Part shown: in pieces, positions 1-64,000 of the stretch | Numbering within the stretch: the stretch's first letter is position 1 | Layout of the letters: the number at the start of each line of letters is the position of its first letter | Assembly (NCBI RefSeq): GCF_006345805.1 | Contig: NC_043008.1 | Coordinates: 14,508,001 to 14,572,000 of the forward strand | From: Octopus sinensis | Lineage: Eukaryota | Length of the DNA: 64,000 bases | Reading direction: 5' to 3' | Notes under the pieces: model-generated | Told to the model about the DNA's origin: nothing | Database searches by the model: none | The model's input: the letters and a program-made list of their open reading frames with translations, nothing else | Made by a program: the position numbers and the translations under genes

Positions 1-416
1 TGTATGTATGTATGTATGTATGTATGTTTGTTTGTATATATGTGTGTTTGTGTGTGTCCGTGAGAGAGAGCGTGTGTGCGCGTGTGTGTGTATACTTTAT
101 TTGTGAGTTAACAAGGCAATCAATGGTTTCATTAGAAGTGATCTTCACAATTATTCAAGCATGCTACGTGGAAGTGTTGGTACAGGTCTCCATTTTGGAG
201 GAGAATACTGATATTAACGTTTACATATATATATATGTGTGTGTGCGTGTGTGTGTGTCTGTATATATATTATATATATATACTTATATATTGATCATTC
301 ATTTTATACCTTTTGAGATCTAGTTATATGTTTTATAAAAATATATATTAGTTATTTACGTTTTGGTTTATGTCTATCACTGTTTGAGTTGCATAATAGT
401 GGTTTTATCTCTAATT

Positions 417-466
<50 letters not shown>

Positions 467-1380
467 CTTGCCCGCCTCGCCAGCGGGGTGGCATCATTCG
501 ATACAACAACAATGTGGGGAAGTGCACTATGATAAGTGGTGCATAACAACACCCGACAACCTAGTCACAATCGGTATGTGTATACATGTGCATGATTGTA
601 TGTAAATGTGGAATCAGTGTATGTATGTTCATTCCTGCAAGCCTAAAGTGTGTATATCTGTGTGAGTGTTTGTATGTAAATGTATGTCTGTAATGGATGA
701 ATGTATGTTTGAACTTTGAATGTGTGTCTGTGTTGTTGACTGGCTTGTATGTTATTATATCACTGTGTGTATATACATGCATGCGTCTGCCATGTATGCG
801 CATGGGCGTGAGTACAGGCGAATGTGAATAGCTTATTTGATTTAAGGATGGCGTTATTAAAGGAAAGGGGATTATAAATTGAGTCCATGAGGGCAAAAGT
901 TTGAAGATAAAACATAAATTACGGTTCACTACGGAGATGAAAACCTTGTAACTACATATTCTATCGTGATTCACAGAGATTCTTCTCTGGTTCACTGAAT
1001 TACCATACCAGATAATGTGTTTGAGTGAGTGAATGAATGGGGAGGGAAGAGGGAGGAGGAAGGGAAGGGGAGAGGTTGAGTGAGTAAATGAGGGAGGGAA
1101 GAAGGGAGATAGTGAATGAGTGAGGAATTTAGTGAGGGAGAGAGCAAGTGTGAGAGGAAAGGAAGGACGAAATAACAGAAGATGGAAGGAGGGTGTGAGT
1201 GAGTGAGTGTTGCGCAAAACTTCATTGTTTTTAATTCTTGACTTATCTATAATCATAGATAACCAGTGGCGCAGTCGTGGCGCAGTGTGGTAAGAAGCTT
1301 GCTTCCCAACCACATGATTCTGGGTTCAGTCCCACTGCGTGGCACCTTAGTCAAGTGTCTTCTACTATAGCCTCGGGCAG

Positions 1381-1978
1381 TATATAGTGATTGGACGATA
1401 AGCGTAAGCCAGTGTCAACGGTAGTTCCAGAAATTCCAAGCCGGAAACTACAGCTCAGAAGATGAGCCTCGTCCAGGAAGATCTGTAGAGCTCGAGGAGG
1501 ACGACCTGGTGGGGTTGTAACTGTTAACCATTCATCGACACCTGCGCTAGAAGAAAATCGACCATCTTTGGTTTCAAGACGAAAGGTGTTCTTCCATCAG
1601 GATTATTTATGTTCGGCCAAATACAGTGAGGACGACATTCCAAAGGCTGAAGCAGTTTGAATGGTAAACAATACCTCACCCACCATATTCGCCAGACATT
1701 GCCCCATCTGATTATCATTTATTCCGCAGTTTTCAAAATCATTTCGATTGAAAAAATATGAATTCTGTAGACGAGGTCAGAACAGTACTGGAGGAGTGTT
1801 TTCGTCATGGACAAGAGAATTTTGGAAGAGGGGCCTTGCAAGTCTACTAGATAAATGGAGGAGCATTGTAGAAGATGAAGGAGTGTACATTTTAGATTTA
1901 AAAAGAACTTTGTTTATCTTAATTTTGAAAAATAAAGGAAGTATTAAAAAAACGCATTATTTATGGGATGACCCAATA
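1381..1978 (+). mobile_element. Internally deleted mariner transposon
   Basis: N-terminal FQKFQAGNYSSEDEPRPGR piece, C-terminal HPPYSPDIAPSDYHLF motif, 3' TIR CGCATTATTTATGGGATGACCCAA followed by TA. Confidence 0.9.
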
Positions 1979-2564
1979 AAAACAAACTCCAGCTGTGATC
2001 CCATTTATATTCCCTACGCTAAACAAATTGGCGATTAAAGTTTAACAATTGCTTCTAACAACGATTTCCTACCCATCAGAGACCCAAGCTTCCCCAGGTA
2101 ACAACGAAAGCAAGAACACATCCTACATCTGGTATCATATTTTAGACAAATCTTACATCTGATATCTTATTTTATGTTGCTAAGAAACGAAGTCGATAAA
2201 TTACAGAACTGAATATTTAATCAAGTTAAAGAACTTTGCCCATTTGAGTAGCAGAACGGCAGCTGTGGAAACAATGGCTAACACAGAGCGACAAATAGTC
2301 TGTCTTGAAGATCAAATACGCAGAATTTTGGAGTCAATTATCTTGAAAAAATACTTAAAACGGTGCTACAATTCAGCCGTTAGTTTTTACGGTGTCCAGC
2401 AAGCAATGAAACATTTAACTGCGTTGGAACTTTTTATCGATAATTCAAATAGAACATCATGATCTTCGTTTTTATTATCAAAACTAGAACAATTTATTTC
2501 TTTTAAATAATGCATAAATTGAATTAAAAGTAGAATCACTCACTCTTTCTCTCTCTCTCTCTCC

Positions 2565-2595
<31 letters not shown>

Positions 2596-2827
2596 ATTTA
2601 GGGTATCTAAGAGACCACCACGCTGGAAATATCAGTCAAAACTTGACTCTAAAGCCACATTAAGTGTTCATACTGCACCAGAAGAGACAAAATAAACTAG
2701 CAAAAAATTACTGGATAATTCTAGATCCCGGATTTCTGATTTTGCATAAGAAATGCTTTGCCTTCATCAGTGGAATACACTCAGATATCACATAAATACA
2801 AATATATACAACATACGATAAACTTAC

Positions 2828-2875
<48 letters not shown>

Positions 2876-3109
2876 TCTCTCTCTCTCTCTCTCTCTCTCT
2901 CTTTACTCATTTATTTGTTTCGGTCATTTGACTGTGGCCATGCTAGAGCACTGCCTTTAGTCAAACAAATCGACCCCAGGACTCATTCTTTGTGTGCCTA
3001 GTATATATTCTGACTCTTTTGCCAAACCGCTAAGTTACAGAGACGTAAACACACCAGCATCGGTTGTCAAGCGATGGTGGGGGGGACAGCCACAGACACA
3101 CAAACATAT

Positions 3110-3246
<137 letters not shown>

Positions 3247-4599
3247 CATATATATATAGAGAGAGAGAGAGTGAGAGAAGGAGAGAGCGATATGAGGGAC
3301 TCTCCCGTCGAAGACGACGCATGGATGTTCGGTGAGAAGACAGAAAAAATATCCAAACAAATAGACACTCAACAACATACACATTTTACTTTTGCTACTA
3401 CCATTCCCCAGTGTTTACAATTCATTCACTTCACCTGGCGACCCCTTATCCCAGTCCTCGGGTCACCAAAAGCAATATGCATTTGAGCATGAGAATGATT
3501 TATTAAACCATCACATGCCCTACCTGAGAAATCACCGTGTGGGCAATGATGATGTGCAGGAAGACTGTTGTTCGGTTGGTTTCTTTTCCAGCTTCCCGTA
3601 ACTGCTGTTGATGTTGTATCTTTTGGATTTCGAAACTTTTAACCTGGATAAAGCACTCTCTCCTCCAATTTCCATAGTTTTTCGCAAGATTCTCAAAGTT
3701 TTCTCTCCTGATGACCCCATACACTTGCTGGCTTCCGGTATGTGGAGTTCTCGACTGGTAGCACTTGCATGTGTAAGTTGTTTGCAAGACATACATAGAC
3801 AAGTAAGACAAAACTATCTAAGACCGACTCGCCGACTTCTCGGCGACTCGACTTCCTACATCACAGCCTTTGTAACGACCAACACATACCACGTGTCACG
3901 TGGGAGGGATGTTCCATTATTTTTATTATTATCCCTATAATATATACATTCATTCATACATACAAACATACATACATACATACATACATACATGGTGGCT
4001 GCCCCCTCGTTATCGAGTATGGCCATTGCACGAAACTTAATCAATGTTGTTATCGTGCAATGCCTGTGCAAGAAGATTTTTTTTAAGTGGGGAAAGGCTG
4101 TGCACTGAGTCAATCCCACTCACTAAGCAACAGCAGCCATAATCTGAAAAGAAGAACAAGTCAACATCATCGGTAACCATTGAGCCGCAGGTTTTATATC
4201 GGAGTTATCCCAGTTACCTGAGTTACCTTCTCCTAGAAGGATGCCCTAACAAAGGCTAGGAGTCCTTCACTCCCAATGGTTTAACTGCGCGATCGGGTAT
4301 TCAGTCCGATTATTTCTATGTCCCCGCGCATGATCCAGCCTTAAGACATTTATTGGATGGCCGTTGACGCTCAAGAGTTCCTCCGCTCTTTGACGGGTTT
4401 TGTTTTTCATCCCGGAGGGTATCCAATAAACACCCTCCTCACCAAGCAAGCTTGGTGGGGTTGCCGGTTTAGTCGCCGACGACCCGACCATGCAACAGGT
4501 TGTACTGGGTTACATGTTACCAGTAGCACTCAAAAGTGATCTGACACTAACATACATACATACATACATACATACATACATACATACATACATACATAG

Positions 4600-4940
4600 A
4601 ATACTGAGGCACTGGCATACGTAACACACACTGCTTAAGTACCAATCTTGAGAAATTAGGCTTCTGAAAACCAGAAGAGAGAAAGCTGATTCGAAGACTA
4701 CAGATCGAAGCCATCATATATACTTAAACATTAAGCTTCTGGAAGGTTTTACAGATTTATACAGTACCAGTGATGGCTTCGATCTGTAATCTTCGAATCA
4801 GCTTTCTCGTGCATATATGCATATATGCACGAGAATACATACATAATGCAAAACATACAAATCTACACATATACATACATACCCTGTTGATGTTGTTGAA
4901 ATTCCGATGAAGGAACCTTAGGTCTGGAGTAGAAACCGGC
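4600..4940 (+). mobile_element. R4/Dong-like LINE 3' end with an internal inversion
   Basis: LEKLGF.KPEERKLIRRLQIEAI on +; its continuation TGTV.ICKTFQK is on -; the 3' UTR matches 11900-11960. Confidence 0.7.
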
Positions 4941-5803
4941 TCTTTACTCTTTACTCTTTTACTTGTTTCAGTCATTTGACTGCGGCCATGCTGGAGCGCC
5001 GCCTTTAGTCGAGTAAATCGACCCCGGGACTTATTCTTTGTAAGCCCAGTACTTATTCTATCGTTCTCTTTTGCCGAGCCGCTAAGTGACGGGGACGTAA
5101 ATACACCAGCATCGGTAGACAAGCAATGTTAGGGGGACAAACACAGACACACAAACATATACACACACATACATATATACATACATATATATACGACAAG
5201 CTTCTTTCAGTTTCCGTCTACAAAATCCACTCACAAGGCTTTGGTCGACCCGAGGCTATGGCAGAAGACACTTGCCTCAGATGCCACGCAGTGGGACTGA
5301 ACCCGGAACCATGTGGTTGGTTAGCAAGCTACTTACCACACAGCCACTCCTGCACTTATTGGCAAAAATTTTGAAATAAAACAAAATAACGGCATATATA
5401 TATATAGGCGCAGGAGTGGCTGTGTGGTAAGTAGCTTGCTAACCAACCACATGGTTCCGGCTTCAGTCCCACTGCGTGGCATCTTGGGTAAGTGTCTTCT
5501 GCTGTAGCCCCGGGCCGACCAATGCCTTGTGAGTGGATTTGGTAGACGGAAACTGAAAGAAGCATGTCGTATATATGTATATATTTATATGTGTGTTTGT
5601 GTCTGTGTTTGTCCCCCTAGCATTGCTTGACAACCGATGCTGGTGTGTTTATGTCCCCGTCACTTAGCGGTTCGGCAAAAAGAGACCGATAGAATAAGTA
5701 CTAGGCTTACAAAAGAATAAGTCCCGGGGTCGAGTTGCTCGACTAAAGGCGGTGCTGCAGCATGGCCACAGTCAAATGACTGAAACAAGTAAAAGAGTAA
5801 AAG
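4930..5803. mobile_element. Head-to-head pair of tRNA-derived SINE family B; other copies at ~1262-1378, 2905-3110(-), 9835-10175(-), 12755-13255, 31975-32440, 56455-56570(-), 60180-60590(-), 63060-63310(-)
   Basis: GGAGTGGCTGTGTGGTAAG…GGTTCAGTCCCACTGCGTGGCA head, internal microsatellite, tail CAGCATGGCCGCAGTCAAATGACTGAAACAAGTAAAAGAG. Copies at 4930-5352(-) and 5405-5803(+). Confidence 0.9.
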
Positions 5804-6690
5804 AGTACACATACATACTTGTTTACGTACGTACGAACATACACAAATCCTCACAAATCTTCGCGCACACACACACACACACACACAGACTCGTTCGCAA
5901 ACTTCAGCTAAAGCTTCTCTTGTCTTTCTCAGAAATTAAACTCCAGTTTGACACAAACCGGTCCCATTACTTTTGCATATCTGTTACACTATTTATCGTT
6001 CAAGGATTATTGAAGCTCAAGGGTTAAGACATAAACCTGGTAATACAACTAACCTAAGTTTAGATTTATGTAAAAATTGAAGTTGCTGCGGGGAAAATAT
6101 TTTTTATTTACTTTTTATTTTACTGTAGAATATAAGAGTTGCTTCCCTTTGTAATTACTCTACATGGAGTTACCTCCCATATTTGTTGGAAACTTTTCTG
6201 ATTCGTTTTTACATTTGGTTTACAAGATTCTTTATTCGTGTGTTGAAGCATATTGAATTGTGTCCGGAGAGAGTCGTTCTCTTTTAGTGCCTTATTATTT
6301 AACATACTGAACGGTTCGATTTCCAATCATTCACTTATTTATTTTATCTAAAATAGTAGTTGAATCTGTCCGTTATCAGACCTAAGTTATTTTTGTTTAT
6401 TTGTGCTCATGTGTATGCGTCAGTATGCATATGTATACATATATGTATGTATGTATGTGTGTATGTATGTATGTATGTGTGTATGTATGTATGTATGTAT
6501 GTGTGTATGTATGTATGTATTATGTATGTATGTGTGTGTATGCATATATGTGTATGCGTGTGTGTACGTTTGTATGTATGTATTCTGTATATTCATATGT
6601 TTGTGAGCGTGTGTCCCCGCCCGTGTTAGCTATGTGCCTATCTATCTATCTATCTATTTCTCTATCTGTTTAGTTACATATTCATTTACC

Positions 6691-6758
<68 letters not shown>

Positions 6759-7078
6759 TAAATGAAATAGAACATATGCATATATATAAACATATATGTA
6801 CGTACCTACCTCTACATGTACATATACACGCATATATGAGTACAGGACACCAAAGGGACGTCGAACACAAAGAGAAACGAAAACATAGACACAAACCAAA
6901 GGAACTGGACATTTTTTTTAAAACAACAAAAAATGGAGTACAGGACAATTAACACAACGAAAAAAACCCTTCTTCAGTCGCTAAGGTTTCATCTACTCTA
7001 CGTTTATATATACCGGAGTAAACACATAAATGTAAAACAAGGTGGAAAAAAGAATACTCAAACACCCGGGGTAGAGTA

Positions 7079-7240
7079 ATATGCTTTATTTAAAAGCAGC
7101 AGAAATTCAACAAAACCAGTTACTCGGAGTTTCACATTCCCGTTCGTCGGACAGTTTTTGTTAACAAAAACTGTCCGACGAACGGGATCGTGAAACTCCG
7201 AGTAACTGGTTTTGTTGAATTTCTGCTGCTTTTAAATAAA

Positions 7241-7246
<6 letters not shown>
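7079..7246. repeat. 168-bp near-perfect zero-spacer palindrome (Penelope-pLTR-like)
   Basis: Centre GTT|AAC at 7162/7163; only two mismatched positions between the arms. Confidence 0.9.
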
Positions 7247-7314
<68 letters not shown>

Positions 7315-7327
7315 ATATGTATGTATG

Positions 7328-7380
<53 letters not shown>

Positions 7381-7403
7381 ATGTATATATATATGTGTGT
7401 ATG

Positions 7404-7452
<49 letters not shown>

Positions 7453-7496
7453 TATATATATTATATATATATATATATATATCTATATATATATAT

Positions 7497-7568
<72 letters not shown>

Positions 7569-7599
7569 AGCCTACTGACAATTCTACCTGTGTATATTT

Positions 7600-9330
7600 A
7601 AACTGTGGGTATTGGGGTATGACTACCTTCTACTTATATTTCCTATTTAGTACTGGGGATGGTTCTTTTATGAGGACGTACTTCTGTATTTGTCTGAGTG
7701 TTGGGTCCTTTGGGTGCTTGGATAAATTACAGATGTCAAGTTGACTAAGTGTGCGTCCATGTTGGTCTTTGGCATGGTCGGTAGAGTATGGTGGACAGTT
7801 TTTTGTCGTCATATTGTTTCCAATGTACATTTAGTCTCTCCGCAATGCTTCTAGATGTCTCCCCTATGTATATCGTGGTCTTGTCTTTACAAGCAACCTC
7901 TATGCACCATATGCTGTAAACTACATTTCTAGTTCTACAGTTAATGCCAGGGTTAATCTTATATGCCATGCAGTGATCTGATGAAGCTCCCGGGCTTTTC
8001 AACGATCTTAATGTTGATTTTCTCATCCTTCAGAGCTTTCCTAAATCTTCGGGCTAGTTCTTTATGGGTTGATATTTGTCGGTCTTGTACCACGTGTTCA
8101 CTCTGTTTGTTTTGTTACAAACTCTTTGTATCCTGTTCCAGTCCTTAATTCTATATCTAGGGCAGGTATCACCGCTTTCATTACTTATAATGAACTTGTT
8201 GGGGCTGCCTGCTGGAGCCTATGCGGCAGGTATTTAAAGGGAAAAATTTGACAAGACAGTCAGTCACCGGCTGACACTCGCTGACGATACATCGAAGAGG
8301 CCAGGGGACAGAAGAAAGAAGAAGAAAGAAGACATGCACCCAACACCAGAGCTGAAGACACCTCCGAAAGGGGGTGGGTCCCGCCACGTCAAAACGGTAG
8401 AGGAGTAGGGGCCGAAACCGGACGTGGTTCCTCCTGATGATGTCTTGAGCTAACTGGATCCTATAAAGGAGCTGTTGTGGTAGCAGACCACGAAACACGG
8501 TTGTAATTCCTTCCTAACTTCTTTCTAGATCCTTCGTATACCCCAACCCTATCTTTCTGGTTATATCCAGAGAACTGCATGCGGTGCATGAAGTTCTGTA
8601 CATGAAGTTTCTTTGTTTCATAGGGTTTGCAAATTGGGGACATTTTGTTCGTTATCCTAAGTCTGCTATCAGTATGTTGATTTTCATGTTGTGTGACAAA
8701 TCTGCGTTCTTGTGAACAACATTCTCTAGAAAAACGACGACGCCGTGGAGATCTCATTCTTGCTCACAACATCATAAGCGGAAAGTGTAACCTCTCGAAA
8801 GAGCTGTTCTTCACTCCTGCTACAGAGCGTAGGCTGCGGGGTCACTCCGAAAAGCTCTATCTGCGACGATTTCATCTCAATCGAAGGAGAGGGGCTTACT
8901 CCGTCCGGTTTGCGGATCCGTGGAATAAGCTGCCGGACGAGATAGTGAAGATGCCGACGACCGCTCGGTTCAAAGTCTCTCTTGACCAGAAATGGCCTGA
9001 ATTCTTGGCATGAACACCCCTGTACATAACTCCATGTCCCTCTACATGGCCTTGCTTTTTGCTTTTTGAGCCAAAAAATTAACTTAACTAACTTAACTTA
9101 ACTTAACATATGTAGGAGCTATGGGTTTCATGTAATAGGAATGGAGGAGCTGCACTCTGTTGTTCCCAGTCTCTAACCAAAATTAATTTTCAAGGACCGG
9201 GAGTCTATTGTTAGTGTGCCTATGGGGTAATCTATTGTTACCTTGATACTTTGGTAGATGGAGTTTGCTACGTGCTTGATGCTCTCCATTATGCTCCTCT
9301 CGGTTTCTACATTATAGTTACTAGAACGAT
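7600..9330 (-). mobile_element. Degenerate Penelope-like element (RT C-terminus + GIY-YIG), split by a CR1 insertion
   Basis: CRTRNVVYSIWC…IYIGETSRSIAERLNVH GIY-YIG signature (7745-8026); ANSIYQSIKVTIDYP RT segment near 9230-9290. Confidence 0.85.
8690..9108 (+). mobile_element. 5'-truncated CR1-clade LINE 3' end
   Basis: LEKRRRRGDLI…LRGHSEKL…WNKLP…FKVSLD C-terminal motif followed by an (AACTT)n tail. Confidence 0.85.
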
Positions 9331-9339
9331 TTATCGGTT

Positions 9340-12040
9340 TTAATTATGTGAGTGCAGATCATTCAGCAAATGCTTTATCTGAAAAACTCCGATATCAGAC
9401 GAGAATTACTGAGAGAAGAAAAATGAACAAAAAATTTAACCAGAACCAGGCAGAAGTATACAGAGACATAAGAAGAGGAGCAGTGAACATCCCAGAAGCT
9501 CCTTCATGAAAAGCCTCCTCCTGGAGAAAAATCTGGACTGAAGAGAAGGAGTTTGACTAAGATGCTCTGTGGCAGGAAGAAATCCGAAGACGTTATTGTT
9601 CTTGCGTTACACCCAAGACATACCACATTGATGGTGAAACTCGGGCAACTGTGATCCAGAAACTCCAGGATGGAATAGCACCTGGAAGAGACCTGATTGT
9701 TGGATATTGGTACATGAAGCTAACATTCTACCGACCTTATCTTATCAATCTGTACCAGCAAGCTCTCATTGGGAACAGTAGCGTACCACACTGATTAGCT
9801 CTGACAGAGACAAAATTGATCCTCACATGACAAAAAAAAATCGACCTCCCGCAACTTGATTTTTTTAAAGCCTAGTACTTATTCTACTTTACTTATTTCT
9901 TTACTGAACTGCTAAGTTACGGGAACGTAAAGACACAAGCACCGGTTGTCAAGGGGTGGTGGTGGGGGACAAACACAAATGCACACACACACTCCCCCCC
10001 CTCACAAACACACAGAAGACAGGCATTCTTTCAATTTCCATCAACAAGACACACTCACAAAGCTATGGTCGGCCCGAGGCTATAGTAGAAGATAAAGTTT
10101 ACGTAATGGGACTGAACCCGGATCCATGTGGTTGGCAAACAGGCATCTTACCATATACCCATGCCTGCGCATATGTATGTATATACGTATGTTTGTATGT
10201 ATGTATGTATGTATGTATGTATGTATGTACGTACGTATGTACGTATGTACGTATGTATGTATGTATGTATGTATGTATGTATGTATGTATGTATGTATGT
10301 ATGTTGCGGGAGGTCGATAGTTGCATGCCAGAACTTAACGTATAAGATATACACAGCATATTTATGCCTTTTCCTCCAGGACCATTGTGAAACCAATAAC
10401 ATCATCACAGCAGAACAAGCAGCTGGGAAGAAGGGAGTCTGGGGATGTGCCGAGCAATTATTAATCAACAAAACTGTGATGTCAGAGGTGCAAGAGCATA
10501 GGAGAAACCTAGTTTCAAAGTGGCTAGACTACAAGAAATCATTTGACTCTGTTCTCTACTCATGGATGCGAGAAGCCGTTCAACTTGCTAAAGTTCCAGT
10601 GATCTGACTTCATCGTGGGCCACCGTCTTGAAATTAAACACAAAGATAGACTGTATTATTACTGATAGAATGCAGTATCGCAAATGGATATTCCGTGGAA
10701 ACAGCATCTTTGTGATGTTGTCTATACTTTCTGTAAACCTCTTGTCATTCATGTTAAGGAAGTCTGAAGGATATCTCACTGGTTCACAAGGAAACAGAAA
10801 TACCAAAATTACACACTGTTTCTTTGTGGATGACTTGAAACTTTTTGCATGAATATGCATGAGATGACAAAAGAGCCTCGACCTAGTTACAGCATTCTCA
10901 AAAGATGTAGGGTTAGAGTTTGGTCTGGATGAATGTTGTTATGTGGTTGTAAAAAGGAGGAAAACTATAAACCATGCTAGTCACATCTCCATCTGTCATT
11001 TGACTGCTTCCCCTATATCTAACGAGGAATGTAACGGGTATCTAGGGGTGGATGAAAACATAGCTTACAATGGCACTTGTAACAAAACACGTGTCACTAA
11101 AGAATATTACAGCTGAATAAAAAAAACTTTGACCCCAGGACTTTCTGAATTCAATAAAACAGTGACACAATGTGTTTGCAATGCCAGTACTCGTACCAAC
11201 ATTTGAGCTGGTTCATTGGACGCTTGATGAGATTCGAGCCATTGATGTGAAGACCCGAAAAATACTAACAAGCACATATTATTTCCACATAAACAGTGAC
11301 GTAGACCGCCTCTACCTAAAACGATAACAAGGTGGCAGAGGCTTAACATGCTTTTGAATGTCGTATCATAATCCCTTCGGCAACATCTTTTAATCACCAA
11401 GCGTCGATGTGCATCCTTTGACCAAGTTTGCATACATGAGGCTGATAACATCATAAGACTTGGAAGGCAGCTTCCTTGGACAACAATCTTTGTCTGATAA
11501 CCTAGAATACATACCCAAAGACGTTCCCCGACCCTACTGCAACGTATCTTCAGATGAAAGGATGAGCCTGTATGAGCAGAAGACTATGCATGGATATGTT
11601 AGTAGAAAGCTCTGTGATGACAGTAACATCGATCAGCGAAGCAGTTTATCATGGACGAATAGCCGGATTATTACCTCCCACTTTGAAGGGTATGCGTTTG
11701 CAATCCAGGAATAAGGAAATATCAACCAGGTACCAAGGGATAGAGATGCACGAAAAGCAGCAAAATGTGACAACCGATGCAGGCTTTGTGGAGTTAATCC
11801 GAAGAATACAGATCCAATCCATCACTGGAACTGTAAAAACCTGTAAAACTTTATCATTTATCATTTAAATATATTTCAGCATGTCTAGATATGCGACTAT
11901 GATATGCATGAGAATACATACATAAAGCAAAACATACAATCTACACATTCATACATACATGCATACATGCATACATGCATACATACATACATACATACAT
12001 ACATACATACATACATACGTATATACATATATACATACAT

Positions 12041-12075
<35 letters not shown>

Positions 12076-12110
12076 TACTTACATACATACAGACAGACAG
12101 ACAGACATAC

Positions 12111-12141
<31 letters not shown>

Positions 12142-12265
12142 CATACATACATACATACATACTCCGTTGTTGATGTTGAAATTCCAATAAAGGAGCCTTG
12201 GATCTAGGGTAGAAACCGGCTCTTTCTCTATTGGCAAGAAATCTTGAAATAAAACTTAACAATGA
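9340..12265 (+). mobile_element. Degenerate R4/Dong-like (RLE-type) non-LTR retrotransposon, with a SINE inserted at ~9835-10175
   Basis: EQAAGKKGVWGCAEQLLINK, WLDYKKSFDSV, HCFFVDDLKLFA, YLGVDE and CRLCG; C-terminal IQSITGTVKTCK; (CATA)n tail. Confidence 0.8.
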
Positions 12266-12721
12266 CATACATATATACATACATACATACGTACATATAT
12301 ACATACATACGCACATGCATACATACATACATACATACATACATACATACATACATTCATACATTCATACATACATACATACATACACACATACATAAAT
12401 ACAGACATACATACATACATACATACATATATACATACATACATCCATACATACATACATACATACATCCATACATACAGACAGACAGACAGACATACAT
12501 ACATACATACATCCATACATACATACATACATACAGACAGACATACATCCATACATACATACATACATATATACATACATACATATACATACATACATCC
12601 ATACATACAGACAGACAGACAGACATACATACATACATACATCCATACATACATACAGACATACATACATACATACATCCATACATACATACATACATAC
12701 AGACATACATACATACATACA

Positions 12722-12755
<34 letters not shown>
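11965..12755. repeat. Compound (CATA)n/(CAGA)n microsatellite
   Basis: Direct reading. Similar tracts at 6420-6560, 10190-10300 and 13290-13440; (CTAT)n at 17065-17240. Confidence 0.95.
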
Positions 12756-12924
12756 GGCGCAGGCATGGGTGTGTGGTAAGATGCTTGCTTGCCAACCACA
12801 TGGATCCGGGTTCAGTCCCATTGCGTACACTTTATCTTCTACTATAGCCTCGGGCCGACCAAAGCCTTGTGGGTGGATTTGGTAGACGGAAATTGAAAGG
12901 ATGCCTGTCTTCTCTGTATGTGTA

Positions 12925-13001
<77 letters not shown>

Positions 13002-13699
13002 AAGAGAGAAAGAAAGAGAGAGTGTGTGTGTATTTGTGTTTGTGTCCCCTCACCACCACAACTTGACAACCGGTGCTGGTGTCTTTACGTTCCCGTAACT
13101 TAGCAACTTAGCAGTTCAGTAAAGAAACTGCTAGAATAAGTACTAGGCTTTAAAAAATTAAATTGTGGAAGGTCGATTCATTTGACTAAAAAAAAAAATT
13201 CAAAGTGGTGCCCCAGCATGGCCGCAGTCTAATGACTGAAAGAAGTAATAAATAAAAGATCGCGCGCGCGCACACACACACACAAAGACATACATACATA
13301 CATACAGACAGACATACTTACATACATACATCCATACATACATATACACATACATACATACATACATGCATGCATACATATATACACACACACACACATA
13401 CATACATATATACATACATACATACATACATACGCACACACAGACAGACAGATTCCTATATAACCGCAAAACGTGGTGGTTACGGTTGGAATGCCTTTGA
13501 TCAATTGTTATTGGAAGACGTTAACAAAATATTTGAACAGGATTTAAAAACCGGTGAACCACCAGTTTTATGTAAGAGCGGTGAACTAAATGCGAATGTT
13601 TTGGCATGAAATTCCGTCCAGGTCAACTTTATCTGTTATGCTTCCTGAATCGATAAAATAAAGTACTAAAACAAGTTCTAGAAATGGTGTAACGCTTTA

Positions 13700-14085
13700 G
13701 TTTAACCTGTGTTAATGTTAGGGTTAGGGGTGGGAGAAAAGGGTTTCTGCTATCTTCAGAAATGTAAACAAAGCCACTTCCGGTAATTACGGTACCTATA
13801 CCGAAGCATAGCCTAAAACAAACCCTAACCCTAACCCTAACCCCCACCCCCATATATATATATATAAAAAAACACTGGCGTAACTTCGGTATACGTAGCG
13901 GAAGTACCGGATACATTTCAAGAAAGTGTTTTTTTTTAATATATATATGGGGTGGTTAAGGGTTAGAGGTGGGAGAAAAGGGTTTCTGCTATCTTCAGAA
14001 ATGTAAACAAAGTCACTTCCGGTACCTACGGGACGTATACCGAAGGATCGCCAAAGCACTTTCTTGAAATGTATCCGGTACATGT
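13700..14085. mobile_element. Compound MITE cluster with (CCCTAA)n and ETS-like motifs, upstream of putative SCO exon 1
   Basis: Internal unit shared with 59780-59939; 25-bp inverted repeat at 13904-13928/14057-14081; AACCCT repeats at 13820-13842. Confidence 0.65.
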
Positions 14086-14401
14086 TTTAATATTTGTTTT
14101 TTTTTTTTTTTTTTTGGAAGACGTCCGAGAATTAAACAAAATTATAAATTTCAAAAAAACAACAAAATACGAAATTCAAAAGAATTTCAAATTTTTGATA
14201 ACTATAAATAAAGATTATTTTAAATCCAATTACAATTTTCTTAATTGGTAGTTTACAAACCGACGTTATATAAGCCTTAGTTTCGTAGCATTACAAAGTA
14301 CGCGGTGTTATTGCTTAGTTACTGCTTTCATAATGTACTCGAGTGAACGCTTTGAGTAGCCAACAACTAAAAACGATAGCTTTGCCTATATTTTACCAGA
14401 T

Positions 14402-14443
14402 ATGAGGTTTTTGTTTTACTGTCGGACGTTACAAAAGACGAAA
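14402..14443 (+). CDS. SCO1: Probable first coding exon of SCO gene (MRFLFYCRTLQKTK, start of mitochondrial presequence)
   Basis: ATG at 14402, 14 basic/hydrophobic codons with no acidic residue, strong donor AAA|GTAAGT in phase 0, in CpG-containing unique sequence. Phase matches the exon at 32943. The link across an 18.5-kb intron is inferred. Confidence 0.5.
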
Positions 14444-14883
14444 GTAAGTCATAAGTACATTTATATCCTTTTTATTTAATAATTAAAGCCTGAATATTCC
14501 GTGTAATTAATATACTTATTAAATATAATTGCATCATGGTAGGAAGGGAGATAACTCTAATGTAACTTTACCAACTTAGCTTTTTTCTGCAATGCAAAAC
14601 TTTCACTAATTGGATTTTATGAAATCCTGTTTCTCGCTCTTTAAACAAATAAAAAGATAAATTGCGACTTCGTGGGGCTTTCTGAATGACACACCTACAA
14701 GATAAATTATCTTTCTTTTTTTTTTTCTTTCCTTTAATGCAGCCCTTTTGATGATAAATCGTGTCTCATGAGGCCTGCTTTTCAAAAAGGTTGCCCATGC
14801 CCTTTTTATAAATGATTTCGGCTTCGTATCTGGCCGTGCTTCTACTACATGTTTGTGTGTACGTATATATATTGCGTGCATGT

Positions 14884-14958
<75 letters not shown>

Positions 14959-16141
14959 GTTGCCTATATATATATACGGCAGAAACGTTAGCACGCCGGG
15001 CGAAATGCGTAGCCGTATTTCGTCTGCCGTTACGGTCTGAGTTCAAATTCCGCCGAGATCGACTTTGCCTTTCATCCTTTCGGGGTCGATAAATAAGTAC
15101 CAGTTACGCACTGGGGTCGATGTAATCGACTTAATCCGTTTGTCTGTCCTTGTTTTTCCCCTCTGTGTTTAGCCTCTTGTGGGTAGTAAAGAAATAGGTA
15201 TATATATTTCTTTATTGCCCACAAGGGGCTAAACATAGAGGGGACAAACAAGGACAGACGAAGGGATTGAGTCGATTATATCGCCCCCAGTGCGAAACTG
15301 GTGCATGTATATATATAGATATAGATATATAGTAACGTCATTCGCGCACTAATTAGTGCGTCAAACTCATTACCACACAATGAATTAAAATTCGTATTTA
15401 CTTATATACTAATTTTAATTCATTCATATATAGGCGCTACTTTCCTCTCTCTTTCTTAAATGTATTCTTTTAAATAAATATTCCCGGCTTTTCTTTATTT
15501 TCTGTCGTTATGTAAAACAATTATTTCATCTATCTCAAGATGAAATAGAACTACCTGTAATATACTCGGGCTAATTCAGTTGACTTTAACCTCGTCCAGT
15601 GCACCTGAGCACTGTACACAATGTTTTATTATTATTATATAAACTAAAAAATAAATAACCTTGTGTTTTAGCAAAGGTGATTGATATCCGTGTTCTCTGT
15701 TTCGGTTATGAAAGAAATTAGGATTACACAGAATAAACAGCTTATTCACTAAAATAATTTAATGCAATGTATCAGGACATGTGTATATATTGTCAATAAG
15801 TTGTTGGGGGTCTTTTCTACTTTCTTGTTTGTTTTGAGTAGCCCCAGTTAGTTCTTTTTGAGCAAGAGACAATTAACCGTACGATGTTCCTAATTAACTT
15901 TAATGATTCTATCTTTATTGTAGGACAAGCAGTTCCTAATTTTAAGGACAGAAGTGAGTTTGTTGTAGGTTATTAAGCTATTACATTGAATAATCTGTAT
16001 CAGCGATTCCCAACCTGTGGTCCGCAAAGGTAGTACTGGGGGTCCGTTTGAATTTAGTTTACGGACCTCCAGTACTACCTTTGCAGACCACAGGTTGGGA
16101 ATCGCTGATATAGATTATTCAATGTAATAGCTTAATAATCT

Positions 16142-16227
<86 letters not shown>

Positions 16228-17509
16228 GCACACATAACGATAAGCATATTAAGGGGGGGGGGCCTGGAAAATCTCATTTAAATAAAAGTAGTCATTGATA
16301 GTGAAAAGGTTGGGAACCACTGATTTTATATCATAGGAGCACCTTAGCTTGATCGGTTCACTAAATAAATAAGAGACTTGAGTGAAACTTAGCTGCTCCT
16401 TTGAGTCAAAGTTCTTCCGTGTATATTCATCTATTCAAGTTTACAGATTTAACCGATATCTTGCTTATTTTATACTTTCATCAGATCGATCGTTTATAAG
16501 GCCTTCTTTTTTGTTACCTATCACCGTTAACAATTAATTACGTAATTGACTTTATTGTGCGTAGGCGAAAGGACTTGTAACTTGCTTAGCTTTCCCAATG
16601 TATTTAGTAACTTAAGTGATTTTCGCTCATTAAACGCCAATAATTAAAATAGTTATGAATAATCACAACTCGAAATATGAATGCATACAACAACAGTAGC
16701 AACAAAAAGCACTGATTAATTCGATGTAAGCTGTCGACAAATTAATTGTCCTCCTTGTGTGTTAGATAAGATCAAAACGGCAAATAAGCGCCACAAAATT
16801 TTCTCCTCGTTAATTTAGTTTACTTTCTGTAAGGAATTCTTTTAACCCTGCTATTACCAGACATTGAGTTACCAACAAGGAAAATGTAACGAAATATCAT
16901 GATGCGTAATATCACTTGTTGGAAATCAATTATTATTTAACTGCGCGGTCACACCCAATACGCGGAAAAAAAAGTCACCAGTTTACGAACATAAATGCAG
17001 ATAACAGTGTTAAGAAACACCTCAGATCTCTTAATCACTTTACGTAACCTTATTTTAAAACTAACTATCTATCTACCTATCTACCTACCTATCTATCTAT
17101 CTATCTATCTACCTATCTATCTATCTATCTACCTATCTATCTATCTATCTATCTATCTACCTATCTATTAATCTATCTATCTATCTATCTACCTATCTAT
17201 TAATCTATCTATCTATCTTTCTTTCTATCTATCTATCTCACACATGCTTGAAAGACTTTCACATTTTTTAGCCTCGCTGCATAAAGTAAACAAAATGGTG
17301 ACGCTACAGATTCTTTTCGTTTTGTTTTTCTCTCTTTGGTCAAGACAAGGAGGATCCCTATAAGTAGTTTCCAATCCTTTTAGAGCTTCGTCAAAGGCAT
17401 AATCCCTATGTTTTGAAGATAGTTAAGTAATAGCTTATTACCATATCATCGTCAACGGCCGTTTTCCGTGCTTGCATGGGTTGGACAGTTCGACAAAAGC
17501 TTTCAAGGA

Positions 17510-20380
17510 TGCTTTATGTTGTGTCTCTAATTTAACTGTTAAGCTGATAGAATACTTAAGCAACATGGATTAGCAACCATTATCCCTGCTTATGCACCTC
17601 AACCAGGGCTACCTGATCAACAGAAAAACCGATTTTATGACACCCTCTTGCAGACTACCTTGTCGACAAATGACAGGGACCTTCTCTTTGTGGCTGGCGA
17701 CTTCAGTGGGTATGTTGGACAACATGCAGGGGGCTTCCATGGTATACATGGTGGCTATGGATTTGGTCCCTGCAATGAGGAGGGAACCAAGCTGCTAGAG
17801 TTCTATGATGCAAATGATCTTATGGTCTGTATTACTATCTTCAGGAAACCTGCCAGTCACCTGTTCACCTACCATTCTGGTGGACACACTAGTTAGATTG
17901 ACTACATTCTTGCCAGGAAACGGGCAAGATGGCCACTTATAAATGCCAAAACCTTCCCAGGTGAAGAATGCACCCCACAACATAGGTTAATAATTAGTGA
18001 CTTCAGGACCAAGGCTAAATAGATGACCAGCATGGAAAAGAAGGGTCTGGAAGTTTAAGGGTCCAGAGATTGAGAGACGTATTACTCGAAGCTTTTGACG
18101 GAAAAGAGGAGGATATAGCATCACATAATGCGGAAGACAACTGGAGGTTCCTACAGGACAACCTGTTGAGGGTTACTGAACAGATCTGTGGCTAGTGCAA
18201 AGTCCCCTCTCGACCTAAGGTAACATGGTGGTGGAACAATGTAGTTGAAAGGGCCATTATGGAAAAGAAACAGGTGTGGAAGGACTGGAAGAATGGTGGT
18301 AGCTAGGAACTTTATCTTATCTCCAGAAGGGAAGCTAGGAGACAGGTGTACTTAGCCAGTGAGGAAGCAGATAAGAAAAATTTGCCAATGTTCTGTGTCA
18401 TGAGGACCAAAGACTTGAAATGTTTCGTGTTGCAAGACAGTGTGTGAGAGAGAATCATGATGTCATAGGAGAGAAATGTGTCTGCATGGGTGATAGCTCA
18501 CTTGCATTTAATGAGGCTGCAAAGAGAGAGACTTAGAGATGCCATTATGAAAGGTTGTAAATGAAAAGAATGAATGAGAGAAAGAGAGTCTACCAAATGT
18601 CGACCCAGCAGAGGGTCCAGCTATCCAAATTGACAGTAGCTTGGTAGATAAAGCAATTAAGGGTATGAAGATGGGGAAAGCCCCTGGCCCATCAGTAATC
18701 ACCGCAGAGGTGCTTAAAATATCTGGCAGTGTGAGCTATAGTCTGGTCACCTGCATAGTCAATCAGGTGATACATGGAGTCATACCCAATGCCTGGTGTA
18801 GCAGCACCATAGTCAACTGCTACAAAGGTAAAGGTGATGCATTAGATATGAATAATTACAGAGGTATCAAATTGTTGGATAAGGTGATGAAAGTCACAGA
18901 GAGGGCCATAGCCCAACTAATTAGGGAGACAGTTTAGATGACAAACACTACTGATGTTATATTTCTGGTAAGACAGTTGCAGGAGAAATACCTAGCTAAA
19001 GATAAACCTCTGTACTTGGCTTTTGTTGACATGGAGAAAGCTTTTGACAGGGTCCCCCAATCCCTTATCTGGTGGTCAATGCAGAAAATAGGGATAGATG
19101 AGTGGTCAGTGAGAGCTGTACAAGCCATGTACAGGGATGCTGTCAATAAGGTGAGGGTTGGCAACAAGTATAGTGAAGAATTCCAGGTAGAAGTAGGGGT
19201 CCACCAAGGATCAGTCCTCATCCCCCTCTTATTCATCGTGGTCCTCCAGGCAATAACAGGAATTCAAGACAGGCTGCCCATGGGAGCTCCTCTATGCTGA
19301 TGACCTTGTTCTAATAGCTGAATCACTATCAGAACTAGAGAAGTTTCTGGTGTGGAAACAAGGTCTAGAATTGAAGGGCCTTAGAGTCAATCTAGCAAAA
19401 ACCATAGTTTTAGTAAGTAGGAAGGCAAACAAATCACAAATCCCTTCAGGTAGATGGCCTTGCTCGATCTGTAGAAAAGGCGTAGGTAGAAATTCCGTAA
19501 GATGTACCTGGTGTAGGCTATCGACACATAAGAGGTGCAACAATATCAAAGGAAGGCTAACTGAGAAGATAGTTTTTGTGTGGCTAAAAACCATTAGTTG
19601 ATAGCTTCTGTTACCTAGGTGACCAAGTCAGTAGTGGGGGTAGATGCTCTGAGAGCGTAGCTGCTTATAATAAGGATAGCCTGGGCAAAGTTCAGAGAGC
19701 TCCTACCTCTGCTGGTAACAAAGGGCCTCTTGCTGAGAGTGAAAGGTAGACTGTATGACATGGAGAAAGCGTTTGACAGGGTCCCCCAATCCCTTATCTG
19801 GTGGTCAATGCAGAAAATAGGGATAGATGTAGCGGCGAGCTGGCAGAAACGTTAGCACGCCGGGTGAAATGCTTAGCGGTATTTCGTCTGCGTTACGTTG
19901 TGAGTTCAAATTCCGCTGAGGTCGACTTTGCCTTTCATCCTTTCGGGGTCGATAAATTAAGTACCAGTTACGCACTGGGGTCGATGTAATCGACTTAATA
20001 CCTATGTATGTCCTTGTTTGTCCCCTCTGTGTTTAGCCCCTTGTGGGTAATAAAGAAATATGTATGACATGCATGTAAACAGCCATGCTACATGGCAGTG
20101 AAACATGGGCTGTGACTGCTGAGGACATGAAAAGAAGCTAGTATGCTGCGTTGGATGTGTAATGTCTGTGCATACACGACAGTGTAAGTGCCCTGACAGA
20201 AAAGATGGACATAAGAAGCATCAGATGTGGTATGCAAGAGAGATGACTGCTGGTATGGTCATGTGTTGCATATGGATGAGGACAGTTGTGTGGAAAAGTG
20301 TCACACCCTAACAGTGAAGGGAACCTGTGGAAGAGGTAGACCCAGGAAGACCTGAGGTGGTGAAGCATAACCTTTGGAGA
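17510..20380 (+). mobile_element. Degenerate RTE-clade LINE (APE endonuclease + RT), interrupted by a SINE
   Basis: AYAPQ, VAGDF.G.VG and IDYIL (endonuclease); GKAPGP, NYRGIKLL, FVDMEKAFDRVP, GVHQGSVL and LYADDL (RT); many stops and frameshifts. Confidence 0.95.
19830..20060 (+). mobile_element. tRNA-derived SINE family A; other copies at ~14978-15197, 15206-15302(-), 32485-32720, 36537-36762, 42545-43060, 53095-53225(-), 61495-61690, 63815-64000
   Basis: GGCGAGCTGGCAGAA (A box), GAGTTCAAATTCC (B box), core GCCTTTCATCCTTTCGGGGTCGATAAATTAAGTACC, 3' AAAGAAATA. TSDs visible, e.g. AGAATATCGG at 36527 and 36763. Confidence 0.9.
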
Positions 20381-23300
20381 TATGCTGTGCTTGAGAAGAC
20401 CCAGCAAGCCAAGTAAGGCTGTGGCCTATGCCAATGTCACATAACCAGCCCATTTAAGCAATATGCTCTGCTTGAGAAGACCCAGCAAGCCAAGTAAGGC
20501 TGTGGCCTATGCCAATGTCACATAACCAGCCCATTTAAGCAATATGCTCTGCTTGAGAAGACCCAGCAAGCCAAGTAAGGCTGTGGCCTATGCCAATGTC
20601 ACATAACCAGCCCATTTAAGCAATATACTCTGCTTGAGAAGACCCAGCAAGCCAAGTAAGGCTGTGGCCTATGCCAATGTCACATAACCAGCCCATTTAA
20701 GCAATATGCTCTGCTTGAGAAGACCCAGCAAGCCAAGTAAGGCTGTGGCCTATGCCAACGTCACATAACCAGCCCATTTAAGCAATATGCTCTGCTTGAG
20801 AAGACCCAGCAAGCCAAGTAAGGCTGTGGCCTATGCCAATGTCACATACCAGCCCAATTAAGCAATATGCTCTGCTTGAGAAGACCCAGCAAGCCAAGTA
20901 AGGCTGTGGCCTATGCCAATGTCACATAACCAGCCCATTTAAGCAATATGCTCTGCTTGAGAAGACCCAGCAAGCCAAGTAGGCTGTGGCCTATGCCAAC
21001 GTCACATAACCAGCCCATTTAAGCAATATGCTCTGCTTGAGAAGACCCAGCAAGCCAAGTAAGGCTGTGGCCTATGCCAATGTCACATAACCAGCCCATT
21101 TAAGCAATATGCTCTGCTTGAGAAGACCCAGCAAGCCAAGTAGGCTGTGGCCTATGCCAATGTCACATAACCGGCCCATTTAAGCAATATGCTCTGCTTG
21201 AGAAGACCCAGCAAGCCAAGTAAGGCTGTGGCCTATGCCAACGTCACATAACCAGCCCATTTAAGCAATATGCTCTGCTTGAGAAGACCCAGCAAGCCAA
21301 GTAAGGCTGTGGCCTATGCCAATGTCACATAACCGGCCCATTTAATCAATATGCTCTGCTTGAGAAGACCCAGCAAGCCAAGTAAGGCTGTGGCCTATGC
21401 CAATGTCACATAACCAGCCCATTTAAGCAATATGCTCTGCTTGAGAAGACCCAGCAAGCCAAGTAAGGCTGTGGCCTATGCCAATGTCACATAACCGGCC
21501 CATTTAAGCAATATGCTCTGCTTGAGAAGACCCAGCAAGCCAAGTAAGGCTGTGGCCTATGCCAATGTCACATAACCGGCCCATTTAAGCAATATGCTCT
21601 GCTTGAGAAGACCCAGCAAGCCAAGTAAGGCTGTGGCCTATGCCAATGTCACATAACCAGCCCATTTAAGCAATATGCTCTGCTTGAGAAGACCCAGCAA
21701 GCCAAGTAAGGCTGTGGCCTATGCCAATGTCACATAACCGGCCCATTTAAGCAATATGCTCTGCTTGAGAAGACCCAGCAAGCCAAGTAAGGCTGTGGCC
21801 TATGCCAATGTCACATAACCAGCCCATTTAAGCATATGCTCTGCTTGAGAAGACCCAGCAAGCCAAGTAAGGCTGTGGCCTATGCCAATGTCACATAACC
21901 GGCCCATTTAAGCAATATGCTCTGCTTGAGAAGACCCAGCAAGCCAAGTAAGGCTGTGGCCTATGCCAATGTCACATAACCAGCCATTTAAGCAATATGC
22001 TCTGCTTGAGAAGACCCAGCAAGCCAAGTAAGGCTGTGGCCTATGCCAATGTCACATAACCGGCCCATTTAAGCAATATGCTCTGCTTGAGAAGACCCAG
22101 CAAGCCAAGTAAGGCTGTGGCCTATGCCAATGTCACATAACTGGCCCATTTAAGCAATATGCTCTGCTTGAGAAGACCCAGCAAGCCAAGTAAGGCTGTG
22201 GCCTATGCAATGTCACATAACTGGCCCATTTAAGCAATATGCTCTGCTTGAGAAGACCCAGCAAGCCAGTAAGGCTGTGGCCTATGCCAATGTCACATAA
22301 CTGGCCCATTTAAGCAATATGCTCTGCTTGAGAAGACCCAGCAAGCCAAGTAAGGCTGTGGCCTATGCCAATGTCACATAACTGGCCCATTTAAGCAATA
22401 TGCTCTGCTTGAGAAGACCCAGCAAGCCAAGTAAGGCTGTGGCCTATGCCAATGTCACATAACCAGCCCATTTAAGCAATATGCTCTGCTTGAGAAGACC
22501 CAGCAAGCCAAGTAAGGTTGTGGCCTATGCCAATGTCACATAACTGGCCCATTTAAGCAATATGCTCTGCTTGAGAAGACCCAGCAAGCCAAGTAAGGCT
22601 GTGGCCTATGCCAATGTCACATAACTGGCCCATTTAGCAATATGCTCTGCTTGAGAAGACCCAGCAAGCCAAGTAAGGCTGTGGCCTATGCCAATGTCAC
22701 ATAACCAGCCCATTTAAGCAATATGCTCTGCTTGAGAAGACCCAGCAAGCCAAGTAAGGCTGTGGCCTATGCCAATGTCACATAACCAGCCCATTTAAGC
22801 AATATGCTCTGCTTGAGAAGACCCAGCAAGCCAAGTAAGGCTGTGGCCTATGCCAATGTCACATAACCAGCCCATTAAGCAATATGCTCTGCTTGAGAAG
22901 ACCCAGCAAGCCAAGTAAGGCTGTGGCTATGCCAATGTCACATAACCAGCCCATTTAAGCAATATGCTCTGCTTGAGAGACCCAGCAAGCCAAGTAGGCT
23001 GTGGCCTATGCCAATGTCACATAACCAGCCCATTTAAGCAATATGCTCTGCTTGAGAAGACCCAGCAAGCAAGTAAGATTGTGGCCTATGCCAATGTCAC
23101 ATAACTGGCCCATTTAAGCAATATGCTCTGCTTGAGAAGACCCAGCAAGCCAAGTAAGGCTGTGGCCTATGCCAATGTCACATAACCAGCCCATTTAAGC
23201 AATATGCTCTGCTTGAGAAGACCCAGCAAGCCAAGTAAGGCTGTGGCCTATGCCAATGTCACATAACCAGCCCATTTAAGCAATATGCTCTGCTTGAGAA

Positions 23301-26300
23301 GACCCAGCAAGCAAGTAAGATTGTGGCCTATGCCAATGTCACATAACTGGCCCATTTAAGCAATATGCTCTGCTTGAGAAGACCCAGCAAGCCAAGTAAG
23401 GCTGTGGCCTATGCCATGTCACATACTGGCCTGGCCATTTAAGCAATATGCTCTGCTTGAGAAGACCCAGCAAGCCAAGTAAGGCTGTGGCCTATGCCAA
23501 TGTCACATAACAGCCCATTTAAGCATATGCTCTGCTTGAGAAGACCCAGCAAGCCAAGTAAGGCTGTGGCCTATGCCATGTCACATAACCAGCCCATTTA
23601 AGCAATATGCTCTGCTTGAGAAGACCCAGCAAGCCAAGTAAGATTGTGGCCTATGCCAATGTCACATAACCGGCCCATTTAAGCAATATGCTCTGCTTGA
23701 GAAGACCCAGCAAGCCAAGTAAGCTGTGGCCTATGCCAATGTCACATAACCAGCCCATTTAAGCATATGCTCTGCTTGAGAAGACCCAGCAAGCCAAGTA
23801 AGGCTGTGGCCTATGCCAATGTCACATAACCAGCCCATTTAAGCATATGCTCTGCTTGAGAAGACCCAGCAAGCCAAGTAAGGCTGTGGCCTATGCCAAT
23901 GTCACATAACCAGCCCATTTAAGCAATATGCTCTGCTTGAGAAGACCCAGCAAGCCAAGTAAGGCTGTGGACTATGCCAATGTCACATAACCAGCCCATT
24001 TAAGCAATATGCTCTGCTTGAGAAGACCCAGCAAGCCAAGTAAGGTTGTGGCCTATGCCAATGTCACATACTGGCCCATTTAAGCAATATGCTCTGCTTG
24101 AGAAGACCCAGCAAGCCAAGTAAGGCTGTGGCCTATGCCAATGTCACATAACTGGCCCATTAAGCAATATGCTCTGCTTGAGAAGACCCAGCAAGCCAAG
24201 TAAGCTGTGGCCTATGCCAATGTCACATAACCAGCCCATTTAAGCAATATGCTCTGCTTGAGAAGACCCAGCAAGCCAAGTAAGATTGTGGCCTATGCCA
24301 ATGTCACATAACTGGCCCATTTAAGCAATATGCTCTGCTTGAGAAGACCCAGCAAGCCAAGTAAGGCTGTGGCCTATGCCAATGTCACATAACTGGCCCA
24401 TTTAAGCAATATGCTCTGCTTGAGAAGACCCAGCAAGCCAAGTAAGATTGTGGCCTATGCCAATGTCACATAACTGGCCCATTTAAGCAATATGCTCTGC
24501 TTGAGAAGACCCAGCAAGCCAAGTAAGGCTGTGGCCTATGCCAATGTCACATAACCAGCCCATTTAAGCAATATGCTCTGCTTGAGAAGACCCAGCAAGC
24601 CAAGTAAGGTTGTGGCCTATGCCAATGTCACATAACCAGCCCATTTAAGCAATATGCTCTGCTTGAGAAGACCAGCAAGCCAAGTAAGGCTGTGGCTATG
24701 CCAATGTCACATAACAGCCCATTTAAGCAATATGCTCTGCTTGAGAAGACCCAGCAAGCCAAGTAAGGTTGTGGCCTATGCCAATGTCACATAACCAGCC
24801 CATTTAAGCAATATGCTCTGCTTGAGAAGACCCAGCAAGCCAAGTAAGGCTGTGGCCTATGCCAATGTCACATAACCAGCCCATTTAAGCAATATGCTCT
24901 GCTTGAGAAGACCCAGCAAGCAAGTAAGGTTGTGGCCTATGCCAATGTCACAAACCAGCCCATTTAAGCAATATGCTCTGCTTGAAAGACCCAGCAAGCC
25001 AAGTAAGGTTGTGGCCTATGCCAATGTCACATAACCAGCCCATTTAAGCAATATGCTCTGCTTGAGAAGACCCAGCAAGCCAAGTAAGGCTGTGGCCTAT
25101 GCCAATGTCACATAACAGCCCATTTAAGCAATATGCTCTGCTTGAGAAGACCAGCAAGCCAAGTAAGGTTGTGGCCTATGCCAATGTCACATAACCAGCC
25201 CATTTAAGCAATATGCTCTGCTTGAGAAGACCCAGCAAGCCAAGTAAGGTTGTGGCCTATGCCAATGTCACATAACCAGCCCATTTAAGCAATATGCTCT
25301 GCTTGAGAAGACCCAGCAAGCAAGTAAGGCTGTGGCCTATGCCAATGTCACATAACCAGCCCATTTAAGCAATATGCTCTGCTTGAGAAGACCCAGCAAG
25401 CCAAGTAAGGCTGTGGCCTATGCCAATGTCACATACCGGCCCATTTAAGCAATATGCTCTGCTTGAGAAGACCCAGCAAGCCAGTAAGGCTGTGGCCTAT
25501 GCCAATGTCACATAACCAGCCCATTTAAGCAATATGCTCTGCTTGAGAAGACCCAGCAAGCCAAGTAAGGCTGTGGCCTATGCCAATGTCACATAACCAG
25601 CCCATTTAAGCAATATGCTCTGCTTGAGAAGACCCAGCAAGCCAAGTAAGGCTGTGGCTATGCCAATGTCACATAACCAGCCCATTTAAGCAATATGCTC
25701 TGCTTGAGAAGACCCAGCAAGCCAAGTAAGGCTGTGGCCTATGCCAATGTCACATAACCAGCCCATTTAAGCAATATGCTCTGCTTGAGAAGACCCAGCA
25801 AGCCAAGTAAGGCTGTGGCCTATGCCAATGTCACATAACCAGCCCATTAAGCAATATGCTCTGCTTGAGAAGACCCAGCAAGCCAAGTAAGGCTGTGGCC
25901 TATGCCAATGTCACATAACCAGCCCATTTAAGCAATATGCTCTGCTTGAGAAGACCCAGCAAGCCAAGTAAGGTTGTGGCCTATGCCAATGTCACATAAC
26001 CAGCCCATTTAAGCAATATGCTCTGCTTGAGAAGACCCAGCAAGCCAAGTAAGGTGTGGCCTATGCCAATGTCACATAACCAGCCCATTTAAGCAATATG
26101 CTCTGCTTGAGAAGACCCAGCAAGCCAAGTAAGGCTGTGTGGCCTATGCCAATGTCACATAACCAGCCCATTTAAGCAATATGCTTGCTTGAGAAGACCC
26201 AGCAAGCCAAGTAAGGTTGTGGCCTATGCCAATGTCACATAACCAGCCCATTTAAGCAATATGCTCTGCTTGAGAAGACCCAGCAAGCCAAGTAAGGTTG

Positions 26301-29300
26301 TGGCCTATGCCAATGTCACATAACCAGCCCATTTAAGCAATATGCTCTGCTTGAGAAGACCCAGCAAGCCAAGTAAGGCTGTGGCCTATGCCAATGTCAC
26401 ATAACCAGCCCATTTAAGCAATATGCTCTGCTTGAGAAGAGACCCAGCAAGCCAAGTAAGGCTGTGGCCTATGCCAATGTCACATAACCGGCCCATTTAA
26501 GCAATATGCTCTGCTTGAGAAGACCCAGCAAGCCAAGTAAGGCTGTGGCCTATGCCAATGTCACATAACCAGCCCATTTAAGCAATATGCTCTGCTTGAG
26601 AAGACCCAGCAAGCCAAGTAAGGCTGTGGCCTATGCCAATGTCACATAACCAGCCCATTTAAGCAATATGCTCTGCTTGAGAAGACCCAGCAAGCCAAGT
26701 AAGGCTGTGGCCTATGCCAATGTCACATAACCAGCCCATTTAAGCAATATGCTCTGCTTGAGAAGACCCAGCAAGCCAAGTAAGGCTGTGGCCTATGCCA
26801 ATGTCACATAACCAGCCCATTTAAGCAATATGCTCTGCTTGAGAAGACCCAGCAAGCCAAGTAAGGCTGTGGCCTATGCCAATGTCACATAACCAGCCCA
26901 TTTAAGCAATATGCTCTGCTTGAGAAGACCCAGCAAGCCAAGTAAGGCTGTGGCCTATGCCAATGTCACATAACCAGCCCATTTAAGCAATATGCTCTGC
27001 TTGAGAAGACCCAGCAAGCCAAGTAAGGCTGTGGCCTATGCCAATGTCACATAACCGGCCCATTTAAGCAATATGCTCTGCTTGAGAAGACCAGCAAGCC
27101 AAGTAAGGCTGTGGCCTATGCCAATGTCACATAACCGGCCCATTTAAGCAATATGCTCTGCTTGAGAAGACCCAGCAAGCCAAGTAAGGCTGTGGCCTAT
27201 GCCAATGTCACATAACCGGCCCATTTAAGCAATATGCTCTGCTTGAGAAGACCCAGCAAGCCAAGTAAGGCTGTGGCCTATGCCAATGTCACATAACCAG
27301 CCCATTTAAGCAATATGCTTGCTTGAGAAGACCCAGCAAGCCAAGTAAGGCTGTGGCCTATGCCAATGTCACATAACCAGCCCATTTAAGCAATATGCTC
27401 TGCTTGAGAAGACCAGCAAGCCAAGTAAGGCTGTGGCCTATGCCAATGTCACATAACCAGCCCATTAAGCAATATGCTCTGCTTGAGAAGACCCAGCAAG
27501 CCAAGTAAGGCTGTGGCTATGCCAATGTCACATAACCAGCCATTTAAGCAATATGCTCTGCTTGAGAAGACCCAGCAAGCCAAGTAAGGCTGTGGCCTAT
27601 GCCAATGTCACATAACCGGCCCATTTAAGCAATATGCTCTGCTTGAGAAGACCCAGCAAGCAAGTAAGGCTGTGGCCTATGCCAATGTCACATAACCAGC
27701 CCATTTAAGCAATATGCTCTGCTTGAGAGACCCAGCAAGCCAAGTAAGGCTGTGGCCTATGCCAATGTCACATAACCAGCCCATTTAAGCAATATGCTCT
27801 GCTTGAGAAGACCAGCAAGCCAAGTAAGGCTGTGGCCTATGCCAATGTCACATAACCAGCCCATTTAAGCAATATGCTCTGCTTGAGAGAAGACCCAGCA
27901 AGCCAAGTAAGGCTGTGGCCTATGCCAATGTCACATAACCGGCCCATTTAAGCAATATGCTCTGCTTGAGAAGACCCAGCAAGCCAAGTAAGGCTGTGGC
28001 CTATGCCAATGTCACATAACCGGCCCATTTAAGCAATATGCTCTGCTTGAGAAGACCCAGCAAGCCAAGTAAGGCTGTGGCCTATGCCAATGTCACATAA
28101 CAGCCCATTTAAGCAATATGCTCTGCTTGAGAAGACCCCCAGCAAGCCAAGTAAGGTGTGGCCTATGCCAATGTCACATAACCAGCCCATTTAAGCAATA
28201 TGCTCTGCTTGAGAAGACCCAGCAAGCCAAGTAAGGCTGTGGCCTATGCCAATGTCACATAACCGGCCCATTTAAGCAATATGCTCTGCTTGAGAAGACC
28301 CAGCAAGCCAAGTAAGGCTGTGGCCTATGCCAATGTCACATAACCAGCCCATTTAAGCAATATGCTCTGCTTGAGAAGACCCAGCAAGCCAAGTAAGGCT
28401 GTGGCCTATGCCAATGTCACATAACCAGCCCATTTAAGCAATATGCTCTGCTTGAGAAGACCCCCAGCAAGCCAAGTAAGGCTGTGCCTATGCCAATGTC
28501 ACATAACCAGCCATTTAAGCAATATGCTCTGCTTGAGAAGACCCAGCAAGCCAAGTAAGGTTGTGGCCTATGCCATGTCACATAACCAGCCCATTTAAGC
28601 AATATGCTCTGCTGAGAAGACCCAGCAAGCCAAGTAAGGTTGTGGCCTATGCCAATGTCACATAACCAGCCCATTTAAGCAATATGCTCTGCTTGAGAAG
28701 ACCCAGCAAGCCAAGTAAGGCTGTGCCTATGCCAATGTCACATAACCACCCATTTAAGCAATATGCTCTGCTTGAGAAGACCCAGCAGCCAAGTAAGGTT
28801 GTGGCCTATCCAATGTCACATAACCAGCCATTTAAGCAATATGCTCTGCTTGAGAAGACCCAGCAAGCCAAGTAAGGCTGTGGCTATGCCAATGTCACAT
28901 AACCAGCCCATTTAGCAATATGCTCTGCTTGAGAAGAACCCAGCAAGCCAAGTAAGGCTGTGGCCTATGCCAATGTCACATAACCAGCCCATTTAAGCAA
29001 TATGCTCTGCTTGAGAAGACCCAGCAAGCCAAGTAAGCTGTGGCCTATGCCAATGTCACATAACCAGCCCATTTAAGCAATATGCTCTGCTTGAGAAGAC
29101 CCAGCAAGCCAAGTAAGGCTGTGGCCTATGCCAATGTCACATAACCGGCCCATTTAAGCAATATGCTCTGCTTGAGAAGACCCAGCAAGCCAAGTAAGGC
29201 TGTGGCCTATGCCAATGTCACATAACCAGCCATTTAAGCAATATGCTCTGCTTGAGAAGACCCAGCAAGCCAAGTAAGGCTGTGGCCTATGCCAATGTCA

Positions 29301-31118
29301 CATAACCAGCCCATTTAAGCAATATGCTCTGCTTGAGAAGACCCAGCAAGCCAGTAAGGCTGTGGCCTATGCCAATGTCACATAACCAGCCCATTTAAGC
29401 AATATGCTCTGCTGAGAAGACCCAGCAAGCCAAGTAAGGCTGTGCCTATGCCAATGTCACATAACCACCCATTTAAGCAATATGCTCTGCTTGAGAAGAC
29501 CCAGCAAGCCAAGTAAGGCTGTGGCCTATGCCAATGTCACATAACCAGCCCATTTAGCAATATGCTCTGCTTGAGAAGACCCAGCAAGCCAAGTAAGGCT
29601 GTGGCCTATGCCAATGTCACATAACCAGCCCATTTAAGCAATATGCTCGGCTTGAGAAGACCCAGCAAGCCAAGTAAGGTTGTGGCCTATGCCAATGTCA
29701 CATAACCAGCCCATTTAAGCAATATGCTCTGCTTGAGAAGACCCAGCAAGCCAGTAAGGCTGGGCCTATGCCAATGTCACATAACCAGCCCATTTAAGCA
29801 ATATGCTCTGCTTGAGAAGACCCAGCAAGCCAAGTAAGGCTGTGGCCTATGCCAATGTCACATAACCAGCCCATTTAAGCAATATGCTCTGCTTGAGAAG
29901 ACCCAGCAAGCCAAGTAAGGTTGTGGCCTATGCCAATGTCACATAACCAGCCCATTTAAGCAATATGCTCTGCTTGAGAAGACCCAGCAAGCCAAGTAAG
30001 GTTGTGGCCTATGCCAATGTCACATAACCAGCCCATTTAAGCAATATGCTCTGCTTGAGAAGACCCAGCAAGCCAAGTAAGGCTGTGGCCTATGCCAATG
30101 TCACATAACTGGCCCATTTAAGCAATATGCTCTGCTTGAGAAGACCCAGCAAGCCAAGTAAGGCTGTGGCCTATGCCAATGTCACATAACCAGCCCATTT
30201 AAGCAATATGCTCTGCTTGAGAAGACCCAGCAAGCCAAGTAAGGCTGTGGCCTATGCCAATGTCACATAACCAGCCCATTTAAGCAATATGCTCTGCTTG
30301 AGAAGACCCAGCAAGCCAAGTAAGGCTGTGGCCTATGCCAATGTCACATAACCAGCCCATTTAAGCAATATGCTCTGCTTGAGAAGACCCAGCAAGCCAA
30401 GTAAGGCTGTGGCCTATGCCAATGTCACATAACCAGCCCATTTAAGCAATATGCTCTGCTTCAGAAGACCCAGCAAGCCAAGTAAGGCTGTGGCCTATGC
30501 CAATGTCACATAACCAGCCCATTTAAGCAATATGCTCTGCTTGAGAAGACCCAGCAAGCCAAGTAAGGCTGTGGCCTATGCCAATGTCACATAACCAGCC
30601 CATTTAAGCAATATGCTCTGCTTCAGAAGACCCAGCAAGCCAAGTAAGGCTGTGGCCTATGCCAATGTCACATAACCAGCCCATTTAAGCAATATGCTCT
30701 GCTTGAGAAGACCCAGCAAGCCAAGTAAGGCTGTGGCCTATGCCAATGTCACATAACCAGCCCATTTAAGCAATATGCTCTGCTTGAGAAGACCCAGCAA
30801 GCCAAGTAAGGCTGTGGCCTATGCCAATGTCACATAACCAGCCCATTTAAGCAATATGCTCTGCTTGAGAAGACCCAGCAAGCCAAGTAAGGCTGTGGCC
30901 TATGCCAATGTCACATAACCAGCCCATTTAAGCAATATGCTCTGCTTGAGAAGACCCAGCAAGCCAAGTAAGGCTGTGGCCTATGCCAATGTCACATAAC
31001 CAGCCCATTTAAGCAATATGCTCTGCTTGAGAAGACCCAGCAAGCCAAGTAAGGCTGTGGCCTATGCCAATGTCACATAACCAGCCCATTTAAGCAATAT
31101 GCTCTGCTTGAGAAGACC
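20381..31118. repeat. Tandem satellite, 81-bp unit, ~130-135 copies, derived from an RTE 3' UTR
   Basis: Unit GCTTGAGAAGACCCAGCAAGCCAAGTAAGGCTGTGGCCTATGCCAATGTCACATAACCAGCCCATTTAAGCAATATGCTCT; the first two copies start at 20389 and 20470. Flanked by RTE ORF end and RTE tail. Confidence 0.98.
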
Positions 31119-31375
31119 TGTTGAGTCAAGTGAAATCAATGTTGTGGCATAGTCATTGCCAGTGCAGCCTCACTGGCCCCATGCCGGTGGCACATAAAAA
31201 GCACCCACTACACTCTAGGAGTGGTTGCTGTTAGGAAGGGCATCCATCTGTAGAAACCTTGCCAGATCAGATTGGAGCCTCGTGCAGCCTTCCAACTTGC
31301 TAGTCCTCAAACAAACCATCCAACCCATGCCAGCATGGAAAGCAGGCATCAAACGACGATGATGATGATGAGGAG
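31119..31375 (+). mobile_element. 3' tail of the same RTE, resuming after the satellite
   Basis: GGTGGCACATAAAAAGCACCCACTACAC…CCAACCCATGCCAGCATGGAAAG…(GAT)n tail, as in other copies in the window. Confidence 0.9.
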
Positions 31376-32942
31376 GAGGACTAAATACTTGGGTCAATGT
31401 GATCAACTAAACTTGTGAAGGCAGAACTCTAGCATGGCCTCGGTTCAATAACTGAAGCTAATAAAAGGATAATAATATCCTAGAAGTTGAGTCAGTTGAC
31501 TTTACATGTCTCCTTTATAAAACTGAACCCCTAACTAAAGAAACCCTGACCCAAAGGCTTTGGAACAGGGAGTACAAGAGGTGCAAAGGCACCCACTGAA
31601 ATTTTGTGGGATAAGGGGGCCATTAAAAACACTCTGAACTTCCTCAGTTGGAGCTAGGCTTGCATTCCCTGAGCAAATTTCATTTCTGCACTTGGGCCCT
31701 AACTAGGTGTTTTGTGTTTCATCTTGTATTATATGTCATCTTACTTCATTCTTTTTATCATTTATCATTGCAGTGTTACAGACCACTACAGATATTTGGT
31801 ATTTCACATGGCCATTTATCGGTGAAACCATTTCTTCTCCCTCCTAATTGTCAATCGTTTTCCTGTCTCAGACCAAAATTCTATCATAAAAATCAAAGAC
31901 TACTGGTAAGCTATTTTCACTTCACCTTTTCAAAACAGATTTTGACTTTTGGCATAGCTTTGTAGTTAAAATGCTTTGGTTGATGGAAACTGAAAGAAGC
32001 CCGTCATATATATTTATGTATATGTTTGTCCCCCTACCCACCATCACTTGACAACCGATGTTGGTATGTCTACATCCCTATAACTTAGCGGTTCAGCAAA
32101 ATAGATCAATAGGATAAGTACTAGGCTTACAAAGAATAAGTTCTGGGGTTGATTTGTTCAACTAAAGGCCGTGCTCCAGCATGGCCGCAGTCAAATGACT
32201 GAAGCAAATAAAAGTGTAATAGAGTTTACCCCCTCTCTCTCTTTCGGAGAGGCACTGAGCAGCTATACGCACACATACACACACGGCAGTAACTTCCACC
32301 TGCCGAATTCAATCACAAAGCTCCGGTCGGCTCGGGGCTATAGTGGAAGACTCCTACTCAAAGTGCCACGCAGTGGGACTGAACCCGAAACCATGTAGCT
32401 AGGAAGCAAGCTCCCTAAACACACAGCCATGCCCGTGCCTATTTTGAATTAATTTCTATAAAAAAGTTGCTGACACTACTTAGTTCATCCATTTGTCTGT
32501 CCTTGTTTAGCCCCTTATTAGCAGTAAAGAAATAGGTATTTCGTCTGCCGTTATGTTCTGAGTTTAAATTCCGCCGAGGTTGACTTTGCCTTTCATCCTT
32601 TTGGGGTGGGGGGGGTCGATAAATTAAGTACCAATTATGCACTGGGGTCGATGTAATCGACTTAATCCCTTTGTCCTTGTTTGTCCCCTCTGTGTTTAGC
32701 CCCTTGTGGGGTAGTAAAGAAATAGTAATCAACATGCATACACCCTCCCCCACAATTGCTGGCCTTGTGCCAAAATTTAAAAGCAATGTCTAATTCATCC
32801 GCAGGTATTGATTCACGCAGCCTGTCATATCTGAACCATTCATGAGAAGGTGTTGTAACTTGATGCAGTTGTACCATCAGTAATATTGGACTTTGCTGTA
32901 TTTCAATAATGTTTATATATTATCCTATTGTTCTATTCACAG

Positions 32943-33017
32943 ATCCAGCCACCAATCACTTACAACAACAGTCTATCCCACTTGAGGCATTTTTCAAAAG
33001 GAGACTCCTACAACAGT
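32943..33017 (+). CDS. SCO1: Probable SCO exon 2 (IQPPITYNNSLSHLRHFSKGDSYNS)
   Basis: Acceptor TTCACAG|, donor |GTACGT, 75 nt, phase 0-0. Contains an RHFS presequence-cleavage-like motif and joins in frame to PISW of the next exon. Confidence 0.65.
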
Positions 33018-33259
33018 GTACGTATGCTTCATATTATAACTTAAATTTCTTCTCCTCCTCCTATTTTAAACACTTACTCTCTGTGTGTTCCAGTCTTTTA
33101 CGAATGAAAAGTTTGGCAGTCATATTTAATTAGTTTTAACAAGGCAATGCCACTCTGTCTAATTTCTCACCCTCTCTTTCTAGTTTCCTATTATACTATA
33201 TATTATACATGCCGTCCAACCCATGCTAGCATGGAAAGCGGACGTTAAACGATGATGAT

Positions 33260-33725
33260 GATTATATATATATATATATATATATACTATATATTATATA
33301 TATATATATATATTATTATATATATACTATATATATATATATAATATATATATATATATATACTATATATTATATATATATATAATATATTATATATATA
33401 TACTATATATATTATATATATATTATATATATATATATATACTATATATTATATATATACTATATATTATATATATACTATATATTATATATACTATATA
33501 TATATATATATTAATATATATATATATTATATATATACTATATATTATATATATAATATATATATATATATATTATATATATATATATATTATATATATA
33601 TATATATATACTATATATATATATATACTATATATATATATATAATATATATATATATATTATATATATATATATTATATATATACTATAATATATACTA
33701 TATATTATATATATTATACTATATA
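33260..33725. repeat. Degenerate (TA)n low-complexity tract; others at 3140-3260, 7245-7505, 57420-58045
   Basis: Direct reading. Confidence 0.95.
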
Positions 33726-34234
33726 TACATAGTAATTTGGACTATTTGTGAACTAAACCAAACAAAATGAATGGATTGACTGTTGTGTGTTCAAACCCTT
33801 ACCACAGCTCCAGCTGATATGCTTTTGACCAAAGCTCTTATATATCATCATCATCATTTAATGTCTGTTGTCCATGCTGGCATGGGTTGGACGGTTTGAC
33901 CAGAGCTGGCAAGCTGGGGAACTGCATCAAACTCCAGTGTCTTCTTTGGCCTGGTTTCTGTGGCTGGATGCCCTTCCTAATGTCAACCACTTTACAGAGA
34001 GGTGCTGGGAGATTTTACATGGCACCACGCAGGTGCTTTTATCTATAAATATATGTGTGTGTGTGTGTGTGTGTGTTATATATATAGTCATAGAAACCAA
34101 GTGAAAACAGACAATGGAACCTGGTGTGGACTCTGTTCTTGCTAGTTCTTTTCAAGCCATCCAAACCCTGCCAACATTGAAAATGGACATTAAATGTTGA
34201 TGATGGTGATATACATACATACATGTGTTTGTGT

Positions 34235-34270
<36 letters not shown>

Positions 34271-35144
34271 ACGTGTGTGTGTGTTATGGAGATTAGTAAT
34301 GTTCCTACTACCTCCAATGTATTCAGAGGAAGAAAAAGAGTGTGTGTGCATGAGAAAAAGTCAATGTAAATAAAAACCCTTTCACCTTTCTAGTTTAAAT
34401 AATAATAATAATAATAAATGTGCCCTTTTAAAGCCTAGCCAGGCTCATAGGCCCAGTTTCCATGGTGTATGTGTTCCCCAGATGGACGGGATGCCAGTCC
34501 ATCGCAGTGTTACTCATTTTTGCCAGCTGAGTGGACTGGGGCAACTTGAAATGAAATGTTTTGCTCAAGAACACAACACACTGCCTGAGCCAGGAATCGA
34601 AACCATAATCTTACGATCATGATGCTGACATCCTAACCTCTAAGCCACTTGCCTCCACCCTCTAGTTTAAAACTAAACCTTGATAGGAAATCTCTGTCTT
34701 AAGAGTGTCACAAACAGCTGAACATTCTGTATTTAAAAGGCTAATATAGCCTATTAAATCTGTCTTATAAATCACTTTTGTCATCCGAGCTACTTTCATT
34801 GCTGTTAGCTGTTTCTAGGTCATTGCTGTCTGTTCAGCACATCACAGATTTATTTGCTTCAAGTTTCTCACAACAATTCTTAGTCAATGAGTGAATCCTA
34901 AAAAAAAACAATTGACAATAGTGACTTTGTGATGTATTAACTTTCTAAAGGAAAAACGTGTGTGTGTGTGCGTGCTCACTCGTGTGTAAATTACAATTGA
35001 GTATTTCATACCATATCTTTTAGTAGGTACATTATATATTTGCATGTTTAAAAGGTTCAGTACCAGGAAGGGAATCGGACTATAAAACCCTTCCTAGTAA
35101 ATTCCCATACGACCTGCTAAGAAGACAATAACAATGATGATGGA

Positions 35145-35377
35145 CATTATTTACATTCGACGGATATTTGTCCTCATCTTTTCTGTTGTTAACACAACAT
35201 TTCAGCTGATATACCCTCCAGCCTTCATCAGGTGTCTTGGGAAATTTCCTTAGGAATGAGAACCCAGGTTCGAAATTTCCCCCAAGACACCTGAAGAAGG
35301 CTGGAGAGTATATCAGCTGAAACGTTGTGTTAGCAACAAACAAGATGAGGAAAAATATCCGTCGAATGTAAATAATG
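35145..35377. mobile_element. Palindromic (fold-back) Penelope-pLTR-like element; same family at 42676-42978 with 10-bp TSD
   Basis: ~100-bp inverted arms around GGAATGAGAACCCAGG. The second copy is flanked by GATAAATTAA at 42666 and 42979. Confidence 0.75.
35286..35331 (+). ncRNA. Minimal Penelope-type hammerhead motif in a palindromic element
   Basis: GACAC-CTGAAGA-A-GGCTG..CAGCT-GAAA-CG-TT-GTGTT: core intact, GUU triplet, stem III reduced to a palindromic ACGT. Confidence 0.55.
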
Positions 35378-35563
35378 TACATAATTCCTCATCTCTTAAA
35401 TATAGATCTGAATAATGATGGATATGTATATATCTCTCCTGCTCTCTCTTGCTGTCTTCCACTCTCTCTCTCTCTCACACACTCTTGCTCTGGCTGGGTA
35501 CCCATATATCTCCTTTACAGCAGCACACCTGTTTCTGTCCTCATTCTTATTAACACACACACA

Positions 35564-35630
<67 letters not shown>

Positions 35631-35669
35631 TCACTAAGTCTCTGAAAAAAACTTGCAACATTATGAAGA

Positions 35670-36183
35670 CACATTAAACTCTGCTTGCAAAGACCTGTTG
35701 AGGCAAGTGAAATCAAAGTCAAATTCGATGACTGGCATCCGTGCTAGTGGAGCGCTAAGAGCACCATCCGAGCATGATCATTGCCAGAGCAGCTAACTGG
35801 CTTCCGTGCCAGTGGCATGTAAAAAACACCATTCAAGCATGATCGTTACCTGCGTCGCCTTACTAGCATTTGTGCTGGTGGCACATGAAAAAACATTCGA
35901 GCGAGGTCGTTGCCAGTGCTGCTGGACTGGCTCCTGTGCAGGTGGCAGGTAAAAAACACCATTTGAGCATGGCTGTTGCCAGTACCGCCTGACTGGCCCT
36001 CGTGCCGGTGGCACGTGAAAGCACCCACTACACTCTCGGAGTGGTTGGCATTAGGAAGAGCATCCAGCTGTAGAAACTCTGCCAGATCAGATTGGAGCCT
36101 GGTGCAGCCATCTGGTTTGCCAGTCCTCAGTCAAACCATCCAACCCATGCCAGCATGGAAAGCGGACGTTAGACGATGATGAT
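35670..36183 (+). mobile_element. RTE 3' UTR copy; further copies at ~33845-34030(-), 41380-41610, 41955-42330, 48240-48615, 50650-50790(-), 52965-53065(-)
   Basis: Shared GGTGGCACGTAAAAAGCACCCACTACACTC…CCAACCCATGCTAGCATGG…(GAT)n. Confidence 0.85.
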
Positions 36184-36375
36184 ACATTTAACTGCAATTC
36201 AATTATAAAACTGCTTGATGAGTTTTTGTTACAAGACATTAAAACACTTGTGAAATCCAGAAGTTATTTTATTGGTTCTGGCCTTTTCCCTGTCATAAAC
36301 AAATCACTTAGAACCAGATCAATTTTGCTGTATTAAGATATTGATTTTTCTTTGGATGTATTTTCTATTTTTCAG

Positions 36376-36466
36376 CCAATATCATGGAGAACAGTTTTCA
36401 TTACAGCTGCTATTGGTGGTGTATTTACGATGGCAATGTTCTATTTCAAACAAGCAAAAGAGCTAA
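36376..36466 (+). CDS. SCO1: SCO exon: transmembrane anchor (PISWRTVFITAAIGGVFTMAMFYFKQAKEL)
   Basis: TTTCAG| acceptor, |GTAAAT donor, phase 1 end. Matches the SCO1 PVSW...GG...KKEK transmembrane region. Confidence 0.9.
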
Positions 36467-37487
36467 GTAAATATCTAATTACGAATCCTATTATAACATT
36501 TAATTATGATATGGCAGTAAGCTGTTAGAATATCGGCGAGCTGACAGAAACGTTAGCATGCCAGGCAAAATGCTTAGCGGTATTCCGTCTGCCGTTACGT
36601 TCTGAGTTCAAATTCCACCGAGGTCGACTTTGCCTTTCATCTTTTCAGGGGTCAATAAATTAAGTACCAGTTACCACTGGGGTTCGATGTAATCGACTTA
36701 ATCACTTTGTCTGTCCTTGTTTGACCCTTCCGTGTTTAGCCCTTATGGGCAACAAAGAAATAAGAATATCGGACCAAATACTTGACAGTATTTCTTTCTG
36801 TTATTTACAGGTTCTGGGTTCAAATACTGGCATGGTTGACTTTTACCTTTCATTCTTTTGGGTTCGATAAGATAAAGTGCCAATTGAGTACTGTGGTCAC
36901 TGTAATCAAATTTCCCCTCCCCTCAAAAATGTTGGCCATGTGTGAAGATTTAAAATGAATATTTAACCTTTTAACATTCAGATTTCTTCGTCAAATACGT
37001 TGCTTATTTATTCACTTTGATTTGAATTAATCACTCATTAATTACCTTGTAGCTTCGAGATTTCAGTGGTGTGTTTGTATATATTTAGAATTGACATTGT
37101 AGGGTAGGTGTAAGAGGTTGGATCTGGTCAGTCTTTACATAAAATAGGTTGAATATTTGGGCCAGATTTGGCCAATTCTAATGCTAAAGAGTTGAATGAT
37201 TTATAATCGCTATCGAGGCTTTTGAGCCTCATGGAGACAAGGTGGCCGAGTTCCTATCAGGTGTTGGGCCTCACAGATAAGTTTTAACTACAGTAGCATC
37301 CACCCTTACAGGTTAGCCATATTCAAATGGCAAATATGCATCACGATGTGTTACCGCTACTGTTTATAACTCGCTCTGAGATTTATCATTGTTTGATTTC
37401 GCTTTTTCAATATCAGTGTCAATCGACACTGGAAAAAATATATGTATTTGTGAAGGATTCTGACTTCTCGTCGACAACCATGATTGT

Positions 37488-37532
37488 CACACGCTGATGA
37501 AAGGTAAACACCTTGAAACTCGGGTCCGTGTG
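37488..37532 (+). ncRNA. Type I hammerhead ribozyme motif
   Basis: Stem I CACACG/CGTGTG, core CTGATGA, stem II AAGG-TAAACA-CCTT, GAAA, 2-bp stem III with TCGG loop, GTC cleavage triplet (cut after 37526). Stem I extends with bulges to 37444/37577. Confidence 0.85.
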
Positions 37533-37787
37533 TATCATGTGTTGAAGACGGGGAGGATGACTCCCCTTCACAAATACTGAGAGGACACAGATAGTGTGTC
37601 TATAAGCCAGCTGGAGGAGATATCTTCCTGGGGCTATAAACTACAGTAGCATCCACCCTTAGGGGTTAGCCATATTTTAATTTATTGTTATCCTTAATTG
37701 ATAAATTTTATAATTCTAAGTATGTTTTGATTTTGTATTTGCTGTAATGTTTTTTTTTCTTTTTCTTGTTTCTTTTTTTTTTTAAAG

Positions 37788-37985
37788 GATTGGCCAAGGA
37801 AAGAAGTCGACAACTCGGCAAAGCTGCCTTAGGAGGCCCATGGTCTCTCATTGACCACAACAACCAACCTAAGTCTAATAAAGATTTCTTTGGTCAGTGG
37901 GTGTTAATCTATTTTGGTTTCACCCATTGCCCAGACATCTGTCCTGACGAAATCGAGAAAATGGTTCAAGCTGTTGATATGATGG
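37788..37985 (+). CDS. SCO1: SCO exon with copper-binding CxxxC motif (…[10 protein letters not shown]…[24 protein letters not shown]…)
   Basis: Hallmark [11 protein letters not shown] motif. Polypyrimidine/AG acceptor, GTGAGT donor, phases 1-1 consistent with flanking exons. Confidence 0.97.
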
Positions 37986-38240
37986 GTGAGTCACCGAAAC
38001 ATTTCAATTTTATTTCGCACTCAAAGTGAATATTGCATTAGAATGCACAATACTGCATTATTTATAACGAGAGGACATGTACTGCATTAAAGAACTCGTT
38101 TACCTCACTGAACACCAGAACTGTCAGATCATGTGACCTACCTCTTACTTGGGCTTGTCAGTGACAGACAGCCAGCTAGACATAGCAGCCGATTCCTCTG
38201 TCAGTAATATAGAGAATCTATCCCGGTGTTGGTTGCAAGT

Positions 38241-38580
38241 GAAGGCATATGGCTCAGTGGTTAGAGCGCCAAGCTCACAATCATGAGGTAGTGAGTTCAA
38301 TTCCCAGACCAGGCTCTATGTTGTTTTCTTGAGCAAGACACTTTATTTCACGTTGCTCCAGTTCTCTCAGCTCTAGAAATGAGTAACAATGCCACTGGTG
38401 CCAAGCTGTAGCAGCCTTTCCTTTGGACAACATCGGTGGCCAGGAGAGAGAAGAGGCTGATATGCATGAGCAACTGCTTGTCTTCCATAAACAACCTTGC
38501 CTGGACTTGTGCTTCAGAGGGTAGCTTTCTAGGTGCAATCCCATGGTCATTCATGACCAAAGGGGGTCTTTACCCTTTTT
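38241..38580 (+). mobile_element. tRNA-derived SINE family C (second copy ~40210-40545)
   Basis: TGGCTCAGTGGTTAGAGC…GAGTTCAATTCCC head; shared body ending CATGGTCATTCATGACCAAAGGGGGTCTTTAC. Confidence 0.8.
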
Positions 38581-39007
38581 TAATTGGTTGCAAATACCCT
38601 GTGAGCATATCGAAAATAATTAAAGCGACAGAAGCAGTGTTAATACCAAAGTAATATTTATCTCCCACTTATGATGGATGTTTGTGTTAGAACACACAAT
38701 ACTGTATTATTTGACATGAGAGGACTTCTCATATGGACTTGAGGCATATAAAAGAACTCCAGTTTATATTGCTGTAGGCGTAGGAGTGGCTGTGTGATAA
38801 GTAGCTTGCTTACGAACCACATGGTTCCAGGTTCAGTCCCACGACTACGATTACAATTTCACTTGGCTTGATAAGTCTTCTCAGCACAGAACAAAAATCA
38901 TTGTGATGCTGAAAATAAAAGTGTTTTTTTTTTCTTTTTGCTTTCCCTATTTTTTCTGATATCCAAATAAACATATATTTTAATATTGAACTATTTCTCT
39001 CTTTTAG

Positions 39008-39100
39008 AAAAGAATCCTAATGTTCCGAATGTGCAGCCACTGTTTATTACAGTTGATCCAGAAAGAGACACTGTTGATGCCATTAAATTATATGTGAATG
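39008..39100 (+). CDS. SCO1: SCO exon ([31 protein letters not shown])
   Basis: [11 protein letters not shown] motif of the SCO family. CTTTTAG| acceptor and |GTAAGT donor, phases 1-1. Confidence 0.96.
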
Positions 39101-39683
39101 GTAAGTCCCATCTTGAAAGAAATTCTTATTAATCCTTTCGTTACCGTATTTCTGTTGCGATGTTCTGTGTTTCTCTCAATTAATTGTAAATATAACAGAA
39201 TTTAGTAAAATAACTTAGTTATCATTAAGCTAGTGTTAGGAACATAAATCGTGACTAAGGTGGAAGATTTTAATCCAAAACTTATGAAAACAAGACATTT
39301 GTACTCAGAGCCAGAACCGGTTTCAGCCGGGTTGGTAACGAAAGGGTTAAGAAGACAATATTTTATTTGATATTTCCAGTCACTGTGTAAGTGTGTGTGT
39401 AGTATTTCCTGTGCATACAGTTAGATATCAGACTGTTGCTGGTGAAGTTTGAGCTCTACACAGTATCATCATCCAATCTACTTCCAGTGAAGTGGTGTGC
39501 TTACTAACGTACTTAGTAGGATTACTAGTTATAATATACAGAGCAAAGGTAGGAATAAGCAGCATAAACACAAGATGCAATTTCCAAAGTACTGTTTGTT
39601 TGTGTTCCTGTGCTTGTCTGGAGAGCCCCACCTCTACAGAGGAAGTTTTATATCTGATCCCATATGTTTATATATGCCAAACT

Positions 39684-39980
39684 GGAGGCGCAATGGCCCA
39701 GTGATTAGGGCAGCGGACTCGCGGTCGGAGGATCGCTGTTTCGATTCCCAGACCGGGCGTTGTGTGTGTTTATTGAGCGAAAACACCTAAAAGTTCCACG
39801 AGGCTCCGGCAGGGGGTAGTGGCAACCCCTGTTGTACCCTTTCATCCCAACTTTCTCACTCTTTCTTGAGTAACGCTGCAATGGACTGGTGTCCTGTCCA
39901 GCTGGGGGGAACACATAGAAACCGGGGAACCGGGCCCATGAGCCTGGCTAGGCTCGAAAAGGGCACATAAATAAATAAAT
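39684..39980 (+). mobile_element. tRNA-derived SINE family D (reverse copies ~34405-34660, 51995-52372)
   Basis: GGAGGCGCAATGGCCCAGTG…GTTTCGATTCCCAGACC head; the reverse complement is seen at 52260-52372. Confidence 0.8.
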
Positions 39981-41162
39981 ATGCCAAACTCACCTTAGGA
40001 ATACATATACCAATATAATTTCAGTTGAACTATGACTAAAAAACACATTTATTCTGCGAAAACATATTCTTTTTTATTATTCATACATATAAACACATCT
40101 AATAAAATTATCTCCATTTGTTTTAATTACACAATATATGTGTATTCAAAAGAAAATCCTGATGCATTTTCAGTTTTTTCTCAATATTTTTCACATATAC
40201 GTATGTGTGTGAAGCTGCATTGCTGTGGTTAGAGCATCAGATTTACAATCACGTTGTAGTGAGTTCGATTCCCAGACTGGGCTGTATGTTGTGTTCTTGA
40301 GCAAGACACTTTATTTCACATCGCTCCAGTTCACTCAGCTGTGGAAATGAATTGCAACGTCACTGGTGCCAAGCTGTATCAGCCTTTGCCTTTCCTTTGG
40401 ATAACATCAGTGGCATGGAGAGGGGAGGCCAGTATGCACGGCCGACTACTGGTCCTCCATAGACAACCTTGCCCAGACTTGTGCCTTGGAGGGAAACTCT
40501 CTAGTGCTATCCCATGGTCATTCATGATCAAAGGGGGTCTTTTACATAGCATCTTCCTCTGTTAACGTCCATTTTCCATGCTGGCATGGGTTGGACTCTG
40601 AAATGTGTGACCTTGTCATATATAATGTATGTGTAACTTTTTGTCCAGTTGTCCATAATGTACCGTTGGTGACCAAAAGGTCACCAACGGTACATTATGA
40701 CAAATATATATCCAGCTCAGGAGCACCACCAGTATAAATGTGTGTATTGAACCTTTATACATAAGTCTTTATGCCGCAAAATAGAAAAAAGTGTGGATGT
40801 AAAATTCATAAAGGGGAGTGAACTCTCGAAAGGGTCGTAACTCTTGTAAATTAACAGAAATATAGCATCAGTGGTGATTCTACCCAATACAAAACCAAAC
40901 TACATCTCATTTAGACTAACTGTTTTCCTAATTAGTTGGCCTATGACCCTCTCCATGACTTTCATCACCTAATCCAGCAATTTCATACCCCTTGGATCAT
41001 TTTTTTAACTAACCCTTTCAAAGAAATGCCCCAGCATGGCTACAATCCAATGACTGAAAAAGATAAATACAGGATTTTTATTTATTTATTTTTTTCTTAT
41101 AAATATTTTGGCAATTTTATTGATTTTCTTCCATTCTGATACCTATTATCATATCTTTTCAG

Positions 41163-41278
41163 AATTTTCACCCAAACTGTTGGGTCTTACCGGAGACAAA
41201 GAAAGAATTCATCAGGCAACAAGAGCTTATCGTGTCTATTACAGTTCTGGACCGAAAGATGAAGACAATGATTACATC
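41163..41278 (+). CDS. SCO1: SCO exon ([39 protein letters not shown])
   Basis: EFSPKL.GLTG and AYRVYYS.GPKDED.DYI motifs. TTTCAG| acceptor and |GTAAGA donor, phases 1-0. Confidence 0.97.
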
Positions 41279-43104
41279 GTAAGATTCTTTACTTTAACCC
41301 TTTCGTTACTGTATTTATTTTGAGATGTTCTGTGTTTCTTTAAATTATTTTAAATATAACAAAGAATTTAGTAAAATAACTTGCTGGTGGCACGTAAAAA
41401 GCACCATCCAACCGTGGCCGTCTGCCAGCCCCATCTGGCACCTGTGCTGGTGGCACGTAAAAAGCACCCACTACACTCACGGAGTGGTTGGCGTTAGGAA
41501 GGGCATCCAGCCATAGATACATTGCCAGATCAGACTGGGCCTGGTGCAGCCTTCTGGCTTCCCAGACCCAAGTTGAACCATCCAACCGATGCTAAACGAT
41601 GATGATGATGAACTTAGTTATCATTAAGCTAGTGTTAGGAACATAAATTGTAACTAAGGTTTGGTGGAAGATTTTAATTCAGAACTTATGAAAACAAGAC
41701 ATTTGTACTAAAGAGCCACAGCCGGTTTCAGCTGGGTTGGTAATGAAAGAGTTAATGTCAATTCAAAGACTAGACAAAGCAGCCTGGCTACTGTGATGTC
41801 AAGTCTGCACATGTCGCTATCCTTTCCTGCATATTTGAGCAATGATAATGGCTTTATTCAATCTCCAATTTCTCCATATGGTGTGAAGAAAGAAATACAA
41901 GACAAACCATTGTTTTGTTTTCACTTCTGTATTTCATTTTACATTGTAAAAAGCACCATCCAAACGTGGACTGTGCCAGTGGCACATGACCTGCAGTGCT
42001 TGAGGAGACCTATTGAGTCAAGTACATCAACATCAAAATAAATATCAAATGGAAATTGTAGCTGTGATACCTGTGCCTGTGGCACGTAAAAAGCACCAAC
42101 TGATCATGGCTGCTGCTAGCTCCCCCCCCCCCGGCACCTGTGCCGGTGGCACGTAAAAAGCACCCACTACACTCACGGAGTGGTTGGCGTTATGAAGGGC
42201 ATCCAGCTGTAAAAACACTGCCAGATCAGACTGGAGCCTGGTGCAGCCTTCTGGCTTCCTAGACTCCGGTCGAACTGTCCAACCCATGCTAGCATGGAAA
42301 ACAGACGTTAAACTATGATGATGATGACAAGAAGGCTTTTGGTAGTCTGTTACATCAACTCCAATTCCCAACTGGTACTTATTTTATTGATCCTGAAAGG
42401 ACGAAAGGCAAAATTGACCTTGGCATAATTTGAACTCAGAACATAACGACAGACAAAATGTTGCCAAGTATTTCATCCAGCATGCCAACAATTCTGCCAG
42501 CTCACTGCCTTAATCTCTAATTTAATATTAATTATTGTTTTAAGGTGGCAAACTGGCAGAAACGTTAGCACGCTGGGCGAAATGCTTAGCAGTATTTCAT
42601 CTGTCTTTACCATTCTAAGTTCAAATTCCACCGAGGTTGACTTTGCCTTTCATCCTTTCGGGGTTGATAAATTAACATCATTTACATTATTTACAGTTAA
42701 CGGATATTTGTCATACCCTCCAGCCTTCATCAGGTGTCTTGGGGAAATTTCGTACCTGGGTTCTCATTCCTAAGGTATTTTTCAATATTATTATTCAGGT
42801 CACTAACAGGAAAAAAACCTTAGGAATGAGAACCCAAAATTTCTCCAAGACACCTGATGAAGGTTGGAGGGTATATCAGCCAAAACATTGTGTTAACAAC
42901 AAACAAGATGAGGACAAATATCCGTTAACTGTAAATAATGTACATAAATTCCAAATCTCTTAAATATAGAACTGTATCGATAAATTAAGTACTAGTTCCG
43001 TAATGGGGTCGATCTAATCGACTGACTCCCTCTCCCAAAATTTCGGGCCTTGTGCCTAAAGTAGAAAAGAATATTAATTATTGTTTTGTCTTTTTTTTTG
43101 GCAG

Positions 43105-43239
43105 GTGGACCATACTATTATCATGTACCTGATAAACCCAAAAGGTGACTTTGTAGATTATTTTGGTCAGAACCGAACCGCTGAAGACATTTATAATTCT
43201 ATAACATTGCATATGAAAAAGTATGAATTTAATAATTAA
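43105..43239 (+). CDS. SCO1: SCO terminal coding exon ([44 protein letters not shown])
   Basis: Conserved copper-ligand His in VDHTIIMYL. Stop TAA at 43237-43239; AATAAA at 43306 and 43316. Confidence 0.97.
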
Positions 43240-43394
43240 ATACAAATTTTAACTTTTCTAAATTAGATAATGAGAAATTTGAATGTAAAAATCTGTTTTA
43301 AAAAAAATAAACCTTAATAAATTGTTATATAAATTAAGTTTTACATTTATAGACTTATAGTTGTCCAAATTATAACAGAACAGTTTAAATTTGG

Positions 43395-44000
43395 ATGACC
43401 ATGGACTCTATATCCATGAGCTGGTTCTGATAGCTGAATCTGTTGAAAAAAATTTAAAGAAGAAATTCTAAATGTGGAAGCAAAACCTAGACTTGAAGAG
43501 TCTTAAAATAAACTTAGCAATGTCAAAGACCTTTTAGCAGGAAAGAGAGAATTTAAAGAAGAAATTCAAAATGTGGAAGCAAAACCTAGACTTGAAAAGT
43601 CTTAAAATAAACTTAGCAATGTCAAAGACCTTTTAGCAGGAAAGAGAGAATTTAAAGAAGAAATTCTAAATGTGGAAGCAAAACCTAGACTTGAAGAGTC
43701 TTAAAATAAACTTAGCAATGTCAAAGACCTTTTAGCAGGAAAGAGAGAATTGAATTGTATTACTATCTGGAATGTGGCCATGAAAGAGAAAAGACTGATC
43801 CTGAAAAGGGGTTGTGATGTGTACAAAGAATGACATTTGAGTAGACAAATGATTCAAGGGAAAATGAACATGCCAGAAAACATGGAGAAGTGGTAAAAGC
43901 TGATCTCAAGTGGCTGAACTTTGGAAAGGACCAAAACAATGGTGAGAAACTGAATTGGAGATGGCACGTTTTACCATGCAAGCAGAAAAACAGATATAAA
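43395..44000 (+). mobile_element. Highly degraded RTE fragment just downstream of the SCO stop, containing a 99-bp triplication
   Basis: LVLIAES, MWKQNLDLKSLKINLA (compare MWKQGLELKGLRVNLA at 19350) and EVVKADLKWLN. Confidence 0.7.
43451..43747. repeat. Tandem repeat, 99-bp unit x3
   Basis: AATTTAAAGAAG starts at 43451, 43550 and 43649; copies nearly identical. Confidence 0.95.
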
Positions 44001-44860
44001 ATCACATTTCTTCCTCCTCCACCAAGCAATAGCAGGGTTTGTCACAAAGGTCTGAGCTGTACAAAGCACATTATTTGAAGGTGTGTGTATGTATATACAC
44101 ACACACACACACATATATATATATGAAATACAAAATGGGATAAGAACGCAAAACATCTGGACAGTTAGGTGATACAAAAATGGGACAACAAAACATCCAG
44201 ATAGATGATACAAAGAAAACAAGGACGGTTCATTCGAAGTTTTCTTTCCTCAGTCGAGTACCAGATTATCTTCGCAATTTTGGCTGATTATACTCGAGAT
44301 TGCTCCAGTCTGGCCAGCCCCAAGGAAAAATTAAGCTAAGAGCATTAGATTACTTGGAAGAAAGCAGCAAATGTATACAAAAACAAGAATGGAAAAAAAC
44401 GGACAATACAATAAAAATAAGAACAGGATATAACAACAGGTGTCTTTTGACTAAGGACAAATTAAGTTAAGCTGGCATGTGTGGAAATGAAGCCTTATGG
44501 CAGGGATACAAGATTTCACAGGCACAGGGAGGAATACCAATGTTGCACGGACAACGGCCAGACCAAGAAAGATCAGGCTTGGCCAAACGCCGGTCACAGG
44601 GGAAGAGAAAAAAGAGAGAAGTAGAGGCAGAGGGACAGAAGAATTAAGGAGGGGCAAGAAAAAATGACAGGGACACAGTGGAGGGAAAGTGAGCAAGAGA
44701 AGGCAAAGAAACGTGAGGGAGGGGGAACGAAAGAATAAGAGTGGGATGAATAAATGAATAAGTGCGAAAGGCCTGATAGACAGAAAGAATAGAGTTGTAC
44801 AAGATTTAGAAAAATGTATACATACATATGAGACTATATATATATATATATATATAAATA

Positions 44861-45580
44861 GCAATAGCTAGTTTGAAAATAATGTATTTAAACCTATCAG
44901 ACTAATATAATCAATAACCAATCATTAGAATAGATTTAAATATCTCATATTTTGTATAAGTAGTATTACTGGCCTACTGGATAAGGGTGTTTGGTGAAAA
45001 AACAAGACAGTCGGGTAGATGCAGGTTTCAGTCTCAGGTAGGGATTGTGTTTATTTTTTTCTGTAAATGGAGAAGGGCGAAGAAAAAAAAAACACTAAAT
45101 ACTTTTACAAAGAGCCTCATCAGTATAGGCCAGGATTGAACCTTTATGTCTTTACCCACAAGACCATTGAGACAACAGCAATAGCTAGTTTGAAAATAAT
45201 GTATTTAAATCTATCAGACTAATGTAATCAATAACCAATCATTAGAATAGATTTAAATATCTCATACTTTGAGTAAGTAGTATTACTGGTTTTGTGGCCC
45301 AGTGGATAAGGGTGTTTGGTGACAGACAAGACAGTGGGGTAGATGGAGGTTTCAGTCTCAGGTAGGGATTAGTGATATGATCTCATTTAGTTTTATTTTT
45401 CTCTAGAGATGTGTTAAAAGGGGGAAGAAAAAAAAACACCATCAGTATAGGCCATGGGCCAAGATTGATCCTTTGTCGAAGGGGTATATGTGATGCTATG
45501 TCTGCATGTCTTTACCCACAGGACCATTGAGACAATAGCAATAGCTAGTTTGAAAACGATATATTTAAATCTTATATAAA
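44861..45580. repeat. Degenerate tandem repeat, ~317-360-bp unit, 2 full copies + 1 partial
   Basis: GCAATAGCTAGTTTGAAAA at 44861, 45178 and 45538, with continuing similarity. Confidence 0.85.
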
Positions 45581-45839
45581 AGCTATTTGATGTGGTGGTG
45601 TTCATGGTTTTCTGTGACTTTAGTAATATTTGAGGGGAGAATGTGAAATGCTCCAGATCACAACATGCTACATGATTCAGGAATTGATCTCACAGCCTGA
45701 ATGATTATAAGCTGAACACCCTAACCACAAGGCCATGTACTTTCATAGCAAAGTCAGTAGAGTGATGGGTTGATTTCCATTTATATCCTGAGTACAAGTC
45801 CAGCTTAGCATTTCATTCTTCTGGGGGGTCAGTAAAATA

Positions 45840-46725
45840 AAGTATGGGCCATGACTGCTGAGGACATGCATAAGCTCGCAAGGAATGAATCCAGTATGAT
45901 CCGATGGATGTGTAATGTCAGCATGTATACTCGACAGAGTGTAAGTACCTTGAGAGAAATGTTGGACCTAAGAAGCATCAGATGTAGTGTGCAAGAGAGA
46001 CGACTGTGCTGGTATGGTAATGTGGAGAGAATGGATGAGGATAGCTGTGTGAAAAAGTGCCGCACCCTAGCAGTTGGGGGAACCTGTGGAAGAGGTAGAC
46101 CCAGGAAGACCTGGGATGGAGTGGTGAAGCATGACCTTTGAACATTAGGCCTCACCACAGCAATGACTAGTGACCAAGACTTTTGGAAATATGTTGTGCT
46201 TGAGAAGACCCGGCAAGCCAAATGAGACAATAATCTCATGGCCTATGCCAGGGGTGTAATCAGCCCACTTATGCGTACCTTTCCTTCATTGGACACTAAA
46301 CTCTGCTTGTAAAGACCTGTTGAGACCAGTTTAATCGAAAGCAAAATCAAATTCGATGACTGGCATCCGTGCTAGTGGAGCGCACCATCTGAGCATGATT
46401 GTTACCAGAGCGGCAAACTGGCTTCCGTGCTGGTGGCACATAAAAGGCACCATTTGAGCGTGATCATTACCATCGTCGCCCTACTGGCACTTGTGCTGGT
46501 GACACGTGAAAAAAACATTCAAGTGAGGTTGTTGCCTTCGTGCCAGTGGTACATAAAAAGCACCCACTACACTCTTGGAGTGGCTGGTGTTAGGAAGGGC
46601 ATCCAGCTGTAGAAACTCTGCCAGATCAAGATTGGAGCCTGGTGCAGCCATCTGGTTCACCAGTCCTCAGTCAAATCATCCAACCCATGCTAGCATGGAA
46701 AGCAGACGTTAAACGATGATGATAG
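45840..46725 (+). mobile_element. RTE 3' fragment (ORF end + full 3' UTR)
   Basis: LRWYG.V.RMDEDSCVKKC…GRGRPRKTWDGVVKHDL, then the UTR carrying the monomeric precursor of the 81-bp satellite, then a GAT tail. Confidence 0.9.
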
Positions 46726-49288
46726 ATTTTGCTTAAGCTTAGAAATACTAATAACCAGATCTTAAAACTCAATAGACAAATGCTTTTAGAGTAAAGTGAT
46801 AGACGAGTATAGAGCAAAATATAAATTATTGAATAACAAGAAAACCAGAGTTAAGTAATCCCCTTCATTAGCTTACAGCTGTTTTTGCTACAAATTCTGC
46901 ATTCAGAGCTGAATGCTTTAGCAACATTCTACAGCTTTCTCGTTATGTGTGTAAGAAATGAACTCACAACCTCACATTCGTAAGCTCAACGCTCTAACCA
47001 CTGAGGCATGCGCCTTCACCCAACTATATATATATATATAAAAGTACAAAGTGAGATAGGGGTTATGAGTGTAACCCACTATGGGATATCATTTATCCAA
47101 TATACTGCCAGTAAAGTACCCATAAAGGCTGATACATAAATGCTAAGAATTGGAATGCAATTAATTCCTTTATTGTATTAGATGGGCGAAGGTAAAATGT
47201 TTTACCTCAAATTCATAATACAAAATAAGAAAATGGAAGAATAGATTTCTTTCAATCATCAACTACCAGATAATACCAATTCATATAATTTATTAACTAA
47301 TTATTTAGACCGTCCAACCCATGCTAGCATGGAAAGCGGACGCTAAACGATGATGATGATGATGAATAGGAACATCCAAATCCAACAGAATAATACAGAA
47401 TTAGTTAATAAATTATATGAATTGGTATTATCTGGTAGTTGATGATTGAAAGAAATCTATTCCTCATTTTCTTATTTTGTATATATATATATATATATAT
47501 ATATATTCGTGCACTTTCTTATAGAAAACTGAGGAGAAATAGTGTTGTGTTAGTGACAAATAGTCTTCAGAGACAACAGTCACGTTAATGAACCCATTAG
47601 TATGGCAATTATAACCATTTCATGGAATGAAATGGAAAAAAGGATAAAGAAAATACTTAGCCTTGTGGTCATTTATTAACTTTATTATTATTATTATTAT
47701 TATTATCATTAACAGCAACACTACAACACTGCCAAAATATTTTCAAATTTCATCTTATTGACAGGGGAAAGAAACTTTTAGCTATAGAAAAAAATACTGG
47801 GTTTCTATGCTGTTAAGGGAAGCAAAATACGAAGTTGTGACTTCAAGGATTTTATGGGGGAAATTAAAATTGGCTTGTGTATTCAACTCACAAGGAGCTT
47901 ATCTATCTTCTGTTGACGTTTGCTGTATTTAGTTGAAGGATACTTTGAAAGAAAAACTCCCAAACTTTTAGTTGAAACAAATGACCCAAATGGAAGACTG
48001 CACACATTGTGTATTGAGTGCATAGGGTTCTGTGAAATTGTTATCAGCAGTCTGCCTTGTTGGATGACAGCGTATTTGGAAGGCACAGGACATTAATGAG
48101 TGTTGAACATAATGGGACTGTAACAGTTGTGACAGATGATAATCGCTGGCTTGCTATGAGGATAGGAGTTTGTCAGAAGAACAGAGCTGCTGAAATAAAG
48201 GAAGTTATACAGGTTAATGACATTCACATCTAGCAAAACACTACAAATTTAGCGGATATGTAGGCAAAAATCAATGGAAATCGTGGTTGTGATCCCTGTG
48301 CTGGTGGCACGCAGGGGGCACCGTCCAAGCGTGGCCGATGCCAGCGCCGCCTTGACTGGCTTCTGTGCCGGTGGCACTTAAAGAGCACCAACCAATCATG
48401 GCCGTTGCCAGCCTCGCCTGGCACCTGTGCCGGTGGCACGTAAAAAGCACCCACTACACTCACGGAGTGGTTGGCGTTAGGAAGGGCATCCAGCTGTAGA
48501 AACACTGCCAGATCAGACTGGAGCCTAGTGCAGCCTTCTGGCTTCCCAGACCCCAGTCGAACCGTCCAACCCATGCTAGCATGGAAAACGGGCGTTAAAC
48601 GATGATGATGATGATATAGTCAATTAACTGACTCCAGTACATAACTGGTATTCACTTTAATGACCACCCCCACCTTTCCTTCCAGCAGGAATATAAATAA
48701 GGAAAGTTATACCATGCTAATAACAAGGACATCTGAGTTCATTATTTTTGCATTAGTTATGACATCTGAGTTTATCATTCATTAATAGTGTATATATATA
48801 CATACAATACATGGAATAAAGCTACTCTGAGTAGAATGACCAGCAATACTCTCTGAGTATGGAGTATACAAACAGAGGCTGTAGGGTGTGTTAGATAAAA
48901 TAACAGGTGTCCCGTGGACAGAAATGGTTAGAATGGATGCACAGAGGACAGCACCTGCATTGTTGAAGTAGTGATTATGTTTGAGTTTCATAGTATTCAA
49001 AAGAAGGTTCTAGAGTGTAGACATACATGACAGAAATCAATTTTTTCCATATGAATTTAGCTGCAAAGCTGTTCAAATTATTGAGACATGTTGAACACAA
49101 TACAAAATTTGCCGTTCACAGAGCCATCAATGTTTGTCAATAACAGTGGCCTTGTTGGTACAAAGTTGCAAATATTTCAGTATTTGTAGGTCCTATTGTA
49201 ACTATTTACAACAGTGATAGTCACAACTAGTATTTTCATTTGAAGATTTATTGCTGTTCACCTTATCATTAAGATCTGCTTCGATTTC

Positions 49289-49358
49289 TTAATTTACTTT
49301 GCAGGGATTTAGCAAAATAGGTAATTTTTCATTACTGAGTTTGTTGTTAGGAATATAA
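49289..49358 (-). CDS. Probable terminal coding exon of PAH gene (SYIPNNKLSNEKLPILLNPCKVN*)
   Basis: ATTTTTAG| acceptor after a 126-nt intron, phase 2 compatible, TAA at 49291-49289. Confidence 0.45.
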
Positions 49359-49484
49359 CTAAAAATTAAATTAAAATTCTTATACAAAATTATATTAATC
49401 TAAATTTGAACACAGTACTTTAAAGCAGTTGGTTTTGTATCACAGAAGCAGGTGAGGAAGTGTAATGAAAAAAAAAGCATTAAC

Positions 49485-49654
49485 CTGTCGTTAAATCCTT
49501 GTAGAACTACAGATGAAACACCGGAATAAGGGTTCACGTTACAGATGGAGTTGAAACTCTGGTCACAAGCAATTGGTTTCTTGGGCAGAAGGCTTAACAA
49601 GCAATGAGCCAAGTCATTGTTATCAGACAGCAACAGCTGAATATATTTCACCAC
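49485..49654 (-). CDS. Exon encoding C-terminal half of PAH domain plus tail (VVKYIQLLLSDNNDLAHCLLSLLPKKPIACDQSFNSICNVNPYSGVSSVVLQGFND)
   Basis: TCTTTCGTTGCAG| acceptor; only phase 0 is open, matching the upstream exon. DL...LLP resembles the PAH HPDL...FLP ending. Confidence 0.75.
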
Positions 49655-49889
49655 CTGCAACGAAAGACAGAAAATAGAACATCTAATATTCAACACAATA
49701 TTTTGCATAGGACATTCTCTCTTTCAATTCTTAAACTACCAAAATTTTAAGAAGAAACAAACATTCCATGAATTCTCCCCACAAATAAAATGATTTTACC
49801 TTTAATCTTATAATAATTCTGCTTGTTCTCCTATTACTTAGTCCGTCCATAATGCTTCCATGTGATTAGTTGAAGCAGGAATTTATTTT

Positions 49890-50515
49890 CCTTAATGCCT
49901 GCGCTGGTATGGTCATGTACTACGGATGGATGAGGAGAGATGTGTGAAGAAGTGCCACTCCCAAACAGTTGAAGGAATCAGGAGAAGAGGTAGACCCAGG
50001 AAGACATGGGATGAGGTGGTCAAGCATGACCTTCAAACGTTGGGTCTCACAGAGGCAATGACGAAAGACCGAGACCTCTGGAGATATGCTGTGACTGCGA
50101 AGATTCGACAAATAATGTGAGCTCATGGCTGTCTCCTGCACCAGCTTCACATAGAAGCCCCAGCCCTTCCAAAGTGCCTTGGATTGCAGGACGACCTACT
50201 GTACTTACCTTGTATCGTAGGGCGACCTGCTGTGCTTGAGGAGACCTATTGAGTCAAGTACATCAACATCAAAATCAAATGGAAATTGTAGTTGTGATAC
50301 ATGTGCTAGTGGCACGTAAAATGCACCATCCGATTGTGGCCATTGCCAGCCTCCCCTGGCACGTAAAAAGCACCCACTACACTCACAGAGTGGTTGGCGT
50401 TAGGAGGGCATCCAGCTGTAGAAACACTGCCAGATCAGACTGGAGCCTGGTGCAGCCTCCTGGCTTCCCAGACCACGGTCGAACCGGCCAACCCATGCTA
50501 AATGATGATGATGAT
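49890..50515 (+). mobile_element. RTE 3' fragment
   Basis: MDEERCVKKC…RRGRPRKTWDEVVKHDL…DRDLWRYAV plus the family tail. Confidence 0.9.
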
Positions 50516-51052
50516 GTATATAGTTTAGTGAAGTAAAATAGATACAGAATGTAATATAGCCTTATAAGTAGGAACTATTGATGATATAATTCTGACTTGT
50601 ATGAATAGATGCGATGAGCCTTCAGCTCAAAATTAGAAATTTGATGTCATATCATCATAATTTCACATCCAATGTTCATGCTGACATGGGTTGGATGGTT
50701 TAACCAGGGATGGTAAGCTAAGGGGCTGCACCAGACTCCACTCTGATTTGACATGGTTTCTACGGCTGGATGCCCTTCCTAATGCCAACCACCCCAAGTA
50801 AATTTAATTCCAGTCAATCTATCTAATAATGTTAGGAGATTCTACATGGTCATTGGTCCTGCTAGAAATAGTAACAAAATTCCCTCAAATCATATTCCCC
50901 TGTGAGACAGGCCAGATTGGATAATGTAGTCCCAGATATGCATAAAGACGGGATGTTTATGCATGAATGGTTTTTGTCACATGACTGCTCAGTAAAACAG
51001 ACTTGGAACTAAACAACAAAAATAGATAACACCAAGCAGTAAATATTTGTAA

Positions 51053-51665
51053 GGCAGCGAGCTGGCAGAAACGGTAGCACGCTGGGCAAAATGCTTAGCG
51101 GTATTTCGTTTGCCATTACGTTCTGAGTTCAAATTCCACCAAGGTTGACTTTGTCTTTCATCCTTTCAGGGTCAATTAAATAAGTACCAGTTACGCACTG
51201 GTGTCAATGTAATCGACTTAATCCGTTTGTCTGTCCTTGTTTGTCCCCTCTCTGTGTGTTTAGCCCCTTCTGGGTAGTAAAGAAATAGGTTTTTCATCTG
51301 CCGCTACGTTCTGAGTTCAAATTCTGCCGAGGTCGACTTTGTCTTTCATCCTTTCGGGGTCAATTAAATAAGTACCAGTTACACACTGGAGTCGATATAA
51401 TCAACTTAATCCGTTTGTCTGTCCTTGTTTGTCCCCTCTGTGTGTGTGTAGCCCCTTGTGGGTAGTAAAGAAATAGGTATTTCGTCTGCTGCTACATTCT
51501 GAGTTCAAATTCTGCCGAGGTCGACTTTGTCTTTCATCCTTTCGGGGTCAATTAAATAAGTACCAGTTACGCACTGGGGTCGATATTATCGACTTAATCC
51601 GTTTGTCTCTCCTTGTTTGTCCCCTCTGTGTGTGTGTGCAGCCCCTTGTGGGCAGTAAAGAAATA
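51053..51665 (+). mobile_element. SINE A concatemer: one head and three tandem bodies (period ~188 bp) inside a 15-bp TSD
   Basis: AGTAAATATTTGTAA at 51038-51052 and 51666-51680; bodies start near 51100, 51288 and 51476. Confidence 0.9.
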
Positions 51666-51701
51666 AGTAAATATTTGTAATTTAAAAGACTTGCTCCTTA
51701 C

Positions 51702-51850
51702 CTTTTTAGCCGAATTTAGGCAATGGTTATAGTCATGCAAAACAGCAACGAGGGTCCGAAATACTTCAGGTTTCTCAAAGTAGTTGTTTTTGATCATATT
51801 AAGCAGTGCTACTAATGGAGATATTTCCAATCGAGTCACATGAATTCCAG
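51702..51850 (-). CDS. Exon encoding N-terminal half of a PAH domain (GIHVTRLEISPLVALLNMIKNNYFEKPEVFRTLVAVLHDYNHCLNSAKK)
   Basis: Long polypyrimidine tract with AG acceptor, donor AAG|GTAAGG, open frame, Sin3 PAH-like hydrophobic pattern. Confidence 0.8.
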
Positions 51851-52384
51851 CTCAACAAAATAAAAGAAAAAAAGAAAATTTATTTCCCTTAGAAATACTA
51901 ATTTCTTACATAGGCATAAGACCACAAGGTTACAAACGAGAGAGAGAATAAGACCCTGTGATTGGACACATTTATTGGTTTTGATTATTTGGAAGCACTC
52001 CGTCGGTTACAACGATGAGGGTTCCGGTTGATCCGAATCAACGGAACAGCCTGCTCGTGAAATTAACGTGTAAGTGGCTGAGCACTCCACAGACACGTGT
52101 ACCCTTAACGTAGTTCTCAGGGATATTCAGCGTGACACAGAGAGTGACAAGGCTGGCCCTTTGAAATACAGGTACAACAGAAACAGGAAGTAAGAGTGAG
52201 AGAAAGTTGTGGTGAAAGGGTACAGCAGGGATCACCACCATCCCCTGCCAGAGCCTCGTGGAGCTTTAGGTGTTTTCGCTCAATAAACACTCACAACGCC
52301 TGGTCTGGGAATCGAAACCGCGATCCTATGACCGCGAGTCCGCTGCCCTAACCACTGGGCCATTGCGCCTCCACTAAATTGGTT

Positions 52385-52760
52385 TTGATTAGGCTTTGGA
52401 TCAATAAAGGATCTTGTCGACTTCCTTAAGCCCTTTGCTCCTTATGGAGCATAAGCCATCAATGACTTTTCTCCACTGCTACCACCTCGGGGCTGGTGAA
52501 GAGGAATTCATCTTCCAGGTCCTGTTGCTTTTGAATTGTCATCAAAGAAGATGTAACTTGGCTCAGCTTTCCAGATGGTAGCTTTGGTCCTTATGCAACC
52601 CCATTCTTACCTCTGCAAAAAGGTGGTCCAAATTAGTCTGGCCTCAATCCTTTGCTCTGTCCAGCATGAGAAGCCCTATCAAGAGCTTGCCCTCCAGTGG
52701 CATAGCTCTCGGTCACTGAGGCACACAGGCCACCACATCACATCAAGGACTGGACATTGT
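52385..52760 (-). mobile_element. Degraded LINE (RTE-like) 3' end
   Basis: The minus strand ends GATGGCTTATGCTCCATAAGGAGCAAAGGGCTTAAGG, resembling RTE-type termini; only broken ORF remnants. Confidence 0.4.
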
Positions 52761-52810
52761 GACAGCAATAATGGATTAGGTATACGATATAACATACACG
52801 GTTTTCTTAC

Positions 52811-52886
52811 AATCGTTAATAATGCTCAATAAAATTACTTCAACTGACAGTCGACCCTGGTTTTGTAGGTTTATTTCACTGGACAT
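52811..52886 (-). CDS. Probable ATG-containing exon of single-PAH-domain gene (MSSEINLQNQGRLSVEVILLSIIND)
   Basis: ATG preceded by in-frame stops (TAG CAG TAA ATG). Strong donor T|GTAAGA in phase 1 matches the next exon. Confidence 0.55.
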
Positions 52887-54857
52887 TTACTGCTACGGTA
52901 TTCCTCTCTTGGTAGTCGAAAAATAAGATCCAGGAATTTCATATTTGGCAGCATATAACTGTTCCACCATCATTTAACATCTGTTTTCTATGCTGGCATG
53001 GGTTGGACGGTTTGCCCAGAGGTGGCCAGCTGGAGAGCTGCACCAGACTCCAGTTTGATTTGGCATAATAATAATAATAATAATAATTGTTATTTCTTTA
53101 TTGCCCACAAGGGGCTAAACATACAGAGGACAAACAAGGACAGACAAAGGGATTAAGTCGATTACATCGACCCCAGTGCGTAACTGGTACTTAATTTATC
53201 GACCCCGAAAGGATGAAAGGCAAATTATTGTATACAGTGCTCAGGTGCACCACAACTTGTCAAAAAGTGCGTTTCTACAACTGGATGCCCTTCCTAACAC
53301 CAACCACTTTACAGAGTGTGCTGGGTGCCTTTTTATGCGGTGGCACAGATGCTTTTTATGTGAGCCAGCATGGGTACTGCTCACGTGGACTGGCATGAGT
53401 GCTTCTTACATAGACCCACATGAAGCAGCACAGGTGCTTTTTACATGGACCAACATGAAACACAGTATTAAACTACAATTCTATATTAATGCTTTTAAAT
53501 TAGGATAGCACAAAGAAACTTTTACACTATAAATCTGAAAGACTAGCTTAATTTAAATCATTAATTGAAAAAAACTGGCAAGAATCATCATCATCATCAT
53601 TTGATAGTCTTTTTTTCATGCTGACATGAGATTAACAGTTTGTCAGGAACCAACAAACCAGAGGGTTGTGGCAAGCTCCAATGTCTGCTTTGGTTTGGTT
53701 TCTACAGATTTCTACAGATTCCTAATGCCAACCACATTAGAGTGAATTGGGTGCTTTTTTTCATAGAACTACCACTAGTGGAGTTACCATGTACTTACAA
53801 AAAAAAATCCCCTCAACTGCATGGGGTATAGTATTAAAGGGTGTGAAAATATAAAAGAGGGACAGGAACAGGTATCTTGCCTAAGAAGATGTGAATACAT
53901 CATAGCTTCATCAGCTGAAAAGAGAGAGAAATGATAACGGTTGTACCCTCAAGATACAAGGTGAATATGAGAGAATAGGGGGTAGAGAAACACAAAGGAC
54001 GGATGGGTAACCGTGCTAGAATGATTAGAGATGAGGGTTTGAGGTGAAAGCCTTGTAATATTCAAATCAATGTAATCAAAGAACTAGCGGATAAAACAAT
54101 TATGAACCCTTAATTTAGAAATAAAGGTTCCCAGTTCTGAATTAGTCTGAAGCTAATGTATATATCTAAGAATATAACACCTGGTGGTAATCAAGGTCAA
54201 AGTCAATCAAAACACAGTAAATATAAATATTAAATATTTCATCTCTAATGATAATGCTAATTACCTGAGAATTATTATTATTATGCCTAATTTTAAAAAT
54301 AAAGTCAAGTACTCACACATTTTTGTTCTGGGGGGTTTTTGTTGTTTTTATTTTTAGTTTTTTTCAAACTGAAGAAAATGAAGACAGCCTGTAGAAGTAT
54401 GACGAAAACAATTTTTTAAAATTAAAAATTCTGGGGGTTTTTTTTTTTTTATTTTTAAAAATACAACTCATTATAGATTTTATGACATATTCTTAGCAGC
54501 CAGTTTGATGAATATATTAATCAAACCAACCACCGAGAATGTGTCATAATATTAAAATCAGTTGATCCTATTTTCCCCCCAGACCCCCACTATAACTTTC
54601 TAGAAAAATGTACACCCCCAACTCTATTTTTAATATTTCATAATAATACACTTTCCTTAAAGAAAAATCCACACTCGGGCATTAGAATAGTGCCATACTG
54701 TAGCAAAGTCTTCACACAGTGTGCTTGGCTGGAAGGATTGGTTTGGTTAGGCTGAGTACAGGTATAGTATGTTTGCTGTGAAAATAAGACACTGCTTATA
54801 AACCCCCAAGGAACAGTGGGCTTATAAGCAGTATCTCTGTGGATAATTAAATGTTTA

Positions 54858-56280
54858 TTTTAACACCTGGTCACCAAAACAAAACAAAAAAAAAAACAGG
54901 TGTAATAGGTGTAAAAAAATGCGTAGAAAACGAATATGAAAGCAAAAATTTGCGCAAACGAACCAGGAGGTTGGCAGTGGACTTCCGGAAAATTCACATG
55001 ATCCAATTTTTCCCTCATAACTTTCAGGAAAATGGATATATATTGATGAAATTTTATAGAAATATTTTTTAAATGGCATAGATTAAGTTTATAAAGAAAT
55101 TTGTAGGAAAAATGTTTTCCAAAGAGGTGAGGTTGAGGACTTTCGGAAAATTCACACAATCCGATTTTTCCCTCATAGCTTTCAGGAAAATGGGTAGCTT
55201 TTGATGAAAGTTTATACAAATACTTTTCAAATGGCATAGAGTACGATTATAAAGAAATTTGGGAGGAAAATTTTTCCAAGGGGGTGAAGTAAGGAGTTTT
55301 GGATCAAGACCACATAAGTTCATTTTTTTTACTCCCTCAACTCCCTCCGAACCGATTTTGGCCAATTTTTTGCACTTTAAAACTATGGGAGGACTCCTTT
55401 CCGTAAAAAAAAATTGTAGATATTTTCAGAGGAAAAAAACGTAACTTAAGGGAGATTTGGCTGTTGTTTCTAGCACATCCTAAGACAACCCTCTTCGTTT
55501 CTTTCTCACACTCGCATGTATCGATGTTTTTCAATATTTTTCTCCCCATAAATACATTTATACCATGTAAAAAGAATTTGAAAATTTACGATTTTTTTCA
55601 ACCCCATTCCCCGCCTGATTGGTTTTATAATTTTAAATATTGGAGAGCCTGAGATTTTTAAAAATAGCTATGTAAAAAATACCTATTTAAAAACATACTT
55701 TTCTATAAGAAAATGCATTTTTTCTTACACACACACACACGACCTCGCTTAATTAAGGTGGGGTAAAAATTTAGATTACCATTTTATTATTTTTTTCCTT
55801 ATATACCACCAAAGGAGCACGTATCATCATCATGGAGGGAAGGAGAGTAAAAAAAAAAAATCATAAATCTTCCAAACCGTATTTTCATAAAAAGATGCTC
55901 CCCGTCATTTCGAAGGCTGTGGTGAAACACAATTCGAAAAATCCCCGTCAAAACGGAATAATTCCAACTTATGTGGTCTTCTTGATCCGAAACTCCTCTT
56001 CCAACCCCTTAGAAAAAATTTCCCCCCACAAATTTCTTTAGAATTGTAATCTATGCATTTAAAAAATACTTGTATAAACTTCATTAAAAGATACCAATTT
56101 TCCTGAAAGTTATGAGGGGGAAAAATCGGATCGTGGGAATTTTCCGAAAGTCCTCTCCTCACCCCCGGTTTGTTTGCGCAAATTTTTGATTTCATATTTG
56201 TTTTCTACACATTTTTTACACCTGTTACGCCCTTTTTTTTCTTTTGTTTTTGTTTTTGTTTTGGTGACCGGGTGCTAAAT
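54858..56280. mobile_element. Non-autonomous foldback/long-TIR DNA element (~1.4 kb)
   Basis: Left arm CACCTGGTCACCAAAAC… and right arm …GTTTTGGTGACCGGGTG. Several hundred bp of imperfect inverted identity; the left arm has a ~158-bp tandem duplication (54979/55137). No transposase ORF. Confidence 0.75.
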
Positions 56281-56569
56281 TATATATTAACCTTAAGATC
56301 CCTTTGACTGAGTGCAGTTAAAGTAGAGGAGAAAGCAGCCTTATACTAGGTAATGAGGGTGGGTTCAAGTGAAATAAAGGGACCAGAACAGGGTTTCTTG
56401 CTCTGGCGGAGCTACATACCTACTTATATAATAGAAGAATGTGTGGGATACATATACTCTTTTACTCGTTTGTCATTTGACTGCGGCCATGCTGGAGCAC
56501 CGCCTTTTAGTCGAGCAAATCGACCCCAGGACTTATTCTTTGTAAGCCTAGTACTTATTCTATCGGTCT

Positions 56570-56611
<42 letters not shown>

Positions 56612-56759
56612 CTTTAACAAGAATGTTGATGATGGTTCAGCTGGCCCTGACTTCGAAGTCACTATCAAGAATAAATTTGTACTCTACAAAAGTATCAAGT
56701 AACCCATCAGATTAATATAAAATTGTTTTTTTTAATTATAATTGAACATAAAAACATTA

Positions 56760-56829
<70 letters not shown>

Positions 56830-57413
56830 GAGAGAGAGTGTGTGTGTGTGTGTGAGTGTGTGTGTACATAATTAGTCACATCGTTTAAATCTCAAAGCTA
56901 CGATATATAATTAATGCATGCATGATTAATTCAAAACATTGTGGATATATAAGCATTAAAGGTTGACAGAGTAATCTGAGAGTTAAAGGTTCAAATCATG
57001 TTTAAATATAATCAATCAACATAATTAATAATTCCAGGCTATGCGGGATCAAAGAAGCGCCGAGTTCTGTAATAAAATTAATTAAGATGTTGATTTATCC
57101 CCCAAATGTATAATATTGAAGCTGCTCATTTTGGTTATTTTGGAATGGAACCGTTGAGATATTTCAGAAATATTGGTGAAATATTTACAATGTGTGGTTT
57201 GGAATTTAAATTAAAAATAATAATAATTAAATATCCAGCAGAATCAACGGAATTATAAAATGTCTTTTAGGTATCAATTACGTTGAATTATTTTTACAGT
57301 TAATAGTTCTTCAATTTGAATTACTATCATTATCAAGCCGATAATATTAAGCAGAGGATATAACAATATTGTGAAAGTGTTTGGGACATATCTGTGAACG
57401 GCTCCCACTGTGG

Positions 57414-57459
<46 letters not shown>

Positions 57460-59779
57460 ATATATATATAATATAATATAATATATATAATATATTAGGG
57501 AGTATATCCAAACTTACAGGGAAAAATTAGATTTAGGATTAAATCAAATTTCACAGGATAAATATAAATTAAATTAGAGATAAAACCACTATTAGGCAAA
57601 TCAAAGTGATAGACATAAACCAAAACATAAAAAAAACAAAAAATATATATAATTAATTAAAAAATTAAGAATTTAAAAATATAAAAACTTAAAAATATAA
57701 AATTAAAAATTTTAATAATTTAAACTATTTTTATATATATATTATATATTTTATCAATTATATTTATTGTTGTTTTGGTTTATGTCTATCACTGTTTGAG
57801 TTGCCTAATAGCGGTTTTATCTCTAATTTAATTTAATTTAATTTATATATATATATTAATTATATATATATTAATTTATATATATATTAATTATATATAT
57901 ATTAATTATATATATATTAATTTATATATATATATAATTTATATATATATATTAATTTATATATATATTAATTTATATATATATTAATATATATATATAT
58001 ATTAATATATATATATATATAATTAATTTATATATATATATATAATCATTATGGATATAGGGTAAAAAATTATTAATTTATAATTAATCAATTTCACCAA
58101 GTAGTTTCAGTAAGGAAAAGAACCATATTCGATAAAAACTTATACAAGAAGTTTAGATGTATTAATGTTCGTTTACCTGAAGTATTTTATGAAGTTGGTG
58201 GTATTATTGGTATTTCTTTGGTCTGTGTGAGAGAGATGACAGCTCAAATGAGATTCGATTCAGAAGGAACTTTTGTCAATTACAATAAGTTCGAATCATC
58301 GACTAAATCAATCATAAGACGCGTTTTAGGTGAATTAAATTACGACCGGTCATACAAGTAATTAAAGAAGGGTTTCTCATAGAGATTCAAATAAATAACA
58401 GATAAAAATTAATTTAGATTTGTCATATAAGATGACAAAAGGACTCTTGCTACAAGGTTCCTAAGTCCGTATCGCGACGTTGTTACAACCGTTGTTAATG
58501 AAGCAATAAGACGCCGATCTCGATGGCTCTATGGCTAATTACGAAAAAAAAATTATAATTAATTATTTTAATTGCTATCATCGCAATAGTTTTTGTCTCT
58601 AAATGTTTTGTCTAAGGTCCAGTTTAAATTATTTTAGATTTTCTTTTTAATATGAAAATATTGTTCAGATCTACAAATGTCCTTCTCGTCAGTTTCCGTA
58701 TTGCAGAATTAAGAGAGAAAGAAAATATCAAATTAACTTTGTATTATTGTTTTTTTGCTATTTTTAATTTCAGAAAACTAATTTAAAATTCATTTAAAAT
58801 GTGTGGCCTTGTACTTATATTAAAAATAATTAATAACCAGAATCAATGAAGCGAAAAAACGTCTTTGGGTTTCAGTTTCGTTTCATTATTTTACTATTAA
58901 TATTTCATTTTGAATTTTATTTTTTAGATGACAATTAGAATTAATTAAAACCAAGAAATTAGTACATATGTCCATTTTGTCTTCACTAGACTTCATTATT
59001 AAACGGTTTTCATTATTATTCTGCATTCTGAGTTCAATTCCTGCCGAGATCAACAGGGCCTTTAACCTGTCCCGGGGTCGATTATTGAAGTCCCAGTTGG
59101 GTACTGGAGTCGATGTAATTAGCTAAGCCGGATCTTTTCACTTTGACCGGCAGATTTAAAAGATAATTTCTTTGTAACTTAAACCTCTCCCACTAAAATT
59201 ACTGACCTTATGCTAAATTTGAAACCATTATTCTTTTACATTTACACCAAATTATACGTTTGTCCATCAAACGTAAGCTATATTTAATGTTTGGCGTCAT
59301 TATTATAGAAGTTTTATGGCTGTGAATTATAGATTTTGTATCGTTGACACACGAACTAATATCAAACATGCTCTGTCGTCAGTCATACGGAGATTTTAGT
59401 AGAACTACATCAAAGATTAGGAAAGTCTTTGACACAAATTGCAATTACAACGATCGCAACAGTATTAAAGCCAACAAGGAAGCATCTACATTGTCTCTTG
59501 ACCTGCTAGAAATAACAACTACATCTACAATTCGTACAACCGTGTTAGAAAAGAAGGGACACGTTGGATAATGTAGTCTCACAGTCGCTCGGCCTTATAG
59601 AAATGCTGGATGTTCACACCTGGGCGAAAGTAAAGAATACGTATACCCGGTGTTTAGGGTTAGGGTTTAGGATTTAGGTTAGGATTAGGGTTAGGGGTTT
59701 TGTTACGTCGTAAACGGGTGGTGTATCTATTCTTTACCTCCGCCCACAACTGGAATGCTTTTGATTGTTAGTTTACTTA

Positions 59780-59939
59780 GGCGATCCTTCGGTATAGGTA
59801 CCGGATACATTTCAAGAAAGTGGGTTTTTTTTATTATATATATATATGGAGGGTTAGGTTAGGGGTGGGAGAAAAGGGTTTCTGCTATCTTCAGAAATAT
59901 AAACAAAGCCACTTACGGTACCTATACCGAAGGATCGCC
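59780..59939. mobile_element. MITE with 24-bp TIRs and internal TTAGG(G) motifs; rearranged tandem relatives at 13700-14085
   Basis: GGCGATCCTTCGGTATAGGTACCG (59780-59803) and its exact reverse complement (59916-59939); TTAA just right of the right TIR. Confidence 0.75.
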
Positions 59940-60589
59940 CTTAATTATCTCTAATAATAAATGCGAATGCCAGTGTGTCACGTTCTTTCAACTTTACTCC
60001 TAGAGGCCGTAGTCCAACATATACCATTTTGAAATCAGGCCGACTCCGTGAGTAAATTAGAAACGTTCCGGGCCGAATCCGGACCCTCAATCCTGAAATT
60101 TAGAATTCCAAAGTTTTCATTATTGCGATGGTTTTCGGTGATTTTTTTTTTTACGTGATTTTTTTAAGACGAATTTTTTTGTACTCTTTTATTTGTTTCA
60201 GTCATTTGACTGTGGCCATGCTGGAGCACCGCCTTTTGTCGAGCAAATCGACCCCAGGACTTATTCTTTGTAAGCCTAGTACTTATTCTATCGGTCTGTT
60301 TTGCCGAACCGCTAAGTTACGAGGACGTAAACACACCAGCATCGGTTGTCAAGCGATGTTGGGGGACAAATACAGACACAGAAACATACACACACACGCA
60401 CAAATATATATATACATACACATATATATACGACGGGCTTCTTTTCAGTTTCCGTCTACCAAATCCACTCACAAGGCTTTGGTCGGCCCGAGGCTATAGT
60501 AGAAGACACTTGCCCAAGGTGCCACACAGTGGGACTGAACCCGGAACCATGTGGTTGGTAAGCAAGCTACTTACCACACAGCCACTCCT

Positions 60590-61190
60590 AACTTTGAAAT
60601 AAATTTTGGGAATGGTCATTGGGATATGACTCTGGGGGAAGCAATTGCAACAAATTCTCCAAAACAAGTCAGCGATCCGTTTGCAGTAATGATTGCCACT
60701 TGTGAACTTTCCAACCCAGTTACTCTTTGGGAAAAATATCGGGAGGCTCTCAAGTGAGGATATTCTTCAGGAAATGAGACTTGCTTATCCAGGATTGTAA
60801 TTGAATCCTGAGATTACAAATTTAGCTCTCTGTGAAATTGAAGACAAAGTGATGAACTTAGCTCAAAGAGATCTCAGCAATTTTGGTCTCCCAAAGCCAA
60901 ACAGGGAAACTGGACAAATCAACAGAGACATTTTAAGAGAAACAGGATACAACATGGAAGAACTGAAGCAATGTGATCAAGATAATGAGCCCCTGTTGAA
61001 CCAAGACCAACAGTAAATATATCAGGTCCTTGATGACATCTACAACAAGAATGGATGGATTTTCTTCTTGGATGCATCTGGAAGTACCGGTAAAACTTTT
61101 ATAACTAACCTGCTTTTACTTGCAGTGAGATTCCAGAGAAAAATAGCTCTAGCAGTAGCATCATCTGGAATTGCTGTTATCCTCTTGCCT
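60590..61190 (+). mobile_element. Helitron RepHel fragment (linker + PIF1 helicase motif I)
   Basis: W…EA…P…LWEKY, NLALCEIED, NEPLLNQDQQ, FFLDASGSTGKTF and AVASSGIA; contains stops. Possible 5' terminus A|TCTCTAATAATAAA at 59948. Confidence 0.9.
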
Positions 61191-64000
61191 TATAAAGAAA
61201 AGGTTGACAGGGACTTCACCAGCCTTTGATTTATATTGATTCCTTTGGGATTTGTATAGTTTTTGGTTAGAAGTTCCTTTGGTAGATGACAAAGTGAATG
61301 AGACTTAAGTGTGATGTAGGTAGACAGGGGAAATTGTTGCATAAGTATTGAGAAAAAGAAGGATAAGTGAAAAGTATGTGTTTGTTGTGTGTGGATTGAG
61401 AGAAAGAGATGTGAACCTGAAAATTTCACAAAAACAACCTTATATACAAAGAATCTTGATTAGTCACAAGAAACACTTTAACAGAAATTGTTAAGGCGGT
61501 GAGCTGGCAGAAACGTTAGCATGCCAGGCGAAATGCTTAGTCGTATTTCGTCTGTCTTTACGTTCTGAGTTCAAATTCTGCTGAGGTCGACTTTGCCTTT
61601 CGTCCTTTCGGGGTTATGCACCGAGGTCGAGGTAATCGACTTAATCCCTTTGTCTGTCCTTGTTTAGCACTTTGTGGACAATAAAGAAATAAGAAATTGT
61701 GACCTGCATTGATACATCTGTTTACTCCTTTACTTTTATGCTTGAGTGAACCTTAAATAAATAACAAAATCCACTATCAAACTAGGATACCCATCTCTAC
61801 CATCCCTTTTCTTTTTTCTCAGCTCACACCTTACTGACACATACTTTTCTCATTCCCCCTTCCAACTCAACCACTACCCCTGTCTACCTAAACCACACTG
61901 AAATCTTATTCACACTACCAGAGAAACACCCTGCCAAAAGCTATATAAAGCCAGGTAAAACCAGAATAATTATACATTCTGACAACAGCAGGTAAGATGA
62001 GACTTCAAAGTTATTGCCAATGTTTTCCTTGTAAAAATTCACATATACATATCTTTATATTTTTTCTCTCAACCACTCTCCTTTACTTTTCTTCTGATCA
62101 AGAACAACGACAAGTATATGAAGTGTCAAGACTTTCCTTTCCTTTTAAGCAATAAACTAATGCAACATTTTAAAAATTCGTCCTGTTTTTTTCAATCCTG
62201 TTGTATGGCACCTTGGAGACATATTTTTATTGTAGCTGTAGGACAAACAAATTCTTATATAATATATATATATAGTACAAAGTAAGATAGGGGTTATGAG
62301 GATAACCCACTATGGGATATCAGTTATCCAATATACTGCTGGTGAAGTACCCAAATACTAAATACATAAATGTTTATAATTGCAATGCAATTAATTCATT
62401 TATTGTATTAGATGGGCAAAGGTAAAACATTTTACCTCAAATTCATAATACAAATAAGAAAATGGAGGAACAAATTCATTTCAATCGAATTTACGGTAAA
62501 ATATTTTACCTTCACCCTATATATATATATATATATAGGTTATAAGAGGTAATGGTGTCATTGAGACCAAAATATGTCAGGCAATGCTGAATAAATGCTA
62601 TAGACAGACCATAGTTAAGTTCCAGGTTCAGTAATTTTGCAAATAAGGGGTTCAACTTTGGTTCTATGTTAGCATGTGTATATAATAATTTTTTGCGTAA
62701 TGAGATAAAAAACCAAAGCTGTATAGATATTAGAGCATTTATAGATAGAAGGTCTTACATCTGTTTCTAGGATATTTATTAATTATATCCCTTCATTGGA
62801 GACGATGTGAGAGGATGGTTAAGTCATAGTTAGTTTAGATGTGATACAAAATAGAGAGTGAGGTGGAGGAAAGAAAATAGATGCAAGATATGTATGGATA
62901 TTGAAGTTATAGATCCATTCCTTAGGCAGAATGGTATGTATGTAAGATTCCAATACCCTATGAGTAAAGTTCAAAAGTCCAAAATGGTCACTTCCAAATA
63001 TAGAGTTTGTACACAATGTAAGATTCCAATACCTATATTTGGAAGCACCCATTTTAAACTCTGTTGGACTTAGTTACAGGGACTTAAACATATCCAGCAT
63101 TGGTTGTCAAGCGATGTTGGGGGGACAAACACATACACATATATCCGACAGGCTTCTTTCAGTTTCTGTCTACCAAATCCACTCACAAGGCTTTGGTCGG
63201 CCCGAGGCTATAGTAGAGGACACTTGCCAAAGGTGCCACACAGTGGGAACGAAACCGGAACCATGTGGTTGGTAAGCAAGCTACTTACCACACAACCACT
63301 CCTGCGCCTATACAAAAACAAGGAATATACTCCTGTCATCCGGGTTCCGTCAAAATGGCGACAATAATGTGAATGAGAGGGGCTCAGTTTTTCTCTACAT
63401 ATAAACATAAATAGGATAACTGTATTTATGATGGTATTGTGTTTATTAACAAATATTAACTGTATTAAAAGTGCATCATAGTGTATGTTTATATATGTAG
63501 ATATATTTTAGATAAAGCCTTATATAATCATCAGTGGCAGAAGTTTATCTCTTAGTCGAGAATTTAGTTTCTTCTTTGCCGAATGCTTCCTTTATGGCGA
63601 AGGTGTTGATGATTCTGTAGACCAATTCTTGCATAGAAAAGTCGATGGTTTTGACGGTGGAGGATTAGGTTGATGTTGACAAGCCTTTTTTCTCCTATCA
63701 TTTGATTTCTTCCTTTCGGCAGGACTTATGTGATTTCTCATTGCTTTGCAAATGCATGTTCTTTTAATGCAATTGCACTTCATGCAAGCAGAGACAAAAC
63801 AGAAATAAAAAGAAGGCGGCGAGCTGGCAGAAACGTTTGCACGCCAGGCGAAATGCATAGCCATATTTCCTCTGCTGCTACGTTCTGAGTTCAAATTCCG
63901 CCAAGGTCAACTTTGCCTTTCATCCTTTTGGGGTCAATAAATTAAGCACTAGTTATGCACTAGGATCGATATAATCGACTTAATCCGTTTGTCTGTCCTT

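What the first reader, a model, noticed from the sequence alone, without database searches (positions are those of the whole stretch)
49289..52886. Stand-alone single-PAH-domain microprotein gene (~154 aa) convergent with SCO
Four minus-strand exons with GT-AG sites and matching phases (1,0,2) give MSSEINLQ…LVALLNMIKNNYFEKPEVFRTLVAVLHDYNHCLNSAKKVVKYIQLLLSDNNDLAHCLLSLLP…PCKVN*. By eye, the 62-residue core aligns without gaps to Sin3A PAH1 as I recall it (ALSYLDQVK.QF..QPQVY.DFL.IMKEF…GVI.RV.QLF..HPDLI..F..FLP). PAH domains normally occur as multiple copies in large scaffolds (Sin3, GON4L) that bind amphipathic SID helices of repressors. A lone, divergent PAH without an HDAC-interaction domain could act as a decoy or adaptor (inference). 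The ORF track shows only fragments of it.
Basis: partly seen in the sequence, partly recalled or inferred. Interest (0 to 1): 0.75.

Follow-up and report, generated by a model that had tools for sequence, protein, structure and literature searches.

The report
Octopus single-PAH-domain small protein gene
This is a real, already annotated but uncharacterised octopus gene for a 139-residue protein made of one divergent Sin3-type PAH peptide-binding domain plus a short conserved tail.

Summary
The window is Octopus sinensis chromosome DNA.

Exon 1 carries a frameshift, a stop codon and a lost splice donor in O. vulgaris. Neither exon is found in Argonauta. The coding sequence really starts at 54320 and ends at 48093.

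The gene is under strong purifying selection between Octopus and Argonauta (dN/dS 0.02), tail included.

Residues 8-75 form a divergent PAH-type four-helix bundle:
- The Pfam PAH hit is below threshold (17-18 bits against a cut-off of 21.3).
- A family profile finds only Sin3/Pst PAH domains in the PDB (E down to 6e-6).
- AlphaFold gives four confident helices.
- The ten best Foldseek matches are all Sin3 PAH1, PAH2 or PAH3.

Homologues are uncharacterised bivalve and gastropod proteins of 320-1030 aa. They have the same N-terminal domain and the same intron position. They also have a long disordered region and a C-terminal hairpin motif that octopus lacks.

The protein is therefore stand-alone, and not an internal piece of Sin3 or GON4L. 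A decoy or adaptor role remains an inference.

The parts
54317..54320 (-). First coding exon. Only ATGT is coding (Met1 plus the first base of Ser2), followed by donor GTGAGT. The 5'UTR lies upstream and its extent is unknown.
   Evidence: The gene span 54320..48093 is 6228 bp, which equals the RefSeq gene range. Argonauta has the same ATGT|GTGAGT.
51702..51850 (-). Coding exon 2 (149 nt, residues 2-51).
   Evidence: It is 86% identical in nucleotides to Argonauta. tblastn hits from all the long mollusc homologues land here.
49485..49654 (-). Coding exon 3 (170 nt, residues 52-108).
   Evidence: It is 81% identical in nucleotides to Argonauta.
48093..48189 (-). Last coding exon (residues 108-139, SSSVLLTNSYPHSKPAIIICHNCYSPIMFNTH, plus the TAA stop). 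An alternative NAGNAG acceptor at 48186 gives the 138-aa isoform X2.
   Evidence: It is 87% identical in nucleotides and 94% in amino acids to Argonauta, and conservation stops 3 nt after the stop codon. The independent O. bimaculoides model also uses it (P0004).
51702..51833 (-). PAH-like domain, first half (residues 8-51). The model places helices at 8-24 and 29-40.
   Evidence: AlphaFold pLDDT is above 90 here.
49583..49654 (-). PAH-like domain, second half (residues 52-75). The model places helices at 49-59 and 64-73, and the domain ends in the LLSLLP motif, the counterpart of F..FLP.
52811..52886 (-). This is NOT part of the gene. It is intron 1 sequence carrying a chance ORF and a chance GT.
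   Evidence: O. vulgaris has a frameshift, a stop codon and a GT>AT donor here. Argonauta has no counterpart.
49289..49358 (-). This is NOT part of the gene. It is intron 3 sequence.
   Evidence: It is absent from Argonauta. The RefSeq and O. bimaculoides models splice exon 3 to 48189 instead.

Best explanation
Shown:
- The locus is a functional protein-coding gene, RefSeq LOC115217825, on the minus strand with coding sequence from 54320 to 48093.
- It encodes a 139-aa, 15.5-kDa protein.
- Residues about 8-75 form a divergent paired-amphipathic-helix (PAH) four-helix bundle of the kind found in Sin3.
- Residues 76-139 form a strongly conserved Cys/His-containing tail that is predicted to be unstructured.
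- The gene is the octopod member of a family of uncharacterised proteins seen in molluscs. The other members have the same N-terminal domain, split by the same phase-0 intron.
- In those members a long last exon adds 250-950 residues, disordered in the one member modelled, including lysine-rich stretches that I read as NLS-like. That region also carries a conserved C-terminal beta-hairpin motif, SFPYxQxxxLPDG.
- In octopods the last exon is only 32 codons, and the hairpin motif is not detectable.

Inferred:
- Like other PAH domains, this one probably binds a short amphipathic helix of a disordered partner in the cleft between helices 1 and 2. The partner is most likely a nuclear transcription or chromatin regulator.
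- Without the long tail of its relatives, the octopod protein would keep partner binding but lack whatever the tail recruits.
- It would then act as a small adaptor, or as a competitor of longer PAH proteins. The mammalian Sin3B-293 short isoform has been proposed to work this way.
For: Gene and exons:
- The exon 2+3 translation is 100% identical to XP_029643366.2.
- The exon coordinates rebuild the 139-aa protein exactly.
- The gene span equals the RefSeq range.

Selection:
- Between Octopus and Argonauta only the three large coding exons are conserved.
- dN/dS is 0.023, with dN 0.030 and dS 1.29. It is about equally low for the PAH part (0.023) and the tail (0.020).

PAH identity:
- The Pfam PAH hit has E 0.003-0.006 and is the family most often matched by relatives, 5 of 20.
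- phmmer against the PDB gives 5 Sin3/Pst1 PAH entries first, and 11 of the 22 hits at E<=10 are Sin3/Pst.
- A profile of 15 family domains against the PDB gives 13 Sin3/Pst PAH entries first. Whole-sequence E is 6e-6, and 5e-4 for the single-domain chain 6xaw_A. The first non-PAH hit is at E 0.28.
- AlphaFold places four helices (8-24, 29-40, 49-59, 64-73) with pLDDT above 90.
- The ten best Foldseek PDB matches are all Sin3 PAH1, PAH2 or PAH3. Probability is 1.0 for the first three, and TM-score is 0.80 against 6xaw_A.

Family:
- An exhaustive phmmer search gave 24 hits. The named ones are from Pecten, Haliotis, Mytilus, Gigantopelta, Patella, Potamilus, Mercenaria, Solemya, Lottia, Mya and Batillaria.
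- In these proteins the domain sits at the extreme N-terminus.
- Lottia and Haliotis share the exon plan.
- Read-through ORFs all break after the same Lys.
- In the Gigantopelta model everything after the domain has pLDDT below 50, apart from a hairpin at 330-344 and two short stretches.

Analogue:
- Sin3B-293 has PAH1+2 and no HDAC-binding domain, and has been proposed as an antagonist (PMC3786298).
- PAH domains are known hubs for short motifs in disordered regulators (PMC7948954).
Against: - The Pfam PAH score is below the curated cut-off (16.8-17.8 bits against 21.3).
- The long relatives do not hit Pfam PAH at all when scanned whole.
- Foldseek E-values are weak (0.06 and worse) because the domain is small.
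- I could not inspect any transcript or junction reads, and no paper mentions the gene.
- No partner, subcellular location or expression pattern is known.
- The octopus protein has none of the lysine-rich, NLS-like stretches of its long relatives.
- The strong conservation of the tail implies a function of its own that this explanation does not account for.
Confidence: 0.8

Rival explanations
1. One reading: a 154-aa protein from four exons at 52886..52811, 51850..51702, 49654..49485 and 49358..49289.
For: All four exons have formally valid GT/AG sites, and the phases give an open frame of 154 codons.
Against: - Exon 1 is disabled three times over in O. vulgaris, by a 1-bp deletion, a TGA stop and a GT>AT donor change.
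- Neither terminal exon is found in Argonauta, whereas the RefSeq terminal exon is 94% identical in protein.
- Family members start 4-8 residues before helix 1, as the RefSeq model does, and have no 25-aa extension.
Confidence: 0.03
2. The exons are an internal part of a much longer protein such as Sin3, GON4L or a full-length mollusc-type relative, and the 139-aa model is a truncated annotation.
For: - Relatives in other molluscs are 320-1030 aa long.
- I could not inspect transcript evidence.
Against: - The stop codon is conserved in Argonauta, and nucleotide conservation ends 3 nt after it.
- O. bimaculoides has the same end in an independent annotation.
- No other part of the long relatives matches anywhere in the 64-kb window by tblastn.
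- The C-terminal motif HMM finds nothing in the six-frame translation of the window.
- Convergent SCO1 begins 4.85 kb downstream in all three octopods.
- The Met lies where the whole family starts.
Confidence: 0.07
3. The four-helix domain is not homologous to PAH. It is a generic or convergent helical bundle, or a different alpha-alpha hub such as TAFH or HHD, with a different binding mode.
For: - The Pfam score is below the gathering threshold.
- Foldseek E-values are 0.06 or worse.
- Small helical bundles can converge. The alpha-alpha-hub review itself calls the subgroups analogous folds (PMC7948954).
Against: - Three independent searches rank Sin3 PAH domains first, and two of them rank only PAH domains at the top.
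- The alignment runs gapless across all four helices.
- The alignment reproduces the PAH signature positions, PE.(F/Y)..(F/L)..(I/V)L.(D/T)Y and L...(F/L)LP.
- No TAFH, HHD, RST or NCBD structure appears among the Foldseek matches.
Confidence: 0.1
4. The gene is a decaying remnant of the long ancestral gene, with no function of its own.
For: It has lost the long region and the C-terminal motif that its relatives keep.
Against: - dN/dS is 0.02 at saturated synonymous divergence (dS 1.3) over the whole 139 codons.
- The frame, the start, the stop and all splice sites are intact in Octopus sinensis, O. vulgaris and Argonauta.
Confidence: 0.02

Closest known systems
PAH domains of Sin3 (PAH1/PAH2; Pfam PF02671), e.g. 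yeast Sin3 PAH2 (PDB 6xaw) and mouse Sin3B PAH2 (1e91)
   Same: - The same four-helix bundle, about 68 residues long.
- The alignment is gapless.
- It shares the motifs PE(V/I)(F/Y)..(F/L)..(I/V)L..Y and L...(F/L)LP.
- These are the best sequence, profile and structure matches.
   Different: - Identity is only about 20%, and the score is below the Pfam gathering threshold.
- The domain occurs once, at the extreme N-terminus.
- There is no HDAC-interaction domain, no Sin3 C-terminal domain and no further PAH copies.
Sin3B-293, the short mammalian Sin3B isoform
   Same: It is a PAH-only product without the HDAC-binding region, proposed to antagonise the full-length scaffold (PMC3786298). This is the closest functional analogue for a decoy reading.
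   Different: - It is a splice isoform of Sin3B itself and has two canonical PAH domains.
- The octopus protein is a separate gene from a different, divergent family and has one domain.
Uncharacterised mollusc proteins, e.g. Pecten maximus LOC117334105, Haliotis rubra LOC124289819, Lottia LOTGIDRAFT_232998
   Same: - They have a homologous N-terminal domain, 31-50% identical, with phmmer E from 1e-13 to 1e-4.
- The start position is the same.
- The phase-0 intron lies at the same place inside the domain, and the three-exon plan is the same.
   Different: - They are 320-1030 aa long, with a long region that is predicted disordered in the one member modelled, lysine-rich stretches and the SFPYxQxxxLPDG hairpin motif.
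- Octopus lacks all of these and has its own 64-aa tail.
GON4L / YY1AP1
   Same: They are animal non-Sin3 proteins that carry PAH repeats.
   Different: [quoted passage not shown] From my own knowledge it is a very large protein (over 2000 aa) whose PAH domains are internal.
- No such features are present here.

Membership tests
PAH domain (Pfam PF02671) | Score at or above Pfam's gathering threshold (21.3 bits) | tested here: not met
   The score is 16.8-17.8 bits, E 0.003-0.006. The long relatives scanned whole give no PAH hit at E<=1.
PAH domain (Pfam PF02671) | Profile-level sequence relationship to experimentally solved PAH domains across the whole domain | tested here: met
   The profile of 15 family domains finds 13 Sin3/Pst PAH entries first. 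E is 6e-6 for yeast Sin3 and 5e-4 for the single-domain 6xaw_A. The match covers profile positions 9-80.
PAH domain (Pfam PF02671) | Four-helix bundle with PAH topology | tested here: met
   The AlphaFold model has helices 8-24, 29-40, 49-59 and 64-73 with pLDDT above 90. The ten best Foldseek matches are all Sin3 PAH1, PAH2 or PAH3, with TM-score 0.80 and rmsd 2.7 A against 6xaw_A. This rests on a predicted structure, not a solved one.
PAH domain (Pfam PF02671) | Binds an amphipathic SID helix in the helix 1 / helix 2 cleft | not testable with these tools
   This needs binding experiments or complex modelling with candidate partners.
Sin3 corepressor family | Several PAH domains plus an HDAC-interaction domain and a Sin3 C-terminal domain | tested here: not met
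   The protein is 139 aa with one domain, and Pfam finds no other domain.
GON4L / YY1AP1 | Large protein with internal paired PAH repeats and a SANT/Myb domain | tested here: not met
   The domain is N-terminal and single, there is no SANT hit, and the stop codon is conserved at residue 139.
Mollusc N-terminal PAH-like protein family (unnamed, uncharacterised) | Homologous N-terminal domain at the protein start, split by a phase-0 intron after a Lys/Arg in the helix 2-3 loop | tested here: met
   The read-through ORFs P0006, P0019, P0020, P0022-25 and P0027 all break at this point.
Mollusc N-terminal PAH-like protein family (unnamed, uncharacterised) | Long low-complexity region (disordered in the one member modelled, P0011) and the C-terminal SFPYxQxxxLPDG hairpin motif | tested here: not met
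   The motif HMM gives no hit on the octopus or Argonauta protein, even at E<=1000. It gives only chance-level hits in the six-frame translation of the window. tblastn with the long relatives matches only exons 2 and 3.
Microprotein / small interfering protein concept | Small single-domain protein related to larger multi-domain proteins | tested here: met
   It is 139 aa with one domain, and its relatives are 320-1030 aa.
Microprotein / small interfering protein concept | Acts by titrating partners of the larger relatives | not testable with these tools
   No interaction or expression data are available. No long paralogue from octopus was seen among the 24 hits.

The most novel reading that the evidence does not exclude
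In the octopod lineage, shrinkage of the last exon turned a long, probably nuclear, PAH-plus-disordered-tail protein into a 15.5-kDa PAH-only protein with a new, tightly conserved Cys/His tail. This protein would now work as a natural microprotein. It would occupy the amphipathic-helix motifs of transcription regulators, so competing with Sin3-type scaffolds or with the ancestral partner network, or it would bridge those motifs to something bound by the new tail.
Probability: 0.2. Interest if true: 0.65.

Novelty: new variant of a known kind. Interest (0 to 1): 0.42.

Why it matters
- PAH domains are the docking sites through which Sin3 complexes are recruited by repressors.
- A divergent PAH family outside Sin3 and GON4L is seen here in bivalves, gastropods and cephalopods. 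The databases searched here record no Pfam domain for it, and sources name it only 'uncharacterized' or 'hypothetical'.
- The octopod member is a naturally minimised version. At 139 aa it is small enough for NMR or crystallography and for pull-downs, which makes it a convenient entry point to learn what the family binds.
- For genome annotation, the result attaches a domain assignment to LOC115217825 and its mollusc relatives.
- It is not a new kind of system. PAH-only proteins and PAH-only isoforms are already known.

Tried and rejected
1. I suspected that the octopus C-terminus (LLTNSYPHSKPAIIICHNCYSPIMF) was a degenerate copy of the family's SFPYxQxxxLPDG motif. An HMM of the motif from 8 species gave no hit at all on the octopus or Argonauta proteins. 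I rejected the idea as unsupported.

2. I looked for a hidden long exon or motif elsewhere in the 64-kb window. Neither the six-frame HMM search nor tblastn with 13 relatives found anything.

3. I tried synteny to prove orthology with the long genes. Lottia and Haliotis have an AMP-binding enzyme gene upstream. Haliotis and contig L012 have a cation-efflux gene downstream. None has SCO1 nearby. This was uninformative.

4. I tried to learn whether another cephalopod-like relative has a short or long form. The contigs carrying P0006 are from an unnamed species, 64% identical and sharing the short HDYNH loop. They hold only exon 2. The question remains unresolved.

5. The word-indexed homologue searches returned almost nothing beyond the octopus protein, with 1 and 3 proteins. 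The exhaustive phmmer search was the one that found the family.

6. A literature search for LOC115217825 and for 'PAH domain' plus 'microprotein' found no papers.

7. ARAGORN and Rfam found nothing in the window.

8. AlphaFold gave no confident structure for the tail, with pLDDT below 50. Whether the tail docks on the PAH cleft therefore cannot be said.
Full report
**What is in the sequence.** The window is animal DNA with 39% G+C and many dispersed repeats. Their joint translation of 105 aa is 100% identical to RefSeq XP_029643366.2. This is 'uncharacterized protein LOC115217825 isoform X1', 139 aa, recorded for both Octopus sinensis and O. vulgaris. An exact look-up places the gene on O. sinensis chromosome CM016870.1. 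The recorded gene range of 6228 bp equals window 54320..48093.

The RefSeq protein begins MSGIHV and ends SSSVLLTNSYPHSKPAIIICHNCYSPIMFNTH.
- The true first coding exon contributes only ATGT (54320..54317) before a GTGAGT donor.
- The true last coding exon is 48189..48093. A NAGNAG acceptor at 48186 explains the 138-aa isoform X2.
- These four pieces rebuild the 139-aa protein exactly.
- A blastn comparison of the whole gene region with Argonauta leaves only three collinear conserved islands: 51887..51697, 49657..49483 and 48195..48090. These are the three large RefSeq coding exons. Every other match is a dispersed repeat.
- The independent O. bimaculoides model (99 aa) also joins exon 3 to the RefSeq last exon.

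**Is it a real, constrained gene?** Yes.
- Between Octopus and Argonauta, synonymous sites are saturated (dS 1.29).
- Only 8 of 139 residues differ (dN 0.030, dN/dS 0.023).
- The ratio is about equally low in the domain (0.023) and in the tail (0.020).
- Start, stop and splice sites are intact in all three octopods.
- Introns differ by about 6-12% between O. sinensis and O. vulgaris, while the protein is identical.

**Is the core a PAH domain?**
- For the octopus sequence alone, the Pfam PAH model gives 16.8-17.8 bits (E 0.003-0.006). This is below the 21.3-bit gathering score.
- phmmer against PDB sequences nevertheless puts 5 Sin3/Pst1 PAH entries first, and 11 of its 22 hits are Sin3/Pst. 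The alignments are gapless over up to 65 residues.
- I aligned 15 family domains (A1) and searched the PDB with the resulting profile. The first 13 hits are all Sin3, Pst1 or Pst3 PAH entries.
- In that search, whole-sequence E is 6e-6 for yeast Sin3. The PAH2 alignment spans profile positions 9-80. E is 5e-4 for the single-domain chain 6xaw_A. The first unrelated hit is at E 0.28.
- The family consensus reproduces the PAH signature: ..(A/S)P(F/L).AL.NMIK.NY..KPEV(F/Y)..L.A(V/I)L.DY....Y(I/L)..LL.D..DLA..L..FLP.
- AlphaFold2, run with a 20-row alignment, gives four helices (8-24, 29-40, 49-59, 64-73) with pLDDT above 90. Residues 79-139 fall below 50.
- Foldseek against the PDB ranks ten Sin3 PAH1, PAH2 or PAH3 structures first. 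Probability is 1.0 for the first three. TM-score is 0.80 and rmsd 2.7 A against yeast PAH2 (6xaw_A). E-values are weak (0.06 or worse), as expected for a 70-residue helical domain.
- No TAFH, HHD, RST or NCBD structure appears among the matches.
- I conclude that this is a divergent member of the PAH fold and very probably of the PAH homology group. It cannot be called a Pfam PF02671 member by the curated cut-off.

**Is it stand-alone?** In octopods, yes, but it is not an orphan.
- An exhaustive phmmer search of 1.84 billion representative proteins found 24 hits.
- Named hits are uncharacterised proteins of bivalves (Pecten, Mytilus, Potamilus, Mercenaria, Mya, Solemya) and gastropods (Haliotis, Gigantopelta, Patella, Lottia, Batillaria).
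- The full-length ones are 320-1030 aa. The domain lies at the extreme N-terminus and starts 4-8 residues after the Met, as in octopus.
- Eight of them share a C-terminal motif, (N)L(S/T)xFPYxQxxxLPDGxxxxxxF.
- In an AlphaFold model of the Gigantopelta protein this motif is a beta-hairpin at 330-344. It is the main stretch after the N-terminal domain with pLDDT above 50.
- Many of these proteins also have lysine-rich stretches, which I read as NLS-like.
- Lottia and Haliotis have the same exon plan as octopus. One exon encodes helices 1-2, one encodes helices 3-4 plus a linker, and then comes the last exon. That last exon encodes about 350-390 residues there, against 32 in octopus.
- Many short ORF calls in unannotated contigs break at the same point, after a Lys or Arg and reading on into GT. 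This shows that the phase-0 intron inside the domain is conserved.
- The motif HMM finds nothing in the octopus or Argonauta protein, or in the six-frame translation of the window.
- tblastn with 13 relatives matches only exons 2 and 3.
- Convergent SCO1 ends at 43239, which is 4.85 kb beyond the stop codon. The same arrangement holds in O. vulgaris and Argonauta.
- The gene is therefore a truncated relative of a longer family. It is not a fragment of Sin3 or GON4L, and it is not a mis-annotated long gene.

**How it most likely works (inference).**
- PAH domains are alpha-alpha hubs. They bind short amphipathic helices of disordered transcription regulators in the cleft between helices 1 and 2 (PMC7948954).
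- The long mollusc proteins look like nuclear scaffold or adaptor proteins: a hub domain, a disordered region with lysine-rich stretches, and a conserved hairpin motif.
- The octopod protein keeps the hub and replaces the rest with a 64-residue tail that is as constrained as the domain. It could therefore bind the same class of partners without delivering whatever the long tail delivers.
- The closest described analogue is the mammalian Sin3B-293 isoform. It has PAH1+2 and no HDAC-binding domain, and has been proposed to antagonise full-length Sin3B (PMC3786298).
- Because the tail is so conserved, an adaptor role is at least as likely as a pure decoy role. In that role the PAH domain would bind one partner and the tail another.
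- Nothing here tests binding, location or expression.

**Comparison and novelty.**
- PAH-only proteins are not new in principle. [quoted passage not shown]
- The domain assignment is new relative to the database record. The precomputed Pfam field is empty, and the sources' names are 'uncharacterized' or 'hypothetical'.
- Also new are the recognition of a family seen across three mollusc classes with this N-terminal PAH-like domain, and the octopod reduction to 139 aa.
- I rate it a new variant of a known kind, of moderate interest.

**Dead ends.** I could not find orthology support from synteny. I could not determine the state of the gene in other cephalopods, because only exon 2 is present on the available contigs of an unnamed species. 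I could not inspect transcript evidence, found no literature on the gene, and could not model the tail confidently.

Noticed in passing
window about 38093..43239 (+): This is the SCO1 (PF02630) gene, convergent with the PAH gene. Its last exon reads ...[44 protein letters not shown] and ends at 43239. The same convergent arrangement is found in O. vulgaris and Argonauta hians.
   Followed up: partly
window 51100..51669 (intron 2 of the gene): Three tandem copies of a 188-bp unit, 91% matching. The unit is a SINE-like element with many dispersed copies in the window and in the Argonauta locus. O. vulgaris appears to have fewer copies, as its gene is 467 bp shorter.
   Followed up: partly
window about 52290..52370 (-), intron 1: A stretch that looks tRNA-like by eye (GGCGCAATGGCCCAGTGGTTAGGGCAGCGGACTCGCGGTCATAGGATCGCGGTTTCGATTCCCAGACCAGGCG). 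It is probably the head of a tRNA-derived SINE. ARAGORN does not call it, and Rfam has no hit in the window.
   Followed up: partly
P0001 residues 76-139 (window 49582..49485 and 48189..48096): The tail is predicted disordered but is as constrained as the domain (dN/dS 0.02). It contains Cys81, Cys89 and a C-x2-C (Cys127, Cys130) next to His119, His128 and His139, all conserved in Argonauta. AlphaFold hints at a weak hairpin at 125-134. It might be a small metal-binding knuckle, but this is pure speculation.
   Followed up: no
L010 (Lottia), L011 (Haliotis), L012 (unnamed ENA contig): The long gastropod homologues lie next to an AMP-binding (acyl-CoA-synthetase-like) gene upstream. In Haliotis and L012 a cation-efflux gene lies convergent downstream. 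This neighbourhood seems conserved in gastropods and is not seen in the octopods.
   Followed up: partly
P0011 residues 328-346 and equivalents in P0008, P0009, P0010, P0014, P0016, P0018, P0021: The conserved motif NL(S/T)xFPYxQxxxLPDGxxxxxxF lies near the C-terminus of the long mollusc proteins. It is modelled as a beta-hairpin with pLDDT about 78 inside an otherwise disordered region. It has no Pfam family, and its partner is unknown; it could be the protein's own N-terminal domain.
   Followed up: partly
window 18641..19300 (+): Two adjacent ORFs that look by eye like reverse-transcriptase fragments of a LINE-type retroelement, not checked against Pfam. The window as a whole is rich in microsatellite-like TATG/CATA arrays (1..14000).
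   Followed up: no
hit P0005 (1069 aa): The second-best phmmer hit, with 18 matched stretches, is a highly repetitive translated sequence (...HYYSHCLSSGERVGHLCALLLALPVV... repeated). I judge it a low-complexity artefact and not a relative, and I excluded it from all alignments.
   Followed up: no
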